NCBI RefSeq assembly: GCF_013315695.1
Contig: NZ_CP054353.1
Direction: 5' to 3' (one strand)
DNA: 64,000 bases
Source: Escherichia coli
Lineage (GTDB): Bacteria; Pseudomonadota; Gammaproteobacteria; Enterobacterales; Enterobacteriaceae
How positions within the stretch are numbered: the first letter of the stretch is position 1; the number at the start of each line of letters is the position of its first letter. The translations under genes were made by a program, and so were the position numbers. This document shows, piece after piece, positions 1 to 64,000 of this stretch. The notes under the pieces were generated by a model, which was not told the DNA's origin, ran no database searches, and saw nothing but the letters and a program-made list of their open reading frames with translations.

Positions 1-75
1 ATTGATCTGCATCAACTTAACGTAAAAACAACTTCAGACAATACAAATCAGCGACACTGAATACGGGGCAACCTC

Positions 76-309
76 ATGTCAACGAAGAACAGAACCCGCA
101 GAACAACAACCCGCAACATCCGCTTTCCTAACCAAATGATTGAACAAATTAACATCGCTCTTGAGCAAAAAGGGTCCGGGAATTTCTCAGCCTGGGTCAT
201 TGAAGCCTGCCGCCGGAGACTGTGCTCAGAAAAAAGAGTTTCTTCTGAAGCAAACAAAGAAAAGAGTGACATTACTGAATTGCTCAGAAAACAGGTCAGA
301 CCAGATTGA
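76..309 (+). CDS. ynfO: Qin-like prophage small protein YnfO
   Basis: 77-aa ORF (MSTKNRTRRTT...) directly upstream of the ydfO-like gene; assignment by position and recalled K-12 Qin gene order. Confidence 0.5.
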   Translation: MSTKNRTRRTTTRNIRFPNQMIEQINIALEQKGSGNFSAWVIEACRRRLCSEKRVSSEANKEKSDITELLRKQVRPD

Positions 310-351
310 AGCAATTTAGATAATCGTGCAGACTACGCCCCCTCATATCAC

Positions 352-777
352 ATGGAAGGTTTATCTATGGATCAGGTAGTCATTTTTAAACAAATATTTG
401 ATAAAGTTCGAAACGATTTAAACTATCAATGGTTTTATTCTGAGCTAAAACGTCACAATGTCTCACATTACATTTACTATTTAGCCACAGAGAATGTTCA
501 TATTGTATTAAAAAATGATAATACAGTGTTATTAAAGGGCCTAAAAAACATTGTGTCTGTCAAATTTTCAAAGGATAGGCATCTTATAGAAACGACCTCT
601 AATAAGCTGAAATCCAGAGAGATCACATTTCAGGAATACAGAAGAAACCTTGCTAAAGCAGGAGTTTTTCGGTGGGTTACAAATATCCACGAACAAAAAA
701 GATATTACTATACCTTTGATAATTCATTACTATTTACTGAAAGCATCCAGAAAACTACACAGATCTTACCACTCTAA
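352..777 (+). CDS. ydfO: Qin-like prophage protein YdfO (DUF1398-like)
   Basis: 141-aa ORF; position between ynfO and gnsB; true start may be the internal Met at 367. Confidence 0.6.
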
Positions 778-928
778 ACCATAACGTCCGGCTTCTCTCA
801 CTCCTGAGCCGGACTGCATTGGTTTAATAAAAACCATCAACAATTGTGATTTAGATATTCGGAACCATTCAAATATAACAAAACCCCGTAAAAACGAGGT
901 TTATGGATAAATTTTATTATTGAATACA

Positions 929-1102
929 TCAGATTAAATTAATCTTGACATCATAGCTTTCAAGACCCGTCATTTTTTCCCGTGCGGTAAACTGAATACT
1001 GGTAACTTCTTTCCCGGTCTTTTTCTTAAGTTCAATAATTTTTTTTGTTATATATTCAGAAATATCTGCTTCTGCTTTTGTTTTTAAGTTTTCAATATTC
1101 AT
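929..1102 (-). CDS. gnsB: GnsB-like small protein (57 aa)
   Basis: Manual translation of minus strand: atg aat att gaa aac tta aaa... (MNIENLK...), 57 codons to a TGA stop; below the ORF-track size cutoff. Confidence 0.7.
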   Translation of the reverse strand: MNIENLKTKAEADISEYITKKIIELKKKTGKEVTSIQFTAREKMTGLESYDVKINLI

Positions 1103-1273
1103 CATTTCCTCTTTTAGTCTGTTATGACTTTCCAGTTACACAGTAAGTCGATTATATGGTGCAAACGTGTAAAAGATAAGATGAAACATCGCAATAATCA
1201 ACATACGATAGTCTAAATTTTACACAAACAGACAAAGAGAATTTTCCTGAATTATCAATGCAATAGCATCAAA

Positions 1274-1429
1274 TCAACTCAAGAGCCTTATTGCTGCTTC
1301 CAGAATTTCTTCTGAAGTAACATGTCGATCCGCGGCTACATAAATGACTTTATGATCTCCGGTCAGAGATGGAAACCCTGCGGCCATTACAGTAAGGTGT
1401 GTTTTTTCGCCATTTGGATATTCACGCAT
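1274..1429 (-). CDS. ynfN: YnfN-like small prophage protein (51 aa from internal Met; ORF extends to 1546)
   Basis: ORF 1274..1546; the internal start MREYPNGEKTHL... gives the 51-aa length I recall for ynfN; start choice uncertain. Confidence 0.5.
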   Translation of the reverse strand: MREYPNGEKTHLTVMAAGFPSLTGDHKVIYVAADRHVTSEEILEAAIRLLS

Positions 1430-1775
1430 GATGGTGTTAACTCCAGTCATCGCTGGCACTACCACTGCTGGTTCAGAGTTAAAAAAAACTATGATTTTTT
1501 TCATGATGTTACCGTAGTATGTGAGTACCCATCGAATAGACACCAAGCAAAAAAGCTCCCGAAGGAGCCTTCATTTTCACTTTTTTAAATCCAACGACAG
1601 ACGGCTGGCATTTAAGTATTGTGAAATATTATCAAATGTAATCATCATTGATTTACAAAAGATACATTTTGCCCCGAAAGGATTCATGTCAGAAACATCA
1701 AAAGATGATGTTCTATACTGGGAACCATGACAACACGGGCATCTAAAGTGAATATGGTTTGTAATATTGTCTACC

Positions 1776-1988
1776 TCAAAGCGCCACTACATGAACAGCG
1801 GCAGGACCTTTAGGTCCGTTCTCAATACCAAATTCAACTTCCTGATTCTCAGTTAATGTTTTGAAATCGTTGCTCTGAATTGCTGAGAAATGGACAAACA
1901 CATCTTTGCTGCCATCTTTCGGCGTGATGAAACCAAAACCTTTTTCAGGGTTAAACCATTTCACTAAACCAGTCATTTTGTTAGACAT
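1776..1988 (-). CDS. cspI: Cold-shock protein CspI (CspA family)
   Basis: 70-aa [41 protein letters not shown]... with the RNP1/RNP2 motifs of the CspA family. Confidence 0.9.
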
Positions 1989-2353
1989 AATTATTACCTT
2001 TTGAAGAAATTAGCCCTTGGGCAGAATGGTCCGAAAAAAAATATCAGAGAGAAAAACCAACAAGGAAATCTCAAGAGGTACAAATAATAAAATTATAACA
2101 ATGACTGCTTCAGATAAATTTGTAACAAACCAGAACACCATTAACGCATGATTAACCACCCATAGCAAGGATTACTTTTGTAAAGAAAAACACAGCAATG
2201 AAAGAATAGCTTTATTTATTAATAAAACGTGTCATTCTGATTAAGACCTTTTATCTTACCCTTAAGATTTCAGGAATTTTGGCTCATGGAAGAGTCCTTT
2301 TTATTTAAATTTTACATTCCGCGATGTAAATGTTCCGATTTAATATTACCCTA

Positions 2354-3373
<1,020 letters not shown>

Positions 3374-3377
<4 letters not shown>

Positions 3378-3685
3378 AGATATTTATGATGAGGACGCTC
3401 GTGCTTATTGGCAGGATTTTCAATCTTAAAGGAGTACTGATGCTGCAGATAAGACTCAACTTTTTCTGACAATTTTTCTGCTACTTCCAGGAAGACTTGC
3501 CGGACGCTCCTTCTGGCTGCTGCCTCATAAAACTCCAGCGCAGCTCCTTCAACACGGTCCATGGCGACATCCAGGTCAAAAATTTCACCGTCAAAGCGTT
3601 CTTTGTCCTGTAAGGCTACAGTTACCGTAACTTTATTCTCAAAATTACGGACTCCTTTCACAACCAGTTCATAGTCTTGAGTCAT
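3374..3685 (-). CDS. ydfR: Prophage protein YdfR (function unknown)
   Basis: 103-aa ORF between the holin and lysozyme genes, overlapping the lysozyme start. Confidence 0.65.
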
Positions 3686-3689
3686 TGGA

Positions 3690-3905
3690 TTACTCTCCTC
3701 TCGCAGCCTTACGCCTGTCTTCTTTAATCTTGAAATAAAGATTTGTCAGATACGTCAGCAGGCCAAAAACCAGGCTACCCAGCACACCGATTGCAGCCCA
3801 CTGTGACGGAGTTACTTTATCGAGTAACTGCAATGCCCAGAAACCAGCATTACCCGCCGATGTGCCATAGGCAACACCTGTTGTTAACTTATCCATTGAT
3901 TTCAT
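3690..3905 (-). CDS. essQ: Class II holin/pinholin (S21-like), 71 aa
   Basis: ORF 3690..3980; internal start [71 protein letters not shown] matches the phage-21 pinholin pattern (two TM helices, charged C-tail). Confidence 0.8.
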
Positions 3906-4124
3906 ATCCTCACCCCGATGTACACGGATGGTGCAATATGTTTGAAAAGCTCGGAGTCTACGGGGTAGTTTTGACAGCACACGTTGTTCTCAACGGCGCT
4001 AAAAAAACATACACATTAAAAATGTGGGTAATTATTTTGAAAGAAAGTCATATATAAAATAATAATACGAGAAATGTTTTCATATTTAGTGTACTGTATA
4101 CGGCCATTTATACAGGAAAAGCCT

Positions 4125-4295
4125 ATGTCAGAACGTAAAAACTCAAAATCACGCCGTAATTATCTCGTTAAATGTTCCTGCCCAAACTGCACCCAAGAGT
4201 CAGAACACAGTTTTTCAAGAGTACAAAAAGGTGCCCTTTTGATCTGCCCTCATTGCAACAAAGTATTCCAGACAAATCTTAAAGCTGTAGCCTGA
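4125..4295 (+). CDS. Small zinc-ribbon protein (C-x2-C ... C-x2-C), hypothetical; possibly ynfU
   Basis: ORF 4074..4295; internal start MSERKNSKSRRNYLVKCSCPNCTQESEHSFSRVQKGALLICPHCNKVF preceded by AGGAAAA; two CxxC pairs. Confidence 0.35.
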   Translation: MSERKNSKSRRNYLVKCSCPNCTQESEHSFSRVQKGALLICPHCNKVFQTNLKAVA

Positions 4296-4350
4296 TTGAT
4301 TTTATTAGTAACAAGTATTTTTTATATTTTAATAATATATTTAAAGCAGA

Positions 4351-4377
4351 TAATAAAAAACCCGCCTGAGCGGGTTT
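4351..4377 (-). terminator. Rho-independent terminator (hairpin aaacccgc-ctga-gcgggttt plus T-run on minus strand) downstream of cspB
   Basis: Perfect 8-bp stem read directly; the minus strand continues with TTTTTTTATT. Confidence 0.6.
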
Positions 4378-4658
4378 GAGATTGTGGTGCTTTTTGTGGG
4401 AGTCATCCACTTACGCACTTTGTTTTGCCATGCCAGCAGTTAGCTTCTGCTGTAAAACTATTCATGCAGCAAACCTGCACTTCACCACAATGGTTAGCAT
4501 ACTTTTCCTGATTAAGATTTTGCCAAATATGCTAGCCATTGTTTCATGTATTGGACCTCCTTACTTTTTATTAAAGAGATCCAATATTCACTACTCTGTC
4601 CGTATCTCTACTCAGGCATCAGCCTTCTTCGTTATCGTATACAGACGAGCGATGAATT

Positions 4659-4874
4659 TTAATCAGTAATGATGACATTTGCTGCTGCAGGACCTTTAGC
4701 ACCACTCTCTATAGAGAAGGTAACCTTTTGACCTTCAAATAAGGTTCGATAATTATCATTCTGAATCGCAGAAAAATGCACAAACACATCTTTACTACCA
4801 TCAACAGGAGAAATAAAGCCGAAACCTTTATCAGCGTTAAACCATTTTACTAAACCAGTCATTTTATTTGACAT
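4659..4874 (-). CDS. cspB: Cold-shock protein CspB (CspA family)
   Basis: 71-aa [56 protein letters not shown]... Confidence 0.9.
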
Positions 4875-5174
4875 TCTACATTCCTTAACTTGAGCCTTTC
4901 GGCATAAATGGTTTGCATAACAGAAACGACTTCGTACTTAATTGGAGAGACTCAAAGAAGGAATAAGTGAATAACACCTGAAATGAGAACTGCTTTAGTA
5001 AACTACTTCGTATATCGTCTGTTCTTCAAACCGACGCAATCATTAACGCATAGTTGAACATATGAAGCAATGTTTATTTTAGACATCCAGCCATCTTCAA
5101 CCCCATCAAAAAACTATAGCTTTCTTCAGGAACGTGTGTATAGTGCGCCAAGTTATCAGTATTAAGGAATTTTT

Positions 5175-5387
5175 TTGTCCCGCAAAATGACAGGAATTGT
5201 CAAAACCTTTGACGGCAAAAGCGGCAAGGGTCTTATCACCCCATCCGATGGTCGTATCGATGTCCAGCTTCATGTTTCAGCGCTCAATCTCCGCGATGCA
5301 GAAGAAATTACCACCGGATTACGCGTGGAATTTTGCCGGATAAATGGTCTGCGTGGCCCTTCAGCTGCCAATGTTTACCTTTCATGA
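5175..5387 (+). CDS. cspF: Cold-shock-like protein CspF
   Basis: 70-aa [42 protein letters not shown]...; CspF/CspH subfamily, assigned cspF by position next to cspB. Confidence 0.8.
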
Positions 5388-5680
5388 GCTATATTAAAGC
5401 TTTAATTTCAGGCCCCATCGGATCACACATGGAGAGTTTTTATGAATAACCCCGTCTGTCTTGATGACTGGTTGATTGGCTTTAAAAGCTTATGCTGTAC
5501 TTTGGCCGTAATAGCTCTGCTAATAATATAATAAGCAGACTCATTGTGTTTAGGGACATTGTACTGGAAGAAAACATTTTAAACATCAGGCAAATAACCA
5601 AGTCACCAGCTAAATAATAAGTTAACAGACATGAGTCCCGGGATGAGATTCAACATTACCATTGCCCCATTTAAAGCACA

Positions 5681-5712
5681 AAACCCGCTCATCAGCGGGT
5701 TTTCTACTTTTT
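5681..5712. terminator. Hairpin terminator between cspF and the Q-like gene (aaacccgct-catc-agcgggttt followed by T-rich tract)
   Basis: Inverted repeat read directly; T-run on plus strand, weaker T-tract on minus strand; candidate late-operon tR-prime. Confidence 0.5.
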
Positions 5713-5808
5713 CTTAACGTCGGGTATACAAAGCCCATCGTTGAAAAAATTTTATCCATATTTTTTGAAAAATGCAAACATCATGTCGCCATCTTCAGCA
5801 AAAATCAT

Positions 5809-6561
5809 TTATCTCGTCACCTTCCTCAATTGCGCTTCCGCGTATGCTTCTTCCTGCCAGCACTTTGTTACCAGTTTACCAATGACGTCCGCATACCCCT
5901 TATACCACTGATAATCGGTCAGGTCTGGTACCAGCTTCTGGACATGACGTCGTGCCAGCGTGGTCGGTAAACGACTAAACCGGTTTCCATTACAACGCCC
6001 ACAAATCTTATATACCGGTACGCCATGAAACCGGGTTCTTTTTTCATCCAGAACAATCCCTTTACCCTTACACCCTCTGCACGCTGTGCTGGCTTCGCCC
6101 TTACCATGGCAATGCTGACATAGTTCCTTCACCCATTCTTCCTTGATTACAGATTCCCCGCGTCTGTAGTGTTTCACCACTTCGCGCAATACATTATAAA
6201 ATCCCGTACCTGAACAATGCTCACAGCGAGCCTTACTTGCCGCAGACCTGGAGTAATCAGCAAAGGCAAAACTCACGAGGTAAGGAATAATCTGTAACCG
6301 GATTTCTTCACTCAATTTGTTCAATGTCGGGTTATTCAGTGCCATCGCGTAATTTAGCAGGCCTTCAATCGCAAACTGAGGGTCCTGAACACCAACTTTT
6401 GCCAGAAATAAGGCCAACCCAAGTGGTGCTTTCGACTGCACCATCCCCTGCGCTGCCATTACATCCGTAATTGTTAAACAACCGGTGCCTGTCGCTGGAG
6501 CGTCATCGCTCAATTTTGGAGATTTTGGGGAGTAATATTTTGGTAAGGCTTCAAGGTTCAT
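5809..6561 (-). CDS. quuQ: Q-like late-gene antiterminator
   Basis: ORF 5809..6591; cysteine-rich zinc-binding region (CQHCHGKGEAS...CRGCKGKG...CGRCNGN) typical of lambdoid Q proteins; lies upstream of the lysis cassette on the same strand. Confidence 0.75.
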   Translation of the reverse strand: MNLEALPKYYSPKSPKLSDDAPATGTGCLTITDVMAAQGMVQSKAPLGLALFLAKVGVQDPQFAIEGLLNYAMALNNPTLNKLSEEIRLQIIPYLVSFAFADYSRSAASKARCEHCSGTGFYNVLREVVKHYRRGESVIKEEWVKELCQHCHGKGEASTACRGCKGKGIVLDEKRTRFHGVPVYKICGRCNGNRFSRLPTTLARRHVQKLVPDLTDYQWYKGYADVIGKLVTKCWQEEAYAEAQLRKVTR

Positions 6562-6574
6562 GCTCGTTCTCCAC

Positions 6575-7663
6575 TTACGCCAGTACGCCAATTGCCAGCG
6601 CGCGATCGATAAAACGAAATATCAGCTCCAGTTGGGAGCCATACTTATCTTCAAATGCCACTGTATCCGTATGCAGCTCGTTGTGATGCTTTCTGCACAA
6701 AGGCAACACAAAGAGATCATGTGCTTTTGTTCCCATTCCGCCCTGCCCGTGACCAATCAGATGATGCGGATCGTCGGCTGGCATACCGCAGCAAGCACAC
6801 GGCTGTGTCTTAACCCAACGTGTGTATTTCTCCTTAACCCAGCGGCGACGTTTAGGCAGCTTCATGAAAGATTCCGGAGACTCTGGATCAACGGTGATGC
6901 TTACCACCGTCTTTTCCTGTGGTGATTTTTGTTGCTGGTGGGCGTAAGGCAACGGTGCAAGATTTTTTGTGCGTTGTTTCAATATGCTGGTGGCGGTCTG
7001 CTCTCCCGGTACGATGTCGCTTTCGCGGTACACCGAGCAGATTTTTTCCGCTGGTAATCCCAGCGAACGACGCGATACAGCCTCAGGTAGTGCATCCACC
7101 ACCTGATTGCAGACCGCCCACCAGGATAATTCAGCCAAAGATAATTCCCGCTCCTGCGTACCGCTTATTGCGTGACGGATGACGTCAATCACCCATGCTG
7201 TCAGATTTTGTTGAGCAAGCAGCTCCAGTGATTCCGATGTCTGGTCACGCAGTTGGTTGTCGCAGTGCCAGCACAACACCATTGCGCCGGTACCATAACG
7301 GTGAATGACTGTTTCAGTGTGATGGTAATCGCCATTAGGCCACTGGCAGGATGTAACATGACGTAATAGCCAGTCGGACAATGCGCCAACGCCGCCAGCA
7401 GCACGAATCACCCGTTCGTTACTAAAAAACGGCAGCAATGTTTTGTCTTCCGCCAGCGGCTGGCGAACGGCAGGAACGACTCCGGATGGCAGATTACGCA
7501 TGCTTTTTGGTTCCGGTTCCACCAGCACTCGAGGATTATGAAATATCTGTATGGATTCACGGCCCGGCTTAAGGACCACCAGCCCAAGCTCAGGCACCAG
7601 AACAGGTCTAAGTAATACCCGCACGTTACCTCCAGATCCGTTGCTGGAAAGTGCGGGACGCAC
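6575..7663 (-). CDS. ydfU: Prophage protein YdfU (DUF968-like, His/Cys-rich motif)
   Basis: 362-aa ORF containing ...CCGMPADDPHHLIGHGQGGMGTKAHDLFVLPLCRKHHNELH...; position before the Q-like gene. Confidence 0.6.
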   Translation of the reverse strand: MRPALSSNGSGGNVRVLLRPVLVPELGLVVLKPGRESIQIFHNPRVLVEPEPKSMRNLPSGVVPAVRQPLAEDKTLLPFFSNERVIRAAGGVGALSDWLLRHVTSCQWPNGDYHHTETVIHRYGTGAMVLCWHCDNQLRDQTSESLELLAQQNLTAWVIDVIRHAISGTQERELSLAELSWWAVCNQVVDALPEAVSRRSLGLPAEKICSVYRESDIVPGEQTATSILKQRTKNLAPLPYAHQQQKSPQEKTVVSITVDPESPESFMKLPKRRRWVKEKYTRWVKTQPCACCGMPADDPHHLIGHGQGGMGTKAHDLFVLPLCRKHHNELHTDTVAFEDKYGSQLELIFRFIDRALAIGVLA

Positions 7664-7904
7664 GTGGTGGGCGTTCGGAATAAGGCAGCCTGACAGAGAT
7701 TATCCAGTGCCGATAGTCGAGACTGAGAGCTTTCTTAACCTCGAACCCGCGCCTGCGGTAAGAATGAATCAGCCATTCGGCCTGTTCTGCAGTGCATGGA
7801 GGGTGCCGGAACCATTCAGACTTGAATGCGTGAGAATACCGCCCGTGCGTGCAGGCAAGAACGGGCGAATTATCAGAATTGTAATATTTTGCGTTGCGTG
7901 CCAT
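7626..7904 (-). CDS. Hypothetical prophage protein (92 aa), overlaps the ydfU start in another frame
   Basis: ORF MARNAKYYNSDNSPVLACTHGRYSHAFKSEWF...; no family recognised. Confidence 0.35.
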   Translation of the reverse strand: MARNAKYYNSDNSPVLACTHGRYSHAFKSEWFRHPPCTAEQAEWLIHSYRRRGFEVKKALSLDYRHWIISVRLPYSERPPRASRTFQQRIWR

Positions 7905-7970
7905 CGGTTTTCTCCGGTGGCACGGTGTTACTCAGCGGGAGTTCAGCCCCGCGCAAGATTGTAGATGAGT

Positions 7971-8222
7971 TTATTCTTCTGAAAAAGCAGAAAAGCCAGC
8001 TTTTATTCCGATCTCTTTCAATACCTGTAATGAAGTGACAAACTCACCGTCGCGCAAGATAAATCCGTCCGTCACTCGGGCATCCACAAAATTAATTAAC
8101 GCAGCCCCATTTTTTTGCAAACACACAATGCGGTAATGACTAACAATATTTCCATTTTCAACGCACACAGCATAGAGGCCATCTTCACAAAAAATTTTAC
8201 GCAGTTCTTCGATGTTCATCAT
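7971..8222 (-). CDS. rem: Hypothetical 83-aa prophage protein; possibly Rem
   Basis: 83-aa ORF located between ydfU and hokD; length and position match my recollection of rem; weak assignment. Confidence 0.4.
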   Translation of the reverse strand: MMNIEELRKIFCEDGLYAVCVENGNIVSHYRIVCLQKNGAALINFVDARVTDGFILRDGEFVTSLQVLKEIGIKAGFSAFSEE

Positions 8223-8340
8223 CAGAATCCTTCCGGATAATTAGCTCTCCCCTTTAAGGGACCATCCCTCTTATCCCTGCGCGCTACTTAAGTATTTTTG
8301 ATTCTATTCCGGCACCGTCCAGAACTTCAAATGCGTTGAA

Positions 8341-8370
8341 AATAAAAACAAAAACCCGCCGAAGCGGGTT
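8341..8370 (-). terminator. Rho-independent terminator of the relB-relE-hokD operon
   Basis: Hairpin aacccgc-cgaa-gcgggtt with a T-run on the minus strand, ~70 bp downstream of the hokD stop. Confidence 0.65.
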
Positions 8371-8438
8371 AAGTGCGGGTGCGTTGAGAATGCCTGCCAC
8401 ATCAGAGGTGGCGAGGGATTTCTCCCTCGCCGGGTCTC

Positions 8439-8594
8439 TTACTCCTCAGGTTCGTAAGCTGTGAAGACAGCGACCTCCGTCTGGCCGGTTCGGATTCGTA
8501 CCTCGCAGAGGTCTTTCCTCGTTACCAGTGCCGTCACTATGACGGTTAAACAGATGACGATCAGGGCGATTAACATCGCCTTTTGCTGCTTCAT
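8439..8594 (-). CDS. hokD: Hok-family type I toxin HokD/RelF (51 aa)
   Basis: Manual translation: MKQQK... at 8594 and ...EPEE-stop at 8439; 52 codons; below the ORF-track cutoff. Confidence 0.8.
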   Translation of the reverse strand: MKQQKAMLIALIVICLTVIVTALVTRKDLCEVRIRTGQTEVAVFTAYEPEE

Positions 8595-8665
8595 AGCCTG
8601 CTTCTCCTGTCAACGCAAAGCAGAAGTGTCACCTTCGGTGCGAAACAGAGATGTCATGCTTTGGT

Positions 8666-8953
8666 TCAGAGAATGCGTTTGACCGCCTCGCTATATACTT
8701 CCGAGCGTTCTCTTTTCCCAACAGAAATCACGAAAACGACAACTTTCTCGTCTATAACCTGGTATACAAGGCGATAGCCTGAAGACCGGAGCTTAATCTT
8801 GTAACAATCAGGCATACCACGGAGCTTGTTTGCTTCAATCCGGGGTGACTCAAGTACTTCAACCAGCTTCTTTTTCAACTGTTCACGTACCGTCGAGCCC
8901 AGCTTTCGCCATTCCTTTAGTGCCCGCTCGTCAAAATCCAGAAAATACGCCAT
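8666..8953 (-). CDS. relE: RelE mRNA interferase toxin
   Basis: 95-aa ORF MAYFLDFDERALKEWRKLGSTVREQLKKKL...; start overlaps the relB stop. Confidence 0.9.
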   Translation of the reverse strand: MAYFLDFDERALKEWRKLGSTVREQLKKKLVEVLESPRIEANKLRGMPDCYKIKLRSSGYRLVYQVIDEKVVVFVISVGKRERSEVYSEAVKRIL

Positions 8954-9192
8954 CAGAGTTCATCCAGCGTCACACGTACTGGCTTAGGATTACGAAGCCG
9001 TTCTTTCACTATCTCCACAAGTTCAGCATCTTCATCACTCAGGAGTGTCTGTTTGAACGGCAAGCGTTCATTGTCAGCGATATACTCGAGCATGAGACGA
9101 AGCGCTTCAGAAGGAGTTACACCCATTTTTTCAAGCGCGGCGTAAGAACGCGCTTTAAGTTCATCGTCAATACGCAGGTTAATGCTACCCAT
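8953..9192 (-). CDS. relB: RelB antitoxin
   Basis: 79-aa ORF MGSINLRIDDELKARSYAALEKMGVTPSEALRLML... (ribbon-helix-helix type). Confidence 0.9.
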   Translation of the reverse strand: MGSINLRIDDELKARSYAALEKMGVTPSEALRLMLEYIADNERLPFKQTLLSDEDAELVEIVKERLRNPKPVRVTLDEL

Positions 9193-9203
9193 GTCTTACA
9201 CCT

Positions 9204-9229
9204 CTTGTAATTACAAATGTCATTACAAG
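9204..9229 (-). promoter_or_regulatory. relBE operator region: two adjacent palindromes TTGTAATTACAA and TTGTAATGACAT just upstream of relB
   Basis: Inverted repeats read directly, 12 bp upstream of the relB start codon. Confidence 0.6.
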
Positions 9230-9522
9230 TATCGCACTACAACATGCTTAGGGCAAGTCACGAAGGAAGTCAGAAAGTAGTCGTAAGAACGGTGATCACT
9301 GTCCGCTTTGTGCCAGGAGCAGCCATTGCTAAGTCCATCCTGTATTGTGCAGGTCAGCTCGTTTTTAAAGAGTCCGGCCATCATCTTACTGGTACAGACA
9401 CCATATACTTTGTGACGGTCAGGCTACATATGCACAACTCAACTTATTCATCTATTTTTTGCTTTAGCATGTCAGTGTTGCTTTCTCGTCGGCGGGTGAG
9501 CGGTGACCTGACCTGTCGATAA
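9217..9522 (+). CDS. ydfV: Prophage protein YdfV (hypothetical)
   Basis: 101-aa ORF divergent from relB; positional assignment. Confidence 0.45.
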   Translation: MSLQVSHYNMLRASHEGSQKVVVRTVITVRFVPGAAIAKSILYCAGQLVFKESGHHLTGTDTIYFVTVRLHMHNSTYSSIFCFSMSVLLSRRRVSGDLTCR

Positions 9523-9674
9523 AGGAACGTAACACGTTTTATGCAACACCCGCATGCGGCAGAAAATTATTGCCGAACGTTTACCCCTGTCAACAAGCTT
9601 TACTTTCTGAGGCGCGCCAGCCCGCGAGGAAAACAATCTGAACATCAAACAATTAATGACACAAGAAATACGAT

Positions 9675-9701
9675 TAAAGATTTTTTTGTGCATGCCGATA
9701 G
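9675..9701 (+). promoter_or_regulatory. Sigma-28 (FliA) type promoter: TAAAGATT-N11-GCCGATAG upstream of flxA
   Basis: Match to the class 3 flagellar promoter consensus TAAAGTTT-N11-GCCGATAA read directly; ~25 bp upstream of the flxA start. Confidence 0.6.
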
Positions 9702-9724
9702 TGCTTTTTTAAAAGGAGAAATCT

Positions 9725-10057
9725 ATGTCTGTCACAATTCAGGGAAATACCTCAACCGTTATTTCAAACAACTCCGCCCCGGAAGGAACATCAGAAATAG
9801 CCAAAATCACAAGACAAATTCAGGTGCTGACTGAAAAGCTTGGGAAAATCTCATCGGAAGAGGGGATGACGACACAGCAGAAAAAAGAAATGGCTGCATT
9901 GGTACAGAAGCAAATTGAAAGCCTCTGGGCTCAACTGGAGCAGTTGTTAAGGCAGCAGGCAGAGAAAAAGAATGAAGACGCGACAGTTCAGCCTGATAAA
10001 AAAGAAGAGAAAAAAGACGATACAAATACCGCTGGCACCATTGATATTTACGTCTAA
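9725..10057 (+). CDS. flxA: FlxA (FliA-regulated protein)
   Basis: 110-aa ORF MSVTIQGNTSTVISNNSAPEG... with a coiled-coil-like middle and Lys/Glu-rich tail. Confidence 0.8.
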   Translation: MSVTIQGNTSTVISNNSAPEGTSEIAKITRQIQVLTEKLGKISSEEGMTTQQKKEMAALVQKQIESLWAQLEQLLRQQAEKKNEDATVQPDKKEEKKDDTNTAGTIDIYV

Positions 10058-10429
10058 GTGACAGCCGTATTGTGGCCCTCATCGGGCCACTTTTCGCCAT
10101 CAGCCTTTTCTTTAAAGACATATTATCTTTGTATCATTTCTGATAGTTAACATTACAAGATATAAGTAATGGACGCACTCCCAATTAGTCTATTTAAATC
10201 GCCACGAGTTTAACTGACAACCCATGATCAATTATGAATTGCAACTATTTCTGTAGTCACTTTTGTGGGGACAGTCCACAAAACTGCCAACTTCCGCTTC
10301 TTGCTCTTAGCGGACATTAGCATAGGCTATTTACCATAACGCCTCATTACGCGCACCGCCCAGACTGACTCAGCGCGTTTCTGGCATATCCCCGGTAAAA
10401 CAAGTAACAAACCACCCGAAAATGAACAC

Positions 10430-11900
10430 CAGAAACGCGACTTAAGAATCTACCCTATGAATGGATATGCACTCAACCGAATCGATCTTGGTTTCAATCT
10501 TTTTTATCGGGATCAGGCTTCTTTTTAGGTAACTTCGGGGGCTTAACTTGCTGATGACTTTGCGTTCGGCGCGTAAGCCAGGGATGGTCAGCTTTAGGTT
10601 TAACATAGTATTTTGAGCGTAAATCAATACGGGCATTATCCACTCGTTCATGGACACTCTTTTCATCATCCAGTGGTATAGGCTCCGGGCCATCAACATA
10701 CTTTTCCCAGCCCAGCGCTTTCCCGTCATACAGAACGTTAATTTCACCGTCAAAGTTCTCGCATACAGTAACAACCGAATGCCTAAGTCGATATCCCCGG
10801 CCCTCACTGCGTACCTGAAACGCACTGCTTTTGTACTGGAAAGTGAGATTTTTAGACAGAACGCGCTTCGCCTGTAGGCTGAAGATATAACCCAGTTCCT
10901 CTTCAGAATGGTGCACATCAAGATGAGCATTATCAGTAGTACGAGGCGACGTAGCGAACCGGTTGTTATAGGCTTCAATAAAGGTCGGCAACCATGCATT
11001 TGCTGTTTCAATATCACTGATATTCTGAAGCCGCATTTCTTTGACCAGCCTGTCCTGTAGTGTCTGATTGGCGCGCTCTACCCGCCCTTTTGCCTGCGGG
11101 CTGTTGGCATGGATTGGCTCGATGCCCAGTGTCTTTATCGCACGAGTGAACTGGGTCAGCTCACCTTCCCGCTCTGGGTTATTTACCCTGAATATACTGT
11201 GTCTATCAGAGTAGAGAGCGAGCGGTACGCCATGATCATTAAGGTAACCCCGGAGGGTTTCCATGTAAGCCCGGGTTGTTTCAGCAGGCACAAAACGCAA
11301 CGCCATCAACGCACTGGTGGCATCATCAATGAAAACGATCAGTGTACATCTGGGGCCTCGATTTTCAAACCAGTCATGAGGTGAGCCATCAATCTGGATC
11401 AGTTCACCGTAAGATGGTCGTCGCATGCGGCGTTGATATATACGGGCAATTTTACGACGGCGTTCACGCCATAACCCCTCTTCTATCATCCACTTTCTGA
11501 GAGTTTCAACGGATAAAGATAAACCGTGTATCTCGCGCAATTTTTCGCACGCAAACGTAGGTCCAAAATCAGCGTAACGGCCTTTGAGGAGTGAAATTAC
11601 TGTTGCTCTGAATTCAGTAGAAAAGGAATTATTAGGACGCTTTCCACGTCGGTGGGAAACCAGAGCAGAAGGCCCTTCATTTCTATACCGTTGCACCAGA
11701 CGTTTAACCTGCCGAATAGAAATGCCAATGCGTGCCGCAGCTTGTTCCTGAATAATCTGAAGTCGGTGGAGTTCCTTATGACTCATCGTAACAGTCTCTT
11801 TGATCATGAAAAATCCCCCAGAGAATTGTCTGGGGACATTTTAGAATGGTTCAAAGGGGACATTACAGCTTGGTGTTAACAATAGCCTGCTTCTCCGTGC
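10430..11900 (-). mobile_element. Probable insertion sequence carrying a single DDE (rve-type) transposase; boundaries approximate
   Basis: Single 437-aa transposase ORF flanked by non-coding DNA with GGGGACA-type repeats and a candidate imperfect terminal repeat (AGGCTATT... at ~10330 and ~11885); ends not resolved. Confidence 0.4.
10494..11807 (-). CDS. DDE transposase, integrase-core (rve) type with N-terminal HTH (IS481/ISNCY-like)
   Basis: 437-aa ORF with N-terminal HTH (AARIGISIRQVKRLVQRY) and core ...IDGSPHDWF...FIDDATS...YSDRHSIF...SPQAKGRVERANQTLQDRL... Confidence 0.6.
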   Translation of the reverse strand: MIKETVTMSHKELHRLQIIQEQAAARIGISIRQVKRLVQRYRNEGPSALVSHRRGKRPNNSFSTEFRATVISLLKGRYADFGPTFACEKLREIHGLSLSVETLRKWMIEEGLWRERRRKIARIYQRRMRRPSYGELIQIDGSPHDWFENRGPRCTLIVFIDDATSALMALRFVPAETTRAYMETLRGYLNDHGVPLALYSDRHSIFRVNNPEREGELTQFTRAIKTLGIEPIHANSPQAKGRVERANQTLQDRLVKEMRLQNISDIETANAWLPTFIEAYNNRFATSPRTTDNAHLDVHHSEEELGYIFSLQAKRVLSKNLTFQYKSSAFQVRSEGRGYRLRHSVVTVCENFDGEINVLYDGKALGWEKYVDGPEPIPLDDEKSVHERVDNARIDLRSKYYVKPKADHPWLTRRTQSHQQVKPPKLPKKKPDPDKKD

Positions 11901-12141
11901 CTTTCGGCACGTAAGAGGCTAACCTACATGTGTCTAGCATGAAATTGGCCTCAGATTAATGTTAAGCGTCTTGCAGGACGCGTAATGTTAACTGGGGCTT
12001 TTCTCTATCTGCCGTTGGTGTCCATGCCCGAGGCAGATAGCCTCAAGCACCCGCAGTCATTCTACTTAACTAAGATTTCCCCGCAAACCGTTTTTGTCCA
12101 GCACAGTAAATATCCAACTAAACCAATGGAGTTCGCTGTAT

Positions 12142-12321
12142 TTACCGCCAGTATTCAATGCACATGACCGCCATGAACACCCCTAAAAAAAGGGCATTTA
12201 TATATCCAAATATTAATATCAAAACATCAACTTTTTCCATATACCTTGCTGTGAAGATGATGGGCATACATGATGCGAACAACCAGAACGCAACAAACAA
12301 AAACTGCAATGCGTTTTTCAT
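12142..12321 (-). CDS. Small hydrophobic two-TM protein (59 aa), hypothetical
   Basis: ORF 12142..12360; internal start MKNALQFLFVAFWLFASCMPIIFTARYMEKVDVLILIFGYINALFLGVFMAVMCIEYWR preceded by a strong AGGAGG Shine-Dalgarno. Confidence 0.4.
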   Translation of the reverse strand: MKNALQFLFVAFWLFASCMPIIFTARYMEKVDVLILIFGYINALFLGVFMAVMCIEYWR

Positions 12322-13473
12322 TATTCCTCCTACAATCAATGTGCAATTACATTTAAACACACCTCAATTTGGCCGGACATATAAATATCTAAACCAGAAA
12401 AAATCACTTACATAGCGTTACAAACTCTTTAGTCTAAAGGTTCATCGTAAAACATTCCCCATACTTATCAGTCCGTTCCGCGCCAGGTAGCTCATTGCCT
12501 TATCTGGCAACCTGTAATCAGGTTTCCGCTTTTTCAGTTGGCTGGTCGTTTAACCGACATAGTTAATCCATTAATCTAGTTGCCGGATGTTGGTGGATTT
12601 TCGCGTTTTAGTTGTTCATAAAAGTGCACAGCTTTAACCAGTTCTTCTGATGTAACTGGGACTGGTGAGGCAGTGAATAAGGCCTGAATTTGATAGTTCG
12701 GCCTGTCGTTACAATCCTCTTTTTTCGGTACATATTTCCAGTCACCAGACCACTACTTCCCCTGAAAGTCCGTAACGCCTTTTTTTACGTAGCGATATCG
12801 CCATGCCACTGGTTTTGCTTGCCCCGCCGTTTCATGCCCTTCCTGATAATTAATCTCGCTCATTCATCGCCCCACTCATCACAATATGCTTCGACCGGAG
12901 TTTTTCCCGCTTCATAGTCATCACGCTAGGATTCGACATCAGCAGCACTTCCACCGCGTAACTCACCATAGTCCATTAATAGTTCATCCCGCTCTTCAAA
13001 ACTGATGTTATATTTAGCTGAACAAAAATCAGCCACTTTGTTCTTCCTCATCGTCTTTTATTTCGTGGTATGAGTAATTGCAGTAGTTAAAGAAAATTTC
13101 TTATGCTCCGTCATGAATTTCCTCAGGTGTTGCGTCATCGTCCACTTCGAATACATCCTCAAAATCTCCACCAGCTATTCCCGTTTCAATAATAATTTTG
13201 AACTTTCGCATTTCACTACCGCCCTTTCGGGCGGCCTCCTGATGTTCTGAGGGTGCAGAAATCCATCCGGTTAAGGATTAAATTTTATTTACAGAACTGA
13301 ATTTAATTATTCAGATATACGTATCTGTAGCCTTACGAATCTACTCACTGGATGCCTCTTTCATAAAAATAATCCAGTGGGTTTTATCGTTTTTTCCCTG
13401 TTCGTTGACAGATAACAGGTTTTCTGTCTGTCAGTGCCAGAATCTGGCTTACCGGTATTTGCGTTTCATTCCA

Positions 13474-13830
13474 TTAAAAAATCAGAACGCCGTGCGGCCT
13501 CAACACCCGAAAGGCTTCTTTAAATCTCTGTCGCGAATCATCACGCCAGGCATCTTTATTCAGCCGTCCATATTTCTTTCCCATCCAGGCGTTATCACCA
13601 ACACTCTCAAGATGCGGAGGGTCTAATACAACCATCGAAAAAGATGCGTCTGCAAATGATAATGCACGAAAATCTGCGATAATGTCAGGGCTGATAATCA
13701 AGCGTCTCCCATTGCGTAATGTGTATCCTTCTTTTCTGATATCGCTGAATATCGCCCGTTCGTCAGACTTATCGAACCAGAACATGCGGCTGCCACAGCA
13801 CATATCAAGAATGGTTGCCGGTGCACTCAC
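13474..13830 (-). CDS. DNA methyltransferase-like protein, probably C-terminally truncated
   Basis: 118-aa ORF with SAM-binding-like motif ILDMCCGS and catalytic-like motif VVLDPPH; ends abruptly after PHGVLIF. Confidence 0.4.
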   Translation of the reverse strand: MSAPATILDMCCGSRMFWFDKSDERAIFSDIRKEGYTLRNGRRLIISPDIIADFRALSFADASFSMVVLDPPHLESVGDNAWMGKKYGRLNKDAWRDDSRQRFKEAFRVLRPHGVLIF

Positions 13831-14249
13831 TGCGCCACGTCCTGAAAATTACCCTGATAGAAAGCCAGTATGCGCTGCATAACTTCGCTCTTCCGGCACT
13901 CGCGACAGATTATGTTTAGGCGACTGTCGTAGCGACGTATTTCTCCGTCAGGTGATGACCAGATAAGGTCCGGATCAACCACAGCAGGTTTCTTCACCTT
14001 TGCCCTCGAGAGTTTTTTGCGGGCGTTTTGCCAGTCCTTACGCGCCTGTTCAGAGGGGAATAACCCGTAGCCGGAGTTGTATACATCGCCACTGGCTACC
14101 AGCTCTCTGGCAAGAACGCTCATCAGATATCTAGTCGCACCTGTTTTAGCTTCCAGTTGCCGTAACGTCTCACGGCCGCTCTGGCGCACGAGTTCCACCA
14201 CCTGCCATTTAATTTTTTCCCGCTCTTCTTGTGTAAAAACTTTTGCCAC
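13827..14249 (-). CDS. Hypothetical phage early-region protein (140 aa)
   Basis: ORF between the replication-initiator-like gene and the methyltransferase-like gene, overlapping start/stop; no family recognised. Confidence 0.35.
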   Translation of the reverse strand: MAKVFTQEEREKIKWQVVELVRQSGRETLRQLEAKTGATRYLMSVLARELVASGDVYNSGYGLFPSEQARKDWQNARKKLSRAKVKKPAVVDPDLIWSSPDGEIRRYDSRLNIICRECRKSEVMQRILAFYQGNFQDVAQ

Positions 14250-14289
14250 AAGTCCCCCTTAAAATTACCTCATGACCTGAAATCAACAC

Positions 14290-15255
14290 TTATCCTCTGA
14301 AACCAGGCGGAATTTCTGTATCCGGTTCAGAAATATGATTAACACAACGCTGTACAGGTGAACGTCCCAGGCGGATGACCAGTTCGTCCCATTTTTCGCG
14401 GAGCTTTGACGGGCTCATGATGTTTTTTACCCAGAATGGATCTCGCTGAACCCGACCAAACATTTCGCAAATTTGTCTGTGGCTTCTGCCATCCAGCATC
14501 CGCATTGTGCGCACGTCATTGGCCCAGGCAGTCCAGTTAGGCTCTTTTGGTCGCATGATCTCGCCATCATCACTGGCTGCCTGTTCGTAGAGACCCACGA
14601 TCCGCCCCCAGATCCACTGCGCACACGCCAAATCCTCCCTGCTACCCCACTGGCGTTTTTTCGCACTAAACACAACCGCGTCGGAGTTCCGGGTTAAAAA
14701 ATCCTGTTCAGTCGTCTGCGGGTCCGGTTGCGAAGCTTCCGGACGAAAAGTGTTTTTATTCTCTGTAGTAATCTCTGTTGTATTCTCTGTAAGATCATCA
14801 GGCCATTTTGACCCGATGACATTGGGTCGTTTTGAACCAATGGAGCGTTTCATTTTGACCTCTTCCATCGTGTCATTTTGACCTGATGGAGCGGCGCATT
14901 TTGAACCGATGGATTCGCTCAATTTGCCACCATCTAAAAGCTCGCTCCCATAGTTGATCGTGTAGAAATTGGTCATATCGCGCTTTGATTTATTGAGCTT
15001 TTCACAACGCAAAAGCCCCAGCGTTTTCAGACTTGCAAACGCGCGCTTTAACGTTGACTCTGACCAGAATGGGAACTGTTCCAGCCATTGTTCCGTTGTG
15101 TTATAAATCCAGCGAACACCATCACATTCCATGCCGGAGTTGGTATCTCTCAACCAGTAGTGCAGTTGTTGCAAAACAATGGCTTCGTTTAAGCCAATTT
15201 TCATTGCCAGCTGCGTGTTTATAACCAGTGGGCGTTCAGCAAAAAGAAGGCTCAT
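14290..15255 (-). CDS. Phage replication initiator-like protein (lambda O-like), iterons inside the coding sequence
   Basis: ORF 14290..15309 (likely start MSLLFAERPL at 15255); the SIGSK...SIGSK...VIGSK peptide repeats are encoded by a DNA iteron array. Confidence 0.5.
   Translation of the reverse strand: MSLLFAERPLVINTQLAMKIGLNEAIVLQQLHYWLRDTNSGMECDGVRWIYNTTEQWLEQFPFWSESTLKRAFASLKTLGLLRCEKLNKSKRDMTNFYTINYGSELLDGGKLSESIGSKCAAPSGQNDTMEEVKMKRSIGSKRPNVIGSKWPDDLTENTTEITTENKNTFRPEASQPDPQTTEQDFLTRNSDAVVFSAKKRQWGSREDLACAQWIWGRIVGLYEQAASDDGEIMRPKEPNWTAWANDVRTMRMLDGRSHRQICEMFGRVQRDPFWVKNIMSPSKLREKWDELVIRLGRSPVQRCVNHISEPDTEIPPGFRG
14803..14935. repeat. Iteron array (~6 copies of CATTTTGA(A/C)C(C/T)GATGG at ~23-bp spacing); candidate prophage replication origin
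   Basis: Repeats read directly at ~14803, 14827, 14850, 14873, 14896 and 14919. Confidence 0.6.
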
Positions 15256-15757
15256 AATTCCATCCAGCTTTTTGTTGGTATTGCTGTCGATACGCAAGTT
15301 TGAAAGCAATTGCTTTTTCTATAAGTTCGTCAGTTTCACGATCCACTACGGCAGGATCAGCAAAAAGCAGTCCGGACTCCACCACATCGCCATATTCTTT
15401 GTTTAACCCGGCGATCATGCACGTGATGCTTTTTCCGTCAGTAATTTCACGATACAACCTGAAATCATTAATCCGGATAGCCTCCATAATTGCAGGCACT
15501 AGCGCCGTGAACTTTTCACGCTTATCCCTAGTGTCGATAGCCTTCCAGCGTTCAAATATCTTCACTCGATTAACGCCAAGCGCTCGCTGATCAATCGCGC
15601 CACCTTCATATGTGACACGCTGAACATCGATGTTCGGGCGCTCTTTCAAAGCCCAGAATGCTTCAGTGATTAATATCGTCGCCTGCTCCTGTGTCATTCC
15701 TGGTCGACATATCCAGGCATCCAGAGCCTCACGAGCCTGTTCAGGAGTGATTTTCAT
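15236..15757 (-). CDS. Hypothetical phage early protein downstream of the Cro-like gene (173 aa)
   Basis: ORF overlapping the dicC stop; no family recognised. Confidence 0.4.
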   Translation of the reverse strand: MKITPEQAREALDAWICRPGMTQEQATILITEAFWALKERPNIDVQRVTYEGGAIDQRALGVNRVKIFERWKAIDTRDKREKFTALVPAIMEAIRINDFRLYREITDGKSITCMIAGLNKEYGDVVESGLLFADPAVVDRETDELIEKAIAFKLAYRQQYQQKAGWNYEPSFC

Positions 15758-15971
15758 TGTTCAACCGCCCCGCCCGCTTCGTCTTACGATATTCATCATA
15801 AACTTTGGGATCATACTGAAGCTCCCCGCCAGATGCCTCCTGTAGACGCATCGCGCGACCTTCGGGAACTAAATCCCCTTTCCAGCTATAAAGCGAAGCC
15901 AAACGAATACCTGCTGCTTGTGCAAGTTTTGTTTTTGAACCGAAATACAAAAGAGCGTCAGTTTTAAGCAT
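15741..15971 (-). CDS. dicC: DicC, Cro-like regulator of dicB
   Basis: 76-aa ORF MLKTDALLYFGSKTKLAQAAGIRLASLYSWKGD... (HTH), divergent from dicA. Confidence 0.8.
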   Translation of the reverse strand: MLKTDALLYFGSKTKLAQAAGIRLASLYSWKGDLVPEGRAMRLQEASGGELQYDPKVYDEYRKTKRAGRLNNENHS

Positions 15972-15988
15972 TTAAAACACCTTTATTG

Positions 15989-16052
15989 TTAGTCATAACT
16001 AACAAGATAGATGTTAACAAAAACATAGTCAATACGATTTAGCATTAGCTAA
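15989..16052. promoter_or_regulatory. dicA-dicC intergenic operator region with palindromes TTAGTCATAACTAA and TTAGCATTAGCTAA
   Basis: Inverted repeats read at 15989-16002 and 16039-16052 between divergent HTH regulator genes. Confidence 0.55.
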
Positions 16053-16054
16053 CT

Positions 16055-16462
16055 ATGGAAACAAAAAATTTAACTATCGGCGAACGCATCAGGTATCGTC
16101 GGAAAAACCTCAAACACACCCAAAGGTCTCTTGCTAAAGCCCTGAAAATCTCCCATGTGTCTGTATCACAATGGGAACGGGGTGATAGTGAACCTACAGG
16201 GAAGAACCTTTTTGCCCTCAGCAAAGTATTGCAATGCTCACCAACATGGATTCTATTTGGCGATGAAGACAAGCAACCAACACCACCTGTTGAGAAGCCA
16301 GTTGCCTTATCCCCCAAAGAACTAGAGCTCCTTGAGCTGTTTAATGCACTGCCAGAATCAGAACAGGATACCCAGCTCGCCGAAATGCGAGCTCGAGTAA
16401 AAAACTTCAATAAACTCTTTGAAGAATTACTAAAAGCCCGTCAGCGGACAAATAAAAGATAA
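16055..16462 (+). CDS. dicA: DicA, HTH repressor of the dicB operon
   Basis: 135-aa ORF METKNLTIGERIRYRRKNLKHTQRSLAKALKISHVSVSQWERG... (Xre-type HTH). Confidence 0.9.
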   Translation: METKNLTIGERIRYRRKNLKHTQRSLAKALKISHVSVSQWERGDSEPTGKNLFALSKVLQCSPTWILFGDEDKQPTPPVEKPVALSPKELELLELFNALPESEQDTQLAEMRARVKNFNKLFEELLKARQRTNKR

Positions 16463-16534
16463 CATCATCAATGAGTTATCTTTTACCACATCAATTATGT
16501 TAGCTATAGCATACAAAATCACTTGACCGATATG

Positions 16535-16548
16535 TTAGTCATGGCTAA
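16535..16548. promoter_or_regulatory. Third copy of the DicA-operator-like palindrome (TTAGTCATGGCTAA) upstream of ydfA/dicB operon
   Basis: Same palindrome family as in the dicA-dicC intergenic region. Confidence 0.5.
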
Positions 16549-16628
16549 TCTTGTTTGCATCAACACACCGCACGGTGTTCTCAGCAAACAGTTCCGCTAC
16601 CCCAGCGTTAAGGGGAAATGAGGTCAGC

Positions 16629-16784
16629 ATGGATACTATCGATCTTGGCAACAACGAATCTCTGGTGTACGGCGTGTTTCCAAACCAGGACGGCACGTTC
16701 ACCGCAATGACGTATACCAAAAGCAAAACGTTTAAAACCGAAAATGGTGCCCGTCGCTGGCTGGAAAGAAACTCAGGTGAGTGA
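16629..16784 (+). CDS. ydfA: YdfA (51 aa)
   Basis: Internal start MDTIDLGNNESLVYGVFPNQDGTFTAMTYTKSK... within ORF 16551..16784. Confidence 0.7.
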   Translation: MDTIDLGNNESLVYGVFPNQDGTFTAMTYTKSKTFKTENGARRWLERNSGE

Positions 16785-16785
16785 T

Positions 16786-16914
16786 ATGGATTTCGACACA
16801 ATCATGGAAAAGGCTTACGAAGAATACTTCGAAGGCCTTGCCGAAGGCGAAGAAGCTCTCAGCTTCAGTGAGTTTAAACAGGCGCTTTCCAGTTCGGCAA
16901 AATCTAACGGCTGA
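16786..16914 (+). CDS. ydfB: YdfB (42 aa)
   Basis: Manual translation MDFDTIMEKAYEEYFEGLAEGEEALSFSEFKQALSSSAKSNG-stop. Confidence 0.65.
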   Translation: MDFDTIMEKAYEEYFEGLAEGEEALSFSEFKQALSSSAKSNG

Positions 16915-16943
16915 TAAGCGAAACAGCACCGCGAGGAATCAGT

Positions 16944-17162
16944 ATGCAGAAACGAGAACCCGTCATCATCGCGCCAGACTATACCGATGATGAACTTTAT
17001 GAGTGGATGCGCCAGAAAATTAATGCAGCGCAGGATCTGAAATGGGCTAATGAAGCCAGGGCTAAGCAGGCTGAAAATCTGTTCTCTCTGGAGCAGGATA
17101 TCACCAGGCTGGAAAAAGCAGCGGCATTAAGCATTGCCAGAATGATTACATACCCGCGTTAA
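16944..17162 (+). CDS. ydfC: YdfC (72 aa)
   Basis: ORF MQKREPVIIAPDYTDDELYEWMRQKINAAQDLKWANEARAK... Confidence 0.75.
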   Translation: MQKREPVIIAPDYTDDELYEWMRQKINAAQDLKWANEARAKQAENLFSLEQDITRLEKAAALSIARMITYPR

Positions 17163-17502
17163 TAGCTAACCAACGAAGCTAAGGTTGGTAATTAAGGAGT
17201 TCTCCACGGGTGAGGTGGAGTGCGTGCGCCGGACACGGGTGAGCATCCGGCACTGACAGTTTACTGAAAGGATATTTCCATGAAAAGTCAGACCATAACG
17301 CGAAAGCGCACGGCGAGGTAGCTGGTTCATAGATAGCCTGTCGTTAAATTTTCGTCGACCGTGCGCTTCCGGTTGTGGCAACCCGCGAAATGGCGCGGCG
17401 GTAAGTATGGCGGGGTTATTCCTTCCCCGTTGAGGACACCGGGTTGTCAGGTTGACCATACGCTTAAGTGACAACCCCGCTGCAACGCCCTCTGTTATCA
17501 AT

Positions 17503-17557
17503 TTTCTGGTGACGTTTGGCGGTATCAGTTTTACTCCGTGACTGCTCTGCCGCCCTT
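17503..17557 (+). ncRNA. dicF: DicF small regulatory RNA (anti-ftsZ)
   Basis: Sequence TTTCTGGTGACGTTTGGCGGTATCAGTTTTACTCCGTGACTGCTCTGCCGCCC followed by TTTTT matches DicF as I remember it; directly upstream of dicB. Confidence 0.8.
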
Positions 17558-17729
17558 TTTAAAGTGAATTTTGTGATGTGGTGAATGCGGCTGAGCGCAC
17601 GCGGAACAGTTAAAACCAAAAACAGTGTTATGGGTGGATTCTCTGTATCCGGCGTTAATTGTTAACTGGTTAACGTCACCTGGAGGCACCAGGCACTGCA
17701 TCACAAAATTCATTGTTGAGGACGCGATA

Positions 17730-17918
17730 ATGAAAACGTTATTACCAAACGTTAATACGTCTGAAGGTTGTTTTGAAATTGGTGTCACTATCAGTAACCC
17801 AGTATTTACTGAAGATGCCATTAACAAGAGAAAACAAGAACGGGAGCTATTAAATAAAATATGCATTGTTTCAATGCTGGCTCGTTTACGTCTGATGCCA
17901 AAAGGATGTGCACAATGA
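17730..17918 (+). CDS. dicB: DicB cell-division inhibitor (62 aa)
   Basis: Internal start MKTLLPNVNTSEGCFEIGVTISNPVFTEDAINKRKQERELLNKICIVSMLARLRLMPKGCAQ in ORF 17625..17918. Confidence 0.85.
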   Translation: MKTLLPNVNTSEGCFEIGVTISNPVFTEDAINKRKQERELLNKICIVSMLARLRLMPKGCAQ

Positions 17919-18106
17919 ATTCAGCATTTGTGCTTGTTCTGACAGTTTTTCTTGTTTCCGGAGAGCCAGTTGATATTGCAGTCAGTGTTCACAGGACAAT
18001 GCAGGAGTGTATGACTGCAGCAACCGAACAGAAAATTCCCGGTAACTGTTACCCGGTCGATAAAGTTATTCACCAGGATAATATCGAAATCCCGGCAGGT
18101 CTTTAA
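17915..18106 (+). CDS. ydfD: YdfD (63 aa)
   Basis: Internal start MNSAFVLVLTVFLVSGEPVDIAVSVHRTMQECMTAA... in ORF 17861..18106; start overlaps the dicB stop. Confidence 0.75.
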   Translation: MNSAFVLVLTVFLVSGEPVDIAVSVHRTMQECMTAATEQKIPGNCYPVDKVIHQDNIEIPAGL

Positions 18107-18162
18107 AACAGTTCCGTAATAAATATCCGGTTTCATTCTTATATGCCAACAATGGCAGGGAT

Positions 18163-19326
18163 TTGTTCATCCTTAAATCTGTCATGAGGTTAAAACAAAT
18201 GAGTAAAGTCTTTATTTGCGCCGCTATTCCTGACGAACTGGCAACAAGGGAAGAAGGCGCTGTGGCTGTAGCCACAGCCATTGAAGCTGGCGACGAACGC
18301 CGTGCTCGAGCAAAATTTCACTGGCAATTCCTGGAACATTATCCGGCTGCTCAGGACTGCGCTTATAAATTTATTGTCTGCGAGGATAAACCTGGCATAC
18401 CCCGCCCTGCCCTCGATTCATGGGATGCTGAATATATGCAGGAAAACCGCTGGGATGAGGAGTCTGCTTCTTTTGTCCCGGTTGAGACTGAATCCGATCC
18501 GATGAACGTCACTTTTGACAAGCTGGCCCCTGAAGTACAGAACGCTGTCATGGTTAAGTTCGACACATGTGAAAACATCACCGTTGATATGGTTATTAGC
18601 GCACAGGAATTGTTGCAGGAAGACATGGCAACATTCGACGGACATATCGTTGAAGCGTTGATGAAAATGCCAGAAGTTAACGCCATGTATCCGGAGCTTA
18701 AGCTGCATGCCATCGGGTGGGTTAAGCATAAATGTAAGCCTGGTGCCAAATGGCCCGAAATTCAGGCAGAGATGCGCATCTGGAAAAAACGTCGCGAAGG
18801 TGAACGTAAGGAAACCGGAAAATACACGTCTGTTATTGATCTCGCCCGCGCCAGAACCAATCAACAGCACAGTGAAAATTCAACAGGAAAAATCAGCCCG
18901 GTCATTGCTGCCATTCATCGCGAATACAAGCAGACATGGAAAACACTGGATGACGAACTGGCCTACGCTCTCTGGCCTGGTGATGTGGATGCCGGAAACA
19001 TTGACGGCAGCATCCATCGCTGGGCAAAAAATGAAGTTATCGACAACGACCGCGAAGACTGGAAGCGTATCTCGGCATCAATGCGCAAACAGCCTGATGC
19101 CCTTCGCTACGACCGCCAAACTATTTTTGGCCTTGTCCGTGAGCGTCCGATCGACATTCACAAAGATCCCGTAGCACTGAACAAATATATCTGCGAATAC
19201 CTGACGACAAAGGGCGTGTTTGAGAATGAAGAAACAGACCTGGGCACTGTTGATGTTCTCCAGTCATCAGAAACACAAACTGATGCAGTGGAAACTGAGT
19301 ATTTCCAGACATCTGTTATCACTTAA
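18163..19326 (+). pseudogene. ydfE: ydfE-like prophage gene whose 3-prime end runs into IS2 (C-terminus replaced by IS-derived codons)
   Basis: ORF continues 27 bp past the IS2 boundary at 19300 before stopping; true start uncertain (candidates at 18199 or 18403). Confidence 0.55.
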
Positions 19327-20202
19327 CCCATTACAAGCCCGCTGCCGCAGATATTCCCGTGGCGAGCGATAACCCAGCGCACTATGCGGATGCCATTCGT
19401 TATAATGCTCGAACGCCTCTGCAAGGTTCTTTGCTGCCGTTAACCCGTCTGGTTTGGGCATGATACTGATGTAGTCACGCTTTATCGTTTTCACGAAGCT
19501 CTCTGCTATTCCGTTACTCTCCGGACTCCGCACCGCCGTGTTCTTCGGTTCAAGTCCCAACATCCGGGCGAACTGGCGTGTTTCATTAGCCCGGTAGCAT
19601 GAACCATTATCCGTCAGCCACTCCACTGGAGACGACGGAAGATCGTTGCCGAAGCGGCGTTCCACCGCTCCCAGCATGACGTCCTGTACTGTTTCACTGT
19701 TGAAGCCGCCGGTAGTGACCGCCCAGTGCAGTGCCTCACGATCACTGCAGTCCAGCGCGAACGTGACACGCAGTCTCTCTCCGTTATCACAGCAGAACTC
19801 GAACCCGTCAGAGCACCATCGCTGATTGCTTTCTTTCACGGCCACTCTGCCTGTATGTGCCCGTTTCGATGGCGGTACAGCAGGTTTTCGCTCAAGCAAC
19901 AGCGCATTCTGGCGCATGATCCGGTAAACACGTTTGGCATTGATCGCAGGCATACCATCAAGTTCTGCCTGTCTGCGAAGCAGCGCCCATACCCGACGAT
20001 AACCATACGTGGGCAGCTCTCCGATAACATGGTGTATACGGAGAAGCACATCCGTATCATCAGTGTGACGACTGCGGCGGCCATCCATCCAGTCATCGGT
20101 TCGTCTGAGAATGACGTGCAACTGCGCACGCGACACCCGGAGACAACGGCTGACTAAGCTTACTCCCCATCCCCGGGCAATAAGGGCGCGTGCGCTATCC
20201 AC
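19267..20202 (-). CDS. insD: IS2 transposase OrfB (InsD) with ~10-codon C-terminal extension into flanking DNA
   Basis: 311-aa ORF; body matches InsD through ...[11 protein letters not shown], then continues [10 protein letters not shown] because the normal stop lies in the missing IS2 terminus. Confidence 0.85.
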
Positions 20203-20616
20203 TTTTTTGCCCGTCCATATTCAACGGCTTCTTTGAGGAGTTCATTTTCCATCGTTTTCTTGCCGAGCAGGCGCTGGAGTTCTTTAATCTGCTTCATGGC
20301 GGCAGCAAGTTCAGAGGCAGGAACAACCTGTTCTCCGGCGGCGACAGCAGTAAGACTTCCTTCCTGGTATTGCTTACGCCAGAGAAATAACTGGCTGGCT
20401 GCTACACCATGTTGCCGGGCAACGAGGGAGACCGTCATCCCCGGTTCAAAGCTCTGCTGAACAATTGCGATCTTTTCCTGTGTGGTACGCCGTCTGCGTT
20501 TCTCCGGTCCTAAGACATCAATCATCTGCTCTCCAATGACTAGTCTAAAAACTAGTATTAAGACTATCACTTAAATAAGTGATACTGGTTGTCTGGAGAT
20601 TCAGGGGGCCAGTCTA
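19300..20616 (-). mobile_element. IS2 copy (1317 bp), missing ~14 bp of one terminus
   Basis: insC/insD ORF pair; one end GGTTGTCTGGAGATTCAGGGGGCCAGTCTA intact at 20587-20616; the other end matches IS2 only from TATTTCCAGACATCTG inward. Confidence 0.8.
20160..20525 (-). CDS. insC: IS2 OrfA (InsC)
   Basis: ORF 20160..20570 with internal start [41 protein letters not shown]... Confidence 0.85.
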
Positions 20617-21991
20617 TGAGGTATCTGATATCCCAAAAAATGAAACCGCGCCGGAAGCTGAACCATCTGTAGAGCGTGAGGGGCCGTTCTATTTCCTCTT
20701 CGCAGATAAGGACGGAGAAAAATGCGGTCGCGCAAACAAACTTTCTGGTCTGGATAAGGCACTGGCTGCTGGCGCCACTGAAATCACAAAAGAAGAATAT
20801 TTTGCCCGAAAAAATGGCACATACACGGGCTTACCGCAAAATGTAGATACCGCTGAAGATTCAGAACAACCAGAGCCGATAAAAGTTACCGCTGACGAAG
20901 TAAACAAAATTATGCAGGCAGCCAATATCAGCCAGCCTGACGCCGATAAGTTGCTTGCTGCATCACGTGGTGAATTTGTTGAAGGGATTAGTGACCCGAA
21001 TGATCCGAAATGGGTTAAGGGGATCCAGACCCGCGATTCTGTGAACCAGAACCAGCATGAATCGGAACGGAACTACCAAAAAGCGGAACAAAACAGCCCA
21101 AATGCGTTACAAAACGAGCCAGAAACGAAACAGCCTGAACCAGTGGCGCAACAGGAAGTGGAAAAAGTCTGCACCGCCTGCGGTCAGACCGGCGGCGGCA
21201 ACTGCCCTGATTGTGGCGCGGTGATGGGCGACGCAACATACCAGGAAACATTCGATGAAGAGTATCAGGTTGAAGTTCAGGAAGATGATCCGGAGGAAAT
21301 GGAAGGCGCTGAACATCCACACAAGGAGAACACTGGCGGCAATCAGCATCACGATAGCGATAATGAAACTGGCGAGACGGCAGATCGCTCAATTAAGGTG
21401 AACGGTCATCACGAAATCACATCCACCAGCAGGACGTGTGACCATCTAATGATCGACCTTGAAACCATGGGAAAAAATCCTGATGCCCCGATCATCTCAA
21501 TAGGTGCAATATTTTTCGATCCGCAAACCGGAGATATGGGACCGGAATTTAGTAAGACTATCGATCTGGAAACTGCTGGCGGAGTCATTGATCGGGACAC
21601 CATTAAATGGTGGCTTAAGCAATCACGCGAAGCGCAATCTGCCATTATGACCGATGAAATCCCGTTAGATGATGCACTGTTACAATTGCGGGAATTTATC
21701 GACGAAAACTCCGGTGAATTTTTTGTTCAGGTTTGGGGAAATGGAGCCAACTTCGACAACACGATTTTGCGCCGTTCATACGAACGGCAGGGGATCCCCT
21801 GCCCGTGGCGTTACTACAACGATCGCGATGTACGCACAATCGTTGAGCTGGGGAAAGCCATAGACTTCGATGCCAGAACGGCTATTCCATTCGAAGGTGA
21901 GCGCCATAATGCACTTGATGACGCCCGTTACCAGGCAAAATACGTTTCAGTTATCTGGCAAAAACTGATCCCGAGTCAGGCTGATTCTTAA
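20617..21991 (+). pseudogene. Prophage exonuclease-like gene, 5-prime truncated by IS2: zinc-ribbon motif plus C-terminal DEDDh 3-prime-5-prime exonuclease domain
   Basis: Reading frame is open from the IS2 edge with no start codon in host DNA; [16 protein letters not shown] motif; DEDDh motifs [27 protein letters not shown]. Confidence 0.5.
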
Positions 21992-22063
21992 TGTTCAACT
22001 GTCGCCGGTTGTGACTGGTATTCTGCAACCGGCGCTCGTCTGATGTAAGAGATAAAGAAATCG

Positions 22064-22315
22064 ATGAGCGAAGTAATCATGATTGTCTCTCCCGGCAAAT
22101 GGGTATCCGAAGAGCAGTTAATTGCGCTGAAAGGAATAAAAAAAGGTACGTTAAAAAAGGCCCGGGAAAAATCGTTTATGGAAGGAAGGGAATATAAGCA
22201 TGTCGCTCATGACGGTATGCCATGGGATAACAGTCCATGCTTTTACAACCTGGAAGAAATTGATCGCTGGATTGAGCGCCAGGCATCAGCGAGACCAAGA
22301 CGTCATCTTACTTGA
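22064..22315 (+). CDS. Putative excisionase-like small protein
   Basis: 83-aa ORF immediately upstream of the integrase gene on the same strand; assignment positional. Confidence 0.45.
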   Translation: MSEVIMIVSPGKWVSEEQLIALKGIKKGTLKKAREKSFMEGREYKHVAHDGMPWDNSPCFYNLEEIDRWIERQASARPRRHLT

Positions 22316-22349
22316 CTAAAAACCACACTAACTAATGAGAGAAGTTGAA

Positions 22350-23630
22350 ATGAAATATCCGACAGGCGTGGAAAACCATGGAGGGAAATTACGTATCTGG
22401 TTTGTTTATAAAGACGTAAGAGTCAGGGAAAATCTGGGGGTTCCTGACACAGCAAAAAACAGGCGCGTTGCAGGTGAACTACGCTCCTCTGTTTGTTACG
22501 CAATAAAAACTGGTGTTTTCGACTATGCAAAACAGTTTCCCTCCTCACGCAATCTGGAAAAATTTGGTGAGGCCCGACAAGATTTAACCATAAAAGAACT
22601 GGCTGAAAAATTTCTGGCACTGAAAGAAACTGAAGTCGCCAAAACATCACTCAACACATACCGTGCCGTCATCAAAAATATCCTGAGCATAATCGGTGAA
22701 AAAAATCTTGCCTCATCGATTAATAAAGAAAAATTACTGGAGGTTCGTAAAGAGTTACTGACTGGATACCAGATCCCCAAAAGTAACTATATTGTTACAC
22801 AACCAGGGAGATCGGCTGTAACTGTAAATAATTACATGACAAATCTTAACGCCGTGTTCCAGTTTGGTGTTGATAACGGTTACCTGGCAGATAATCCGTT
22901 TAAGGGGATCTCGCCATTAAAGGAATCAAGAACCATTCCGGATCCTCTTTCGCGGGAAGAATTTATCCGTCTTATCGATGCGTGCAGAAATCAGCAAGCA
23001 AAAAATTTATGGTGTGTTTCTGTTTATACTGGAGTTCGCCCTGGTGAGCTGTGTGCACTTGGATGGGAGGACATAGATCTGAAAAATGGAACAATGATGA
23101 TCAGGAGAAATTTAGCAAAAGACCGTTTCACGGTACCAAAAACACAGGCGGGAACCAATCGGGTCATTCATCTTATTAAGCCAGCAATCGACGCTCTCCG
23201 GAGTCAGATGACATTAACGAGACTGAGCAAAGAGCATATCATTGATGTTCACCTCAGAGAGTATGGCAGAACAGAAAAACAAAAATGCACCTTTGTTTTT
23301 CAACCTGAAATGTCAGCGAGAGTAAAAAATTATGGTGACCATTTTACCGTTGACTCAATAAGGCAGATGTGGGACGCAGCGATAAAACGTGCCGGACTCC
23401 GCCATCGAAAATCATATCAGTCGAGACATACTTATGCCTGCTGGTCGCTGACAGCTGGTGCTAACCCGGCATTTATAGCAAACCAGATGGGCCATGCAGA
23501 TGCGCAAATGGTATTTCAGGTATACGGAAAATGGATGTCTGAAAACAATAATGCACAGGTAGCTTTGTTAAATACACAGTTAAGCGAGTTTGCCCCAACC
23601 ATGCCCCATAACGAAGCAATGAAAAATTAA
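22350..23630 (+). CDS. intQ: Phage tyrosine integrase
   Basis: ORF 22335..23630; C-terminal catalytic region with ...HSQRHTYACWSLTAGANPAFIANQMGHADAQMVFQVYGKWM... (R..H..R..Y-type integrase features). Confidence 0.8.
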   Translation: MKYPTGVENHGGKLRIWFVYKDVRVRENLGVPDTAKNRRVAGELRSSVCYAIKTGVFDYAKQFPSSRNLEKFGEARQDLTIKELAEKFLALKETEVAKTSLNTYRAVIKNILSIIGEKNLASSINKEKLLEVRKELLTGYQIPKSNYIVTQPGRSAVTVNNYMTNLNAVFQFGVDNGYLADNPFKGISPLKESRTIPDPLSREEFIRLIDACRNQQAKNLWCVSVYTGVRPGELCALGWEDIDLKNGTMMIRRNLAKDRFTVPKTQAGTNRVIHLIKPAIDALRSQMTLTRLSKEHIIDVHLREYGRTEKQKCTFVFQPEMSARVKNYGDHFTVDSIRQMWDAAIKRAGLRHRKSYQSRHTYACWSLTAGANPAFIANQMGHADAQMVFQVYGKWMSENNNAQVALLNTQLSEFAPTMPHNEAMKN

Positions 23631-23818
23631 TTTAATATTTATCAAATAGTTAACACGCATGACTCTTGAAATCCATAAAATTCAAGCGCAGTGCCCAGCC
23701 ATCCCGATACTGCTGCTTTCACCAAATCCTTAGTGCTTCTTTCGTGTTTTTCTATTGTCATAATGGTTATCTCTAAAAAAGAGGTAAGATGCGTACTACT
23801 TACTCGCCGTTATTGGTA

Positions 23819-24838
23819 TTATTCAGAAAAAGTGAGTAAGACTTTGCAGCAATGCTTTTGATCCTGTTCAAATAAACTAATGGCATCAGCAACATGCTGG
23901 AAATCAAACGTATGGGTAATTAGTTTTTCTGGTTTAATTAACCCTTTACTTAACCAGTCGATAACGACCGGGAATTTATTTGCATTTAAGCGTGAAGAGA
24001 AAATAGAGAGTTCTTTTCCGGTAATTCCTTGCTGAATCACTTCAGACGGTTCACTGGAGAAGCCCATCAATACAATACGTGCCGCTGGAGAAGCCAGCGT
24101 TACGGCTTCTTTCAGGATTGAAGGATGACAAGCCGCATCGATAATTAATGTCGGCTTTATGCCTTTTTCAGCGAAAATCTCGCCAAGCGGTGTCTGGCTG
24201 TTATTAATCGCCCAGTCTGCCCCGCTCTCTTTCGCTTTTTCCAGTCGTTCATCAATGCGATCGGCAACAATCACATTCTTAACGTTATAGACGCCTTTTA
24301 ATACCTGAACGATCGTCAGGCCGATTGGACCTGCACCGTAAACCAGAACGGTATCATTTTCAGTCGGTTGACCATGACCGGTTACGTTCGCCGCAATGGT
24401 AAAAGGTTCGATCATCACCGCATATTGATCGGCCACTGCTTCAGGAATTTTCCACGCATTTTTTGCCGGCACCACGGCATATTCACTGAAACCACCGTCA
24501 GCGTGCACACCTAATACAGCCAGTGTCGTACAAACGTTCGGCTTACCTATAGAGCACGGATAGCAATGCCCACAGCTGACCACCGGATCGACAGCAACGC
24601 GTTCACCGACTCTGTCGCTTTCCACGCCTTCACCCACTGCATCAATGACGCCAAAGAATTCATGTCCAATGACGCGCGGATATTTCGCAAAAGGATTATG
24701 CCCACGATAAATATGGCTATCTGAACCACAAATTCCGGCAAGTTTCACTTTTACTCGTACTTCACCAGCTGACGGGGTGGGTATTTCGCGTTCGATAATT
24801 GCCAGTTGATTCGGTTTTTCAATTAAAATGCTTTTCAT
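23819..24838 (-). CDS. rspB: Zinc-dependent alcohol dehydrogenase family protein RspB
   Basis: ORF 23819..24862 with start MKSILIEKPNQ...; GHEFFG and CGHCYPC zinc-ADH motifs. Confidence 0.9.
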   Translation of the reverse strand: MKSILIEKPNQLAIIEREIPTPSAGEVRVKVKLAGICGSDSHIYRGHNPFAKYPRVIGHEFFGVIDAVGEGVESDRVGERVAVDPVVSCGHCYPCSIGKPNVCTTLAVLGVHADGGFSEYAVVPAKNAWKIPEAVADQYAVMIEPFTIAANVTGHGQPTENDTVLVYGAGPIGLTIVQVLKGVYNVKNVIVADRIDERLEKAKESGADWAINNSQTPLGEIFAEKGIKPTLIIDAACHPSILKEAVTLASPAARIVLMGFSSEPSEVIQQGITGKELSIFSSRLNANKFPVVIDWLSKGLIKPEKLITHTFDFQHVADAISLFEQDQKHCCKVLLTFSE

Positions 24839-24849
24839 TATCTTACTCC

Positions 24850-25860
24850 TTACCAGTTCCACAGCGTGCCATCTTCCAGACGTGCGACTGGCAGATAAGC
24901 AGGTTCATAGGGATATTTCGCCGCCAGCTTTTCATCGAATTCGATGCCAAGACCCGGTTTGTCTCCCGGATGCATATAGCCGTTATCAAAAGTCCAGTTG
25001 TGCGGGAAGACTTCAAGCATTTGTTCGGAATAACCCATGTATTCCTGGACACCGAAATTGGGGACCCACAGATCAAAGTGCAGCGCCGCAGCCATGCAGA
25101 CTGGCGACAAATCGGAAGGACCGTGTGAGCCAGTACGTACCTGATACAGCGAAGCAAAATCGGCAATCCGGCGCATACCGGTAATCCCCCCCGCGTGAGT
25201 CAGCGTGGTGCGGATATAGTCGATAAGTTGTTCTTCAATCAGCTGTTTGCAGTCCCAGATGCTGTTGAAGACTTCACCCACTGCAATTGGCGTGACGGTG
25301 TGTTGGCGAATCAGGCGGAAACACTCCTGGTTTTCCGCAGGCGTCGGGTCTTCCATCCAGAACATGCGATAATCTTCAATGCTTTTACCAAAGCGCGCCG
25401 CTTCAATAGGCGTTAAGCGATGGTGCATGTCATGCAGCAAATGTTCATTAAAACCAAACTTGTTACGTACCGCGTCAAACAATTTCGGCATGAAATCGAG
25501 GTATTTCTCCGTCGACCACAGCTGCTCTTCCGGCCACTGTCCTTTGGTTGCGGGTTCATAAGCCAGACCTTTACCTTTCGACATGCCATAGGTGGTTTTC
25601 ATACCAGGGATTCCGCACTGCACGCGGATGGCTTTGAATCCCAGCTCCTGATGACGGGCATAATCATCCAGAGCTTCATCAATACTGTGACCGGTGAGCT
25701 GCGGACAAAGGTGATCCTGCAAATAAGAGGCCACGGAAAGCTCACGTCCATTTAGGGTGGCATCCCCAAGGCCCGTAATACCGTCCTCAGTGGTGATTTT
25801 TAATGTGACGAAATTACGCCCCGGACAGGTAACAAAAACTTCAGCCTTTACGATCTTCAT
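24850..25860 (-). CDS. rspA: Mannonate-dehydratase-type enolase-superfamily protein RspA, apparently lacking an internal ~68-aa segment
   Basis: 336 aa from [17 protein letters not shown]...; N- and C-terminal parts match the ManD family but the conserved IGRD...WRRGPV...LWDIKAK...YQLLGG block is absent. Confidence 0.8.
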
Positions 25861-26065
25861 GTTCGATTCCTTGCATCGCTTGTCGTGATGCATGAAATCT
25901 ACGCAACTGAGCTACTACCATACAAGTATGAAGATCAAAAAAAGCCGGAGTGATCACAAAAAAAGGCGTATATTTGCGCCGTGAATGGTTGACAAAAGAT
26001 GAAATAGAATACCTTTTGTCAGCTGACACTTCCTCGTATCTTATTGATAAAGTGGATTTATGTTC

Positions 26066-26392
26066 CTACGTGCGCCCCCAGCCCGCAACAATGATCAACA
26101 TGCCGCAAAGCGCAATCAACGCCCCCGTCCAGTCATAAAGAGTCAGTTTCACTCCATCCACAACGCGCAGCCAAATCAACGCCGTGCAGACATAAACGCC
26201 ACCATAAGCCGCGTAAACACGCCCACTCGCCGCAGGATGCAACGTTAACAACCAGACAAACAGCGCCAGTGAAATCCCTGCCGGAAGCAACAGCCAGATA
26301 CTGGCGTTTCGCTTCAACCACAGCCAGGGCAAAAAGCACCCAATAATTTCACACAGCGCAGTAGCAAAAAATAGTAACGTTGTTTTAATCAT
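26066..26392 (-). CDS. ynfA: UPF0060 family inner-membrane protein YnfA
   Basis: ORF 26066..26401, start [23 protein letters not shown]...; four hydrophobic segments. Confidence 0.85.
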
Positions 26393-26526
26393 CTTTGTCA
26401 CTTATTGACATCATGTATAGTTATAGGACGACATAATATCATCAATATAAACACCCTCCTTGAACGTTTTGCGTTCGCAGTGGATGGTGTAGAATCAGCT
26501 TTAATCATTCATACAGGGAATGAATT

Positions 26527-26868
26527 ATGAAAATCACTCTCAGCAAACGAATCGGCCTGCTCGCTTTTCTGCTGCCTTGCGCACTGGCATTGAGCACAAC
26601 TGTTCGTGCCGAAACTAACAAACTGGTGATTGAGTCTGGCGACAGTGCACAAAGCCGCCAGCACGCCGCTATGGAAAAAGAGCAATGGAATGACACGCGC
26701 AATCTGCGCCAGAAAGTGAATAAACGCACTGAAAAAGAGTGGGATAAAGCCGACGCCGCTTTTGATAACCGCGATAAATGTGAGCAAAGCGCCAACATCA
26801 ATGCCTACTGGGAGCCAAATACTTTGCGCTGCCTGGACCGTCGAACTGGCCGCGTTATTACCCCCTAA
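26527..26868 (+). CDS. ynfB: Secreted protein YnfB (UPF0482)
   Basis: 113-aa ORF with signal peptide [28 protein letters not shown]. Confidence 0.85.
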
Positions 26869-26902
26869 CCTGTTATTGATTTAAGGAATGTAAGGACACG
26901 TT

Positions 26903-27463
26903 ATGCCAAGCGCCCACAGTGTTAAGCTACGCCCGCTGGAGCGTGAAGATTTACGCTATGTACATCAACTCGACAATAACGCCAGTGTGATGCGTTACTG
27001 GTTTGAGGAACCCTACGAAGCCTTTGTTGAACTCTCTGATCTGTACGATAAGCATATTCACGATCAGAGCGAACGGCGCTTTGTGGTGGAATGTGACGGC
27101 GAAAAAGCCGGTCTGGTGGAGCTGGTGGAAATTAACCATGTTCATCGCCGCGCAGAATTTCAGATAATTATCTCCCCGGAATATCAGGGGAAAGGTCTGG
27201 CAACGCGTGCCGCAAAATTAGCAATGGACTATGGCTTCACCGTTCTCAATCTCTATAAGCTGTATCTGATCGTCGATAAAGAGAATGAAAAAGCGATTCA
27301 CATTTACCGCAAGCTTGGCTTTACGGTTGAAGGTGAATTGATGCATGAGTTCTTTATTAATGGTCAATATCGGAATGCCATTCGCATGTGCATATTCCAG
27401 CATCAGTATCTGGCAGAGCACAAAACACCGGGTCAGACTCTCCTGAAGCCGACCGCACAATAG
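26903..27463 (+). CDS. speG: Spermidine N1-acetyltransferase SpeG
   Basis: 186-aa [44 protein letters not shown]... (GNAT fold). Confidence 0.95.
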
Positions 27464-27465
27464 CA

Positions 27466-28176
27466 TTAATAATAATCGATAGTATTTTTGATGGTGTAAA
27501 CCCGTTCGACGGCGGGTTTTACTCCTTCATCAACAATGATTAGCTGACAGTCTACCGGATTGGCGTAACTGTCATATTCACAGCTCTGTTTTACATTACC
27601 AACCCGTTGATTATTCAGTAAAGTAACCGCTGTGTAATCTAATTTTTTGATCGGATCCGTTGATGGCGTAGCGCTAACAGATAATGTTTTGTCGTTACTT
27701 TTCGTGGTTTTACCCAGCGGATAACCCTGATCATCATAGCGATATTCCATCTGCATCTGTTTGCTGCTGGCTTTAATCACAAAGCCATTATCATCGGTTT
27801 CCCAACTCACCCCGGCAGAAGGTAATTCTGCTAGCTGGCATTTTCCCTGCAAACGAACTCTTTTCTCCAATGTCTGGGCATCACGGTAATAATTGGCGTC
27901 CAGTACCAGGGCAACCACGGTATTATTTTCCAGATCCAGTAATTCGAGAGAATCAAAACAGCCTTCTTCCGACAAAGTCCCCGAAACACGTTTCGTCACT
28001 TCACCTTGCTCATCCATTAATGTCTGAGTGAAATCTTTTACGGGACCACGCAGCGGATCAAAATCGAATTCATTAGAGAAACTGGCCATCTCCGGGGTAA
28101 ATGAAAGTGTTACCTCTGTGCGGTCACATCCTGTGAGGAATATCGCGAGTAAGCATGGCAGTAATTTGTATTTCAC
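27466..28176 (-). CDS. ynfC: Lipoprotein YnfC (UPF0257)
   Basis: ORF 27466..28212; probable GTG start giving MKYKLLPCLLAIFLTGC lipoprotein signal. Confidence 0.8.
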   Translation of the reverse strand: MKYKLLPCLLAIFLTGCDRTEVTLSFTPEMASFSNEFDFDPLRGPVKDFTQTLMDEQGEVTKRVSGTLSEEGCFDSLELLDLENNTVVALVLDANYYRDAQTLEKRVRLQGKCQLAELPSAGVSWETDDNGFVIKASSKQMQMEYRYDDQGYPLGKTTKSNDKTLSVSATPSTDPIKKLDYTAVTLLNNQRVGNVKQSCEYDSYANPVDCQLIIVDEGVKPAVERVYTIKNTIDYY

Positions 28177-28283
28177 AACAGTCACATGAGAGTAGAGATG
28201 ATTCTCAATCATAGTAGCAAATACAGTACTTTACACGTTAAATGCTATGCTTAAAGAAGTTATCTTCGCGTAAGGAGCTTATG

Positions 28284-28589
28284 ATGAAACTCTCAACCTG
28301 CTGTGCCGCGCTTCTGCTCGCCCTCGCCTCACCCGCGGTACTCGCCGCGCCGGGATCCTGTGAGCGCATACAGACCGATATATCACAGCGCATTATCAAT
28401 AATGGCGTACCCGAAAGCAGCTTCACGTTAAGTATTGTACCCAATGACCAGGTTGATCAGCCTGATTCCCAGGTCGTCGGGCATTGCGCTAATGATACGC
28501 ATAAAATTCTCTACACCCGCACCACCAGCGGTAACGTCTCTGCTCCCGCGCAGTCTACCCAGGATGGCGCGCCTGCCGAACCGCAGTAA
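28284..28589 (+). CDS. ynfD: Secreted protein YnfD (DUF1161)
   Basis: ORF 28242..28589 with start MKLSTCCAALLLALASPAVLA (signal peptide). Confidence 0.8.
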   Translation: MKLSTCCAALLLALASPAVLAAPGSCERIQTDISQRIINNGVPESSFTLSIVPNDQVDQPDSQVVGHCANDTHKILYTRTTSGNVSAPAQSTQDGAPAEPQ

Positions 28590-28787
28590 CACATTATCGA
28601 CTGAACGCCGGATACGACACATCCGGCGATTTGAACATACAACATAATCCCACCTTATTACTCATACCCTTCTATTGATATGGATTAATAATTCTTAACC
28701 CAAAATAGGTAGACTCCCTCTATTGTTAGCGCGCTAAATATTCAATATATAAACTTTTATATAACGATAAAGAACAGGGAGTGAGTT

Positions 28788-31214
28788 ATGTCCAAAAATG
28801 AACAAATGGTGGGCATCAGCCGCAGAACACTCGTTAAATCTACCGCGATAGGTTCTCTGGCGCTGGCTGCAGGCGGTTTTTCTTTACCGTTCACCCTGCG
28901 CAGTGCAGCGGCAGCGGTACAACAGGCCAGCGAGAAAGTGGTCTGGGGTGCCTGTTCCGTCAACTGTGGTAGCCGCTGTGCACTTCGTCTGCATGTTAAA
29001 GATAATGAAGTGACCTGGGTGGAAACTGACAACACCGGCAACGACGAGTATGGCAATCATCAAGTACGTGCCTGTTTGCGCGGTCGCTCCATCCGTCGGC
29101 GTATTAATCATCCCGATCGCTTGAATTACCCAATGAAACGCGTGGGCAAACGCGGCGAAGGCAAATTCGAACGGATTAGCTGGGATGAAGCCCTGGATAC
29201 TATCGCCAGTAGCCTGAAAAAAACCGTCGAACAATATGGCAATGAGGCTGTATATATTCAGTACTCTTCAGGGATCGTTGGCGGCAATATGACCCGCTCT
29301 TCACCATCAGCCTCGGCGGTCAAACGCCTGATGAACTGCTACGGCGGTTCACTCAATCAGTATGGCTCCTACAGCACCGCGCAAATTTCCTGTGCCATGC
29401 CCTACACCTACGGCAGTAATGATGGCAACAGCACCACGGATATTGAAAACAGCAAGCTGGTCGTGATGTTTGGTAACAACCCGGCAGAAACCCGCATGAG
29501 CGGCGGTGGCATCACTTATCTTCTTGAAAAAGCGCGCGAGAAATCGAACGCAAAAATGATTGTTATCGATCCGCGATATACCGATACGGCTGCTGGTCGT
29601 GAAGACGAATGGCTACCTATTCGCCCGGGCACCGATGCCGCGCTGGTTGCGGGTATTGCCTGGGTATTGATTAACGAAAATCTCGTTGATCAACCTTTTC
29701 TCGATAAATACTGCGTCGGCTATGACGAAAAAACCTTACCCGCAGATGCACCAAAAAATGGTCACTATAAAGCCTATATTCTTGGTGAAGGTGATGATAA
29801 AACAGCGAAAACGCCGCAGTGGGCTTCGCAAATTACCGGTATCCCGGTGGACCGTATCATCAAGCTGGCGCGTGAAATTGGCACAGCAAAACCCGCTTAT
29901 ATCTGCCAGGGCTGGGGACCGCAACGCCAGGCAAACGGCGAGCTGACTGCACGCGCTATTGCGATGTTGCCTATTCTGACGGGCAATGTCGGCATCAGCG
30001 GCGGGAATAGTGGCGCGCGTGAATCGACCTATACCATTACCATAGAACGCCTGCCGGTGCTGGATAATCCGGTCAAAACGTCAATCTCCTGCTTCAGCTG
30101 GACAGATGCTATCGATCATGGCCCGCAAATGACGGCAATCCGCGACGGTGTCCGGGGCAAAGATAAACTGGATGTGCCCATTAAGTTCATCTGGAACTAC
30201 GCGGGAAATACCCTGGTTAATCAGCATTCTGACATCAACAAAACGCATGAAATTCTGCAGGACGAATCGAAATGCGAAATGATTGTGGTCATCGAAAACT
30301 TTATGACCTCATCGGCAAAATATGCCGACATTCTGCTGCCAGACCTGATGACCGTTGAGCAGGAAGATATTATTCCTAACGACTACGCCGGTAACATGGG
30401 ATATCTCATTTTCCTTCAGCCAGTCACCAGCGAAAAATTCGAACGCAAACCGATTTACTGGATCCTGAGTGAAGTCGCGAAACGTCTTGGACCTGACGTC
30501 TATCAAAAGTTCACTGAAGGTCGCACCCAGGAACAATGGTTACAACATCTGTACGCCAAAATGCTTGCCAAAGATCCGGCGTTACCGTCTTACGACGAAC
30601 TGAAAAAAATGGGTATCTATAAGCGTAAAGATCCCAATGGTCATTTTGTCGCCTACAAAGCATTTCGTGACGACCCCGAGGCAAATCCACTTAAAACGCC
30701 TTCCGGTAAGATTGAAATTTATTCCAGCAAGCTGGCGGAAATTGCCCGTACCTGGGAACTGGAAAAAGATGAAGTGATAAGCCCACTGCCGGTTTATGCC
30801 TCAACCTTTGAAGGCTGGGACTCCCCTGAACGTAGTACCTTCCCACTGCAACTGTTTGGTTTCCATTACAAATCCCGTACGCACTCGACCTACGGCAACA
30901 TTGATGTCCTGAAGGCAGCCTGCCGTCAGGAAGTGTGGATCAACCCTATAGATGCACAGAAACGTGGGATTGCCAACGGCGATATGGTGCGGGTGTTTAA
31001 CCATCGTGGCGAAGTTCGGCTACCAGCCAAAGTGACACCACGCATTCTCCCTGGAGTTAGTGCTATGGGCCAGGGAGCCTGGCACGAGGCCAATATGTCT
31101 GGCGATAAAATCGACCACGGCGGCTGTGTGAATACGCTAACCACTCTGCGCCCTTCACCACTGGCGAAGGGAAACCCGCAGCACACTAATCTGGTCGAGA
31201 TCGAAAAAATATAA
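28788..31214 (+). CDS. ynfE: Molybdopterin oxidoreductase catalytic subunit YnfE (DmsA paralog, Tat signal)
   Basis: 808-aa ORF; twin-arginine motif SRRTLVK; Fe-S cysteine cluster CSVNCGSRCALR. Confidence 0.9.
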   Translation: MSKNEQMVGISRRTLVKSTAIGSLALAAGGFSLPFTLRSAAAAVQQASEKVVWGACSVNCGSRCALRLHVKDNEVTWVETDNTGNDEYGNHQVRACLRGRSIRRRINHPDRLNYPMKRVGKRGEGKFERISWDEALDTIASSLKKTVEQYGNEAVYIQYSSGIVGGNMTRSSPSASAVKRLMNCYGGSLNQYGSYSTAQISCAMPYTYGSNDGNSTTDIENSKLVVMFGNNPAETRMSGGGITYLLEKAREKSNAKMIVIDPRYTDTAAGREDEWLPIRPGTDAALVAGIAWVLINENLVDQPFLDKYCVGYDEKTLPADAPKNGHYKAYILGEGDDKTAKTPQWASQITGIPVDRIIKLAREIGTAKPAYICQGWGPQRQANGELTARAIAMLPILTGNVGISGGNSGARESTYTITIERLPVLDNPVKTSISCFSWTDAIDHGPQMTAIRDGVRGKDKLDVPIKFIWNYAGNTLVNQHSDINKTHEILQDESKCEMIVVIENFMTSSAKYADILLPDLMTVEQEDIIPNDYAGNMGYLIFLQPVTSEKFERKPIYWILSEVAKRLGPDVYQKFTEGRTQEQWLQHLYAKMLAKDPALPSYDELKKMGIYKRKDPNGHFVAYKAFRDDPEANPLKTPSGKIEIYSSKLAEIARTWELEKDEVISPLPVYASTFEGWDSPERSTFPLQLFGFHYKSRTHSTYGNIDVLKAACRQEVWINPIDAQKRGIANGDMVRVFNHRGEVRLPAKVTPRILPGVSAMGQGAWHEANMSGDKIDHGGCVNTLTTLRPSPLAKGNPQHTNLVEIEKI

Positions 31215-31274
31215 CCCACTACGACCATAAATTTTGACATGACATTTTGTTTGAAAAGCAATAAGTGAGTAATG

Positions 31275-33698
31275 ATGAAAATCCATACCACAGAGGCGCT
31301 CATGAAGGCTGAAATCAGCCGTAGAAGTCTGATGAAAACCTCCGCACTTGGCAGTCTTGCGCTGGCAAGCAGTGCTTTCACTCTGCCATTTTCCCAAATG
31401 GTCCGAGCGGCAGAGACACCGGTAGAAGAGAAAGCGGTCTGGAGTTCCTGCACCGTTAACTGCGGGAGCCGCTGTCTGTTACGTTTGCATGTGAAAGATG
31501 ACACCGTGTACTGGGTGGAGTCTGATACGACAGGAGACGACGTTTACGGTAATCATCAGGTTCGGGCATGTTTACGCGGGCGCTCTATCCGCCGACGGAT
31601 GAATCATCCTGACAGGTTGAAATATCCCATGAAGCGCGTCGGCAAGCGCGGTGAAGGTAAATTTGAACGGATAAGTTGGGATGAAGCCCTGGATACCATC
31701 AGTGATAATCTTCGGCGGATCCTGAAAGATTACGGCAATGAGGCTGTACATGTCCTGTACGGAACAGGCGTAGATGGCGGAAACATCACCAACTCGAACG
31801 TCCCGTACCGTCTGATGAACTCTTGCGGTGGTTTTCTCAGTCGCTATGGCAGCTACAGTACCGCACAGATCAGTGCCGCGATGAGTTATATGTTCGGTGC
31901 CAATGATGGCAACAGCCCGGATGATATCGCCAATACGAAACTGGTCGTTATGTTCGGAAATAACCCGGCAGAAACCCGGATGAGCGGCGGTGGTGTCACT
32001 TACTACGTCGAGCAAGCCCGCGAACGTTCAAACGCACGCATGATCGTCATTGATCCACGTTATAACGACACTGCTGCCGGGCGTGAAGATGAATGGCTGC
32101 CCATTCGCCCTGGCACCGATGGCGCACTGGCCTGTGCGATTGCCTGGGTACTGATTACTGAAAACATGGTCGATCAGCCATTTCTCGACAAATATTGTGT
32201 TGGTTACGATGAAAAAACGCTGCCCGCCAACGCACCACGTAACGCGCATTATAAAGCCTATATTCTGGGCGAAGGGCCTGACGGCATAGCTAAAACGCCG
32301 GAATGGGCAGCAAAAATCACCAGCATCCCGGCAGAAAAAATTATCCAGTTGGCACGAGAGATCGGTTCAGCAAAACCGGCTTATATTTGTCAGGGTTGGG
32401 GGCCACAACGACATTCCAACGGCGAGCAAACATCCCGCGCTATTGCCATGCTTTCCGTTCTCACCGGTAACGTCGGCATAAACGGCGGCAACTCAGGTGT
32501 ACGCGAAGGTAGCTGGGATCTGGGAGTAGAATGGTTCCCGATGCTCGAGAATCCTGTTAAAACGCAGATTTCCGTCTTTACATGGACAGATGCCATCGAC
32601 CATGGTACGGAAATGACCGCGACCCGTGATGGTGTTCGTGGAAAAGAAAAACTGGATGTCCCCATCAAGTTTTTATGGTGCTACGCCAGTAACACATTGA
32701 TCAATCAACATGGCGACATCAATCACACCCATGAGGTGCTTCAGGATGACAGCAAGTGCGAGATGATTGTTGGCATTGACCACTTCATGACTGCCTCGGC
32801 TAAGTATTGCGATATCCTGTTGCCCGACCTGATGCCAACAGAGCAAGAAGACCTTATCTCTCACGAATCTGCCGGGAATATGGGCTATGTGATCCTCGCC
32901 CAACCCGCAACCTCAGCAAAATTTGAACGCAAACCCATCTACTGGATTCTGAGTGAAGTTGCCAAACGCTTAGGACCAGACGTTTATCAAACCTTTACTG
33001 AAGGTCGCAGTCAGCATGAATGGATCAAATATCTCCATGCGAAAACGAAGGAACGTAACCCTGAGATGCCCGACTACGAGGAGATGAAAACGACCGGGAT
33101 CTTTAAGAAAAAATGCCCGGAAGAACACTACGTCGCTTTCCGCGCATTCCGTGAAGATCCACAGGCAAACCCGTTGAAAACACCTTCGGGGAAAATCGAA
33201 ATTTATTCTGAACGACTGGCGACGATTGCGGATACCTGGGAATTGAAAAAAGATGAAATTATTCATCCCCTTCCTGCATATACCCCAGGTTTTGATGGCT
33301 GGGACGATCCCCTGCGGAAAACCTATCCACTGCAGCTAACGGGCTTCCACTACAAAGCACGTACCCACTCCAGCTACGGCAATATTGATGTGTTACAGCA
33401 GGCCTGCCCACAAGAGGTGTGGATCAACCCCATTGATGCTCAGGCACGCGGTATCCGTCATGGCGATACCGTGCGGGTATTTAACACTAATGGAGAAATG
33501 CTGATTGCCGCAAAAGTGACTCCGCGTATTCTGCCTGGCGTTACCGCCATCGGGCAAGGTGCGTGGCTTAAAGCGGATATGTTTGGTGACCGGGTCGATC
33601 ACGGCGGCAGTATCAATATTCTGACCTCTCACCGCCCTTCACCGCTGGCAAAGGGAAACCCGTCGCACAGCAATCTAGTCCAGATCGAAAAGGTTTAA
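31275..33698 (+). CDS. ynfF: Molybdopterin oxidoreductase catalytic subunit YnfF (DmsA paralog, Tat signal)
   Basis: 807/808-aa ORF, close paralog of the preceding gene (SRRSLMK Tat motif, CTVNCGSRCLLR). Confidence 0.9.
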   Translation: MKIHTTEALMKAEISRRSLMKTSALGSLALASSAFTLPFSQMVRAAETPVEEKAVWSSCTVNCGSRCLLRLHVKDDTVYWVESDTTGDDVYGNHQVRACLRGRSIRRRMNHPDRLKYPMKRVGKRGEGKFERISWDEALDTISDNLRRILKDYGNEAVHVLYGTGVDGGNITNSNVPYRLMNSCGGFLSRYGSYSTAQISAAMSYMFGANDGNSPDDIANTKLVVMFGNNPAETRMSGGGVTYYVEQARERSNARMIVIDPRYNDTAAGREDEWLPIRPGTDGALACAIAWVLITENMVDQPFLDKYCVGYDEKTLPANAPRNAHYKAYILGEGPDGIAKTPEWAAKITSIPAEKIIQLAREIGSAKPAYICQGWGPQRHSNGEQTSRAIAMLSVLTGNVGINGGNSGVREGSWDLGVEWFPMLENPVKTQISVFTWTDAIDHGTEMTATRDGVRGKEKLDVPIKFLWCYASNTLINQHGDINHTHEVLQDDSKCEMIVGIDHFMTASAKYCDILLPDLMPTEQEDLISHESAGNMGYVILAQPATSAKFERKPIYWILSEVAKRLGPDVYQTFTEGRSQHEWIKYLHAKTKERNPEMPDYEEMKTTGIFKKKCPEEHYVAFRAFREDPQANPLKTPSGKIEIYSERLATIADTWELKKDEIIHPLPAYTPGFDGWDDPLRKTYPLQLTGFHYKARTHSSYGNIDVLQQACPQEVWINPIDAQARGIRHGDTVRVFNTNGEMLIAAKVTPRILPGVTAIGQGAWLKADMFGDRVDHGGSINILTSHRPSPLAKGNPSHSNLVQIEKV

Positions 33699-33708
33699 GG
33701 AGTAGCCC

Positions 33709-34326
33709 ATGACCACACAATATGGATTTTTTATCGATTCCAGCCGCTGTACTGGCTGTAAAACCTGCGAACTGGCGTGCAAAGATTTTAAAGATCTTGG
33801 CCCGGAAGTCAGTTTCCGCCGTATTTATGAATATGCTGGCGGCGACTGGCAGGAAGATAATGGCGTCTGGCACCAGAACGTGTTCGCTTATTATCTCTCC
33901 ATCTCCTGTAACCATTGCGATGACCCCGCATGTACAAAAGTCTGCCCCAGCGGCGCAATGCATAAGCGTGAAGATGGCTTTGTGGTGGTTGATGAAGATG
34001 TTTGTATCGGCTGCCGCTACTGCCACATGGCTTGTCCGTACGGCGCACCACAGTACAATGCTGAAAAAGGGCACATGACGAAGTGCGATGGTTGTTATTC
34101 GCGCGTCGCCGAGGGGAAACAACCCATATGTGTCGAATCCTGCCCGCTGCGTGCACTTGAATTCGGTCCAATTGAAGAGCTGCGCCAGAAGCACGGCACT
34201 CTGGCTGCCGTTGCGCCACTGCCGCGCGCGCATTTCACAAAACCCAATATCGTTATCAAACCTAACGCCAACAGCCGCCCGACCGGCGATACCACTGGTT
34301 ATCTGGCTAATCCGGAGGAAGTGTAA
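33709..34326 (+). CDS. ynfG: Fe-S subunit YnfG (DmsB-like, four-cluster ferredoxin)
   Basis: 205-aa ORF with CxxCxxCxxxC motifs. Confidence 0.9.
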   Translation: MTTQYGFFIDSSRCTGCKTCELACKDFKDLGPEVSFRRIYEYAGGDWQEDNGVWHQNVFAYYLSISCNHCDDPACTKVCPSGAMHKREDGFVVVDEDVCIGCRYCHMACPYGAPQYNAEKGHMTKCDGCYSRVAEGKQPICVESCPLRALEFGPIEELRQKHGTLAAVAPLPRAHFTKPNIVIKPNANSRPTGDTTGYLANPEEV

Positions 34327-34327
34327 A

Positions 34328-35182
34328 ATGGGAAATGGATGGCATGAATGGCCACTGGTTATCTTTACCGTATTGGGTCAATGCGTAGTAGGCGCGCTGA
34401 TTGTTAGCGGAATTGGCTGGTTCGCCGCCAAAAATGACGCAGACCGTCAGCGTATTGTCCGTGGCATGTTTTTCCTCTGGCTGTTGATGGGCATCGGGTT
34501 TATTGCCTCTGTCATGCACCTGGGGTCGCCACTGCGGGCGTTTAACTCGCTGAATCGAATCGGAGATTCTGGTCTGAGTAACGAGATTGCTGCCGGTTCC
34601 ATATTTTTTGCCGTTGGCGGATTATGGTGGCTGGTGGCAGTCATCGGTAAAATGCCGCAAGCGTTGGGGAAACTCTGGTTACTTGTCAGCATGGCGCTCG
34701 GCGTCATTTTCGTCTGGATGATGACCTGCGTGTATCAAATCGACACAGTGCCAACCTGGCATAACGGTTACACTACGCTGGCTTTCTTCCTGACAGTATT
34801 GTTGAGCGGTCCAATACTTGCTGCCGCAATTCTGCGGGCAGCCCGCGTTACATTTAATACCACACCATTTGCCATCATTAGCGTTCTGGCGCTGATCGCT
34901 TGTGCCGGGGTGATTGTGCTGCAAGGTTTGTCTCTGGCGTCTATTCACTCATCCGTACAACAAGCCAGCGCACTGGTACCAGATTATGCCTCCTTACAGG
35001 TCTGGCGTGTGGTATTGTTATGCGCAGGTCTAGGATGCTGGCTTTGTCCGCTCATTCGTCGCCGTGAACCTCACGTTGCCGGACTTGTTCTGGGGTTAAT
35101 CCTCATTCTTGGCGGTGAAATGATCGGGCGTGTGCTCTTTTATGGCCTGCACATGACGGTAGGAATGGCTATTGCAGGTTAA
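34328..35182 (+). CDS. ynfH: Membrane anchor subunit YnfH (DmsC-like)
   Basis: Start MGNGWHEWPLVIFTVLGQ... inside ORF 34088..35182; polytopic hydrophobic protein. Confidence 0.85.
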   Translation: MGNGWHEWPLVIFTVLGQCVVGALIVSGIGWFAAKNDADRQRIVRGMFFLWLLMGIGFIASVMHLGSPLRAFNSLNRIGDSGLSNEIAAGSIFFAVGGLWWLVAVIGKMPQALGKLWLLVSMALGVIFVWMMTCVYQIDTVPTWHNGYTTLAFFLTVLLSGPILAAAILRAARVTFNTTPFAIISVLALIACAGVIVLQGLSLASIHSSVQQASALVPDYASLQVWRVVLLCAGLGCWLCPLIRRREPHVAGLVLGLILILGGEMIGRVLFYGLHMTVGMAIAG

Positions 35183-35224
35183 CAAATTGGTGCGGGGCAA
35201 CCCGCACATTTCAGGATGTTAGGA

Positions 35225-35839
35225 ATGACCCATTTTTCACAGCAAGATAATTTTTCTGTTGCGGCGCGCGTGTTGGGCGCGCTGTTTTATTACGCTCCAG
35301 AGAGTGCGGAAGCCGCCCCCCTGGTTGCGGCACTCACCCGTGACGGCTGGGAAACTCAGTGGCCTCTACCAGAAGAGTCATTAGCGCCGCTGGTGACTGC
35401 TTTTCAGACACAGAGTGAAGAGACTCACGCCCAGGCTTGGCAGCGTTTGTTTGTCGGCCCGTGGGCACTGCCGTCACCGCCGTGGGGATCGGTCTGGCTG
35501 GATCGCGAATCTGTGCTGTTTGGCGATTCAACATTGGCACTTCGTCAGTGGATGCGCGAGAAAGGCATTCAGTTTGAAATGCAGCAAAACGAACCGGAAG
35601 ATCATTTTGGTTCACTGCTGTTGATGGCTGCGTGGTTGGCGGAGAATGGTCGCCAGACAGAATGCGAAGAATTGCTGGCATGGCACCTTTTTCCGTGGTC
35701 AACACGTTTTCTTGACGTTTTTATCGAAAAAGCAGAACACCCTTTCTACTGTGCACTGGGTGAACTGGCTCGCTTAACGCTGGCGCAATGGCAATCACAA
35801 CTGTTGATTCCTGTCGCGGTTAAACCACTCTTTCGATAG
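35225..35839 (+). CDS. dmsD: Tat proofreading chaperone DmsD
   Basis: Start MTHFSQQDNFSVAARVLGALFYYAPES... in ORF 35216..35839. Confidence 0.85.
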   Translation: MTHFSQQDNFSVAARVLGALFYYAPESAEAAPLVAALTRDGWETQWPLPEESLAPLVTAFQTQSEETHAQAWQRLFVGPWALPSPPWGSVWLDRESVLFGDSTLALRQWMREKGIQFEMQQNEPEDHFGSLLLMAAWLAENGRQTECEELLAWHLFPWSTRFLDVFIEKAEHPFYCALGELARLTLAQWQSQLLIPVAVKPLFR

Positions 35840-36033
35840 GATCACCGTAATATTGCCGGATGGTGACGATTACGCGCGATTCGGCAATAATACGTTACAG
35901 TGTCACGTTTTTTTATCTCTTAAAGCACGCACTGCTTTTGCGGCTGGCCTCTTTTGCCGCAAAATAGTCGCCCGTGTTTCATTGCCCATTTCTGCTCATG
36001 CATCATCTACACATCTATCCGGATCTGCGCACT

Positions 36034-37290
36034 ATGTTCCGCCGTCTGCTTATCGCAACAGTCGTCGGTATTCTTGCGGCCTTTGCCGTTGCCGGGTTTC
36101 GTCATGCAATGCTGCTACTGGAGTGGTTGTTCCTCAATAATGACTCCGGCAGTCTGGTCAATGCAGCGACAAATCTTTCCCCATGGCGACGGTTGCTAAC
36201 TCCGGCGCTCGGCGGACTGGCGGCGGGTTTGTTGCTGATGGGCTGGCAGAAATTTACCCAGCAACGCCCTCATGCGCCGACCGATTACATGGAAGCGTTG
36301 CAAACCGATGGTCAGTTCGATTACGCAGCAAGCCTGGTTAAATCGCTTGCCTCTCTGCTGGTAGTAACCAGCGGCAGTGCAATTGGTCGCGAAGGTGCGA
36401 TGATTCTTTTAGCTGCCCTTGCCGCCTCCTGTTTTGCCCAACGTTTTACGCCACGCCAGGAGTGGAAATTATGGATCGCCTGTGGAGCTGCGGCGGGAAT
36501 GGCTGCGGCCTATCGAGCCCCGCTTGCTGGCAGTTTATTTATAGCCGAAGTGCTGTTTGGCACTATGATGTTGGCCTCTCTCGGCCCGGTGATTATTTCC
36601 GCCGTCGTGGCGTTGCTGGTTAGCAATCTGATTAATCATAGCGACGCGTTACTCTACAGCGTACAACTCTCAGTGACGGTTCAGGCTCGTGACTATGCGC
36701 TGATTATCAGTACAGGTGTGCTGGCAGGTCTGTGCGGACCACTGTTGTTAACGTTAATGAACGCCTGTCATCGTGGATTTGTAAGTCTCAAACTTGCGCC
36801 GCCCTGGCAACTGGCACTGGGCGGGTTGATCGTGGGTCTGCTTTCCCTGTTCACACCTGCAGTGTGGGGCAACGGCTATAGCACCGTACAATCCTTTTTA
36901 ACCGCCCCGCCACTGTTAATGATCATTGCCGGGATCTTCCTCTGTAAACTGTTTGCCGTGCTGGCGAGTAGTGGTTCTGGCGCGCCCGGTGGTGTCTTTA
37001 CACCGACGCTATTTATCGGTCTTGCCATTGGCATGTTGTATGGTCGTAGCCTGGGATTATGGTTCCCTGATGGCGAAGAAATTACGCTTTTACTCGGATT
37101 GACCGGGATGGCGACACTATTGGCGGCAACCACGCACGCGCCGATTATGTCGACGTTGATGATATGTGAAATGACCGGGGAGTATCAGCTACTCCCCGGT
37201 TTATTGATTGCCTGCGTAATTGCGTCGGTAATTTCGCGGACGTTACACCGTGACTCTATCTACCGCCAGCACACTGCGAAGCATAGCTAA
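36034..37290 (+). CDS. clcB: CLC-family chloride/proton antiporter ClcB
   Basis: Start [17 protein letters not shown]... in ORF 35974..37290; GSGIP-like and GREGA motifs. Confidence 0.85.
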
Positions 37291-37938
37291 GCGGATGTAT
37301 TGCCCCAGTTCACGCTGTTCGGCGCGCGGCAGATAAGGCAGTTCACCAATGAGCGGTGCCGGAAGTTTTTTACCGAGCACATCAATGATTTCCGCATAAT
37401 GCGCAAGTCCTGGGTTGATTCGGTTAGCCACCCAGCCAATGAGCGGCAGCCCGTCGTTGGCAATCGCCTGAGCTGTTAGCAGTGCATGGTTAATGCAACC
37501 TTCCTGAATACCGACAACCATCAACACCGGCAGTTGTTCCTGCACCACCCATTCAGAGAGCGGACGCAAATCATTCATCAGACTGCGCCAGCCGCCAGTC
37601 CCTTCTACCACGACATGATCGACTTTATCGGTCAGGTTTGCCAGGCCGTTTGAAATGAGGGTGTAATTGATTGGGCAACTGTGCGCCACGCTACTTTCTT
37701 CTTCGCTTAACGCGATAGGATTAACTGCTTCATAAGGCAGTTCGATGGTTGAAACACTCTGCAACACCAGGGCATCTTTATTACGCAGCCCTTCGGGTGT
37801 CTCTTTGCTCCCCTTCGCTACGGGTTTATATCCCGCAACCGTTTTTCCCTGGGAGGCTAACGCTTGTAGCAATGCGCGGGAAACCACCGTTTTCCCTACA
37901 GAAGTGTCTGTACCGGTAATAAAGAAACGCTTCAGCAT
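37243..37938 (-). CDS. ynfK: Dethiobiotin synthetase paralog YnfK (BioD-like)
   Basis: Start [27 protein letters not shown]... (P-loop) in ORF 37243..37950. Confidence 0.85.
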
Positions 37939-38062
37939 CACTAACTCCACCGTTATGCTTCACAAATATAAACCAGGAAAATAATTAACCTTGAAAGTCT
38001 AAGTTATGCTTTCCTGGCCCAAATTGAGATAGCGCAAATTTTGGTAGAACAGTTAAAAAATG

Positions 38063-39283
38063 TTAACCCTGCAACAGACGAATCAACAAAGAACCGTTAT
38101 ACATCGCGTCTTTTACTAGCGCAGCCCCTGCCATCGTACCCTGGTTAGAAAATTGAGTACTCTCAACGCTAATGTGCTGACTATACGCAGGAAGGGCCTG
38201 CTGACGGATGCTGTCCGAGATGACCGGGAAGAGGATATCTGCCGCTTTACTTAACGGTGAGCCAATCAGTATTTTTTGTGGGTTAAATAAATTCACCATG
38301 ATGGCAAGAATGCGCCCGACATGCGCGCCCACCCCGGTAATGATGTCTTTTGCCAGTAGATCGCCGCGCAATGCCGCCTGACACAATGAGTCCACGGTTA
38401 ACGGCTGTCCATGTAACATCGAGCTCATGGATTGATTGAGACGCAGCTGTGCCAGCTCAAGAATACTGTCCACACTGGCGATGGTTTCGAGGCAGCCGTG
38501 ATTCCCGCAATAACAGCGTTTCCCATACGGGTCGACCTGCGTGTGACCTATTTCCACGAGGCTACTGCTGCCGGCGTGTAGCAGATGACCATCGGTAATG
38601 ACGCCCGCCCCCACGTTGTGATCGATAACCACCTGAATCACATCGCGCGCCCCGCGTGAGGCACCAAACAAGGCCTCTGCCATCGTCCATGCGCTGATAT
38701 CATGCTGGATATAAACCGGTACGCCGGTATGCTGCTCCAGCGCCTCGCCGAGCGGCATCTCTTTTACATCCTCGTAGAACGGCATGCGATGTACAATGCC
38801 ATTTTCCGTATCAATAATTCCCGGCAAGGTTATGGCAATCGAAGTTAGACGCTCAAGTTTTTTCTGGTGGCGGATAAAAAACTGATCGATATGGGAAATG
38901 ATACGATCCAGCAATGGTGAGTCATCTTTTAACGCCAGTTCCTGCGCCTCCTCCACCACCAGTTTGCTGCTCAGATCGCGCAGAGCAAGGAAAATCTCCC
39001 CGCGACTAATGCGCAGAGAAAGATAGTGCCAGGCTTCAGTTTCAACCACCAGACCCACCGCCGGACGGCCACGGTTCCCCGCTTCTTTGATTTCCAGCTC
39101 TTGCACCAGGTGTGCTTCGAGCATCTCACGGACAATTTTAGTGATACTGGCAGGAGCCAGTTGCGCCAGACGGGAAAGATCGATACGCGAGACTGGACCA
39201 AGCTGATCAATCAGGCGATAAACCGCGCCCGCGTTGGTCTGCTTTATTTGATCAATGTGCCCAGGCTGATTTTCAGCAACCAC
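38063..39283 (-). CDS. mlc: ROK-family global regulator Mlc (DgsA)
   Basis: 406-aa ORF MVAENQPGHIDQIKQTNAGAVYRLIDQLGPVSRIDLSRLAQLAPASITKIVREM... Confidence 0.9.
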   Translation of the reverse strand: MVAENQPGHIDQIKQTNAGAVYRLIDQLGPVSRIDLSRLAQLAPASITKIVREMLEAHLVQELEIKEAGNRGRPAVGLVVETEAWHYLSLRISRGEIFLALRDLSSKLVVEEAQELALKDDSPLLDRIISHIDQFFIRHQKKLERLTSIAITLPGIIDTENGIVHRMPFYEDVKEMPLGEALEQHTGVPVYIQHDISAWTMAEALFGASRGARDVIQVVIDHNVGAGVITDGHLLHAGSSSLVEIGHTQVDPYGKRCYCGNHGCLETIASVDSILELAQLRLNQSMSSMLHGQPLTVDSLCQAALRGDLLAKDIITGVGAHVGRILAIMVNLFNPQKILIGSPLSKAADILFPVISDSIRQQALPAYSQHISVESTQFSNQGTMAGAALVKDAMYNGSLLIRLLQG

Positions 39284-39417
39284 CGCATACTCCCTATATT
39301 TTCGCGCTCCGAAATAATCTGTAGGCTATGGTGAAGCACTTCAATACGTGTCGTCAAATTTTTACTTAGGCATGTGATTAACAGCACATTTTTCGGGCTT
39401 TTTCGCTGAAATTTCCC

Positions 39418-40311
39418 TCACCTGAGAGCATTCAGCAGATGAATACGAAAGTTTCGCGCAGCTGGACTTTGTTCATGATGTTTCGGCCAGACCAACCACA
39501 TTTCAGAAACCGCATCCTCTTCAGCAATCGGCACCCAGCGCATTTCGTTGAGCTGAACACGTTTAAATGACGCAGGCAAAATTGAAACGCCCAGACCGGC
39601 GGAAACCAGACCGATGATGGTCATTGCCTCGCCCACCTCCTGAGTGATGACGGGCGTCAAATGGTAACGTCGCATCAGTCCGAGAATATCGTCATACAGC
39701 CCTGTCCCGACGTGCGGATCAAAAAAGACAAAGGGTTCTTTCGCCAGTTCAGCCAGCGTTACATTCGGGTTATTTGCCAGGGGATGATCGTGCGGGATCA
39801 TCGCCATAAGCGGTTCATGGACGATGACTGTGTGTTCAAGCGTCTCCGGTAACGCTGTGTTACGCAGCAATCCCATATCCAGCGTTCCTTCAATGAGCGG
39901 AGCGATTTGCTCGCGAGTGTTCATTTCGCGGGTTTGTAAATGGACATCAGGATAATCACGGCGAAACAGCGATAACGTATCGGACACCGCCCGAATAAAA
40001 GGAGCGGACGAAGTAAAACCAATACGCAACTCCCCCGCTTCACCCTGATGCAGTCTTTCAGCGCGAGCGGCAGCGTCATCCACCATAGACAGGATTTGCC
40101 GACTATCTGCAAGAAACTGTTTTCCTGCTGCCGTCAGCAATACACTGCGATTGGTTCGTGCCAGCAGTCGGGCACCAATTTGTTGCTCCAGCGCCTGAAT
40201 CTGCTGACTTAGCGGCGGTTGCGAAATATTCAGGCGGGCAGCGGCGCGCCCGAAATGCAGCTCTTCTGCAACAGCAACAAAGTAACGCAGATGACGAAGT
40301 TCAATATTCAT
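39418..40311 (-). CDS. ynfL: LysR-family transcriptional regulator YnfL
   Basis: 297-aa ORF MNIELRHLRYFVAVAEELHFGRAAARLNISQPPLSQQIQALE..., divergent from ynfM. Confidence 0.85.
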   Translation of the reverse strand: MNIELRHLRYFVAVAEELHFGRAAARLNISQPPLSQQIQALEQQIGARLLARTNRSVLLTAAGKQFLADSRQILSMVDDAAARAERLHQGEAGELRIGFTSSAPFIRAVSDTLSLFRRDYPDVHLQTREMNTREQIAPLIEGTLDMGLLRNTALPETLEHTVIVHEPLMAMIPHDHPLANNPNVTLAELAKEPFVFFDPHVGTGLYDDILGLMRRYHLTPVITQEVGEAMTIIGLVSAGLGVSILPASFKRVQLNEMRWVPIAEEDAVSEMWLVWPKHHEQSPAARNFRIHLLNALR

Positions 40312-40417
40312 ATTTAAAACATCTTATTTGAGATTATTAATATATTAGACAGAACAATTCCATTTTCCTAATCTATTCATAAGCCTGATCCACAGGCATA
40401 TTTAGCAAGGATTTCAA

Positions 40418-41671
40418 GTGAGCCGTACTACAACTGTTGATGGCGCTCCGGCAAGCGACACTGACAAGCAAAGCATTTCTCAGCCAAATCAATTTATTAA
40501 ACGCGGTACGCCGCAATTTATGCGCGTCACCCTGGCGCTGTTCTCTGCCGGACTGGCAACCTTCGCACTTCTCTATTGTGTGCAACCTATCCTTCCGGTG
40601 CTTTCACAAGAGTTTGGCTTAACGCCCGCGAACAGTAGTATTTCACTGTCCATTTCCACGGCGATGTTGGCTATCGGTTTGCTGTTTACTGGCCCGTTAT
40701 CCGATGCCATTGGTCGCAAACCAGTGATGGTCACGGCGCTACTGTTGGCCTCCATTTGTACGTTACTTTCGACAATGATGACCAGCTGGCACGGCATTTT
40801 GATTATGCGCGCCTTGATTGGGCTTTCGTTAAGTGGCGTAGCAGCTGTTGGCATGACTTATCTTAGCGAGGAAATCCACCCCAGTTTCGTGGCCTTTTCA
40901 ATGGGGTTGTATATCAGCGGCAACTCAATTGGCGGCATGAGCGGACGCTTAATTAGCGGTGTCTTCACGGACTTTTTCAACTGGCGAATTGCTCTGGCGG
41001 CAATCGGTTGTTTCGCGCTGGCCTCGGCGTTGATGTTCTGGAAAATCCTCCCTGAATCACGCCATTTTCGCCCGACTTCGCTGCGCCCTAAGACGTTATT
41101 TATCAACTTTCGTCTGCACTGGCGTGACCGGGGATTACCGTTATTGTTCGCAGAAGGCTTTTTGCTGATGGGGTCGTTCGTCACGCTGTTTAATTACATC
41201 GGCTATCGGTTGATGCTTTCCCCCTGGCATGTCAGTCAGGCCGTGGTTGGCTTATTATCGCTGGCCTATTTGACCGGTACATGGAGCTCACCCAAAGCCG
41301 GAACCATGACCACGCGCTATGGGCGCGGTCCGGTGATGTTGTTTTCGACGGGGGTTATGCTGTTTGGTTTACTGATGACCTTATTTAGCTCGCTATGGCT
41401 GATCTTTGCCGGAATGTTACTCTTCTCAGCCGGATTCTTCGCAGCCCACTCAGTAGCCAGCAGCTGGATCGGCCCCCGCGCAAAACGCGCTAAAGGCCAG
41501 GCCTCCTCGCTGTATCTGTTCAGTTACTATCTGGGGTCGAGTATTGCCGGGACGCTGGGTGGTGTTTTCTGGCATAACTATGGCTGGAACGGCGTCGGCG
41601 CATTTATTGCTCTGATGCTGGTCATTGCTCTGCTGGTCGGGACGCGTTTGCATCGTCGTCTGCACGCCTGA
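40418..41671 (+). CDS. ynfM: MFS transporter YnfM
   Basis: 417-aa polytopic membrane ORF. Confidence 0.85.
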   Translation: MSRTTTVDGAPASDTDKQSISQPNQFIKRGTPQFMRVTLALFSAGLATFALLYCVQPILPVLSQEFGLTPANSSISLSISTAMLAIGLLFTGPLSDAIGRKPVMVTALLLASICTLLSTMMTSWHGILIMRALIGLSLSGVAAVGMTYLSEEIHPSFVAFSMGLYISGNSIGGMSGRLISGVFTDFFNWRIALAAIGCFALASALMFWKILPESRHFRPTSLRPKTLFINFRLHWRDRGLPLLFAEGFLLMGSFVTLFNYIGYRLMLSPWHVSQAVVGLLSLAYLTGTWSSPKAGTMTTRYGRGPVMLFSTGVMLFGLLMTLFSSLWLIFAGMLLFSAGFFAAHSVASSWIGPRAKRAKGQASSLYLFSYYLGSSIAGTLGGVFWHNYGWNGVGAFIALMLVIALLVGTRLHRRLHA

Positions 41672-42094
41672 AAAATAAGTCCGGACTGCGGTAAATACCC
41701 ATCCGGACTTATTGCCTGCTCAAACCAACGTTAATAGCCATCCTAAAATAGACGAAGCGCCAGCCAATTCCCGCAGCGCATCTAGCGTCATCAGGATTAT
41801 AAGTACCCAAATAAACGGATTCATTTTGCTGTGTGTCATTTATTACTGATGCGCAGTTATTCTACCGCTTTGTAAGTAGTAAAATAGTTAACCCGATCAA
41901 GACTACTATTATTGGTAGCTAAATTTCCCTTAAGTCACAATACGTTATTATCAACGCTGTAATTTATTCAGCGTTTGTACATATCGTTACACGCTGAAAC
42001 CAACCACTCACGGAAGTCTGCCATTCCCAGGGATATAGTTATTTCAACGGCCCCGCAGTGGGGTTAAATGAAAAAACAAATTGAGGGTATGACA

Positions 42095-42403
42095 ATGAAA
42101 AAAGTATTAGCTCTGGTTGTTGCCGCTGCTATGGGTCTGTCTTCTGCCGCCTTTGCTGCAGAAACTGTGACCACACCTGCTCCGACTGCGACGACCACCA
42201 AAGCAGCGCCGGCGAAAACTACACATCATAAAAAACAGCATAAAGCAGCACCTGCCCAGAAAGCGCAGGCGGCTAAAAAGCATCATAAAAATGCGAAAGC
42301 TGAACAGAAAGCTCCTGAACAAAAAGCGCAGGCAGCGAAGAAACACGCCAAGAAACACAGCCATCAGCAACCGGCAAAACCTGCTGCACAACCCGCAGCG
42401 TAA
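42095..42403 (+). CDS. asr: Acid shock protein Asr
   Basis: Start [21 protein letters not shown] (signal peptide) followed by a low-complexity Lys/Ala/His/Gln-rich region. Confidence 0.85.
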
Positions 42404-42495
42404 GTTTTCAACAGTAATGCTGGCGCGCCCCCTCGCGCCTGAAAATTACGGTGCTAAGCGGGTAACGTTTAGCACCGCCTTTAGCGGAGGGTAGT

Positions 42496-42579
42496 ATGGT
42501 GGGCCGTTATCGCTTTGAGTTCATTCTTATCATCCTTATTTTATGCGCACTGATTGCCGCCCGTTTTTATCTTTCCTGA
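42496..42579 (+). CDS. ydgU: Small membrane protein YdgU (27 aa)
   Basis: Manual translation MVGRYRFEFILIILILCALIAARFYLS-stop; position between asr and ydgD. Confidence 0.5.
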   Translation: MVGRYRFEFILIILILCALIAARFYLS

Positions 42580-42678
42580 TCGTAGTTATCTGATTTTACT
42601 CCCACTTTCATCCCGTCCCGTCTATAGTATTTATGAGGGTTTGCTTTTAATAATCATAATTACCCACCAGAGTGTGAT

Positions 42679-43500
42679 ATGCGTACAACCATTGCTGTAG
42701 TGTTGGGTGCAATTAGTTTGACGTCTGCTTTTGTGTTTGCAGATAAACCAGACGTTGCCAAATCGGCAAACGATGAGGTCAGCACCCTGTTTTTTGGTCA
42801 TGATGATCGTGTGCCAGTGAATGACACGACCCAATCACCGTGGGATGCGGTTGGCCAACTGGAAACGGCCAGCGGCAATTTATGTACGGCGACGCTGATT
42901 GCACCCAATCTGGCATTAACGGCAGGACACTGTTTATTGACGCCGCCAAAGGGTAAAGCCGATAAAGCGGTAGCGCTGCGTTTCGTGTCAAATAAAGGTC
43001 TTTGGCGCTATGAGATCCACGACATAGAAGGCCGCGTTGATCCGACACTGGGAAAGCGGTTAAAAGCAGATGGGGATGGCTGGATTGTACCTCCCGCAGC
43101 TGCGCCGTGGGACTTCGGTTTGATTGTGCTACGTAATCCCCCTTCTGGCATTACACCGTTGCCGTTATTTGAGGGAGATAAAGCCGCGCTTACCGCCGCA
43201 TTAAAAGCGGCTGGTCGTAAAGTGACTCAGGCGGGCTATCCTGAAGATCATCTCGATACGTTGTACAGTCATCAAAACTGTGAAGTGACTGGCTGGGCAC
43301 AAACGTCTGTGATGTCACATCAGTGCGATACCTTGCCGGGTGACAGCGGTTCGCCTCTGATGTTGCATACCAATGACGGCTGGCAATTAATTGGGGTGCA
43401 AAGTTCGGCTCCTGCCGCGAAAGATCGCTGGCGCGCCGATAACCGGGCCATTTCTGTTACCGGTTTTCGCGACAAGCTGGATCAACTGTCGCAAAAATAA
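42679..43500 (+). CDS. ydgD: Secreted trypsin-like serine protease YdgD
   Basis: 273-aa ORF with signal peptide, TAGHC and GDSGSP catalytic motifs. Confidence 0.85.
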
Positions 43501-43538
43501 TGTTCAAACGCTGCCCGACAGTGCGGGCAGCGTGTTCA

Positions 43539-43868
43539 TCAGGCAAGTTTCACCATGATCATTCCAGCCAACAGCAAGACCAGGCCAATCCAGCCTTTAC
43601 GATTTAACCGTTGACCAAACAAGATCCAACCTGCGGCTAACGTGGCGGCAATACCAAACCCGCCCCACAATGCATAAGCGACAGACAAGTCGATCCCTTT
43701 AACGGCCTGAGAAAGCGCACTAAAGGCAGCCAGCACCGCCGCCAGGGAGAGCAAGCCAAATATTTTGCGACGAAAGCCGTCAGAAAATTTCAAAAAGACG
43801 TTAGCAACGATTTCCAGCACGATTGCCAATGCCAGCCAGGCGGCGTGAACCCATTCAAACTGCGCCAT
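43539..43868 (-). CDS. mdtI: SMR-family spermidine exporter subunit MdtI
   Basis: 109-aa [35 protein letters not shown]... Confidence 0.9.
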
Positions 43869-44220
43869 GGTTCACCTCCAGTTCGGGTTTATGCGCTTTA
43901 CGAGTACCTGATTTGATCAACACAATCCCGGCGACCAGGGTGGTTAACCCGGCAATTTTCATCAGCGATAAACTTTCGTCGAATAACAAAACGCTAAACA
44001 AGGTAATAAATAAAATACCGATACCTTCCCACAGCGCATAAGCCACGCCTAAGGCGATCTTTTTAACGGCGAAAGAGAGAAATATATACGACAGAGAAAT
44101 CATCACCAGCATTAAAATAAAGCCGCCATTTCCCTCACTGACGCTCGCCCATTTCATAGACAGCGTACCGGTAATTTCTGTAGCAATAGCCAGACCTAAT
44201 AAAATCCAATAAATATACAT
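43855..44220 (-). CDS. mdtJ: SMR-family spermidine exporter subunit MdtJ
   Basis: 121-aa [30 protein letters not shown]...; start overlaps the mdtI end. Confidence 0.9.
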
Positions 44221-44631
44221 TGTCCTTCTCCTGCAAGAGAATTATTTTAATTTTCGCTTAATTCAGCGAAACCAAAGTAAAGTGGTCAAGCCCCGCGCAT
44301 AGCGCAAGCTTAAGCAGGAGAAAGGACTAAAGCGCGTTGCGCCAGTGCTGCTCACCTACGAGCAAGATAGTGGATGAGGTACGAAGATGGGTAAATGTAG
44401 AAAATAACGTCCTGAACAAATTGTCCATAATATTACAATTATCCGCAGTGTTGCTTCTCGTCATCGCGGATGATAATTGTCCTCGGTAGTTGAACACGCC
44501 TGATTTGTATCATAGCTTAAGAATTAACTCAAAATATTTTCACTTCTTTACCTGAGCGGTTTGATTTTCGTTATGATGACGGAGCGAAAAAGACATTATT
44601 ATTAGCAAAGGAAGAAAAAACGGGGACAAGC

Positions 44632-45666
44632 ATGGCAAAGCCGATCATCACGCTCAATGGCCTAAAAATCGTCATTATGTTGGGAATGTTGGTCATTATT
44701 CTCTGCGGTATCCGTTTTGCCGCCGAGATCATCGTGCCGTTTATTCTCGCATTATTTATTGCTGTTATTCTTAACCCGCTGGTGCAACACATGGTCCGCT
44801 GGCGAGTGCCGCGTGTACTGGCGGTGTCGATTTTGATGACCATCATCGTGATGGCGATGGTGTTGCTGTTAGCTTATCTGGGTTCCGCGCTCAACGAGTT
44901 GACGCGGACGTTACCGCAATATCGCAACTCTATTATGACGCCGCTGCAAGCGATTGAACCGTTGTTGCAACGCGTAGGGATTGATGTCTCAGTTGACCAA
45001 CTGGCGCATTACATTGATCCGAACTCGGCAATGACGTTGCTCACCAACTTATTGACGCAGTTATCTAATGCCATGTCATCAATCTTTTTATTGCTGCTGA
45101 CGGTGCTGTTTATGTTGCTCGAAGTGCCACAATTGCCCGGAAAATTTCAGCAAATGATGGTGCGTCCGGTTGAAGGGATGGCGGCGATTCAGCGTGCGAT
45201 TGACAGTGTGTCTCATTATCTGGTGCTGAAAACAGCCATCAGCATCATCACCGGCCTGGTCGCCTGGGCGATGCTCGCCGCACTCGATGTTCGCTTCGCT
45301 TTTGTCTGGGGATTGCTGGCCTTTGCGCTTAATTACATCCCTAATATTGGTTCAGTTCTCGCGGCAATCCCCCCTATCGCTCAGGTACTGGTGTTTAATG
45401 GCTTCTACGAAGCGTTGCTGGTGCTGGCGGGATATCTGCTAATTAATCTGGTCTTCGGCAATATTCTGGAGCCGCGCATCATGGGACGTGGGCTGGGGCT
45501 TTCCACATTGGTGGTATTTTTGTCGTTGATTTTTTGGGGATGGTTGTTAGGGCCGGTGGGTATGCTGCTTTCCGTGCCGTTAACAATTATTGTCAAAATT
45601 GCGCTTGAACAAACAGCGGGAGGTCAAAGCATCGCCGTTCTGTTAAGCGATCTCAATAAAGAGTGA
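44632..45666 (+). CDS. tqsA: AI-2 exporter family membrane protein TqsA
   Basis: 344-aa polytopic ORF. Confidence 0.85.
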
Positions 45667-45688
45667 CGGCCTCCGCAGAGGCCGTCAG
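45665..45688. terminator. Bidirectional hairpin terminator between convergent tqsA and pntB (tgacggcctc-cgcag-aggccgtca)
   Basis: Perfect 10-bp inverted repeat read directly. Confidence 0.55.
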
Positions 45689-45690
45689 GG

Positions 45691-47082
<1,392 letters not shown>

Positions 47083-47089
47083 TTACCCC

Positions 47090-48685
<1,596 letters not shown>

Positions 48686-49146
48686 TCATGTACGAGCTAA
48701 ATGTTACTCCGTTAAAATAAATTAGTAACAAACGCCCTATAACGTACTGAAAATTATGCCTGTGATCTAGCGCCAAAAATCAGTATTTCGGCGTGAACTC
48801 GCAAAATATTAACGATTCAGCCGTGATAGTGGGATAAACACCTTAGAACGCCGGATAAAGACTGATAATTGTCTTCGACGGTCAGGTAAAACGAGACATC
48901 GCCCCGGTACGAATCACTACTTAACATTAAATTAACTTATACAATTCAGTTGCTTCAGTAGTATTGATGCTGATACGGCTGTTTTTTTAAGCATAGACGG
49001 TCATTTGAGCAGGATTAAAATTGTCTTAAGGAATGTGATATGAAAAATGACGCAGACAGTTACACCGTTTAAATGCAATAATCAGCCACGTTTCTCGTTA
49101 ATAACAATACCAGTACCTGGTTTGCGCAAGGCGAAGGATTATTTTT

Positions 49147-50091
49147 ATGAAGCTTAAGAACACCCTCCTGGCGTCGGCACTGCTTTCTGCTACGGCATTC
49201 TCCGTTAACGCAGCAACAGAACTGACACCGGAGCAAGCGGCAGCGGTTAAACCTTTTGACCGTGTAGTGGTTACCGGTCGTTTTAATGCTATTGGCGAAG
49301 CGGTGAAAGCCGTTTCTCGTCGCGCAGATAAAGAAGGTGCCGCCTCTTTTTATGTTGTCGACACTTCTGATTTTGGTAACAGCGGTAACTGGCGTGTGGT
49401 CGCTGACCTCTATAAAGCCGATGCTGAAAAAGCAGAAGAAACAAGTAATCGCGTAATTAACGGAGTTGTCGAACTGCCGAAAGATCAGGCCGTTCTGATT
49501 GAACCGTTTGACACGGTCACCGTCCAGGGCTTCTATCGTAGCCAGCCAGAAGTCAATGATGCCATCACCAAAGCAGCAAAAGCGAAAGGTGCCTACTCTT
49601 TCTACATCGTTCGTCAAATCGATGCCAACCAGGGCGGCAACCAGCGTATTACTGCATTCATCTATAAAAAAGATGCTAAGAAACGTATCGTCCAGAGCCC
49701 GGATGTGATCCCGGCAGATTCCGAAGCAGGACGTGCAGCTCTGGCTGCCGGTGGCGAAGCTGCGAAGAAAGTTGAGATCCCGGGTGTTGCGACTACCGCA
49801 TCACCAAGTTCTGAAGTCGGTCGCTTCTTTGAAACCCAGTCATCAAAAGGCGGGCGTTACACCGTCACGCTCCCGGATGGCACTAAAGTCGAAGAACTGA
49901 ACAAAGCGACCGCAGCGATGATGGTCCCGTTCGACAGCATCAAATTCTCTGGCAACTACGGCAACATGACCGAAGTCTCCTATCAGGTTGCGAAACGTGC
50001 CGCGAAGAAAGGTGCTAAGTATTACCACATCACCCGCCAGTGGCAGGAACGTGGTAATAACCTGACCGTCAGCGCAGATCTGTATAAATAA
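49147..50091 (+). CDS. ydgH: Periplasmic protein YdgH (DUF1471 repeats)
   Basis: 314-aa ORF with signal peptide MKLKNTLLASALLSATAFSVNA and three internal repeats. Confidence 0.85.
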   Translation: MKLKNTLLASALLSATAFSVNAATELTPEQAAAVKPFDRVVVTGRFNAIGEAVKAVSRRADKEGAASFYVVDTSDFGNSGNWRVVADLYKADAEKAEETSNRVINGVVELPKDQAVLIEPFDTVTVQGFYRSQPEVNDAITKAAKAKGAYSFYIVRQIDANQGGNQRITAFIYKKDAKKRIVQSPDVIPADSEAGRAALAAGGEAAKKVEIPGVATTASPSSEVGRFFETQSSKGGRYTVTLPDGTKVEELNKATAAMMVPFDSIKFSGNYGNMTEVSYQVAKRAAKKGAKYYHITRQWQERGNNLTVSADLYK

Positions 50092-50109
50092 CTATTCAGT
50101 TACTCCTAT

Positions 50110-50140
50110 AAGGCGGCTTGATGCCGCCTTTCGCATTTTT
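50110..50140 (+). terminator. Rho-independent terminator after ydgH (aaggcggc-ttgat-gccgcctt then T-rich tract)
   Basis: Hairpin followed by TCGCATTTTT read directly. Confidence 0.6.
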
Positions 50141-50276
50141 AGTCACAAATTTCCCCGCGACCATTGCATGCAGACACATCTCTTCGTAAAATCCCGCGCT
50201 TCAGTGGCAAACTCCATTTTTATGCGTTTTGCCCTAATATTTATTCTTCTTATCACGTTTTAATCACTGGATATCG

Positions 50277-51659
50277 ATGGAAAAGAAACTGGGACTGAGC
50301 GCACTCACCGCGCTGGTATTAAGCTCAATGCTGGGCGCGGGTGTTTTCAGTCTGCCGCAAAATATGGCGGCAGTTGCCAGCCCGGCAGCACTGCTCATCG
50401 GCTGGGGTATTACTGGCGCTGGCATTTTATTGCTGGCCTTTGCCATGCTGATCCTCACGCGCATTCGTCCCGAACTTGACGGCGGTATCTTTACCTATGC
50501 CCGCGAAGGGTTTGGCGAGCTAATCGGCTTTTGTTCCGCATGGGGATACTGGCTGTGCGCGGTCATCGCCAACGTCTCCTATCTGGTGATCGTTTTTTCC
50601 GCGTTAAGCTTTTTTACGGACACGCCGGAATTGCGCCTGTTTGGCGATGGTAATACCTGGCAATCGATCGTCGGTGCATCGGCTTTATTGTGGATTGTTC
50701 ACTTTTTGATCCTGCGCGGGGTGCAAACCGCTGCCAGCATTAACCTGGTGGCAACACTGGCAAAACTGTTGCCGCTGGGTCTGTTTGTTGTACTGGCGAT
50801 GATGATGTTCAAACTGGATACCTTCAAGCTCGACTTCACCGGACTTGCACTTGGCGTACCCGTGTGGGAACAGGTGAAAAACACCATGCTGATCACCCTG
50901 TGGGTTTTCATTGGTGTGGAAGGTGCCGTGGTTGTTTCTGCGCGTGCGCGTAATAAACGTGATGTTGGCAAAGCGACACTGCTGGCGGTTCTCTCCGCTC
51001 TGGGCGTTTACTTGCTGGTAACGCTGCTTTCGCTGGGCGTGGTGGCACGTCCTGAACTGGCTGAAATTCGTAACCCGTCAATGGCCGGTCTGATGGTGGA
51101 AATGATGGGACCGTGGGGCGAAATCATCATCGCTGCCGGTTTGATCGTTTCCGTTTGCGGCGCGTACTTAAGCTGGACCATCATGGCGGCAGAAGTTCCG
51201 TTCCTGGCCGCCACTCATAAAGCATTCCCGCGCATTTTTGCGCGCCAGAACGCACAAGCTGCGCCATCCGCTTCACTGTGGCTGACCAACATCTGCGTGC
51301 AAATTTGTCTGGTGCTCATCTGGCTGACCGGTTCCGATTACAACACATTGCTGACCATCGCCTCAGAAATGATTCTGGTGCCCTATTTCCTGGTCGGCGC
51401 GTTCTTGCTAAAAATCGCAACCCGTCCACTGCATAAAGCGGTAGGTGTCGGTGCCTGCATTTATGGCTTATGGTTATTGTACGCCTCTGGTCCAATGCAC
51501 TTGCTGTTATCCGTTGTTCTGTATGCACCGGGGCTGCTGGTTTTCCTGTACGCGCGTAAAACGCATACCCATGATAATGTACTGAATCGTCAGGAAATGG
51601 TGCTGATTGGCATGCTGTTAATTGCCTCAGTTCCGGCGACCTGGATGCTGGTGGGATAA
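50277..51659 (+). CDS. ydgI: Amino-acid antiporter family protein YdgI (ArcD-like)
   Basis: 460-aa polytopic ORF MEKKLGLSALTALVLSSMLGAGVFSLPQNMA... Confidence 0.85.
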   Translation: MEKKLGLSALTALVLSSMLGAGVFSLPQNMAAVASPAALLIGWGITGAGILLLAFAMLILTRIRPELDGGIFTYAREGFGELIGFCSAWGYWLCAVIANVSYLVIVFSALSFFTDTPELRLFGDGNTWQSIVGASALLWIVHFLILRGVQTAASINLVATLAKLLPLGLFVVLAMMMFKLDTFKLDFTGLALGVPVWEQVKNTMLITLWVFIGVEGAVVVSARARNKRDVGKATLLAVLSALGVYLLVTLLSLGVVARPELAEIRNPSMAGLMVEMMGPWGEIIIAAGLIVSVCGAYLSWTIMAAEVPFLAATHKAFPRIFARQNAQAAPSASLWLTNICVQICLVLIWLTGSDYNTLLTIASEMILVPYFLVGAFLLKIATRPLHKAVGVGACIYGLWLLYASGPMHLLLSVVLYAPGLLVFLYARKTHTHDNVLNRQEMVLIGMLLIASVPATWMLVG

Positions 51660-51695
51660 CGTTCATCCCATCGTTGGATAGCAAAGGAGATAACG

Positions 51696-52418
51696 ATGGG
51701 TAAAGCCCAACCCTTGCCAATATTAATTACTGGCGGTGGTCGTCGCATCGGCCTCGCCCTCGCATGGCATTTCATTAATCAAAAGCAACCGGTGATTATC
51801 AGCTATCGGACGCACTATCCAGCCATTGATGGACTTATTAACGCAGGTGCGCAGTGTATTCAGGCTGATTTTTCGACCAACGACGGTGTGATGGCGTTTG
51901 CCGATGAAGTACTAAAAAGCACCCATGGCCTGCGTGCTATTTTGCATAACGCCAGCGCGTGGATGGCAGAAAAATCAGGTACATCACTGACCGACGTACT
52001 GGCTTGCATGATGCAGATCCACGTTAATACCCCATACCTACTCAACCATGCACTGGAAAGATTACTGCGTGGGCACGGACACGCCGCCAGCGATATCATT
52101 CACTTTACCGATTATGTGGTGGAGCGCGGTAGCGACAAACATATTGCCTATGCTGCAAGCAAAGCGGCACTGGATAATATGACTCGCTCGTTTGCCCGCA
52201 AGCTGGCACCGGAAGTGAAAGTGAATTCTATTGCGCCATCGCTGATCCTGTTTAATGAGCATGATGATGCCGAATATCGACAACAGGCGCTGAATAAATC
52301 ACTGATGAAAACCGCGCCTGGCGAGAAAGAAGTAATCGACCTGGTCGATTACTTACTTACCAGTTGCTTTGTCACCGGACGCAGTTTCCCTCTTGATGGC
52401 GGTCGTCATCTGCGTTAA
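51696..52418 (+). CDS. folM: Dihydromonapterin/dihydrofolate reductase FolM (SDR family)
   Basis: 240-aa ORF with ITGGGRRIGLAL Rossmann motif. Confidence 0.9.
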   Translation: MGKAQPLPILITGGGRRIGLALAWHFINQKQPVIISYRTHYPAIDGLINAGAQCIQADFSTNDGVMAFADEVLKSTHGLRAILHNASAWMAEKSGTSLTDVLACMMQIHVNTPYLLNHALERLLRGHGHAASDIIHFTDYVVERGSDKHIAYAASKAALDNMTRSFARKLAPEVKVNSIAPSLILFNEHDDAEYRQQALNKSLMKTAPGEKEVIDLVDYLLTSCFVTGRSFPLDGGRHLR

Positions 52419-52750
52419 TGCAGCTTAATCCAGCATATAATCAACACCCATGCGCTTATCCCCCAACACGCAACAGAACCAACAAAAGCAGCGGGTAAGC
52501 GCATCATTCCGGTGAAATACCACAGCGACACCAGGTAAACAAAATAGGGAATAATCGACCACATGCTAAAAATGATGGTTGCGCGTAAGGCTTCAATGCC
52601 GCGTTCGCTGGCAACAATATAATGCGCGATGAGCGCAAAGGTCGGGAAAAGTGGGATCAGCCCGGCGATATAATAATTTTTCGTTTTTGCTAAAACACCA
52701 ATCAACAGCACTACCAGCGCACCGAGCGCGGCTTTGATTACCAGCCCCAT
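52415..52750 (-). CDS. ydgC: GlpM-family inner-membrane protein YdgC
   Basis: 111-aa hydrophobic ORF convergent with folM. Confidence 0.8.
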   Translation of the reverse strand: MGLVIKAALGALVVLLIGVLAKTKNYYIAGLIPLFPTFALIAHYIVASERGIEALRATIIFSMWSIIPYFVYLVSLWYFTGMMRLPAAFVGSVACWGISAWVLIICWIKLH

Positions 52751-52878
52751 CTTTTTACCTTAACACTTCCATAACAAGTCATCAGTAGAATACCTGATGA
52801 AACCTTGTTTAGAAACGATTGATAGTAAGTAAAAACAGCGCGGTGTATTGTGACGTTTTTATATCTACCGTGAATGTT

Positions 52879-53598
52879 ATGAACACTATCGTATTTGTGG
52901 AAGATGATGCGGAAGTCGGTTCACTGATTGCTGCGTACCTGGCAAAACATGATATGCAGGTTACCGTGGAACCGCGCGGCGACCGGGCCGAAGAAACTAT
53001 TTTGCGAGAAAATCCGGATTTGGTGTTACTCGACATCATGCTACCAGGCAAGGACGGCATGACCATTTGTCGTGATTTATGCGCAAAGTGGTCCGGACCG
53101 ATTGTTCTTCTAACCTCTCTCGATAGCGATATGAACCACATCCTGGCACTGGAAATGGGTGCCTGCGATTATATTCTCAAAACGACGCCCCCTGCTGTTT
53201 TGTTAGCGCGTTTACGTTTGCATTTGCGTCAAAATGAGCAAGCCGCACTGAGCAAAGGTCTTCAGGAAACGTCTCTGACTCCCTACAAAGCCCTGCATTT
53301 CGGCACGTTGACCATCGATCCTATCAACCGCGTAGTCACCCTGGCTAACACTGAAAGCTCGCTCTCGACAGCTGATTTCGAATTATTGTGGGAATTAGCT
53401 ACCCATGCCGGGCAAATCATGGACCGCGATGCATTGCTGAAAAATTTACGCGGCGTCAGTTATGACGGCCTGGATCGTAGCGTGGACGTGGCTATTTCGC
53501 GGTTAAGAAAAAAACTGCTCGATAACGCCGCAGAACCTTATCGCATTAAAACTGTGCGTAACAAAGGCTATCTTTTTGCGCCTCATGCATGGGAATAA
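52879..53598 (+). CDS. rstA: Response regulator RstA (OmpR family)
   Basis: Start MNTIVFVEDDAEVGSLIAAYLAKHDMQVTVEPRGD... in ORF 52819..53598. Confidence 0.9.
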   Translation: MNTIVFVEDDAEVGSLIAAYLAKHDMQVTVEPRGDRAEETILRENPDLVLLDIMLPGKDGMTICRDLCAKWSGPIVLLTSLDSDMNHILALEMGACDYILKTTPPAVLLARLRLHLRQNEQAALSKGLQETSLTPYKALHFGTLTIDPINRVVTLANTESSLSTADFELLWELATHAGQIMDRDALLKNLRGVSYDGLDRSVDVAISRLRKKLLDNAAEPYRIKTVRNKGYLFAPHAWE

Positions 53599-53601
53599 GC
53601 G

Positions 53602-54903
53602 ATGAAAAAACTGTTTATCCAGTTTTACCTGTTATTGTTTGTCTGCTTCCTTGTGATGTCTCTGCTGGTCGGGCTGGTGTACAAATTTACCGCCGAACGC
53701 GCGGGCAAACAGTCGCTGGATGATTTGATGAACAGTTCGCTGTATCTGATGCGTAGCGAATTGCGTGAGATCCCCCCACACGACTGGGGTAAGACGCTGA
53801 AAGAGATGGATTTAAATCTCTCTTTCGATCTGCGTGTCGAGCCACTGAGTAAATACCATCTGGATGATATTTCCATGCACCGGCTGCGTGGCGGCGAAAT
53901 TGTCGCTCTGGACGATCAGTACACCTTTTTGCAACGTATCCCGCGCAGCCACTACGTGCTGGCAGTTGGTCCTGTTCCTTATCTTTATTACCTCCATCAG
54001 ATGCGATTACTGGATATCGCCCTGATCGCTTTTATTGCCATTTCCCTCGCCTTTCCGGTGTTTATCTGGATGCGTCCGCACTGGCAGGATATGTTAAAAC
54101 TGGAAGCAGCGGCGCAACGATTTGGCGATGGGCATCTCAATGAACGTATCCACTTTGATGAGGGTTCGAGCTTTGAACGCCTTGGCGTCGCATTTAACCA
54201 GATGGCGGACAATATCAACGCCTTGATTGCCAGCAAAAAACAGCTTATTGACGGTATCGCTCACGAACTGCGAACACCGTTAGTGCGCCTGCGTTATCGA
54301 CTGGAGATGAGCGATAACCTGAGCGCCGCCGAATCCCAGGCGTTGAATCGCGATATCAGTCAACTTGAAGCTTTAATTGAAGAGCTGCTGACTTATGCCC
54401 GACTCGATCGCCCACAAAATGAGCTTCATCTTAGCGAGCCAGACCTGCCGTTGTGGCTGTCAACGCATCTGGCAGATATTCAGGCAGTAACGCCCGATAA
54501 AACGGTACGGATAAAAACGCTCATGCAAGACCATTATGCGGCGTTGGATATGCGCTTAATGGAGCGCGTGCTGGATAATTTGCTCAATAACGCCCTGCGC
54601 TACTGTCACTCAACGGTTGAAACCAGCCTGCTACTGTCGGGGAATAGAGCGACATTAATTGTTGAGGATGATGGCCCAGGGATTGCCCCTGAAAACCGCG
54701 AACATATCTTTGAACCTTTTGTTCGACTCGATCCCAGCCGGGATCGCTCAACCGGCGGCTGCGGGCTGGGGTTGGCAATTGTCCACTCTATAGCACTGGC
54801 AATGGGCGGTACGGTTAATTGTGACACCAGCGAACTGGGTGGTGCCCGCTTCTCGTTTAGCTGGCCGTTATGGCATAACATCCCGCAATTTACCTCTGCT
54901 TGA
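53602..54903 (+). CDS. rstB: Sensor histidine kinase RstB
   Basis: 433-aa ORF with two N-terminal TM segments, H-box AHELRTPL, G-box GLGLAIV. Confidence 0.9.
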   Translation: MKKLFIQFYLLLFVCFLVMSLLVGLVYKFTAERAGKQSLDDLMNSSLYLMRSELREIPPHDWGKTLKEMDLNLSFDLRVEPLSKYHLDDISMHRLRGGEIVALDDQYTFLQRIPRSHYVLAVGPVPYLYYLHQMRLLDIALIAFIAISLAFPVFIWMRPHWQDMLKLEAAAQRFGDGHLNERIHFDEGSSFERLGVAFNQMADNINALIASKKQLIDGIAHELRTPLVRLRYRLEMSDNLSAAESQALNRDISQLEALIEELLTYARLDRPQNELHLSEPDLPLWLSTHLADIQAVTPDKTVRIKTLMQDHYAALDMRLMERVLDNLLNNALRYCHSTVETSLLLSGNRATLIVEDDGPGIAPENREHIFEPFVRLDPSRDRSTGGCGLGLAIVHSIALAMGGTVNCDTSELGGARFSFSWPLWHNIPQFTSA

Positions 54904-54945
54904 CATTACGCGCACGGTGGTCAAGTCACCACCACTGTGCTATAA

Positions 54946-57308
<2,363 letters not shown>

Positions 57309-57444
57309 GGCCTGCTCCTCACCTGATTAATTTTTTCTTTCTGTTTTGCTTTCGTTAAGCAACTTTTAGCTCACTTATTATTTACTATTTGATAACAAAT
57401 GTTTGGTCTTTCGTGCCATGTAAAAAAACCGCCCCGAAGGGCGG

Positions 57445-58870
57445 TAATGCCAGTCAGTTAAGCAACTGACTGGCTCTTTTTCGGGGCTGTGGGGTATTTC
57501 CAGGGCCTCTCCTTTACCACTCTCGGGAAGGCCCTTTCCCTTCTTGTCGGTAATTTCACAAGTTGTCCCATACTTGCAAGATCGCGCATCAGCTCCGGTA
57601 TACGTCCCGGTGAAGCGCCCTGCAATGTCATCAGCATTCTCATCACCATTCCGCATGATTCTGAGAAACTCAGTTGATTCGGCCAGTAACCTTTCAGATG
57701 TTCCGCCATTTTAATCATCTGATATCTCACCAGATTATAAGCCAGTAAGACACCCCACAGCTCTTGCTCCACAAGCTCCGGTTTTTTACTTCTCAGCGTC
57801 AGCCTGCTCAGTTGCATCGTCTGTTTTATCTCCCTGTATCCCAGTTCGATTTCCCAGCGATGACTGTACAGATCCGCCATTTCTCCTCCGGGGAAGCGCA
57901 TGGCGTCCGTCATCGACGTCAGCAGATGGCAGACTTTTCCTTTGCGCGTCACGGTCAGCAGGCGGGCTGTCACTTCATTTCCCAGTCCCGGCCACTTTTT
58001 TCGTGCCTGCGGGCTGGTTTTCAGCTTCACCAGATGATCGCCTTTACCCAGTTTTCTGATCTCTTCATATTGCGCTCCCTTTCTGAGAGGTATCATCCAG
58101 TGGCGGTGTTCTCCCGCCAGGCTCCAGGCATTTAACAGTCCCAGTGAGTAATAACCTTTATCCATTAACGTCAGAGTGTTATCGCCGGTTTGTTCTATAA
58201 GTTGCTCAGCAAGCTCATTTTCGCTGTTCTTCATCGTGCCGAAGGCTGCAGCCGTCAGCAGATGGCTGGTCAGTTCCATCTGGCAGACCATTTTGACCTG
58301 CGGGTAGAGCGCCGGGTTCCCGGCATGTGTCTGGCGGGGGAAGGCTGCATCGTTCTCTGGTGTATCCGGTGTGCGCCAGAACACACCATCGATGGCCAGC
58401 AGGGTCAGGCCGCACCAGTGCGGATGCGGCGTGGCGTTATGCCAGAGCTGCGCTGTTTTCGTGAACACGCGGCGGACAGCCTCACTTCCCAGGCGCTGGC
58501 GGGCCTGAATAACGGCACTGGGGGCAACGAAGGGGCGATTGCCCGGCAGCATGATGTCCAGGCGATTCACAATCTGGTGAAGAGGTTCTTTACGCTCAAG
58601 CGCCATGCCAACAATACACCAGACCATCATTTCGAGGGGAAGACGGCGCTTGCGTAGCGTTACAGTACCTGATTCGGCAAGGCAACGAGAGATGAGTTCG
58701 GGGTCGAGGTAATCCCCCAGAGAAGTCAGTGGGTTACGCAGAGAATCGTAACGGGATACCAGATCAAGAGCCTGTCCAATGTGCATAAAAAAATCCGGAA
58801 ACAAGTGAGCGTTTCCGGATTCTTACACAGCCACTGGATCGGTCAACTGATCCTTAACTGATCGGCATTA
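57445..58870 (-). mobile_element. IS4 (1426 bp) with intact terminal inverted repeats and no flanking direct repeat
   Basis: Ends TAATGCCAGTCAGTTAAG at 57445 and CCTTAACTGATCGGCATTA at 58852-58870; 442-aa IS4 transposase inside; flanking 12-mers differ. Confidence 0.9.
57458..58786 (-). CDS. insG: IS4 transposase (InsG)
   Basis: ORF 57458..58804 with start [31 protein letters not shown]... Confidence 0.9.
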
Positions 58871-59335
58871 CTCCCTGGGGACAGTAAATAAAAGCAAAGT
58901 ACCTCTGGGTTTAAGCGCAACCTATGGACAAACAGGAAACAAGGTTGCAGCCGGAACCGTCCAGTCAGTCATTGGTGTCACTTTTATCTATGAATAATTG
59001 TGATTTTGACCTTAGTCTATGCGCTCCATTCGCGAAAATTGCGCGGATAATTATTTTGTGAAGGCTATTATCCTACACCTGTAAGAAAATCCGCGCACAA
59101 TTAACGCCAGAGTCTTATTTTTTATATTGAAAAACATGTTAATTTAAACACTATGAGAGATGATGCTTAACTTATCGTATTTATACCATTCTATTATTTA
59201 ACGATAATAGATTAAAAATAGAAAGAGAGTAGTCCCCTACTCTTATATATCCATATTGACGATAATCCCTTTGTATATACTGTGCATCATCGCTATTTCA
59301 AATCCTAATAATTCATTTCCACACAGGATAAGTAG

Positions 59336-61615
59336 ATGAAGAAAAAAATTGAATCCTACCAGGGGGCTGCCGGAGGTTGGGGTGCTGTTAAATCCGTAGC
59401 GAATGCAGTACGTAAGCAGATGGATATACGCCAGGATGTTATTGCCATGTTTGACATGAATAAGCCAGAGGGCTTTGACTGTCCGGGTTGTGCATGGCCA
59501 GATCCTAAGCACAGTGCGTCATTCGACATTTGTGAAAACGGCGCAAAAGCAATCGCCTGGGAAGTCACGGATAAGCAGGTAAACGCCTCTTTCTTTGCTG
59601 AGAATACGGTTCAATCATTACTTACCTGGGGAGACCACGAGCTTGAGGCTGCGGGGCGTCTCACCCAGCCTTTGAAATATGATGCCGTCAGCGACTGTTA
59701 CAAGCCATTAAGCTGGCAACAAGCTTTCGACGAAATTGGCGAACGCCTTCAAAGCTATAGTGATCCCAATCAGGTTGAATTCTATACTTCAGGCCGCACT
59801 TCCAATGAAGCTGCCTTTCTTTATCAGCTTTTTGCCCGTGAATACGGGAGCAATAACTTCCCCGACTGCTCCAACATGTGCCATGAACCGACCAGTGTGG
59901 GTTTGGCAGCGAGTATCGGTGTAGGTAAAGGGACCGTGTTGCTGGAAGACTTTGAGAAATGCGATTTAGTCATTTGCATTGGGCATAACCCTGGTACAAA
60001 CCACCCTCGCATGTTGACTTCGTTGCGCGCTTTAGTGAAACGGGGAGCGAAAATGATCGCCATCAATCCTCTACAGGAACGTGGCCTGGAGCGATTTACC
60101 GCACCGCAAAACCCGTTTGAAATGCTGACGAACTCTGAGACTCAGTTGGCCAGTGCCTACTACAACGTGCGCATTGGTGGTGATATGGCGTTGCTCAAGG
60201 GGATGATGCGCCTGTTAATTGAGCGCGATGATGCTGCAAGCGCCGCAGGTCGGCCCTCATTGCTGGATGACGAATTTATTCAAACGCATACCGTCGGCTT
60301 TGACGAGCTACGCCGTGATGTTCTCAATTCCGAGTGGAAAGATATCGAGCGTATTTCTGGACTAAGTCAGACTCAAATCGCCGAACTGGCTGATGCATAT
60401 GCCGCTGCCGAACGCACCATTATCTGTTACGGGATGGGGATCACTCAGCACGAACATGGTACCCAGAATGTACAGCAACTGGTCAATCTGCTGTTGATGA
60501 AAGGTAACATTGGCAAGCCTGGTGCGGGTATCTGCCCACTACGAGGTCACTCTAATGTACAGGGCGACCGAACCGTCGGTATCACCGAGAAACCGTCTGC
60601 AGAGTTTCTGGATCGCCTGGGTGAGCGCTATGGCTTCACCCCACCTCATTCACCTGGACATGCTGCAATCGCCAGCATGCAAGCTATATGTACGGGGCAA
60701 GCTCGAGCATTGATCTGCATGGGGGGCAACTTTGCGCTGGCAATGCCAGATCGGGAAGCGAGCGCTGTACCGTTAACGCAATTAGATCTGGCGGTACACG
60801 TAGCCACTAAGCTTAACCGCTCTCATCTGCTGACCGCACGGCATAGCTATATTCTGCCGGTTCTGGGACGTAGCGAGATTGACATGCAAAAAAGCGGTGC
60901 GCAGGCGGTAACCGTTGAGGATTCAATGTCGATGATTCATGCCTCGCGTGGCGTGTTAAAACCCGCCGGTGTAATGCTGAAATCAGAGTGTGCAGTGGTC
61001 GCAGGTATCGCGCAGGCGGCACTACCCCAGAGCGTGGTAGCCTGGGAGTATCTGGTGGAAGATTATGATCGCATTCGCAATGACATTGAAGCTGTGCTGC
61101 CAGAGTTCGCCGACTATAACCAGCGCATCCGACATCCTGGAGGTTTTCACCTGATAAACGCAGCTGCTGAAAGGCGCTGGAGGACGTCGTCAGGTAAGGC
61201 TAATTTCATTACCAGTAAAGGGCTGTTAGAAGATCCCTCTTCAGCGTTTAACAGTAAGCTAGTCATGGCGACAGTACGCAGTCACGATCAGTACAACACG
61301 ACGATTTATGGTATGGATGATCGCTATCGAGGGGTATTCGGTCAACGAGATGTGGTCTTTATGAGTGCTAAACAAGCTAAAATTTGCCGTGTAAAAAACG
61401 GCGAAAGAGTTAATCTTATTGCGCTTACGCCAGACGGTAAGCGAAGCTCACGCCGCATGGATAGATTAAAAGTGGTCATTTACCCTATGGCTGACCGCTC
61501 ACTGGTGACCTATTTTCCAGAATCGAATCACATGCTAACACTTGATAACCACGATCCATTAAGTGGCATTCCTGGCTATAAAAGTATTCCGGTTGAATTA
61601 GAACCATCAAATTAA
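59336..61615 (+). CDS. ydeP: Molybdopterin-dependent oxidoreductase YdeP (acid-resistance, formate dehydrogenase-like)
   Basis: 759-aa [28 protein letters not shown]... Confidence 0.9.
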
Positions 61616-61862
61616 TGCCTCTTCTCATTTCTTCTGCTGTCATCCGCACAGCAGAAGAATTCCTCATTGACTATTATCGCGCAATTTGCTCACATGGATT
61701 AAATTAAACTACATACTATAAGATATAAACTTCTGCCTACAGATGTAAGAAACTCCGCTCAGTACTGAAGCGCCAGTCCTATTTCCTCTATTCTCCAGCC
61801 TGTTATATTAAGCATACTGATTAACGATGCTTAACGTCATTCGTTTAATAAACACATTTGAA

Positions 61863-62060
61863 ATGCATGCGACCATAGTGAAAAATAAAATCACGCAAAG
61901 AGACAACTATAAAGGGATCATGTCTGTAATTGTGGTTGTCTTATTACTGACCCTTACATTGATAGCCATTTTTTCGGCAATTGATCAGCTGGGTATTTCA
62001 GAAATGGGTCGCATTGCAAGGGATCTTACACATTTCATTATCAATAGTTTGCAAGACTGA
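61863..62060 (+). CDS. safA: SafA small membrane connector protein
   Basis: Internal start MHATIVKNKITQRDNYKGIMSVIVVVLLLTLTLIAIFSAIDQLGISEMGRIARDL... in ORF 61827..62060. Confidence 0.7.
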   Translation: MHATIVKNKITQRDNYKGIMSVIVVVLLLTLTLIAIFSAIDQLGISEMGRIARDLTHFIINSLQD

Positions 62061-62134
62061 AAATAAACAGCAAATTATAAATATGAAATGTTAAAAAAGT
62101 ATCGATAAAAACTTTATTGTTTTAAGGAGATAAA

Positions 62135-62896
62135 ATGTCGCTCGTTTGTTCTGTTATATTTATTCATCATGCCTTCAACGCTAACATTTTAGATAAAGAT
62201 TACGCCTTCTCTGACGGCGAGATCCTGATGGTAGATAACGCTGTTCGTACGCATTTTGAACCTTATGAGCGGCATTTCAAAGAAATCGGATTTAATGAAA
62301 ACACCATTAAAAAATATCTACAATGCACTAACATCCAGACAGTGACGGTGCCTGTTCCTGCGAAGTTTTTACGTGCTTCAAATGTACCGACGGGATTGCT
62401 TAATGAAATGATTGCTTATCTCAACTCGGAAGAACGCAATCATCATAACTTTTCAGAACTTTTGCTTTTTTCTTGCCTGTCTATTTTTGCCACATGCAAA
62501 GGTTTCATTACACTATTAACTAACGGTGTGCTATCCGTTTCCGGGAAAGTGAGAAATATTGTCAACATGAAGCTGGCGCACCCATGGAAGCTGAAAGATA
62601 TTTGTGACTGCCTGTACATCAGTGAAAGCCTGTTGAAGAAAAAACTTAAGCAAGAGCAAACGACATTCTCACAGATTCTTTTAGATGCCAGAATGCAGCA
62701 CGCAAAAAATTTGATACGCGTAGAAGGTTCAGTCAATAAAATTGCCGAACAATGTGGTTATGCCAGCACATCTTATTTTATTTATGCGTTCCGCAAACAT
62801 TTCGGCAACAGTCCGAAGAGAGTTTCTAAGGAGTACCGTTGTCAAAGGCACACCGGTATGAACACGGACAACACGATGAGTGCTTTAGCTATTTGA
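62135..62896 (+). CDS. ydeO: AraC-family acid-resistance regulator YdeO
   Basis: 253-aa ORF with C-terminal AraC HTH (ISESLLKKKLKQEQTTFSQ...YFIYAFRKHFGNSP). Confidence 0.85.
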   Translation: MSLVCSVIFIHHAFNANILDKDYAFSDGEILMVDNAVRTHFEPYERHFKEIGFNENTIKKYLQCTNIQTVTVPVPAKFLRASNVPTGLLNEMIAYLNSEERNHHNFSELLLFSCLSIFATCKGFITLLTNGVLSVSGKVRNIVNMKLAHPWKLKDICDCLYISESLLKKKLKQEQTTFSQILLDARMQHAKNLIRVEGSVNKIAEQCGYASTSYFIYAFRKHFGNSPKRVSKEYRCQRHTGMNTDNTMSALAI

Positions 62897-63298
62897 TTAT
62901 TTGCTAACGAGTAGTCAACCACGCACGCTACGTAAAAATTAAAATGGGGCAGCCATTCCCTGCCCCGCGTTGTTTTTAGGCAATATATTTATTGAAATAA
63001 ATAAGTGACATCCATCACATATTTATGCACTTGCATAACCTGTTGCATAATTATTTATGATCTCAATTAGGTATTTTGTCAGTAAAATACAATAATTTAT
63101 TAAATATCAATAGATTAGTTGTTTATCGGCGAGAAATTACTTAGTAGAACAGAAAGTAATGTCAACGCTTTATGGACTGTTATTTCCCTTTTTTTAGCTA
63201 AATCTGCTATCTCTTTATGTGACTCACTTCACTTACATCCACTTATTTCTCTTCGTAAAATTACTTTGGAATTAAGTACAATAAGAAGAGGAACATTT

Positions 63299-64000
63299 AT
63301 GAAGTCTGCATTAAAGAAAAGTGTCGTAAGTACCTCGATATCTTTGATACTGGCATCTGGTATGGCTGCATTTGCTGCTCATGCGGCAGATGATGTAAAG
63401 CTGAAAGCAACCAAAACAAACGTTGCTTTCTCAGACTTTACGCCGACTGAATACAGTACCAAAGGAAAGCCAAATATTATCGTACTGACCATGGATGATC
63501 TTGGTTATGGACAACTTCCTTTTGATAAGGGATCTTTTGACCCAAAAACAATGGAAAATCGTGAAGTTGTCGATACCTACAAAATAGGGATAGATAAAGC
63601 CATTGAAGCTGCGCAAAAATCAACGCCGACGCTCCTTTCATTAATGGATGAAGGCGTACGTTTTACTAACGGCTATGTGGCGCACGGTGTTTCCGGCCCC
63701 TCCCGCGCCGCAATAATGACCGGTCGAGCGCCCGCCCGCTTTGGTGTCTATTCCAATACCGATGCTCAGGATGGTATTCCGCTAACAGAAACTTTCTTGC
63801 CTGAATTATTCCAGAATCATGGTTATTACACTGCAGCAGTAGGTAAATGGCACTTGTCAAAAATCAGTAATGTGCCGGTACCGGAAGATAAACAAACGCG
63901 TGACTATCATGACAACTTCACCACATTTTCTGCGGAAGAATGGCAACCTCAAAACCGTGGCTTTGATTACTTTATGGGATTCCACGCTGCAGGAACGGCA
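63299..64000 (+). CDS. ydeN: Sulfatase family protein YdeN (5-prime part; continues beyond window end)
   Basis: Manual translation from ATG at 63299: MKSALKKSVVSTSISLILASGMAAFAAHAADD... with sulfatase motif region ...HGVSGPSRAAIMTGR...; open to the window edge. Confidence 0.8.
   Translation, partial: MKSALKKSVVSTSISLILASGMAAFAAHAADDVKLKATKTNVAFSDFTPTEYSTKGKPNIIVLTMDDLGYGQLPFDKGSFDPKTMENREVVDTYKIGIDKAIEAAQKSTPTLLSLMDEGVRFTNGYVAHGVSGPSRAAIMTGRAPARFGVYSNTDAQDGIPLTETFLPELFQNHGYYTAAVGKWHLSKISNVPVPEDKQTRDYHDNFTTFSAEEWQPQNRGFDYFMGFHAAGTA

Follow-up and report, generated by a model that had tools for sequence, protein, structure and literature searches.

A probable unannotated gene for a small two-helix membrane protein beside a hok leader in a Qin-like prophage of Escherichia coli

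The 64,000-nucleotide stretch of Escherichia coli DNA analysed here in full (the window; assembly GCF_013315695.1, contig NZ_CP054353.1) carries at 12142..12321, on the minus strand, an open reading frame of 59 codons followed by TAA, which we call ORF59 (product MKNALQFLFVAFWLFASCMPIIFTARYMEKVDVLILIFGYINALFLGVFMAVMCIEYWR). We consider it highly likely that ORF59 is a genuine coding gene, and it is the coding test across two diverged lineages that lifts it above a chance reading frame. Our preferred reading, to which we give a probability of roughly 0.6 (the reality of the gene being counted in), is that the gene encodes an accessory, non-addictive membrane protein rather than a dedicated toxin. 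It belongs to an orphan family of two lineages confined to the mobile DNA of E. coli and Shigella; the family is unnamed and uncharacterised, and it adds to a familiar class of small, hydrophobic accessory proteins encoded by prophages. Of 5426 complete E. coli genomes, 1567 (about 29%) have the region with ORF59 (lineage A) and 1045 (about 19%) have its paralogue (lineage B), yet RefSeq/PGAP shows no feature on either gene in any record examined, and standard annotation pipelines very probably miss the ORF59 gene. In itself ORF59 is unsurprising, uncharacterised small hydrophobic prophage proteins being common. It does provide a concrete case of short prophage membrane-protein genes escaping annotation, with the phage records apparently annotating the wrong strand, and an inexpensive candidate for functional screens of small proteins, be it for toxicity, for phage exclusion or for membrane partners.

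The frame runs from the ATG at 12321-12319 to the TAA at 12144-12142, as read from both the ORF list and the sequence; the 59-aa frame and peptide reported in a first-pass annotation of this DNA are correct, and the strand is minus. The start region, 5'-GTAGGAGGAATAATG-3', has a Shine-Dalgarno AGGAGG at 12331-12326 on the minus strand, 4 nt (AATA) 5' of the ATG. This ribosome-binding site had been described as optimally spaced: the site is indeed there and within the functional range, but its spacing lies at the short end of that range. AGGAGG is unvaried across all pattern-independent copies of ORF59, and the lineage-B paralogue has only a weak Shine-Dalgarno of the AGGGA type. Because AGGAGG-N3-9-ATG occurs in the window about as often as in shuffled sequences (2 observed, 2.5 ± 2.0 in shuffles), and so is no rarer than chance, the Shine-Dalgarno is supportive, not decisive. 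A 72-aa form starting at an upstream GTG (12360) was considered and rejected, since that start has no ribosome-binding site and the extension is unconserved in the paralogue.

The evidence that carries the coding assignment comes from lineage B (P0037/P0042), detected with HMMER. Its product is 59 aa long, aligns without gaps to ORF59 at 41% identity and shares the position of the stop. At the DNA level, BLASTN aligns the two lineages as a gapless 202-nt block of 60% identity that opens with the ATG and extends 22 nt beyond the stop; the alignable tail of ~22 nt after the ORF59 stop (12120..12141, minus strand) marks the outer edge of DNA homology between the lineages. The 74 differences within the ORF fall 25, 18 and 31 times at codon positions 1, 2 and 3, most often at the third, and Nei-Gojobori counting gives pN = 0.35 and pS = 0.70 (dN/dS about 0.24). 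If the same 74 substitutions are instead placed at random in the ORF, as expected for neutral relocation, the probability of creating no stop is 0.021, that of retaining an amino acid identity at least as high as observed is 0.009, and the joint probability is 0.00045. We also compared all six frames: the ORF59 frame alone is open in both lineages, while the other five have stops in at least one of them. Frame, length and stop are preserved and nonsynonymous changes are fewer than synonymous ones, a pattern that points to purifying selection on ORF59 between the lineages in what is a single deep comparison of two lineages within one species group. Conservation of the frame, on which the first-pass annotation had made its reading depend, was accordingly found, together with a coding signal. 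The codon phase agrees, with T at 53% of second positions and 24% of third positions, a bias tied to codon phase, as membrane-protein coding produces and general AT-richness does not.

The window represents a Qin-like lambdoid prophage of E. coli, with ORF59 in the nin-like part of the early-right operon. Along the minus strand the order is dicC (cro-like), a YdaT/cII-like gene, an O-like replication gene, DUF977, a SAM methyltransferase, decayed small genes, ORF59 and a hok leader, and in intact relatives ORF59 is followed downstream by hok, rem, ydfU, rusA and Q. The earlier placement of the frame in a prophage early region holds, given that ORF59 is co-directional with dicC, the YdaT/cII-like gene, the O-like replication gene, DUF977 and the methyltransferase gene and stands upstream of Q in those relatives. 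The stretch around it matches phage PhiR42_1 (from ECOR13), and also many E. coli chromosomes, at 100% identity. The small genes immediately 5' of ORF59 (12442-12863, minus strand) consist of a PGAP frameshifted/internal-stop pseudogene and a DUF7167 pseudogene, and compared with phage vB_EcoS-640R1 the window has a 57-bp insertion at about 12505-12561 (alignment columns 183-239). Together these features indicate partial decay of the early operon in this prophage. Crude scans for promoters and terminators around lineage A returned neither, with no promoter-like site on either strand within 11800-13000, and around lineage B they gave nothing above background.

The same segment also appears in a Klebsiella oxytoca record, NZ_CP069920.1 ('plasmid unnamed9', 9.5 kb, linear), which reads ORF59-hokD-rem-DUF968-Q, carries E. 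coli WP_ protein accessions and shows the intact arrangement without the insertion described below. This record is either a contaminant, a phage fragment or a recent transfer. A third lineage in K. oxytoca was rejected on the same grounds, the copy being lineage A on a linear contig with E. coli proteins.

Lineage B resides elsewhere, in the interval from ttcA to uspF/ompN, where it adjoins an integrase remnant and fragments of sitD; we take this interval to be the Rac attachment region. In E. coli strains without Rac (eight loci, L086-L093) it sits in a remnant of ~2 kb of the ttcA-uspF interval, with the integrase fragment and sitD (ABC-3) fragments; one of these loci (L092) has a complete sitABCD-like operon beyond the integrase fragment as seen from the lineage-B gene.

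The homology search that had been proposed for the 59-aa peptide does find relatives, in two lineages only, and matches no toxin, holin or defence family. Specifically, Pfam, PHROGs, NCBIfam and PADLOC give no match to ORF59 even at E ≤ 10, and the PADLOC models of anti-phage defence proteins match neither lineage; a profile search of the PDB gives nothing, and Foldseek against viral structures returns generic hairpins only, every E above 1. An exhaustive HMMER search of 1.84 billion representative proteins finds no family members beyond the two lineages, and a word-index search finds near-identical E. coli/Shigella sequences only, many of them frameshifted or truncated. The GenBank and UniProt entries for the peptide, from E. 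coli and four Shigella species (S. dysenteriae, S. flexneri, S. sonnei, S. boydii), are labelled 'hypothetical protein' or 'membrane protein' only. A literature search found neither lineage's peptide mentioned and nothing relevant on ORFs upstream of hok. When 100,044 species genomes were scanned with a degenerate pattern, a single contig matched, at 100% identity: JAIJJM010000167.1, a 5.5-kb contig in a metagenome-assembled genome (MAG) of 'Collinsella sp.', which almost certainly comes from an E. coli prophage and was mis-binned there.

The predicted protein is very hydrophobic, with a GRAVY of 1.27 compared with 0.60 for composition-matched shuffles. Hydropathy gives two hydrophobic segments in both lineages (about residues 3-25 and 33-55 in ORF59) separated by a short polar loop, and AlphaFold, run on a 13-sequence alignment of the two lineages, places helices at residues 2-26 and 31-58 with a mean pLDDT of 74; the two-helix description given earlier agrees with both. 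The N-terminus is basic (K2, or R2-K3) and the loop is neutral or acidic in the two lineages, which by the positive-inside rule would correspond to an N-in/C-in topology. The product is accordingly modelled as an inner-membrane helical hairpin, N-in/C-in, with a predicted periplasmic loop of ~5-7 residues. The residues that are invariant or nearly so across the lineages (W13, S17, C18, P20-I21-I22, T24, Y27, F38-G39, N42-A43-L44, G47-V48-F49, I55-E56, W58-R59) are mostly non-aliphatic, and the C-terminal E-x-W-R is conserved. Helix 2 has a conserved, glycine-zipper-like face, A43xxxG47xxx(A/S)51, next to a buried Asn42. Patterns of this type are typical of tightly packed or oligomeric transmembrane helices; together with the buried Asn, this one leaves room for an oligomeric pore but does not establish it.

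From these observations a mode of action can be proposed for an accessory membrane protein. With no promoter detected for lineage A, ORF59 would most likely depend on read-through transcription of the repressor-controlled early operon. It would then be expressed upon derepression of the prophage, when the strong ribosome-binding site should allow efficient translation. The product would insert into the inner membrane as the N-in/C-in hairpin. The conserved residues and the A43xxxG47xxx(A/S)51 face suggest that it might act by helix-helix association in the membrane, either with itself or with a host or phage membrane protein. The outcome could be a harmless modulation (e.g., exclusion or regulation) or membrane damage.

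The best-surviving alternative, which we nevertheless regard as rather unlikely, is that ORF59 is a membrane-damaging toxin, a two-helix former of pores or lesions that depolarises or permeabilises the inner membrane in the manner of GhoT/OrtT, type I toxins, pinholins or viroporins. Its size, hydrophobicity and two-helix hairpin are what such a toxin would have, as are the conserved AxxxGxxx(A/S) motif, the buried Asn42 and a kink at Pro20, since glycine-zipper-like motifs, buried Asn residues and Pro kinks are enriched in oligomeric channel-formers. Its location also fits, because repressor-controlled prophage early operons are the home of Kil, DicB and YdfD, and because hok/sok physically adjoins it. 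Each of the known systems nevertheless differs from ORF59. GhoT and OrtT of E. coli, 57-aa toxins with two transmembrane helices (one from a type V toxin-antitoxin system, one an orphan), resemble it in size, hairpin, few charged residues and enterobacterial origin, and by analogy their membrane-lesion action could be shared; however, there is no sequence, Pfam or NCBIfam match at E ≤ 10, and ORF59 has no GhoS-like partner and is located in prophages and islands. The Hok/Gef type I toxins are likewise small hydrophobic peptides enriched in prophages, and Hok ancestrally lies directly downstream of ORF59. But Hok has one helix and a periplasmic, Cys-containing tail, an elaborate mRNA leader and the antisense RNA Sok, whereas ORF59 has no Pfam match at E ≤ 10, two predicted helices, a free strong ribosome-binding site and no detected antisense partner, and the two genes occur independently; the sok match at 12052-11882 lies downstream of ORF59 and belongs to the hok locus, so that no mok/sok leader is attached to ORF59.

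Class II holins and the pinholin S21 share with ORF59 a length of ~60-70 aa, two transmembrane helices and a lambdoid origin. Holin genes, however, are part of the lysis cassette, which follows Q, and their products carry a charged tail at the C-terminus, often together with a dual start. ORF59 instead lies upstream of Q, between the replication genes and hok, ends in EYWR, shows neither a holin-type tail nor a dual start and finds no match in PHROGs or Pfam. Lambda Kil, Rac KilR, Qin DicB and YdfD are also small accessory genes of repressor-controlled early operons in similar prophages; they are not homologous to ORF59, and their products are soluble or cross the membrane once and act on known targets in the cytoskeleton or in biosynthesis. 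Phage-encoded small membrane proteins that prevent superinfection (e.g., T4 Imm) or modulate membrane proteins of the host resemble ORF59 as short hairpin or single-pass accessory proteins, again with no homology, and unlike exclusion genes expressed in the lysogen, lineage A apparently has no promoter of its own.

Two further observations speak against a dedicated toxin. We found no antisense RNA, structured leader or partner gene common to both lineages; in crude scans, the promoter-like sites antisense to the lineage-B gene are not above shuffle expectation and are unconserved in lineage A. In addition, the lineage-B gene has stayed intact while standing alone in a decayed island, where neither a repressor nor an antitoxin is close by; if it is expressed there, strong toxicity is difficult to square with this. 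A more adventurous version, which we hold to be doubtful, would make ORF59 and its paralogue the first of an undescribed family of two-helix glycine-zipper pore-formers ('viroporin-like') that collapse the membrane potential early in lytic development, or else would couple them to hok/sok, for example by modulating Hok insertion or by coming under the control of Sok read-through.

It is improbable, by our estimate, that ORF59 is non-functional, i.e., a fortuitous frame in an AT-rich spacer whose apparent conservation comes from the youth of the segment, from hitch-hiking with hok/sok or from constraint on the DNA or RNA. This alternative draws on the variation within lineages, on the lack of a PGAP call, on the Shine-Dalgarno statistics given above and on base composition, because an AT-rich region (33-38% GC) in itself favours hydrophobic codons, as the shuffles show. 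We analysed diversity in 72 IMG/VR loci picked out by a DNA pattern of 25 nt at the ribosome-binding site and start, with no selection on the peptide; this set replaced an earlier one of 80 IMG/VR loci that had been chosen by peptide identity and was biased. ORF59 is intact in 71 of the 72 copies, the exception (L107) being truncated. All seven segregating sites in lineage A are nonsynonymous (A16V, M28I, V31I, I37M, Y40H, L44I, F49S), as are both ORF changes among nine loci of lineage B. A synonymous excess within lineages is therefore absent, but the counts are too small for significance and do not demonstrate purifying selection on the protein over the short term. The lineage-A substitutions are mostly conservative hydrophobic swaps, and two of them, I37M and Y40H, reproduce the residues of lineage B. 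Frameshift variants also exist in public data (P0019, P0021-P0025), at a T7 homopolymer at 12185..12191 (minus strand; codons 44-46, CTT TTT TTA) that forms a frameshift hot spot giving alternative C-termini, and there are variants with junctions in the middle of the ORF.

Several observations count against a non-functional frame. Nucleotide diversity (π) is 0.0047 in ORF59, compared with 0.038 in its upstream flank, 0.016 in the spacer between ORF59 and the hok promoter and 0.058 in the hok leader. In a sliding window, the diversity trough extends from about −41 to +183, fitting the borders of ribosome-binding site plus ORF59, and diversity climbs right after the stop; a second trough lies over the inferred hok promoter. 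Between the lineages, frame, length and stop are kept over 42% nucleotide divergence with the homology bounded by the ORF (joint P about 0.0005), and the third-position excess and the phase-specific bias for T at second positions also count against it. A structured RNA was considered as the cause of the conservation and rejected, as no Rfam family covers ORF59 and its predicted fold is unremarkable (z = −1.2).

A last alternative, that the real gene is an antisense ORF of 83-85 aa on the plus strand (12158-12415), is hardly credible: it is longer than ORF59 and is called in phage annotations, but it has two stops in the homologous block of lineage B, no Shine-Dalgarno and an N-rich low-complexity translation, and it overlaps the ribosome-binding site of ORF59. 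Only three phage records contain the ORF59 region (PhiR42_1 and vB_EcoS-640R1/813R8), and all of them annotate this antisense ORF (85 aa), as 'hypothetical protein' or, as in vB_EcoS-640R1, 'hornerin'; this is almost certainly a mis-annotation.

The favoured accessory gene has a conspicuous neighbour. Around ORF59, Rfam detects only the mRNA leader and sok region of a hok gene (11882..12052, minus strand; RF01794, 104 bits, E = 6e-24). A putative hok promoter (TTGCGG, 16 nt, TAGAAT) can be read from the sequence at 12059..12086 on the same strand, with the 5' end of the mRNA placed at 12052 by the start of the Rfam model, and ORF59 ends ~90 nt 5' of this transcript start. Among the distinct IMG/VR contexts that extend far enough downstream, 36 of 54 have an intact Hok gene right after the leader, which indicates that ORF59 followed by hok/sok is the ancestral arrangement; the hok locus is intact in phage vB_EcoS-640R1, for example. 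The two loci are nevertheless separable. The hokW locus of phage 933W has only the promoter and leader in common with the window and lacks ORF59, and lineage B has no hok leader, so that ORF59 is a neighbour and not a component of hok/sok, which is a separate, independently mobile locus.

In the window the orphan hok leader beside ORF59 lacks its coding sequence, and an identical Hok is the product of hokD, a gene that lies 3.3 kb away and follows relBE. The two parts are separated by a mobile unit of 3274 bp (8608-11881) that contains relE, relB, ydfV, flxA, ydfW and a gene for a 437-aa transposase with HTH and rve_3 matches. The unit is flanked by exact 15-bp direct repeats (8593-8607 and 11882-11896), a target-site duplication, and its ends are imperfect inverted repeats with 22 of 30 matches (TGTCAACGCAAAGC... 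/ ...GGTGTTAACA), both beginning with TGT. It is inserted between the Shine-Dalgarno and the ATG of hok, splitting the leader (12052-11882) from the hokD coding sequence (8594-8439). Its TGT ends and its duplication fit the ISTde1-type of the IS1202 family, for which TGT ends and 15-17-bp duplications are described; the ISfinder entry for ISEsa1 gives 1609 bp and no detectable target-site duplication.

Units 99.5-99.8% identical to this one are present on plasmids of Enterobacter, Salmonella and E. coli (five loci, L168-L172), where they are annotated as 'IS1202-like element ISEsa1 family transposase' with flxA-like, ydfV, relB and relE genes. The five plasmid junctions represent at least three further insertion events, each at the Shine-Dalgarno/ATG of a hok-family gene and always in the same orientation, which points to transposition targeted to hok genes. 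It also suggests an origin for the relB-relE-hokD operon, namely the insertion of a transporter IS with relBE as cargo into a hok locus. If true, such targeting would account for how the classic relB-relE-hokD (relBEF) operon came about and would be a new target specificity in a family already known for site-specific insertion. Insertion at the start codon of hok by an IS1202-family unit may matter more than ORF59 itself. In the literature, we found no description of hok targeting, of a target preference of ISEsa1 or of relBE as its cargo.

The plasmid targets are of two kinds, and their target-site duplications differ, with lengths of 14-16 bp. One is a pndA-like gene (MPQRTF...), with the target-site duplication TGGAGGGGCTATGAT, and the others are hok-R1-like genes (MKLPRN...), with duplications of 14 and 16 bp. 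Two of the plasmid loci were scanned with Rfam: L168 has a hok leader on the far side of the unit, and L169 has none at the gathering threshold. In one plasmid copy the flanks do not match, which may suggest recombination between two such insertions.

Follow-up and report, generated by a model that had tools for sequence, protein, structure and literature searches.

Four probable unitary pseudogenes in the early-right operon of a Qin-type prophage of Escherichia coli

In agreement with a preliminary description that had reported a one-kilobase stretch with only fragmentary reading frames, all of whose pieces we were able to locate, the longest internal ORF-free gap of the window (the whole 64-kb stretch of Escherichia coli DNA analyzed here) was found at positions 12416-13473 (1,058 nt). 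This ranking is based on ORFs of at least 80 aa, which cover 83% of the window, and excludes gaps that touch the window edge. The GC content of the ORF-poor stretch is 42%, versus 48% for the window. Alignments to related phages and prophages indicate that the stretch very probably consists of four unitary pseudogenes in the early-right operon of a Qin-type prophage, i.e., non-essential accessory genes that were knocked out by ordinary mutation. The disabled genes are four consecutive early-operon genes on the minus strand, namely, a DNA methyltransferase gene, a DUF7167 gene (gene A), a gene of 58 codons (gene B), and a gene for a protein of the 171-aa type (gene C). In total, they carry nine disabling changes: five nonsense mutations, one start-codon change, two frameshifting indels, and one in-frame deletion. 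As read from the alignments, the decay is mostly by substitution and not by indels. Full-length relatives of the kind that the preliminary description had expected to find in a translated search do exist, but it had anticipated frameshifted genes, and only two of the nine lesions shift the frame, whereas five are nonsense mutations.

Each of the four genes has at least one disabling lesion and is colinear with an intact homologue elsewhere. Intact full-length versions with 84 to 93% identity are present in related phages and prophages, the records of which show the same gene order, with the three small genes intact at 60, 58, and 119 or 171 codons. Every fragment could be aligned colinearly with one of these intact genes (60, 58, 119 to 171, and, for the methyltransferase, ~162 aa), and the suggestion of decayed genes made in the preliminary description thus held. 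The region is coding in the relatives, and the relatives span the stops; none of the fragments, taken in its present form, corresponds to an intact small gene.

The element that hosts the region is a lambdoid prophage of the Qin type, which adjoins rspB in the closest annotated genomes. The annotated context in these genomes comprises the rspB/ynf neighbors, the dicA-dicC-dicB immunity region, and relBE-hokD, all of which are features of Qin. On the minus strand, the order of genes is integrase, xis, exonuclease (interrupted by IS2 here), ydfD, dicB, ydfC/B/A, dicA, dicC (cro), a ydaT-like gene, O, DUF977, methyltransferase, the ORF-poor stretch, an ISNCY transposase remnant, ydfW, flxA, ydfV, relBE, hokD, rem, ydfU, ydfT (Q), and csp together with lysis genes. 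The label "lambdoid nin region" given in the preliminary description is appropriate as to position, between the replication genes and Q, but was not borne out by any match to a Pfam Nin family. The nin region of lambda has an analogous position, its small, dispensable genes lying between those for replication and the Q antiterminator; it is without sequence relationship to the genes of the window, and genes A, B, and C match none of the NinB-NinH Pfam families.

A comparison with complete chromosomes showed that positions 12300-13900 have 100% identity to E. coli YSP8-1; with many further complete chromosomes of the species, those of ATCC 8739, W, and CE10 among them, the identity is 99.9%. 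Both flanks are 99.6 to 99.9% identical to the MG1655 feature annotated as "cryptic prophage Qin," on either side of a deletion in K-12. MG1655 is without window positions 10679-15477 (4.8 kb); position 10678 is joined straight to position 15478, and the ORF-poor block is gone. This deletion fuses the remnant of the ydaT-like gene (ydfX) with the ISNCY transposase remnant (ydfW). Qin (Kim) of K-12, with its pseudogenes ydfX, ydfW, intQ, and ydfE, is the same chromosomal element as that of the window, and the two have the dicBF/dicA/dicC, relBE-hokD, and csp gene sets in common. The K-12 version differs in the deletion of the 4.8 kb that contain the four pseudogenes, and the block is visible only in longer Qin variants, such as those of ATCC 8739, W, CE10, and the present window. 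The decay of Qin through mutation, IS insertion, and deletion has been documented (PMC6379469). In the window, an IS2 element at about 19267-20570 (minus strand) splits the prophage exonuclease gene, as it does in the closest match, isolate AF3, whereas YSP8-1 has IS1 copies in the integrase gene instead of IS2 in the exonuclease gene. Different Qin copies thus carry different IS insertions.

The first of the four genes (13341-13830, minus strand) is a pseudogene of a class I SAM-dependent DNA methyltransferase of ~162 aa when repaired. Its GTG start at 13830 overlaps the stop of the DUF977 gene (GTGA), and its ancestral stop is the TAG at 13341-13343. The repaired protein matched phrog_954, "DNA methyltransferase," over residues 5 to 161 (E 6.7e-80) and was colinear over its full length with genes of Stx2c, Klebsiella, and Salmonella phages (78 to 84% amino acid identity); a tblastn search aligned the entire query (100%) as a single piece in Stx2c phages. 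Two lesions were identified by alignment to an Stx2c phage (L006). (i) A nonsense mutation, K119* (AAA to TAA), is located at 13474-13476, where the phage reads ATTTTTAAATGG and the window reads ATTTTTTAATGG. It accounts for the apparent end of a 118-aa ORF that bounds the ORF-poor stretch. (ii) One extra base in a G3A6 homopolymer tract at 13390-13398 shifts the frame of the tail. The true tail, GKNDKTHWIIFMKEASSE, lies in another frame, and a three-frame translation of the tail recovered the conserved C terminus ...DKTHWIIFMKEA.SE. Unless both the TAA and the frameshift were repaired, there was no full-length match to PHROG 954 that included the C-terminal third. The upstream end of the ORF-poor stretch (13341-13473) is therefore not empty, being the cut-off C-terminal third of this gene. 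The match to Pfam Methyltransf_11 was below the cutoff (20.2 versus 21.2 bits), and a PDB sequence search returned no relative of the methyltransferase. The small orphan DNA methyltransferases of PHROG 954 in Klebsiella, Salmonella, and Stx2c phages are also located after the replication genes; compared to these intact proteins, the window copy is truncated at codon 119, and its frameshift falls near codon 146. The 118-aa stub retains the CCGS and DPPH motifs.

Gene A (13029-13211, minus strand; 60 codons) belongs to the DUF7167 family (PF23768; phrog_1997). Its reading frame is interrupted by K37* (AAA to TAA at 13101-13103), and the part before the lesion is the 36-aa piece MRKFKIII...HDGA of the preliminary description, which we found at 13101-13211 (minus strand). 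With codon 37 repaired, gene A matched PF23768 with an E value of 9.9e-14 and a score of 51.6 bits (cutoff, 24.4 bits), covering essentially all of the 60-position model, and phrog_1997 with an E value of 1.6e-29. Intact 60-aa versions were found in five of the related records (L003, L005, L007, L009, and L012), and the gene encodes 60 aa in 78 of 80 viral contigs. In comparison with its DUF7167 relatives, the window copy has, in addition to the TAA at codon 37, four more lineage-specific amino acid changes. No papers that mention DUF7167 turned up in the literature.

Gene B (12860-13036, minus strand) is a pseudogene of 58 codons with two lesions: the start codon has changed from ATG to GTG (13034-13036), and W37 has become a stop (TGG to TAG, 12926-12928). 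After repair, it matched phrog_519 with an E value of 1.6e-13. The intact 58-aa protein, MADFGSTKYNVSFEEWHELL...CDEWGDE, is encoded in L003, L004, L007, L009, and L012, and this length is found in 70 of the 80 viral contigs. A 41-aa piece, MRKNKVADF...VES, had been described here; it is present at 12926-13051 (minus strand), but its MRKNK portion is an artifact of ORF extension into the 3' end of the upstream gene; by homology, gene B starts with the GTG at 13034-13036. In strain ISHS7 (L011), the stop of gene B has gone one step further, from TAG to TAA. In phage vB_EcoM-606R7 (L005; positions 3211-3321), whose background is otherwise divergent, codon W37 is likewise a TAG stop. Annotation of gene B is absent from all RefSeq records that were inspected. 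The A and B proteins are small and very acidic, and one may speculate that intact A and B, as early-operon neighbors of an orphan methyltransferase, have a role in host takeover or antirestriction.

Gene C (12442-12863, minus strand) is a pseudogene of a 171-aa-type protein, as seen from its alignment to intact genes and, after repair, from its match to phrog_660 (E 6e-43). Its lesions are (i) a first stop at 12753-12755 (CCG to TAG); (ii) a 90-nt in-frame deletion with its junction at about 12589-12601, between AATCC(G/A)CCAG direct repeats of 10 nt, of which one is left in the window, compared to two, at a distance of 90 nt, in the intact gene; (iii) a second stop at 12576-12578 (CAG to TAG); and (iv) the loss of 4 nt at 12544/12545. 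Ancestrally, the gene ended with the TGA at 12442-12444. The part before the first stop is a 36-aa ORF, MSEINYQEGHETAGQAKPVAWRYRYVKKGVTDFQGK (MSEINYQ...), at 12753-12863 (minus strand), which was absent from the preliminary description. It precedes the open frame WSGDWKYV...TSGN, which is present at 12579-12752 (minus strand) as described, with 58 codons instead of 59. This frame had been placed directly after a 19-aa ORF in another frame, which proved incorrect, as the preceding ORF is the 36-aa one, in the same frame, across the single TAG at 12753-12755. Intact comparators encode 171 aa in E. coli FDAARGOS_1265 (WP_001289994.1; L007) and 119 aa in L004 and L005. The length of gene C varies widely among the 80 viral contigs (171, 119, 85, 156, 70, and other values), which fits a mosaic, dispensable gene. 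In L003 and L009, an A-run of gene C (about 12780-12786 of the window) has 2 additional bases, which shift the frame there as well. Sequence matches in the PDB to gene C were rejected as spurious, being due to low complexity, and NCBIfam contained no family for any of the five proteins examined. One of the comparators, PP818812.1 (L004), is labeled "Actinobacillus phage vB_Apl-pPE4" but has ~90% DNA identity to an E. coli lambdoid prophage over genes A to C, which makes its host label surprising.

The preliminary description had offered indels or sequencing errors as an alternative to decay. Two lesions do lie in or near homopolymers (the G3A6 tract of the methyltransferase gene and the A-run of gene C, the site of the frameshift in L003 and L009), as would be expected if homopolymer indels and miscalls in sequencing or assembly had disrupted intact genes. 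Seven of the nine lesions, however, are substitutions or multibase deletions, and all nine are identical, base by base, in six independently sequenced records (L001, L002, L010, L011, L013, and L014) from different laboratories and years, i.e., YSP8-1, PhiR42_1 (a phage record from ECOR13), PE164, ISHS7, CE10, and ATCC 8739. In addition, 471 complete-genome records are at least 99% identical over the segment, at least 80% of which is carried by 374 genomes. The identity in the six records and the level of identity in the 471 show that the lesions are real, and we attach a negligible probability to errors in intact genes.

Existing annotations are divided on these genes. PGAP independently lists gene A as a pseudogene ("internal stop") and gene C as a pseudogene ("frameshifted; internal stop"), the latter with the span given here. 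The methyltransferase gene is marked as "frameshifted; internal stop," again over the span given here, only in PE164 and ISHS7, whereas other genomes, with identical lesions, carry the 118-aa stub (13474-13830) as a normal protein, WP_001310834.1. The GenBank record of PhiR42_1 has coding sequences for the 36-aa fragment and for an out-of-frame 39-aa ORF. Entries of the latter two kinds favor a reading in which the short ORFs (36, 41, and 36 aa) are genuine microprotein genes and the longer homologues are fusions. We consider this very unlikely: the Pfam and PHROG profiles and all diverged relatives run colinearly across the stop positions, a conserved C-terminal part is still encoded past each stop in the same frame, the 60-aa and 58-aa forms predominate in the viral contigs (78/80 and 70/80, respectively), and the window lineage shows an excess of nonsynonymous change. 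The same in-frame position of all five stops relative to downstream conserved sequence might point to readthrough, by programmed recoding or suppression, so that full-length proteins would still be made. This has hardly any probability, as the stops are a mixture of TAA and TAG with no common context, a start codon has been lost and frameshifts have occurred in addition, the nonsynonymous elevation persists past the stops, and there is no suppressor tRNA, recoding signal, or Rfam match in 12400-13470. Under the preferred reading of four pseudogenes, the fragments would have no present function, although some residual function of the N-terminal fragments (the 118-aa methyltransferase stub and the 36-aa peptides) is conceivable.

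Several observations bear on how the four genes were lost. Changes specific to the window lineage amount to 5 nonsynonymous versus 2 synonymous in gene A and to ~10 nonsynonymous versus 4 synonymous in gene B, the latter including the loss of the otherwise invariant W16, whereas intact copies of gene B differ mutually by 0 to 1 nonsynonymous and 5 synonymous changes. Over the 118 codons of A and B that these counts cover, a small sample, the excess of nonsynonymous change in the window lineage is indicative of relaxed constraint. The decay appears to have been neutral. Selection might instead have favored the knockouts, if expression of the small, very acidic A and B proteins, of C, and of the methyltransferase by a resident prophage did harm to the host. 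Four adjacent genes are dead, while the frames of the flanking O, DUF977, relBE, and hokD are open; W37 of gene B is also a stop in the unrelated background of vB_EcoM-606R7 (L005), where the neighboring codons differ; and other early genes of Qin, dicB and ydfD, are known to be toxic. TGG, however, is the sole codon in which either G-to-A transition yields a stop, a different one in each case, and the recurrence of W37* is therefore expected. Moreover, 2 nonsense mutations among ~21 lineage-specific substitutions in A and B are, by our estimate, close to the neutral expectation, and the literature search returned no papers on DUF7167. Selection for inactivation is therefore regarded as unlikely, if less so than the alternatives above.

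Ordinary mutational decay, the preferred explanation, very probably proceeded as follows. The affected genes belong to a minus-strand operon with the order cro/dicC, ydaT-like, O, DUF977, methyltransferase, DUF7167, 58-aa, 171-aa type, small ORF, and sok/hok leader. Once the prophage was inherited vertically with the chromosome, its accessory genes would no longer have been held by selection, and they were knocked out by five nonsense mutations, one start change, a homopolymer +1 insertion, a 4-nt deletion, and a 90-nt deletion between 10-nt repeats. Gene C seems to have broken first, as the same lesions in it are found in prophages whose A and B genes are intact. In AST262 (L012), A and B are intact and C has all four lesions; vB_EcoS-640R1, deposited as a phage genome, and JJ1886 share the first TAG and the 90-nt deletion of gene C. 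These states suggest that gene C was lost in a phage-borne ancestor, when the element was probably still mobile, and that the methyltransferase, A, and B genes broke later, within the Qin lineage. As a last step, K-12 has deleted the whole segment. The absence of the segment from MG1655 and the length variation of gene C indicate that the genes are dispensable. The stretch is nevertheless kept at 99 to 100% identity across many strains, which is probably due to recent common ancestry of this Qin variant.

The leader of gene A has a particular structure. A strong Shine-Dalgarno motif, AGGAGG, is located at 13235-13240 (minus strand), 23 nt upstream of the DUF7167 ATG (13211), and three of its columns (G9, G10, and A11) are invariant in 22 distinct upstream variants from ~90 loci. 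A hairpin, mentioned in the preliminary description at about 13220-13240, is situated between this motif and the ATG. It is real, but its position is 13218-13236 (minus strand) and it reads GCCGCCCGAAAGGGCGGT, ending in T, which forms a G.U closing pair, and not in ...GGC. The hairpin, GG-CCGCCC-GAAA-GGGCGG-T, has six G-C pairs plus the G.U pair and a GNRA tetraloop, and it is present in both the minimum free energy and the centroid folds. In the folded state, its stem is separated from the AUG by 7 nt (UAGUGAA), so that the spacing between the Shine-Dalgarno motif and the AUG drops from 23 to 7 nt. In the split ribosome binding sites of phage T4, hairpins bring this spacing down to 5 nt for gene 38 (22 nt when unfolded) and to 11 nt for gene 25 (27 nt when unfolded) (PMC3014915). 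The geometry of the window leader is alike, its 7 nt falling within the 5- to 11-nt range of the T4 sites; it differs from these in that its 3' arm (GGCGGU) could act as a weak Shine-Dalgarno sequence and in that the downstream gene is dead here. In the 22 variants from ~90 loci, no measure, covariation included, exceeded the shuffled controls: 93% of the cells were paired, with one switch between G-C and A-U, and several of the variants carry A.C mismatches in the hairpin. By analogy, it is possible, but on balance doubtful, that the AGGAGG/GNRA-hairpin/7-nt/AUG leader found before DUF7167 genes at ~90 lambdoid prophage and phage loci is a functional split ribosome binding site of the kind of T4 genes 38 and 25. 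If so, it would be a structured element of translational control at a mosaic joint of temperate enterobacterial phages, and a fossil in the window, where the gene is dead.

Two other roles for the hairpin were rejected. As a rho-independent terminator, its stem is followed by AGTGAAATG, without a T-run, and it was not among the terminator-like sites; a boxB/nut-like site with the GAAA loop was dropped, the hairpin being far downstream of cro and no N homologue having been identified. A promoter scan found promoter-like sites to be no more common than in shuffled sequences, and an Rfam scan of positions 9000-16000 (E up to 1) gave nothing in 12400-13470, with sok, just downstream, as the only hit. 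Further upstream of gene A, an inverted repeat of 6 bp, CTGAAT-aattaa-ATTCAG (CTGAATAATTAAATTCAG), at 13297-13314 (minus strand) holds stops in all three frames (TGA, TAA, and TAA). Homology with relatives that have other upstream genes (L003, L004, and L005) begins exactly at this repeat, which in these alignments looks like the boundary sequence of a mosaic joint.

Downstream of gene C and outside the decay, an intact ORF of 59 codons is found at 12142-12321 (minus strand), encoding a very hydrophobic sequence (MKNALQFLFVAFW...; MKNALQFLFVAFWLFASCMPIIF...) behind a near-perfect Shine-Dalgarno sequence (AGGAGGAATA-ATG). It is conserved in L007 to L009, and conservation of the DNA segment to which it belongs (12100-12640) extends to ~1,500 E. 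coli genomes. No match was found in Pfam, PHROGs, or NCBIfam, and a search for diverged homologues yielded only three near-identical phage records. The E. coli copies have four variable sites, all of them nonsynonymous, and the inspected RefSeq and GenBank records have no same-strand gene annotated there; the status of this ORF as a gene is, from its sequence, uncertain. The decayed block is bounded downstream by an orphan sok/hok-leader element at 11881-12052 (minus strand), which matched Rfam RF01794 (sok) over its full length with 104 bits (gathering score, 59) and was also aligned by BLAST to FDAARGOS_1265 (L007). Compared to the uninterrupted locus of this strain, the window has an insertion of ~3.27 kb that consists of the ISNCY transposase remnant, ydfW, flxA, ydfV, and relBE. 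It is situated exactly at the hokD coding start, with a 16-nt overlap of the joints (8594-8608 and 11882-11897), and parts hokD from its sok/mok leader. This insertion agrees with the reported integration of relBE into the hokD locus (PMC6379469).

Taken together, the pseudogenization is ordinary and largely annotated already, in a well-known cryptic prophage, and its biological import is small, being a textbook case of accessory-gene decay in a grounded prophage. For annotation, the data are of value in three respects: gene B (12860-13036) is missing from RefSeq, the methyltransferase stub passes as a normal protein, and at least one GenBank phage record lists dead fragments as genes. The ordered states, from FDAARGOS_1265 (intact) via AST262 and the window to K-12 (deleted), illustrate, cleanly and on a small scale, how prophage genes are lost step by step.

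Follow-up and report, generated by a model that had tools for sequence, protein, structure and literature searches.

The question raised by this locus is whether a short open reading frame (ORF) in an Escherichia coli prophage, which encodes 118 amino acid residues and carries the motifs of a methyltransferase, is a working gene or what is left of a longer one. We studied it in a window of 64,000 nucleotides of E. coli DNA (contig NZ_CP054353.1), in which an earlier note, made from the sequence alone, had described an orphan, apparently truncated and decaying DNA methyltransferase-like gene. With a probability of about 93%, we conclude that the ORF is the pseudogene remnant of a small (162 residues) prophage orphan class I SAM-dependent methyltransferase with a DPPH motif. 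The gene has most likely been disabled by a nonsense mutation from AAA to TAA at codon 119, whose lysine is invariant in the family, and by the insertion of 1 bp at a point 26 codons later. The feature is already known, either as a protein or as a pseudogene in RefSeq, and it is an ordinary decaying gene.

The locus belongs to a defective lambdoid prophage of the Qin type in E. coli, within the early-right operon on the dicC side. According to the gene names that PGAP assigns in loci of 99.6-100% identity (ATCC 8739 and isolate AF3), the order from the lysis side (low coordinates) is ydfU, rem, hokD, relBE, ydfV, flxA, ydfW, a truncated ISNCY transposase gene, two pseudogenes, the methyltransferase remnant, the DUF977 gene, a replication-protein gene, a YdaT-like gene, dicC, dicA, and ydfABC, followed by dicF/dicB, ydfD, the exonuclease gene, xis, int, and rspB. 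The genes that characterize a Qin-type prophage were found, namely dicA-dicC-dicF-dicB with ydfA/B/C, relBE, hokD, rem, and ydfU, between rspB and the lysis/csp genes. The ORF listing of the window contains both DicA and DicC, and DicF was matched by Rfam (Table 1). The same scan detected two cspA-type thermoregulator leaders, which belong to the cspB- and cspF-side prophage genes. One locus aligns to the window as a single match of 99.6% identity, and its prophage exonuclease gene is split by IS2 (16313-17541 there); the equivalent in the window would be at about 19300-20540.

In the PGAP annotation of the identical loci, no restriction endonuclease gene is present within about 10 kb, and the recombination exonuclease, at a distance of about 5 kb, is the only nuclease nearby; the description of the gene as an orphan was therefore correct. 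On its upstream side is the DUF977 gene, and intact alleles of the methyltransferase likewise directly follow DUF977 in another E. coli prophage. The flank on the other side is decayed, and sister genomes contain two pseudogenes there (a frameshifted hypothetical gene and a DUF7167 gene interrupted by an internal stop). In the case of the ISNCY-family transposase ORF of 437 residues, PGAP accepts about 341 codons in the identical loci and flags the C-terminus as missing; the tail of the ORF probably reads into unrelated sequence. A match to the sok antitoxin RNA (104 bits, over the gathering cutoff of Rfam) is located about 75 bp from the start of this transposase ORF. It is adjoined by no intact hok ORF and looks like a hok/sok remnant.

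Table 1. Positions of the methyltransferase remnant, its parts, and neighbouring features in the window.
Feature	Position	Strand	Remark
cspA-type thermoregulator leader	1749-2134	-	Rfam scan
cspA-type thermoregulator leader	4643-5035	-	Rfam scan
ISNCY-family transposase ORF	10494-11807	-	437 aa
sok antitoxin RNA match	11881-12052	-	Rfam
Decayed downstream flank	11880-13340	-	no ORF >85 aa
Pseudogene in sister genomes	~12442-12863	-	frameshifted hypothetical
Pseudogene in sister genomes	~13029-13211	-	DUF7167, internal stop
Whole methyltransferase pseudogene	13341-13830	-	ancestrally 162 codons and stop, after repair of both lesions
Ancestral TAG stop	13341-13343	-	reached after removal of the surplus G
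Untranslated C-terminal remnant	13341-13473	-	DNA alignments and translation through the stop
Second stop	13384-13386	-	reached by +1 frameshift
GGG run with one surplus G	13396-13398	-	ACA-GGA in intact alleles; gap column in two DNA alignments
118-aa ORF (N-terminal 73% of the enzyme)	13474-13830	-	RefSeq WP_001310834.1 (ATCC 8739, isolate AF3)
Premature stop TAA, codon 119	13474-13476	-	AAA (Lys) in every intact relative aligned
Motif IV, DPPH, residues 70-73	13612-13623	-	direct sequence reading
Motif I, SAM-binding loop ILDMCCGS, residues 7-14	13789-13812	-	direct sequence reading
Upstream DUF977 / Ren-like gene	13827-14249	-	same order beside intact methyltransferase alleles
DicF sRNA	17504-17555	+	Rfam match

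The ORF listing gives the 118-residue frame at exactly the boundaries reported before, with a GTG start that shares the sequence GTGA with the stop codon of the DUF977 gene; this kind of overlap between start and stop is the usual form of translational coupling in phage operons. The two motifs that had been read in the ORF are both present. In an alignment of 60 family sequences, L8, D9, C12, and G13 of the SAM-binding loop are conserved at 90-100%, and D70-P71-P72-H73 is identical in all 60. The hallmarks of the class I fold were also observed, as the glycine-rich loop LDMCCGS follows strand 1 and the invariant acidic residue D30 closes strand 2. The DPPH sequence agrees with the (D/N/S)PP(Y/F/W/H) form of motif IV in amino-(N-)methyltransferases, which marks N-methylation of an exocyclic amine.

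Profile searches bore out the methyltransferase-like character proposed in the earlier note. The ORF matched PHROG 954 'DNA methyltransferase' (E=6.7e-58, profile positions 52-165 of 229), the PADLOC profile MTase_II PDLC03288 (E=4.5e-45, positions 3-122 of 169), and the PADLOC profile oMTase (orphan MTase) PDLC03730 (E=2.8e-33, positions 5-116 of 153). Judged from these sequence comparisons, the resemblance is far beyond chance. An intact homolog of 157 residues spans positions 3-161 of PDLC03288 and 5-152 of PDLC03730; as the profiles are covered by the ORF at the front only and by the intact homolog almost completely, the ORF is short at the C-terminus by about 39-44 codons. It thus does not reach the full length of the small phage methyltransferase domain (about 150-160 residues), which extends to a C-terminus of the form FKW...P...KTHW..F.K. 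Weak homology to the 743-position phage DNA methyltransferase profile phrog_67 was also found (E=8e-6).

The Pfam families N6_N4_Mtase and Dam, which had been suggested as a check, gave no match to the ORF even at E≤1, nor did MethyltransfD12, and the same was true of four intact homologs. The only Pfam matches of these five proteins were the generic class I families Methyltransf_11 and Methyltransf_25, at 17-25 bits; for the ORF, Methyltransf_11 was slightly over the cutoff (21.6 bits) and Methyltransf_25 was under it. An NCBIfam profile search gave generic matches below threshold only.

The intact relatives are themselves short, about 156-175 residues. They include those of Klebsiella phage ST846-OXA48phi9.2 (QBP07693.1, 160 residues), Erwinia phage 49 (156 residues), Pectobacterium phage ZF40 (gp20, 158 residues), a Stx2c phage (longest ORF, 175 residues), and E. 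coli (WP_024237025.1, 157 residues, and further alleles of 161-162 residues). The 162-residue E. coli allele (P0019) starts with the same N-terminus, MSAPATILD. Identity with residues 1-118 of the ORF is 81-85% in the intact E. coli and Stx2c-phage alleles, and about 80% over residues 6-118 in the Klebsiella phage allele. Among 1.84 billion representatives searched, there were 2024 relatives (representatives at 50% identity), in phages of Enterobacteria, Vibrio, Acinetobacter, Streptococcus, Listeria, Gordonia, and Porphyromonas. Because query residues about 5-157 are aligned in most of the best 150 of the 2024, the C-terminal 40 residues belong to the conserved domain. The ORF shares with this family of small prophage class I methyltransferases the LDxCCG and DPPH motifs and a position in the early operon that follows the replication and DUF977 genes, but the family members reach residue 157-162 or so, whereas the copy in the window has the nonsense codon at K119, the frameshift, and replacements at conserved sites.

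The missing C-terminus is still readable in the DNA. Beyond the TAA, which occupies column 369 in one DNA alignment to intact alleles and column 365 in a second, reading in the zero frame carries on as WNETQIPVSQILALTDRKPVICQRT, which is plainly homologous to the intact C-terminus. The zero frame remains open for 29 codons of a remnant that is about 44 codons long and directly downstream of the ORF. Twenty-six codons past codon 119, the surplus G of the GGG run causes a +1 frameshift that leads to the second stop; when it is removed, the reading proceeds as GKNDKTHWIIFMKEASSE to the ancestral stop. The earlier note was thus right that the C-terminus is absent from the ORF and that the gene is truncated, but only about a quarter of a protein of this family is lost, as opposed to half or more, and the corresponding sequence has remained in place.

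Several other causes of the short frame were ruled out. Truncation by a deletion or a nearby insertion sequence does not apply, because the C-terminal codons are still in the DNA. An enzyme split into two pieces is excluded by the lack of any ORF or start codon in the remnant; no ORF of at least 25 residues occurs on the minus strand within it. A terminator-like hairpin at 13508-13485 was considered not meaningful, as it consists of coding sequence and the run of T before the stop codon.

An assembly or sequencing error was likewise rejected, since the 121-nt segment over both lesion sites is at least 95% identical in about 474-480 genomes and all aligned alleles carry both lesions. The gene was matched in 900 of 5426 complete E. 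coli genomes. Over the lesion segment, identity was at least 99% in 380 genomes and 95-99% in a further 94; in all, about 480 of the 5426 have it at 95% identity or more, always as a single chromosomal copy. The exact 118-residue protein occurs on at least 1000 contigs. In strain 13E0767, a sister allele of 98.8% identity has the same TAA, the same surplus G, and a further stop in the remnant, and PGAP labels this copy (EC767_RS12630) as a 'frameshifted; internal stop' pseudogene. The sharing of the lesions with this sister allele and the presence of the protein on so many contigs indicate that the lesions are real and older than the split of the two aligned groups of Qin-type alleles. WP_001310834.1 and the PGAP pseudogene are at the same Qin locus, on DNA that is identical or 98.8% identical, with the same lesions and the same neighbours; they differ only in the label, protein or pseudogene.

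The same truncated allele (99.2%), with the same decayed flank and transposase, was observed in Escherichia phage PhiR42_1 (PV340562.1, from ECOR13; 4001-4357). Although deposited as a complete phage genome, PhiR42_1 appears to be essentially this Qin-type element. Another prophage, in E. coli O157:H7 strain 1130, carries a paralog of 88% identity (locus 3001-3474) with a stop of its own, TGG to TAG at W95. As these O157:H7 prophage copies were broken independently and PHROGs keeps fragments of about the size of this N-terminal part in families of their own (phrog_11564 and phrog_7811), decay of the gene is recurrent.

Any 118-residue product would keep the SAM-binding loop and DPPH and lose K119, W120, and P138. 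In the 60-sequence alignment, conservation beyond the stop is 100% at K119, 98% at W120, 100% at P138, and 95% at K157. An AlphaFold model of the intact 157-residue homolog (pLDDT 95.3, pTM 0.89) has strands at 7-9, 26-30, 64-69, 110-121, 140-144, and 150-156 and helices at 82-87, 95-109, and 127-131. On this model, a cut after residue 118 takes away helix E together with strands 140-144 and 150-156, the last two of the Rossmann sheet, and clips the end of strand 5, so that the complete seven-stranded sheet (strands 1-7) is not attained. From residue conservation and this predicted model of a homolog, we infer loss of function; the 118-residue product would most likely be unfolded and catalytically dead.

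The retained part has also changed. The replacements P58S, F69L, and G102R fall on sites conserved at 86-93%; S58 and R102 are absent from the 59 other aligned sequences, and L69 is present in one of them. The remnant additionally carries G141C. The allele in the window has 10 lineage-specific replacements, compared with 1-2 in intact E. coli alleles at a comparable synonymous distance, and pN/pS is 0.22-0.26 between it and the intact alleles, compared with 0.10 between two intact alleles. At about 0.25, the ratio is raised without being neutral, since a large share of the divergence is older than the lesions. These small numbers support relaxed constraint in the retained part but do not prove it. 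The decay put forward in the earlier note thus agrees with the nonsense and frameshift lesions, the replacements at conserved sites, the decayed flank, and the pseudogene call on the sister allele. Active homologs of about 118 residues, which would have spoken against it, did not appear; the relative of that length that was examined (P0138) is an allelic variant of the same nonsense allele.

Three observations count against a pseudogene: RefSeq lists the ORF as the ordinary protein WP_001310834.1 in many genomes, the N-terminal ORF is still open, with its motifs intact, in the two Qin-type alleles aligned, and pN/pS has not reached neutrality. The short form might be functional, either as a minimal methyltransferase or as a SAM-binding fragment put to a new use, such as that of a decoy or dominant-negative acting against enzymes of the same family from incoming phages. 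An ORF that is unbroken and almost unchanged across about 480 genomes and retains motifs I and IV would fit such a role, and the two fragment-sized PHROG families indicate that short forms recur. However, the near-identity comes from a single Qin-type locus in the chromosome and not from selection, and the short form is without the three invariant or nearly invariant residues and without two to three strands of the sheet, in addition to the replaced conserved sites in the part that is left. The downstream remnant can still be aligned, which points to recent decay and not to a designed short form, and the sister allele, which PGAP calls a pseudogene, has acquired another stop in the remnant. 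We consider a functional short form very improbable. Even less can be said for recoding, in which readthrough of the stop and a frameshift would yield the full-length enzyme from this allele. The TAA does end a superficially slippery run of T (A TTT TTT AA), and the sequence downstream stays in frame for 29 codons, but the -1 and +1 frames from the run terminate after 3 and 8 codons, respectively. A programmed frameshift at this run was ruled out on that ground and because the second lesion follows. It is the zero frame that restores the reading, so that readthrough at TAA-T and a -1 correction at the GGG run would both be needed, and the intact relatives have AAA and no surplus G, hence no conserved recoding signal. 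Recoding thus deserves practically no weight, and the pseudogene remains the reading that we adopt.

What the intact enzyme acted on is a separate matter. The ancestral enzyme would most likely have N-methylated a nucleobase of phage DNA during lytic growth and thereby evaded host restriction, as motif IV and the database classification suggest. The DNA substrate of the family is, in itself, a database label; the classification, the phrog_67 match, and the gene position together favour DNA and an anti-restriction role in lytic growth, on comparative grounds. The alternative is that the ancestral enzyme was an N-methyltransferase of RNA (tRNA or rRNA), of protein, or of a small molecule. Its nearest solved folds are generic or belong to RNA and protein enzymes (nucleomethylin, Bud23, Trm11, TrmN, and HemK/N6AMT1), with phosphatidylethanolamine N-methyltransferase also among them; the homolog model is that of a 157-residue protein without a target-recognition domain; the Pfam DNA-methylase families give no match; and our literature search found no experimental paper on the family. 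On the other hand, both PHROGs and PADLOC (the latter built from REBASE) class the family with DNA methyltransferases, the weak homology to phrog_67 is to a phage DNA methyltransferase profile, M.TaqI is among the Foldseek matches, the ZF40 copy reaches into the first bases of a large DNA methyltransferase gene, and the gene sits where temperate phages usually have their orphan methylase. A substrate other than DNA is accordingly the less likely choice, though one to be taken seriously. As this uncertainty concerns the function of the family only, the pseudogene verdict is unaffected.

In ZF40, gp20 (1498-1974 of the fetched locus) overlaps gp21, the large DNA methyltransferase gene (1971 onward, extending beyond the end of the fetched locus), by 4 nt; the two genes may be functionally paired in some phages. 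Assignment of the substrate by fold search was not possible, because the matches were only generic class I methyltransferases, and a PDB sequence search with the intact homolog gave nothing meaningful (best E=0.3, a beta-lactamase). Among the (D/N/S)PP(Y/F/W/H) amino-methyltransferases of solved structure, M.TaqI, Trm11, TrmN/TrmM, HemK/PrmC, and N6AMT1 have, like the family, a class I Rossmann fold in which motif IV follows strand 4, and the gamma-class enzymes have the same motif order, I then IV. The Dam-type methylases of T4/T2, lambdoid, and Stx phages are likewise orphans in the prophage early region, and the anti-restriction role would be shared with them; the corresponding profiles (MethyltransfD12, Dam, and N6_N4_Mtase), however, do not match the family of the window, and the Dam-type phage enzymes have about 240-280 residues, compared with 157-162. 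As general context, a paper on group A Streptococcus (PMC8597746) reports prophage orphan methylases to be common and usually silent.

A literature search found no paper on the Qin-prophage methyltransferase gene among those listed, and nothing on DUF977 together with a methyltransferase, on the DPPH motif, or on WP_001310834.1. We see only a slender chance that the DPPH family of about 157 residues represents the smallest known DNA methyltransferases, or non-DNA enzymes, and that at this locus the 118-residue fragment is expressed and exapted for SAM binding or interference. The intact family is unusually small, and its biochemistry is possibly worthwhile, though not at this locus. For the allele described here, the finding clears up an inconsistency in RefSeq, which lists one and the same allele as a 'protein' or as a 'pseudogene' depending on the genome. 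Inventories of the E. coli methylome or of restriction-modification systems should leave WP_001310834.1 out of their active methyltransferases, and the locus adds one dated example of gene decay to the Qin cryptic prophage.

Follow-up and report, generated by a model that had tools for sequence, protein, structure and literature searches.

The window, meaning here the whole stretch of 64 kb of Escherichia coli DNA that was analysed, carries a lambdoid prophage of the Qin-like (dicA-dicC) type, in a fuller version than Qin. Its genes come in the order dicA, dicC (cro-like), a YdaT/cII-like gene, the replication initiator gene considered here, a DUF977/Ren-like gene, a methyltransferase gene, pseudogenes and an ISNCY remnant. 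The neighbours of the initiator gene and the RNA features of the window are the following:

16055-16462, plus strand: dicA repressor gene (cI analogue), divergent from dicC (RefSeq)
15741-15971, minus strand: dicC (cro-like), first gene of the operon reading through the predicted origin (RefSeq)
15236-15757, minus strand: YdaT/cII-like gene of the same operon, upstream of the initiator gene (PHROG 163, E 5.5e-40; RefSeq)
13827-14249, minus strand: DUF977/Ren-like (LygF) gene, directly after the initiator gene (PHROG 142, E 1.6e-47; synteny with lambda)
17504-17555, plus strand: DicF small RNA, between ydfC and dicB (Rfam)
1749-2134 and 4643-5035, minus strand: two cspA-type thermoregulator leaders, upstream of cspI and cspB
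11881-12052, minus strand: match to the sok antitoxin RNA (Rfam, 104 bits), adjoining the ISNCY remnant

The cspA-type leaders and DicF are expected features of Qin, while the sok match may correspond to an unannotated hok/sok-type locus, the matching RefSeq record having no gene annotated there. The Ren-like gene stands where P, followed by ren, is found in lambda. An IS2 copy at 19303-20616 interrupts the prophage's recE-like exonuclease gene, which resumes at 20617, with the excisionase and integrase genes lying beyond, as in E. coli W. In view of this IS2, the ISNCY remnant and the pseudogenes, the name of cryptic prophage given to the element in the original prediction is a fair one. As for strain MSB1_4I, it is 99.8% identical to the window up to 20616 (blastn) and differently arranged past it, with a different junction at the IS2.

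The initiator gene and the features found inside it are, from its 5' to its 3' end:

14290-15255, minus strand: O-like replication initiator gene, 321 aa, RefSeq WP_000054512.1 'hypothetical protein' (PHROG, BLASTP, RefSeq)
14941-15255, minus strand: N-terminal winged-helix domain, aa 1-105, presumed to bind the iterons (AlphaFold2 model, PDB structure search)
14796-14934, minus strand: predicted iteron array (repeat finders, consensus scoring, motif count, dyad covariation)
14757-14792, minus strand: AT-rich element of three 12-mers, in gene sense ACAGAGAATACA, ACAGAGATTACT and ACAGAGAATAAA, a candidate DNA-unwinding element (TRF, repeat search, stability, conservation)
14374-14748, minus strand: lambda-O-like C-terminal domain, aa ~170-294 (tblastn, BLASTP)
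14293-14331, minus strand: C-terminal tail SEPDTEIPPGFRG, near-identical to the C-terminus of host DnaT, SEPDSQIPPGFRG (phmmer, NCBIfam, tail census)

The length of 339 aa first attributed to this reading frame has to be corrected, since it makes use of an upstream TTG; the RefSeq start is the ATG at 15255, giving 321 aa. The supposed kinship with phage initiators was confirmed both by the PHROG 391 profile ('replication initiation O-like'), which residues 17-321 match over its full length (profile positions 11-298 of 298, E 1.1e-91), and by the C-terminal homology to lambda O, residues 147-294 aligning to residues 135-270 of the latter with 34% identity (BLASTP, E 1e-26). Against lambda O and Stx-phage O, the C-terminal domain shows 34-36% identity over about 125-148 residues (tblastn, 2e-16). 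An identical protein is annotated as 'DNA replication protein O' in the phage record PhiR42_1. The Pfam scan of the initiator gave noise only and no significant domain, with neither the PF04492 Phage_rep_O N-terminal domain nor a sequence match to RepA_N, and the NCBIfam scan returned only a weak match of the DnaT tail.

Concerning the N-terminal domain, the AlphaFold2 model of residues 1-110 (pLDDT 85, pTM 0.76) has the winged-helix topology H-H-b-b-H-H-b-b. Its best PDB matches are the N-terminal domains of staphylococcal plasmid RepA initiators (4pql, 5kbj, 4pt7; E 4.5e-3 to 5.7e-2, TM 0.55-0.63), ordinary winged-helix regulators following close behind, and the model supports a predicted DNA-binding winged helix, nothing more specific. 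The RepA_N initiators of Gram-positive plasmids, to which these matches belong (pSK41 and pTZ2162 RepA), are winged-helix dimers that bind iterons located in the rep gene, although they have no sequence match to the domain of the window protein and the structure scores are weak (E 4.5e-3, TM about 0.6).

The array consists of six 23-bp units placed head to tail, at 14796-14934 in plus-strand letters, inside the initiator gene on the minus strand. The units start in register at 14796, 14820, 14843, 14866, 14889 and 14912; in the order of the gene, their match to the 23-bp consensus CATCGGGTCATTTTGACCCGATG, their start within the gene and their translation are:

14912-14934, minus strand: weak unit, 14 of 23 consensus positions; gene nt 322, codon position 1, DGGKL
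14889-14911, minus strand: 18 of 23; gene nt 345, codon position 3, SIGSK
14866-14888, minus strand: 21 of 23; gene nt 368, codon position 2, PSGQN
14843-14865, minus strand: one half-site left, 15 of 23; gene nt 391, codon position 1, EEVKM
14820-14842, minus strand: 19 of 23; gene nt 414, codon position 3, SIGSK
14796-14818, minus strand: 21 of 23; gene nt 438, codon position 3, VIGSK

In gene sense, the consensus reads CATCGGGTCA AAA TGACCCGATG. The motif itself starts on the plus strand at 14804, 14828, 14851, 14874, 14897 and 14920 (spacings of 24, 23, 23, 23 and 23 bp), so that the copies first reported from ~14803 to 14919 had been placed correctly to within one base. Their number and their periodicity of ~23 bp are borne out by the sequence, by TRF (23-bp period at 14830-14913) and by the repeat-family search, which returned 23-bp-spaced families and units that are partly self-complementary; their quality, on the other hand, is uneven, with four good units (18-21 of 23 positions), one half-site and one weak unit. 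The array has the make-up of iterons, namely at least three copies of a 17-24-bp site repeated in the same direction, about two helical turns apart. With at most one mismatch, the core GGTCAAAATG occurs 14 times on both strands of the 64 kb, vs. 6.65 expected, and four of the 14 matches cluster on the same strand within 103 bp, with gaps of 47, 23 and 23 bp; this clustering rules out a chance origin of the array. No second repeat cluster matching the motif was found in the 64-kb window, and no RNA family was found by Rfam over the array region. The core of the unit at 14889 is polymorphic, C being replaced by T in 13 of 78 loci and also in mEp460_ev081.

In the direction of the gene, the three 12-mers come directly after the last unit of the array. 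An AT-rich region immediately downstream of the iterons, the presence of which remained to be checked, was indeed found at 14753-14792: this 40-mer (28% GC) is the least stable one inside the reading frame, with a dG of -44.3 vs. a mean of -54.0 ± 3.8. An easily melted AT-rich segment thus adjoins the iterons, although it is of modest AT-richness (28-35% GC) and the nearby dicA-dicC intergenic DNA is just as extreme in its instability. The element is present in 9/9 lineages, from E. coli to Pseudomonas phages. Within the 12-mers of these nine lineages, threonine is encoded by ACA in 25/25 cases and glutamate by GAG in 24/24, vs. 17% and 52%, respectively, elsewhere in the same genes, and this invariant codon use indicates that the element is also constrained as DNA.

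Several variants of this segment were encountered among the IMG/VR loci. One has five 12-mers instead of three (gene nt ~460-520) and encodes 329 aa; in another, the initiator gene is cut within the 12-mers, at gene nt ~480, by an insertion whose end, as we take it, resembles IS629. In 17 loci, identity to the window is 96-100% over the N-domain, iterons and 12-mers, vs. 83-90% over the C-terminal part (compared with window 14290-14750), which suggests a recombination junction just past the 12-mers, a modular exchange point seen also between more distant phages. Finally, a 37-nt stretch of the element (window 14760-14796) is matched at 97% within a different 'hypothetical protein' gene of E. 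coli NZ_CP142915.1; the 12-mer element may be common to other initiator types.

Each unit of the array is an imperfect 10+3+10 palindrome, the best ones being symmetric at 8 of the 10 positions. The scan of viral contigs with the N-domain yielded only loci 98-100% identical, which were used for polymorphism and are unsuited to covariation; the diverse relatives were therefore those obtained by tblastn against the phage collection, i.e. Klebsiella, Erwinia, Pantoea, Hafnia, Providencia and Pseudomonas phages as well as mEp460_4F5, with an N-terminal domain 55-79% identical. A multi-unit array of ~23-bp period is found at the same place in 8/9 lineages, while Pseudomonas AF retains two units only. 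The window, mEp460_4F5, Klebsiella and Providencia have the core GGTCA..TGACC; Erwinia Stean, Pseudomonas AF, Pantoea AH07 and SopranoGao have GGGCA..TGCCC, and Hafnia yong2 has GGACA..TGTCC. Dyad positions 8 and 16 consequently change together: four lineages have T:A, four have G:C and the remaining one has A:T, so that three core states are spread over nine lineages. Complementary cells number 306/460 vs. 267 ± 7.5 after shuffling, with 0/5000 shuffles reaching the observed value, shuffles which ignore the kinship of units within one phage. By pair count, 69.6% of the positions are paired and 0/500 shuffles are as high, the within-phage kinship of units again not being removed, vs. 26-41% in slid controls where the partner was moved by 1-3 columns.

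Over these nine lineages and three core types, changes in the iterons go hand in hand with changes in the DNA-binding domain of the initiator. Klebsiella phages have both the N-domain (72-75% identity) and the iterons in common with the window gene and a different, DnaD-like C-domain; conversely, Shigella VIT_AJPSC shares the C-domain (44% identity) and has another N-domain and other repeats, of 15 bp (TCTGACCCGTCAAAA). Judging from these sequence comparisons, the arrays go with the N-domain rather than with the C-domain, swaps of the latter leaving the iterons unchanged. Residue 67 (codon at window 15055-15057), where the predicted recognition helix begins, differs between the three core types: Ser accompanies T:A (four lineages), Asp G:C (four) and Lys A:T (one). 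It is a candidate specificity determinant, with a correlation that may be confounded by phylogeny.

In phage lambda, the iterons start at gene nt 349, 369, 393 and 416 (spacings of 20, 24 and 23), with the AT-rich segment coming after them; in the window gene, the array occupies nt 322-460 and the 12-mers nt 464-499. When the two proteins are aligned, the last unit and the 12-mers (IGSKWPDDLTENTTEITTENKNTF) fall opposite lambda iteron 3/4 and the AT-rich region (LGDCYPSKQGDTKDTITKEKRKDY), to within ~4 codons. The predicted origin, like that of lambda, lies inside the initiator gene, between its DNA-binding and C-terminal domains, and both consist of dyad direct repeats at 20-24-bp spacing with a TCAAAA core and an AT-rich stretch next to them; both proteins share a homologous C-terminal domain and are encoded after cII in the cro operon. 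They differ in that ori-lambda has four dyad iterons of 18-19 bp vs. six 23-bp units in the window, where the AT-rich part is made of three conserved 12-mers. The N-terminal domains are unrelated in sequence, the window protein having no PF04492 match. Moreover, lambda has the P gene after O and no DnaT-like tail on O, whereas the window has the tail and no P.

In this last respect, the module is that of the O-only lambdoid phages, i.e. those with a single O homolog and no helicase or loader gene. According to a 2025 survey (Genome Res 2025, PMC12315714), 34 of 314 Enterobacteriales lambdoid phages, e.g. LLS, have an O homolog only; the survey describes all of these phages as unstudied and their mode of replication as not understood, and gives the CI repressor and Cro of mEp460_4F5 as the closest known relatives of those of LLS. 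The N-domain of mEp460_4F5 is 79% identical to that of the window and its array is of the same type. By its gene content, the window module is of the O-only class, with the difference that the window locus is a defective chromosomal prophage.

Taken together, the anatomy, the O-like homology, the selection at the DNA level on both elements (see below for the array), the co-variation of iterons and N-domain and the colinearity with ori-lambda were all computed here, and we consider it probable, at roughly 0.8, that the units of the array are iterons, bound by the initiator, of a lambda-style origin of replication contained in the gene of its own initiator. The lambdoid ori proposed in the original prediction is thereby supported by PHROG 391, the lambda O C-domain, the AT-rich element and the colinearity.

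Three other explanations of the array were weighed. The region codes for a low-complexity linker between two domains, in which SIGSK or VIGSK appears three times, and the repeat might be one of protein, a flexible SIGSK-type linker selected for its amino acids and devoid of any function as DNA. The peptide had been presented as the common product of the six units; SIGSK is in fact encoded twice and VIGSK once, the remaining units being read in other frames (PSGQN, EEVKM and DGGKL). As 23 bp is not a multiple of three and the units fall in all three codon phases, such a period could not be maintained by selection on a peptide, and the reading-frame analysis led us to reject a peptide-level repeat. 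In addition, a dyad symmetry with compensatory changes would be meaningless for a peptide. In a comparison of 59 near-identical IMG/VR loci, the variable sites of the N-terminal domain are 22 synonymous and 2 nonsynonymous, vs. 1 synonymous and 7 nonsynonymous in the iteron region (Fisher p = 8e-5), a contrast expected if the DNA of the array, and not its amino acids, is constrained. With nonsynonymous changes outnumbering synonymous ones by 7 to 1 inside the array and its three frames giving unrelated peptides, a linker selected as protein is hardly credible, and the pattern of the sequences is that of a repeat kept at the DNA level.

The same sites could also serve mainly for control, as initiator or regulator sites involved in autoregulation, copy-number 'handcuffing' or a transcriptional roadblock, with the true start elsewhere in the prophage; the dyads and their covariation indeed point to protein binding and not to initiation. 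Plasmid iterons serve initiation as well as control. However, the array is flanked by a 12-mer element conserved at the DNA level in 9/9 lineages, it is colinear with ori-lambda and the 64-kb window has no other cluster of the motif, which makes a purely regulatory array unlikely. The damage to the prophage (IS2 in the exonuclease gene, ISNCY remnant, pseudogenes) and a module without helicase-loader gene would rather agree with a dead relic of a former origin, whose sites and protein no longer work in a defective Qin-like prophage. Yet the gene is intact and its product lies two residues from the HannyBb protein, which comes with the same array; the 22 synonymous vs. 2 nonsynonymous sites of the N-domain indicate purifying selection, and the absence of a loader is normal for the class, phages with complete genome records included. 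A dead relic is accordingly considered quite improbable.

For the iteron-based origin that we prefer, we infer the following course of transcriptional activation, binding, unwinding and helicase delivery. Relief of repression by DicA would let transcription of the dicC operon run across the region, yielding the 321-aa O-like protein. Dimers of its N-terminal winged helix would bind the 23-bp dyad units, and the resulting nucleoprotein complex would destabilise the three adjoining AT-rich 12-mers, after which the C-terminal part of the protein would bring in the replicative helicase. No P or DnaC gene was found in the module of the window, where the initiator gene is followed by the DUF977/Ren-like gene and then by the methyltransferase gene. 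Since such a gene is missing and the protein carries a DnaT tail, helicase delivery probably goes via the host DnaB-DnaC. The prophage being defective and repressed, the candidate origin may never fire in place.

As regards this tail, the initiator ends in ...VNHISEPDTEIPPGFRG and E. coli DnaT in ...VNTVSEPDSQIPPGFRG: the last 13 residues are near-identical and form the extreme C-terminus in both, the window protein being otherwise unrelated to the N- and C-terminal domains of DnaT. With phmmer, the DnaT chains 2ru8, 6aep and 9zbt of the PDB are matched at E 0.013-0.044, with the ends aligned. The NCBIfam DnaT model is matched at positions 160-179 with 16.2 bits, on the tail alone and far from a whole-protein match (cut-off 201 bits); because of this confinement, the name 'Primosomal protein I' that RAST gives to phage copies of the gene reflects the tail and nothing else of the protein. 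In the literature, residues 160-179 of DnaT are described as a flexible 20-residue tail, and the 1-161 truncation forms dimers. A 2026 paper on the preprimosome structure states that the way in which DnaB-DnaC is recruited in replication restart is still unknown. Our literature search for a DnaT-like tail on phage initiators found no description of one.

By tblastn census, the tail is present in 46 phage records; in those inspected, it ends a replication protein, in several unrelated C-terminal contexts. Its bearers include Rac YdaU, Gifsy-2 gpO, Shigella 75/02 gp15, Tritos and SPN1S, the initiator of this last Salmonella phage presumably carrying, from its appearance, the whole DnaT C-terminal domain. 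In a small and non-random sample of eleven tail-bearing lineages, the next gene is DnaC-like in three and no loader is annotated nearby in the other eight, while a P-type loader or helicase follows the initiator in 0/11. Tail-less relatives, for their part, have lambda P, the conserved partner phrog_6028 or a primase-helicase, with the exception of Providencia PSTCR8lys, which has neither the tail nor an evident loader. Over these eleven lineages, the tail would seem to go with DnaC-type loading and never with P. Its use as a marker of O-only phages was dropped, as Rac YdaU, Gifsy-2 gpO and Shigella 75/02 gp15 combine the tail with a DnaC-like gene.

In the tail-less Erwinia Stean (3372-4187) and Klebsiella SopranoGao (3505-4188), the gene that comes next encodes the phrog_6028 protein, of unknown function. 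Its N-terminus weakly resembles the helicase loader phrog_2289 (E 2.7e-4), and it may belong to an unrecognised loader family.

As a tentative proposal, which we regard as possible and rather doubtful, the DnaT-like tail (..PD..IPxGFRG) would be a portable motif coupling a phage origin-binding protein to a DnaC-type loader, be it the host DnaB-DnaC or a phage DnaC paralogue.

The gene is by no means confined to the window. In the phage record HannyBb, a complete genome whose source is given as 'bird poop', the protein differs by two substitutions, while the array and the Ren-like gene downstream are the same; the record mEp460_ev081 has nearly the same gene and array. The N-half and the origin segment are present in 1,886 of the 5,426 complete E. 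coli genomes. In phage records, the gene is named O protein, O-like or 'Primosomal protein I', whereas the RefSeq annotation of E. coli has 'hypothetical protein' in every record among the matches listed.

An origin inside the initiator gene is a textbook layout, and the core finding is in this sense a confirmation and an extension. A function is nevertheless proposed for a gene present in 1,886 of 5,426 complete E. coli genomes and called 'hypothetical protein' in every E. coli record among the matches listed, and an origin anatomy (iterons, 12-mers and a candidate specificity residue) is defined for a lambdoid class that the 2025 survey flags as common and not understood. The tail adds a concrete, sequence-based hypothesis for the loading of the host helicase by O-only phages: if true, a portable tail would explain how O-only lambdoid phages manage without P and, by extension, DnaT's own tail may recruit DnaB-DnaC during replication restart.

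Follow-up and report, generated by a model that had tools for sequence, protein, structure and literature searches.

The palindromes that bracket the dicA gene in the 64,000-bp stretch of Escherichia coli DNA analyzed here (the window) are real, functional, and already known operators of the Qin prophage immunity switch; they represent textbook-type phage regulation and constitute no new feature. We are highly confident that the locus is a P22-like immunity switch of a Qin-type lambdoid prophage with DicA/DicC operators at three promoters, and the binding unit in this model is very probably an 18-bp pseudo-palindrome, TGTTAG-YY-AT-RR-CTAACA. The present analysis adds modestly to what was known, with a fourth site at 16498-16515 and, as one new lead, a fast, transition-only turnover of the inner operator bases.

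The same locus is found in E. coli K-12, within its Qin prophage (Bejar et al. 1988; PMC3441716; PMC10448788). Between positions 15960 and 16640, a single synonymous base, located in dicA, separates the window from K-12 MG1655; the two intergenic regions are identical, with no operator difference, and the K-12 literature can therefore be applied to the window base for base. The prophage in the window (99.6% identity to phage PhiR42_1) is more complete than that of K-12: on the left of dicC it has a YdaT-family gene that is intact and a replication-O-like gene. The features of the locus, in window coordinates, are as follows.

15741-15971, minus strand: dicC, 76-aa Cro-like regulator, divergent from dicA (Pfam P22_Cro, E = 1.7e-11; RefSeq)
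15986-16005: site 1, operator Oc, TTGTTAGTCATAACTAACAA, with perfect 8-bp arms and a 4-bp centre; palindrome core 1 at 15989-16002
16004-16032, minus strand: dicC promoter, -35 TTGACT at 16032-16027, 17-nt spacer, -10 TATCTT at 16009-16004 (promoter scan, 9/12 matches)
16010-16029: probable Om, with half-site TGTTAAC at 16012-16018 in the dicC promoter spacer (palindrome scan, 2 mismatches)
16037-16054: site 2, putative Oa, ATTTAGCATTAGCTAACT, ending 1 nt before the dicA ATG; palindrome core 2 at 16039-16052
16055-16462, plus strand: dicA, 135-aa repressor with an N-terminal HTH domain (PDB, Pfam, RefSeq)
16498-16515: site 4, TGTTAGCTATAGCATACA, with an intact left arm and a degenerate right arm (two mismatches)
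16523-16551, plus strand: predicted dicB-operon promoter dicBp, -35 TTGACC at 16523-16528, 17-nt spacer, -10 TAATCT at 16546-16551 (sequence and conservation)
16533-16550: site 3, predicted dicBp operator, TGTTAGTCATGGCTAATC, filling the promoter spacer, with its right arm overlapping the -10; palindrome core 3 at 16535-16548
16629-16784, plus strand: ydfA, first gene of the dicB operon (Pfam DUF1391; annotation)
16629-17918, plus strand: regulated operon of ydfA, ydfB, ydfC, DicF sRNA, and dicB (ORFs, annotation)
17504-17555, plus strand: DicF sRNA (Rfam DicF, 76.7 bits)
17730-17918, plus strand: dicB, of the cell-division-inhibitor operon (ORFs, annotation)

The original prediction had placed three palindromes around dicA as operators of DicA; each of the three strings is present at the coordinates it gave, and its gene assignments (dicC, dicA, and ydfA) agree with the open reading frames and the RefSeq annotation. 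The sites have divergent HTH genes of CI/C2 type and Cro type as neighbours, as expected of a lambdoid (P22-type) immunity region. Residues 1-70 of DicA align with the DNA-binding domain of the P22 C2 repressor (E = 8e-20 in a PDB sequence search: 1ADR, 2R1J, 3JXB), and Pfam assigned the protein to HTH_3 (E = 1.3e-16). The 135-aa DicA gave no Pfam match to Peptidase_S24, the autopeptidase domain of SOS-inducible LexA/CI repressors, and the Ala-Gly cleavage bond is likewise absent from DicA (PMC10448788). Homology to P22 C2 and P22_Cro together with the lack of an S24 domain fits the published description of a P22 immC-like locus with a noncleavable repressor.

In the 64-kb window, TTAG-N6-CTAA matched only three times, as TTAGTCATAACTAA, TTAGCATTAGCTAA, and TTAGTCATGGCTAA (the cores of sites 1, 2, and 3, respectively), against a chance expectation of 0.2-0.6. 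The pattern TTAGYNNNNRCTAA recovered exactly sites 1-3 (3 matches vs. 0.20 expected from dinucleotide-preserving shuffles, at least three being reached in 1/100 shuffles), and the looser pattern TTAGNNNNNNCTAA returned the identical three matches versus 0.58 expected. Sites 1-3 are confined to the 83-bp dicC-dicA and 166-bp dicA-ydfA intergenic regions. When the extended consensus GTTAGYYWTRRCTAAC, derived from homologues, was scanned at no more than two mismatches, it was found in four places, all within the two intergenic regions flanking dicA, with 7 strand-matches versus 0.51 expected and 0/100 shuffles reaching 7; mismatches to this consensus numbered 0 at site 1, 1 at site 3, and 2 each at sites 2 and 4. 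The count of three palindromes in the original prediction was incomplete, as a degenerate fourth copy at 16498-16515 and the half-site "Om" in the dicC promoter spacer had been missed, and its consensus, TTAG(T/C)CAT-N-GCTAA, was loose, since site 1 reads ACTAA and site 2 has CATTAG as its centre, off-register relative to the YYATRR of the other sites.

Comparison with mapped DicA operators identified site 1 as the published Oc: TTAGTCATAACTAA with three more symmetric bases on each side is identical to the Oc 20-mer. This 20-mer was cloned as operator "Oc," and an in vivo reporter (rpsL assay) was repressed by DicA through it (Yun et al. 2012, PMC3441716). In the same study, replacing one A by C in the right arm (ACTAACAA to ACTCACAA; window position 16001) abolished DicA repression, high-copy plasmids accepted the dicC-dicA promoter fragment only with a mutated Oc and not in its wild-type form, and a 90-bp fragment gave a DicA-dependent EMSA shift with crude extract, which was used rather than purified protein because DicA is insoluble (PMC3441716). 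From Oc, DicA represses dicC, and dicA transcription depends on its presence there (PMC3441716). The dicC promoter called here, TTGACT-17-TATCTT with Oc immediately after it, agrees with the promoter described by 5'RACE (-11 A; PMC3441716); Oc takes in the final 2 nt of the -10 as well as the dicC start, which is predicted at ~15997. A Reg-Seq preprint (10.1101/2025.05.13.653802), in which the toxicity of DicA titration was seen independently, gives the annotated DicA site as -8 to +12 of the dicC promoter, and with the -10 TATCTT at 16009-16004 this interval corresponds exactly to 16005-15986, that is, Oc. In the literature, direct evidence of DicA binding is limited to this site (in vivo reporter, crude-extract EMSA, arm mutation, and plasmid titration), and no published footprint placing DicA elsewhere was found.

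Two further operators, Om and Oa, were predicted from sequence by Bejar et al. (1988), and neither bound DicA when tested alone (data not shown in PMC3441716); we assigned these names to 16010-16029 and to site 2, respectively, by position. The probable Om has no convincing second arm, and its half-site is conserved in homologues. Site 2 was identical in 51/53 close loci and began 16 nt before the dicA ATG in 75/80 loci; in its left half, T replaces the G before TTAG, and its centre is different, off-register, and invariant. The sequence TAGCAT (16040-16045) lies inside site 2, 9 nt before the ATG, and since dRNA-seq has revealed that the dicA mRNA is leaderless (Romero et al. 2014, PMC4681348), TAGCAT is most likely the -10 of the dicA promoter (dicAp). 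In three immunity types, TA(G/A)nAT is found 8-9 nt before the ATG, and the palindrome that heteroimmune relatives have at the same place contains TAGAAT or TAAGAT. CATAGT and TACGAT were also considered as the dicA -10 and were rejected, as their key bases are not conserved in relatives. Judged from its sequence and from the only reported test of Oa, as positioned here, site 2 is a poor DicA site, and it more likely serves DicC, as its main target, or DicA in excess.

Recent data on DicC bear directly on whether the sites are specific to DicA, as the original prediction had it. ChIP-seq of DicC yielded two sites flanking dicA, with peaks on both sides of the gene, and a MEME motif that is palindromic, TT(A/C/T)G in one half and C(G/A/T)AA in the other (2024 preprint, 10.1101/2024.09.21.614188). 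Because this motif is the same palindrome and the peaks flank dicA, we consider the operators to be common to DicA and DicC rather than DicA-only. DicC bound the dicC-dicA region and repressed dicA 48-84-fold, and its induction led to no measurable change in dicB or dicF expression (10.1101/2024.09.21.614188). Thus, the proposal that DicA acts as repressor at the immunity-region and dicB-operon promoters holds in outline for sites 1 and 3; for site 2 it lacks support and is contradicted by the only reported test, and it left out both DicC and site 4.

The stretches separating dicA from dicC and dicA from dicBp were both reported to carry operator sequences similar to those at lambda PR and PL (Ragunathan et al. 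2023, PMC10448788). The promoter dicBp lies upstream of ydfA, deletion of dicA results in 22-fold derepression, and induction proceeds via the Rem antirepressor rather than RecA (PMC10448788). The hexamers proposed here for dicBp are not called by a simple promoter scan because the -10, TAATCT, matches at 3/6 positions; CTTG(A/C)(C/T) and TAAnnT are kept in every dicBp relative. The CTAA arm of site 3 would supply the TAA of this -10, in 68/68 loci the TTAG of site 3 begins 12 nt downstream of where the -35 begins, and one of the DicC ChIP-seq peaks is on the site 3 side of dicA. Site 4 lies upstream of the dicBp -35, ending 7 nt short of it, and a repeat finder paired its region with Oc as an inverted repeat. 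The spacing between sites 4 and 3 is 33-36 bp in 68 loci, and in relatives site 4 is a full palindrome (TGTTAGTCTTGGCTAACA in locus L063, CGTTAGTTTTGACTAACA in L075, and TGTTAGACCGATCTAACA in the N12 type), which indicates that site 4 in the window is a degenerate version of a real element. With two mismatches in its right arm, site 4 may be vestigial in the window; it is probably a weaker upstream site that assists DicA at dicBp. A role of the palindromes as RNA hairpins or terminators was rejected, since sites 1 and 3 lie in promoter cores, no T-run is present, and the ydfA 5' UTR folds no better than shuffled sequences (z = 0.26).

We compared 80 DicA-related loci from IMG/VR together with complete-genome and phage examples; about 850 complete genomes of E. 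coli contain the full region. In the 53 loci at 92% DicA identity or higher, nucleotide diversity was zero at sites 1, 2, and 3, both in the TTAG/CTAA arms and in the central AT. In relatives with 63-77% DicA identity and the same helix, SHVSVSQWER, the flanking intergenic DNA has strongly diverged, and the palindromes, the -35, and the spacings persist. The spacing between sites 1 and 2 was 50 bp in 75/80 loci. The operator sequence also changes with the recognition helix of the repressor: SHVSVSQ (DicA type) is paired with GTTAG...CTAAC, SDVSVSQ (loci L071, L073, and L079) with ATTAG...CTAAT, AHVTISQ (N12 type, L081-85) with TTAG...CTAA around different, A/T-rich centres, and SGSSISL (phage mEp460) with TTGAG-N4-CTCAA. 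In all four helix/operator types, the same four positions are occupied, and the N-terminal part of DicC changes in parallel. Such covariation of operator and helix is what operators predict, unlike chance palindromes or pure promoter elements.

On the basis of these data, we propose that dimers of DicA, a CI/C2-type protein with a P22-C2-like HTH, would bind the 18-bp sites. DicA on Oc would mask the start of dicC and allow or stimulate dicA transcription, through direct contact or else by relieving dicA of competition from the strong, overlapping dicC promoter. DicA on site 3, between the -35 and -10 of dicBp, probably with help from site 4, would keep ydfABC-dicF-dicB silent; in published genetic data, DicA represses both dicC and dicBp. 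DicC, the Cro-type partner, would read the same family of sites. Because site 2 contains the predicted dicA -10, any protein that occupies it would shut off dicA, which would make it the natural place for DicC or for a large excess of DicA, like Cro at lambda OR3. With the hexamers predicted for dicAp and dicBp, the -10 overlaps an operator at each of the three promoters.

Three other explanations of the palindromes were weighed against this shared-operator model. A chance origin of the three palindromes in AT-rich intergenic DNA could draw on the shortness of the core (8 specified bases) and on the one shuffle of the window in 100 that also yielded three matches; however, all matches of the window fall in ~250 of its 64,000 bp, the extended consensus exceeds its expectation as described above, the arms are invariant in the 53 close loci and kept in distant relatives, and mutation of Oc has published consequences, so that conservation and literature together refute this reading. 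It is decidedly unlikely that site 2 is no operator and that it is conserved as the -10/start region of the leaderless dicA promoter, with the palindrome being incidental. Its invariant centre, unlike the centres of sites 1, 3, and 4, its fixed distance to the ATG, the TAGCAT within it, the leaderless mRNA, and the lack of reported DicA binding at Oa are all compatible with such a role, but the right arm CTAAC has no promoter role and nevertheless shows zero diversity, heteroimmune relatives have here a palindrome of their own type (AATTAGAATTACCTAACT, N12 type; TATTAAGATATCTAAATA, mEp460), and DicC binds the site 2 region and strongly represses dicA.

The remaining alternative, that all three palindromes are DicA operators and DicA alone is sufficient, is the least improbable of these, although we still regard it as doubtful. 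Sites 1-3 share TTAG-N6-CTAA with invariant arms, and DicA represses both dicC and dicBp; in addition, dicA-promoter activity fell from 73 to 36 (IC50, kanamycin; PMC3441716) when a plasmid supplied DicA, which is compatible with weak negative autoregulation at site 2. On the other hand, neither Oa nor Om showed DicA binding in the in vivo assay (PMC3441716), the same motif underlies DicC occupancy on either side of dicA, and site 2 lacks the G before TTAG in its left half and has a different, invariant centre.

The locus has the features of a lambdoid-type switch, namely several imperfect palindromes with a common half-site on the core elements of divergent promoters, and a second operator set (sites 3 and 4) at an early-left-type promoter beyond dicA, fixed in position relative to the -35. 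In P22 immC (C2, Cro, OR/OL), as here, divergent genes are accompanied by 18-bp operators with a variable centre at both early promoters. The P22 half-site ATTTAAG resembles TGTTAGY. The P22 operators are 18-bp pseudo-palindromes with noncontacted central bases, for which complexes have been solved (2R1J, 3JXB-D). However, the operator sequence differs from that of P22, the 135-aa DicA is devoid of the S24 autocleavage domain, and one strong operator (Oc) lies between dicC and dicA in place of three comparable operators. Relative to the lambdoid pattern of three tandem operators about two helical turns apart per promoter, sites 1 and 2 have a spacing of 50 bp and only the half-site Om midway, and the two sites at dicBp are 35 bp apart. 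Lambda CI/Cro, with OR1-3/OL1-3, PR/PRM/PL, and a leaderless cI, follows the same logic: promoters on the cro side and the early-left side are blocked by the repressor, which also stimulates its own leaderless gene, and Cro acts at the operator closest to the repressor promoter to switch that promoter off; unlike lambda, the operators here have no detectable sequence relationship to those of lambda, and the DicA system is induced by the Rem antirepressor, urea, or heat and not by RecA cleavage (PMC10448788). The immunity regions of the cryptic E. coli prophages Rac (RacR/YdaS) and CP-933P (PaaR2/YdaS) have the same layout of a repressor and a divergent Cro-like gene followed by ydaT, and they also share a leaderless repressor gene and operators common to both regulators, but their repressor families and operator sequences differ from those of Qin.

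A separate observation concerned the centres of the operators. At sites 1, 3, and 4, positions 5, 6, 9, and 10 of the 14-mer (TTAG-YY-AT-RR-CTAA) were highly polymorphic among near-identical loci, with 9, 9, and 12 alleles at sites 1, 3, and 4, respectively, versus 3 at site 2 (53 loci). These inner positions change ~18-44 times faster than their surroundings. In each of two close clades, mean diversity was 0.25-0.38 at inner positions, compared with 0.019-0.025 for third codon positions of dicA and 0.03-0.05 for the rest of the intergenic positions. Pairs of loci that differed at 0-4 of 623 other aligned positions (mean 1.77) had 1.51 differences at the 12 inner positions, a 44-fold per-site excess. 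By parsimony, on a neighbour-joining tree that was built from the other 623 columns and carries little signal, the 12 inner columns required 65 steps (5.4 each) versus 186 for the 623 columns (0.30 each), and the other most homoplastic columns adjoin the outer operator edges. All variant alleles at inner positions were transitions (12/12), versus a transition:transversion ratio of 30:35 at other intergenic positions; as only transitions occur, the left pyrimidines and right purines are kept. These rates come from a single sample of 53 IMG/VR loci (42 distinct), since a second database scan returned the same contigs.

Several processes were considered for this turnover and rejected. Template switching at quasi-palindromes was dismissed because symmetric states were not in excess (observed approximately equal to expected); concerted evolution or gene conversion within a prophage, because the centres of sites 1, 3, and 4 match each other no more than expected; and one-way decay from CCATGG by cytosine deamination, because the changes were balanced (34 GC-to-AT and 31 AT-to-GC). 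The turnover may reflect either selection on operator affinity acting via indirectly read bases or a local mutational hotspot. The central bases of the P22 and 434 operators are read indirectly and affect affinity. Selection on affinity is plausible in light of the documented toxicity of titrating DicA (PMC3441716; 10.1101/2025.05.13.653802). We tentatively suggest, as a possibility with less than even prospects, that the inner positions of sites 1, 3, and 4, rather than being simply free of constraint, are either driven by diversifying or tuning selection on operator affinity in hosts with several Qin-type prophages on one repressor pool or locally hypermutable, and that the unannotated site 4 is in addition a functional auxiliary operator of the dicB promoter.

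Operator identity at this locus bears on filamentation and on the interplay between prophage and host in E. coli, a role that is already established; the present analysis refines this picture, in that the sites are common to DicA and DicC, site 2 overlaps the putative dicA promoter and is not a demonstrated DicA site, and a fourth site is present. If the inner positions are indeed driven or hypermutable, near-identical prophages would each carry their own set of operator strengths, and if the turnover reflects selection on repressor affinity, it would represent natural operator tuning, achieved through bases that the repressor, to judge by the analogy of P22 and 434, may not touch directly.

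The prophage surrounding dicA (approximately 6000-23700) is more complete in the window than Qin in K-12, which carries a truncated ydfX where the window has an intact YdaT-family gene and a replication-O-like gene. The deposited phage PhiR42_1, from ECOR13, is 99.6% identical over approximately 68% of window 6000-30000, and in its annotation dicA is named cI and dicC is named Cro. The features considered here were as follows.

Features of the dicA region
14290-15309, replication-O-like gene, left of dicC
15236-15757, YdaT-family gene, intact, left of dicC
15993-15994 and 15997-15998, inner positions (YY and RR of TTAG-YY-AT-RR-CTAA) of site 1, the dicC-promoter operator Oc
16498-16515, site 4, degenerate operator copy TGTTAGCTATAGCATACA, just 5' of the dicB-operon promoter -35
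16504-16505 and 16508-16509, the same inner positions of site 4
16539-16540 and 16543-16544, the same inner positions of site 3, at the dicB-operon promoter
16556-16628, ydfA 5' untranslated region CATCAACACACCGCACGGTGTTCTCAGCAAACAGTTCCGCTACCCCAGCGTTAAGGGGAAATGAGG

The original prediction of three palindromes omitted site 4, the position of which is occupied by a full palindrome in distant and heteroimmune relatives. Among 53 near-identical Qin-type loci (DicA identity at least 92%), the inner positions of sites 1, 4, and 3 changed, per site, approximately 18-44 times faster than the surrounding 623 aligned positions. These changes were exclusively transitions (12:0) and occurred in both directions; in the same loci, symmetric states were not in excess, and the states at one site were uncorrelated with those at another. 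By contrast, the centre of site 2, beside the dicA start codon, was invariant.

The ydfA 5' untranslated region was nearly unaltered even in the heteroimmune N12 type and phage mEp460, despite operators and repressors unlike those of the window; its predicted fold was not better than that of shuffled sequences (z = 0.26). In the distant relatives L074-L080, a pair of operator half-sites makes up a terminator-like hairpin, TAGCTAAC-AATGC-GTTAGCTA with a T-run behind it, within the first 30 nt past the dicA stop codon; its counterpart in the window is an AT-rich 11-bp inverted repeat (16453-16463 and 16475-16485). Further downstream, a weak match to the sRNA family STnc100 (17553-17762; 34.4 bits, under the gathering score of 47; E = 5.5e-05) begins directly 3' of DicF and reaches into the dicB start.

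In the related loci L071, L073, and L079, the repressor recognition helix is SDVSVSQ rather than SHVSVSQ, with Asp for His at the second residue, and the Oc position reads ATTAG...CTAAT, compared with GTTAG...CTAAC for the His-type helix (window bases 15988 and 16003). This pairing of helix and operator variants suggests that the Asp/His residue reads the base immediately outside TTAG.

Follow-up and report, generated by a model that had tools for sequence, protein, structure and literature searches.

A conserved, pseudoknotted RNA of approximately 115 nt lies between ydfC and the DicF small RNA in a Qin-like prophage of Escherichia coli. The RNA (the core; 17372-17486, + strand) is the sole copy in the window, which is the whole 64,000-nt stretch of DNA analysed here, and scores 155.5 bits against covariance model R1. 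It belongs to a segment (17163-17502) that is non-coding, structured on the + strand and made of three modules: a series of variable hairpins, an RNase III hairpin and the core RNA. Here we describe the fold, distribution and genomic settings of the core, and weigh the functions that it may serve.

Organization of the segment

The Qin-like prophage in the window has the order dicA, a dicBp-like promoter, ydfA, ydfB, ydfC, the segment, DicF, an STnc100-like region, dicB and ydfD. The promoter (TTGACC-17-TAATCT, read from the sequence) is at 16523-16551, and transcription would start at approximately 16557-16559. The annotated YdfC ends at 17162. DicF and its intrinsic terminator occupy 17504-17556 on the + strand (Rfam RF00039 match at 17504-17555, 76.7 bits, E = 2.8e-16), and translation is absent over the 570 nt that separate the ydfC stop from the dicB start. 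The STnc100-like region (17553-17762) is sub-threshold, with 34.4 bits to RF02076 versus a gathering score of 47. The segment is found at 97.9-99.7% identity in many E. coli chromosomes, and matches are present in 4,325 of 5,426 complete E. coli genomes (about 80%), at up to 8 places per genome.

A sequence-only reading of this DNA had marked out 17163-17502, between ydfC and dicF, as a GC-rich, self-complementary segment with no credible ORF, and its coordinates and position are correct. The sole long frame is an antisense ORF of 111 aa (17166-17501). It is open in just 3 of 13 distinct full-length homologues and is lost in the rest because of 1-2 nt indels, and is thus rejected as coding sequence. 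The segment is richer in GC than its surroundings (53.5% versus 47% in the flanks and 47.8% in the whole window; 58% in the core), an enrichment that is real but modest. The three stems that had been named are all present, at 17228-17251, at 17301-17313 with 17359-17371 (inverted repeat I1, arms 45 nt apart) and at 17441-17449 with 17469-17477 (inverted repeat I4). Folding, one of the checks suggested, gives z = -2.65 for the whole segment, with 2 of 100 shuffles folding equally well, and z = -0.94 for the core alone. The folding energy of the segment is only weakly above chance, and the structure is accepted because of covariation, as thermodynamics alone would be insufficient.

Three properties were absent from the sequence-only reading: the modularity of the segment, the restriction of the conserved unit to 17372-17486, and its sharing with phages P1 and P7 and with several unrelated lambdoid immunity types. 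The modularity is apparent from BLAST against phage records, where parts of the segment differ in their distribution, with breakpoints at approximately 17183, 17205, 17223 and 17283 and a sharp one at 17372.

Fold and covariation of the core RNA

In the core a closing helix encloses two neighbouring hairpin domains, and a 6-bp loop-loop helix joins these to each other. All of its elements are on the + strand. The closing helix, P1 (17372-17379 with 17479-17486), shows exchanges of U-A to U·G and of G·U to G-C, as well as a C-G, U·G, U-A series. It is followed by hairpin P1a (17383-17398, CCGCG at 17383-17387 with CGCGG at 17394-17398 around the loop AAAUGG), which is present in the minimum free energy (MFE) fold and is paired in 98-99% of cells; it has no covariation support of its own because the helix is almost invariant. 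Helix D (17399-17402 with 17438-17441), three of whose four pairs are in the MFE fold, carries a U-A to C-G change in phage P7.

The kissing (pseudoknot) helix A pairs GUAUGG at 17405-17410 with CCAUAC at 17456-17461 and connects the loop of the D/P2 domain with the loop of hairpin B. It is paired in 99.8% of cells, has U·G intermediates and shows a U-A to C-G change in phage P1. Hairpin P2 (17411-17429, 17411-17415 with 17425-17429; read from alignments) has a hypervariable stem. At least six stem sequences occur, all of which pair (CGGGG/CCCCG, CUGGGG/CUCCAG, CCCGGG/CCCGGG, GCGGGG/CCUCGC, CUGGG/CCCAG and CAGGGG/CCCCUG), and despite this variation the loop is always CU-rich. Hairpin B (17443-17475, GUUGUCA at 17443-17449 with UGACAAC at 17469-17475) corresponds to I4. 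It exchanges U-A for C-G in phages P1 and P7 and G-C for A-U in two Citrobacter-type sequences (L043 and L133), and its loop holds an invariant GGUUGA together with the 3' strand of helix A.

The core alignment comprises 66 distinct versions drawn from phage records, IMG/VR contigs and one-genome-per-species contigs. In a MAFFT alignment standard pairs fill 96.0% of pair cells, a share that drops to 30-55% if partners are shifted against each other; both bases change in nine pairs, a number reached by 1 of 500 shuffles. A model-based alignment gives 96.7% standard cells and ten such pairs, reached by none of 500 shuffles; in both cases the pair-cell counts are not counts of independent events. 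The covariation check that had been suggested thus supports the predicted helices across 66-67 distinct sequences, with compensatory changes in five of the six. Support for each helix is good but not overwhelming, because the diversity of the alignment is low (mean column identity 81%) and cells are not events. Because the G·U pairs would become C·A mismatches on the other strand, the RNA is assigned to the + strand, in the sense orientation of the operon. Taken alone, the window core has an MFE fold that gives the nested helices P1, P1a, D, P2 and B, and 41 alignment columns are invariant, many of them unpaired.

Several competing structures were discarded. The alternative helices I2 and I3, present in the window, are not conserved in other variants. 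A small hairpin, GUCA-GGU-UGAC, is disfavoured relative to the long-range helix B because a U to C change in phage P1 is compensated at 17471 and not within the small hairpin. Pairings between the P2 loop and the J region that follows (UUCAU/AUGAA, UCCUU/GAGGA) fit some variants and fail in others, and the resemblance of the J region to the dicB ribosome-binding site (GTTGAGGAC) shows no covariation. ARAGORN finds nothing tRNA-like or tmRNA-like in the core.

Leader hairpins and the RNase III processing site

Upstream of the core, 17163-17300 is a mosaic of small hairpins, and other prophages carry different hairpins there. Three are predicted on the + strand of the window. H1 (17202-17220, CUCCAC/GUGGAG with the loop GGGUGAG) is replaced by different hairpins in other prophages and holds one copy of the direct repeat CACGGGTGAG (D2), the second copy of which is in the loop of H2. 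H2 (17228-17251, GCCGGA/UCCGGC) has an invariant stem and a variable loop in the Qin-type homologues. H3 (17253-17291, CUGAC...GUCAG) holds a degenerate copy of the CCCUGAAAAGUCAGGG hairpin that most homologues carry.

The second module (17301-17371, + strand) is an RNase III processing hairpin formed by I1, with arms of 13 nt that are 92% complementary and can be extended to about 17 bp. Across homologues its basal stem is conserved and its apical part variable, and compensatory changes in the basal stem (GCGUACGG/CCGUACGC; CACAG/CUGUG) were seen by eye and not formally counted. By primer extension, an RNase III-dependent cut at +813/814 from dicBp gives rise to a 190-nt DicF species (PMC10448788). 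On the coordinates of the window this cut would fall at approximately 17367-17371, at the base of the hairpin and 1-5 nt before helix P1. Counting 190 nt back from approximately 17556-17561 leads to about 17367-17372, likewise at the 3' base of the hairpin and the 5' edge of P1. The suggestion that the segment could be a processing substrate is thus borne out by the published cut.

By position, the 190-nt DicF precursor would consist of the core and DicF, the core making up its 5' two-thirds. The two are separated by a single-stranded linker (17487-17503, + strand) whose sequence varies between variants. The 53-nt form of DicF has an RNase E-dependent 5' end (PMC10448788), which lies at the 3' edge of this linker. 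The RNase III site and the 190-nt DicF RNA are already known biology.

Distribution and genomic settings

The core is found well beyond Qin. Identity to the window copy is 88-89% in cdtI-type and 2H10-type lambdoid phages, 86% in a lambdoid phage filed under Actinobacillus, 82% in Salmonella phage F1055 and in phage P7, and 78% in phage P1. Between lambdoid prophages and P1/P7 the core is 77-82% identical and the flanks are unrelated; indeed, BLAST matches in unrelated phages begin and end at the core edges. In a genome scan true members were restricted to Escherichia, Citrobacter and Trabulsiella records plus a few MAGs that bear other taxon labels and are probably contaminated. Each phage record or locus found has a single copy.

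In phages P1 and P7 the core begins approximately 40 nt after the start of the C1-controlled promoter Pban, and is followed by a strong terminator (L001 2619-2638, then T6), so that the distance from promoter to terminator is approximately 180 nt. Past this terminator are tRNA-Asn, tRNA-Thr, tciABC, tRNA-Ile and ban, the last approximately 2.6 kb away, and the annotation of P1/P7 gives no promoter besides Pban on the same strand. In cdtI-type phages the core is approximately 285 nt from a PL-like promoter (11 of 12 consensus matches) that lies after the cI terminator, with no ORF between, and in Qin it is about 815 nt from the promoter. The complete phages mEp460 and Tritos have the order repressor, small ORFs, core, DicF, dicB, ydfD, exoVIII, xis and int, and their operon extends beyond the DicF terminator.

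Across variants, a seed-like linker with a GGCGG...CCGCC-U5 terminator lies 15-45 nt past the core, and the terminator sequence takes several forms. The terminators that follow are of several DicF-like types and one P1 type, and the core is constant. One locus (L077) keeps the core with a gene directly 3' and neither an sRNA nor a terminator.

These operons appear to lack an N-like protein, in that none of nine flanking proteins matches a PHROG with an antitermination annotation, and in a Stx2c phage no coding sequence occupies the canonical N position. The P1 and lambdoid contexts share no phage protein. Directly 5' of helix P1, three of the four lambdoid types (cdtI, F1055 and Trabulsiella) have a boxA-like GTGCTCT(C/T), to be compared with the consensus (C/T)GCTCTT(T)A. 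The sequences are TGCTCTCAG in cdtI, TGCTCTCTT in F1055, TGCTCTTTCC in Trabulsiella and TGCGCTTCC in the window, noticed post hoc at one fixed position. The motif is degenerate or weak in the Qin type (GTGCGCTTCC) and absent in phage P1, and we regard this putative boxA as a lead only. The CCCUGAAAAGUCAGGG hairpin is about 90 nt upstream of the core and degenerate in the window, and no boxB of a known type adjoins the core.

Relationship to known RNA families

The sequence-only reading had raised the possibility of an unrecognised structured RNA, and the core is one as far as Rfam is concerned: no family matches it, either in a scan of 5 kb or with the core alone at E values up to 10. The DicF model RF00039 does not match the core, covering 17504-17555 alone, and at E up to 10 finds nothing in phage P1, a carrier of the core. 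The annotation of a 'dicF-like region' in P1 thus reflects similarity to the core and not to DicF. The core differs from DicF in that RF00039 and the characterized 53-nt sRNA span 17504-17556 only, and the core also occurs where DicF is not detected (P1).

The put RNAs are two-stem structures that suppress termination without phage proteins and depend on the zinc-binding domain of the RNA polymerase beta' subunit. Rfam holds no put family (HK022 putL and putR are not detected), and the comparison was made with HK022 putL and putR as read from the record and with the 126-nt putL-like RNA annotated in HK639. Model R1, even with filters off, has no match on any of them (L008, L009), and local alignment (Smith-Waterman) gives scores within the shuffles, 34-193 of 500 of which reach them, whereas HK022 putL and HK639 putL align far above theirs. 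The likeness seen by eye (CGAA-N-GGCGCG-N4-UAA...AUG) lacks significance. The ten known put sequences can be aligned with the approximately 70-nt HK022 put (PMC9378689), and because of this we infer that the core is not among them.

The likeness to put is one of setting and general form. The core too is a nascent structured RNA of an N-less early phage operon, in which it follows the early promoter and precedes the first terminators. A single nucleotide (G17442) lies between its two neighbouring stem domains, and the annotated size of the HK639 element is similar. It differs in having no detectable homology, in its closing helix, extra hairpin and kissing helix, in its single copy per phage record and in its distance from the promoter in Qin, and antitermination by the core is hypothetical.

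With the lambda-type nut sites the core shares the early-left operon position. A candidate boxA-like motif lies just 5' of helix P1 in three lambdoid types, no N-like protein was found, and no known type of boxB adjoins the core. The rrn boxA is TGCTCTTTAACAA, with which the Trabulsiella sequence was compared. From its name, mEp460 appears to belong to the mEp collection, described as Nus-dependent. The lambda 6S RNA (PR'-tR') and StxS offer a likeness of layout, with a promoter, a short structured leader, a strong terminator and a long operon, and for StxS the terminated leader product is described as serving as an sRNA (PMC7547250). There, however, antitermination is brought about by the Q protein, which acts at the promoter, and no requirement for the leader fold is known. 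No Q-like factor is known to act at dicBp or Pban.

A parallel in layout is STnc100/PasD (RF02076), where an 8-bp closing frame is followed by AAU and a GC-rich hairpin, then by a structured interior, a linker and an intrinsic terminator. The arrangement of its model (framed domain, linker, terminator) is the same as that of the core and DicF, but its interior fold is unrelated to the core. RF02076 does not match 17355-17500 at E up to 10, nor does R1 match the STnc100-like region of the window. A recent preprint relates STnc100 to PasD, and DicF goes unmentioned in it.

Cassette exchange within the closing frame

A locus search based on YfdP, which returned identical proteins only, gave 80 IMG/VR loci, 17 of which carry the core. 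The loci that lack it have the same flanks, the same 8-nt strands (GTTGTGGT and ACCACAAC) and the same downstream terminator; their interior is an STnc100-like domain (in L186, 44.6 bits with E = 5e-7, versus the gathering score of 47) or a third, unrelated insert. Because the swap occurs between identical flanks, helix P1 is a real boundary and the interior an exchangeable cassette. In the window the STnc100-like domain sits in another position, after the DicF terminator.

Possible functions of the core

The leading proposal, which we hold tentatively and as possible rather than probable, is that the core is a put-like, factor-independent, cis-acting antiterminator. The nascent core would target, in cis, the host RNA polymerase that transcribes it, either by itself or together with host Nus factors. 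The polymerase so modified would resist the next strong intrinsic terminator, that of DicF here and the +180 terminator in the P1 ban leader. Part of transcription would then reach dicB, exo, xis and int or, in P1, the tRNA genes and ban. The fraction that is terminated, or released by RNase III, would provide the approximately 190-nt RNA of core and DicF, to be trimmed by RNase E to the 53-nt DicF.

The observed fold, strand, conservation and positions of the core, together with the lack of a recognizable N-like protein, are the direct results behind this proposal, and the action on RNA polymerase is the step added to them. The core comes after the early promoter of a long operon and ahead of its first strong terminator, in N-less phages. 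Being under strong constraint, it most likely contacts host machinery, because only host trans factors are common to the P1 ban leader and at least four lambdoid immunity types. An action on the polymerase is favoured over alternative pairing because the terminator sequence varies and the core is constant. Lysogens of P1 bac express ban constitutively with only Pban derepressed, which would imply read-through without other lytic phage proteins. Qin of K-12 is without most phage genes, yet read-through transcripts exist, and one is read as ydfABC-dicFB-ydfD over 1,608 nt (PMC10448788).

Several observations count against antitermination. The core is unrelated to put, the sole established class of such RNAs, and the Qin type has no more than a weak boxA-like motif and P1 has none. 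The same helix P1 frame elsewhere holds an STnc100-like domain or a third insert, and it is not parsimonious that three unrelated folds should all modify the polymerase. Cassettes of this kind are not always 5' of a terminator, since the STnc100-like domain in the window follows one. A substantial share of transcripts stops at the DicF terminator, which is one of two reported routes to the DicF 3' end.

The main rival, to which we give slightly less credence, is that the core has no effect on transcription and is the structured 5' domain of a long leader-derived sRNA (190-nt DicF; approximately 180 nt in P1), where it would set or shield the 5' end, direct the RNase E cut to its site or stabilize the precursor. 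The RNase III cut 1-5 nt before helix P1, which would make the 190-nt species core and DicF, speaks for this, as do the similar promoter-to-terminator length in P1 and the seed-like linker and terminator that almost always follow within 15-45 nt. The 190-nt species is stable in stationary phase and accumulates upon RNase E inactivation (PMC10448788), both of which fit. The STnc100 model describes an sRNA of about 206 nt with this same arrangement, and a domain of that kind takes the place of the core within the frame. DicF as characterized is nevertheless the 53-nt form, which is without the core, and the locus L077 keeps the core with a gene, and not an sRNA or terminator, directly after it. 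A simple stabilizing or processing role would also leave unexplained the 41 invariant columns, the kissing helix and the 77-82% identity that links P1 to lambdoid phages despite unrelated sRNA parts.

It is unlikely that the core is an independent trans-acting RNA such as a decoy, a sponge, an anti-defence RNA or a platform for host proteins. It is produced from repressor-controlled early promoters in all contexts, and the known cuts on either side would free a fragment of about 135 nt. Cassette exchange at one frame recalls the diversification of specificity or counter-defence, and the P2 loop is CU-rich throughout on a variable stem. The accumulation of free core RNA is, however, hypothetical, and the core resembles no host RNA, and no Rfam family, that might be the object of mimicry. 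Nor is a target evident, the match of the J region to the dicB ribosome-binding site being without covariation.

Still less probable is a passive role, in which the core keeps Rho off the 570-nt untranslated stretch, or the strands of helix P1 serve as recombination joints around a functionless interior. The absence of translation between the ydfC stop and the dicB start is compatible with this, the mosaic breakpoints fall exactly on the P1 strands, and at 81% mean column identity recent spread could explain part of the conservation. The compensatory and wobble changes in five helices, however, indicate selection for interior pairing, and identity to P1/P7 is limited to the core and excludes the flanks.

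Finally, a riboswitch-like attenuator that senses a ligand or protein and controls the adjacent terminator, suggested by the aptamer-like complexity of the core (multi-helix junction, pseudoknot, invariant unpaired bases) and by the terminator directly after it, is very improbable, as no alternative pairing of core and terminator is conserved (I2 and I3 are not), the terminators of P1 and the lambdoid types are wholly different with the core constant, and these contexts have no phage protein in common. The antiterminator proposal and its rivals are not mutually exclusive.

Implications

The dicBF locus has been a classic one since the 1980s, and the dicBF papers covered treat the approximately 340 nt before dicF simply as a long stretch of untranslated RNA. 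In the literature covered, the core is nowhere described as a conserved family of structured RNA. The region nevertheless contains a covariation-supported, pseudoknotted domain that has no Rfam family and is common to phage P1.

Conceivably, though with less than even confidence, the core represents a second, structurally unrelated class of nascent RNA that binds E. coli RNA polymerase, alone or with Nus factors via the boxA-like motif, and renders the enzyme resistant to terminators. It would then be the missing early antiterminator of N-less DicA/DicC-type phages and of P1 ban, and would set the DicF:DicB ratio in about 80% of E. coli genomes. If the core is an antiterminator, it would be a second example of RNA-only control of RNA polymerase, and would account for passage of the first terminator in N-less lambdoid phages and in the P1 ban operon. 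If instead it is an sRNA domain, it would, with STnc100/PasD, point to a modular design of prophage sRNAs in which a framed cassette is followed by a seed and a terminator. On either reading, the swapping of unrelated structured cassettes at a fixed 8-bp frame is a testable case of RNA module shuffling.

Alternative interiors within the P1 frame

Among the 80 IMG/VR loci that share an identical YfdP protein (L183 to L262), the frame GTTGTGGT...ACCACAAC, whose 8-nt strands are those of the P1 helix that closes the core RNA, encloses three alternative interiors. The STnc100-like domain occupies the frame in roughly 55 of the 80, the core in 17, and an unrelated insert of approximately 115 nt in five. 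The flanks of the frame are otherwise identical among prophages with differing interiors. Examples of the framed cassette are found in L186 (2143-2365) and in L185, where yfdP follows some 400 nt downstream.

An STnc100-like structured region is also present in the window at 17553-17762, flanked by the DicF terminator and dicB. It scores 34.4 bits against RF02076, below the gathering score of 47, and has a closing stem of its own (GUGAUGUGG...CUGCAUCAC). Its CCUGG-AGGCA-CCAGG hairpin covaries with CCGGG/CCCGG in other sequences.

The search pattern also matched a conserved coding motif, CAGGTTGACCATGCCGTACTC(C/G)GTGACAAT, in three genome contigs (L134, L136 and L140) that are unrelated Firmicutes and Chloroflexi MAGs. 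These were rejected as members of the core family, the matches being chance or protein-coding.

Repeats and hairpins of the leader and core

In the variable leader of the window a 10-nt direct repeat, CACGGGTGAG, occurs as two exact copies (17205-17214 and 17234-17243), which are located within the loops of two adjacent hairpins. In the alternative leaders of other prophages, the equivalent position is taken by two UGUUGGGGAA(U) hairpins. This recurrence suggests that the loop pair and the hairpin pair are candidate paired binding sites for some factor. Most Qin-type leaders contain a CCCUGAAAAGUCAGGG hairpin, and the string CCCUGAAAA within it is also found in lambda boxB. The window copy (17278-17294) is degenerate (CCAUGAAAAGUCAGACC); better copies are seen in L020, L037, L064 and other loci.

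A 17-nt direct repeat with 82% identity links 17299-17315, on the 5' arm of the RNase III hairpin (CGCGAAAGCGCACGGCG), with 17384-17400, in the P1a hairpin region of the core (CGCGAAATGGCGCGGCG). The junction region of the core (17429-17437) and the ribosome-binding region of dicB (17715-17723) share an identical GTTGAGGAC. No covariation between these two sites was found across the prophages compared, because the junction is variable among them and the dicB site is not.

Related phages and the downstream operon

Immediately 3' of the DicF-like terminator, phages of the cdtI and F1055 types have a conserved long stem, AACAGAGAAGAGCA...UGUUCUUCUCUGUU (L004 2676-2760; L005 2700-2795), which may be a further RNase III site. 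The DicF-like unit is tandemly duplicated in L003 (2596-2760), filed as Actinobacillus phage vB_Apl-pPE4. This segment is close in sequence to E. coli lambdoid phages, and Actinobacillus looks doubtful as the host. In the window, a 311-aa ORF on the minus strand (19267-20202), which looks like a putative IS-type transposase, breaks the early-left operon 3' of the ydfE-like ORF.

A possible bracketing helix

The 8-mer AGCGCACG occurs twice in the window, once within the 5' arm of the RNase III hairpin (17305-17312) and once downstream of dicF (17594-17601). Since the 3' strand of that hairpin (17360-17367) is complementary to both copies, a long-range helix bracketing the core and DicF could possibly form in read-through transcripts.
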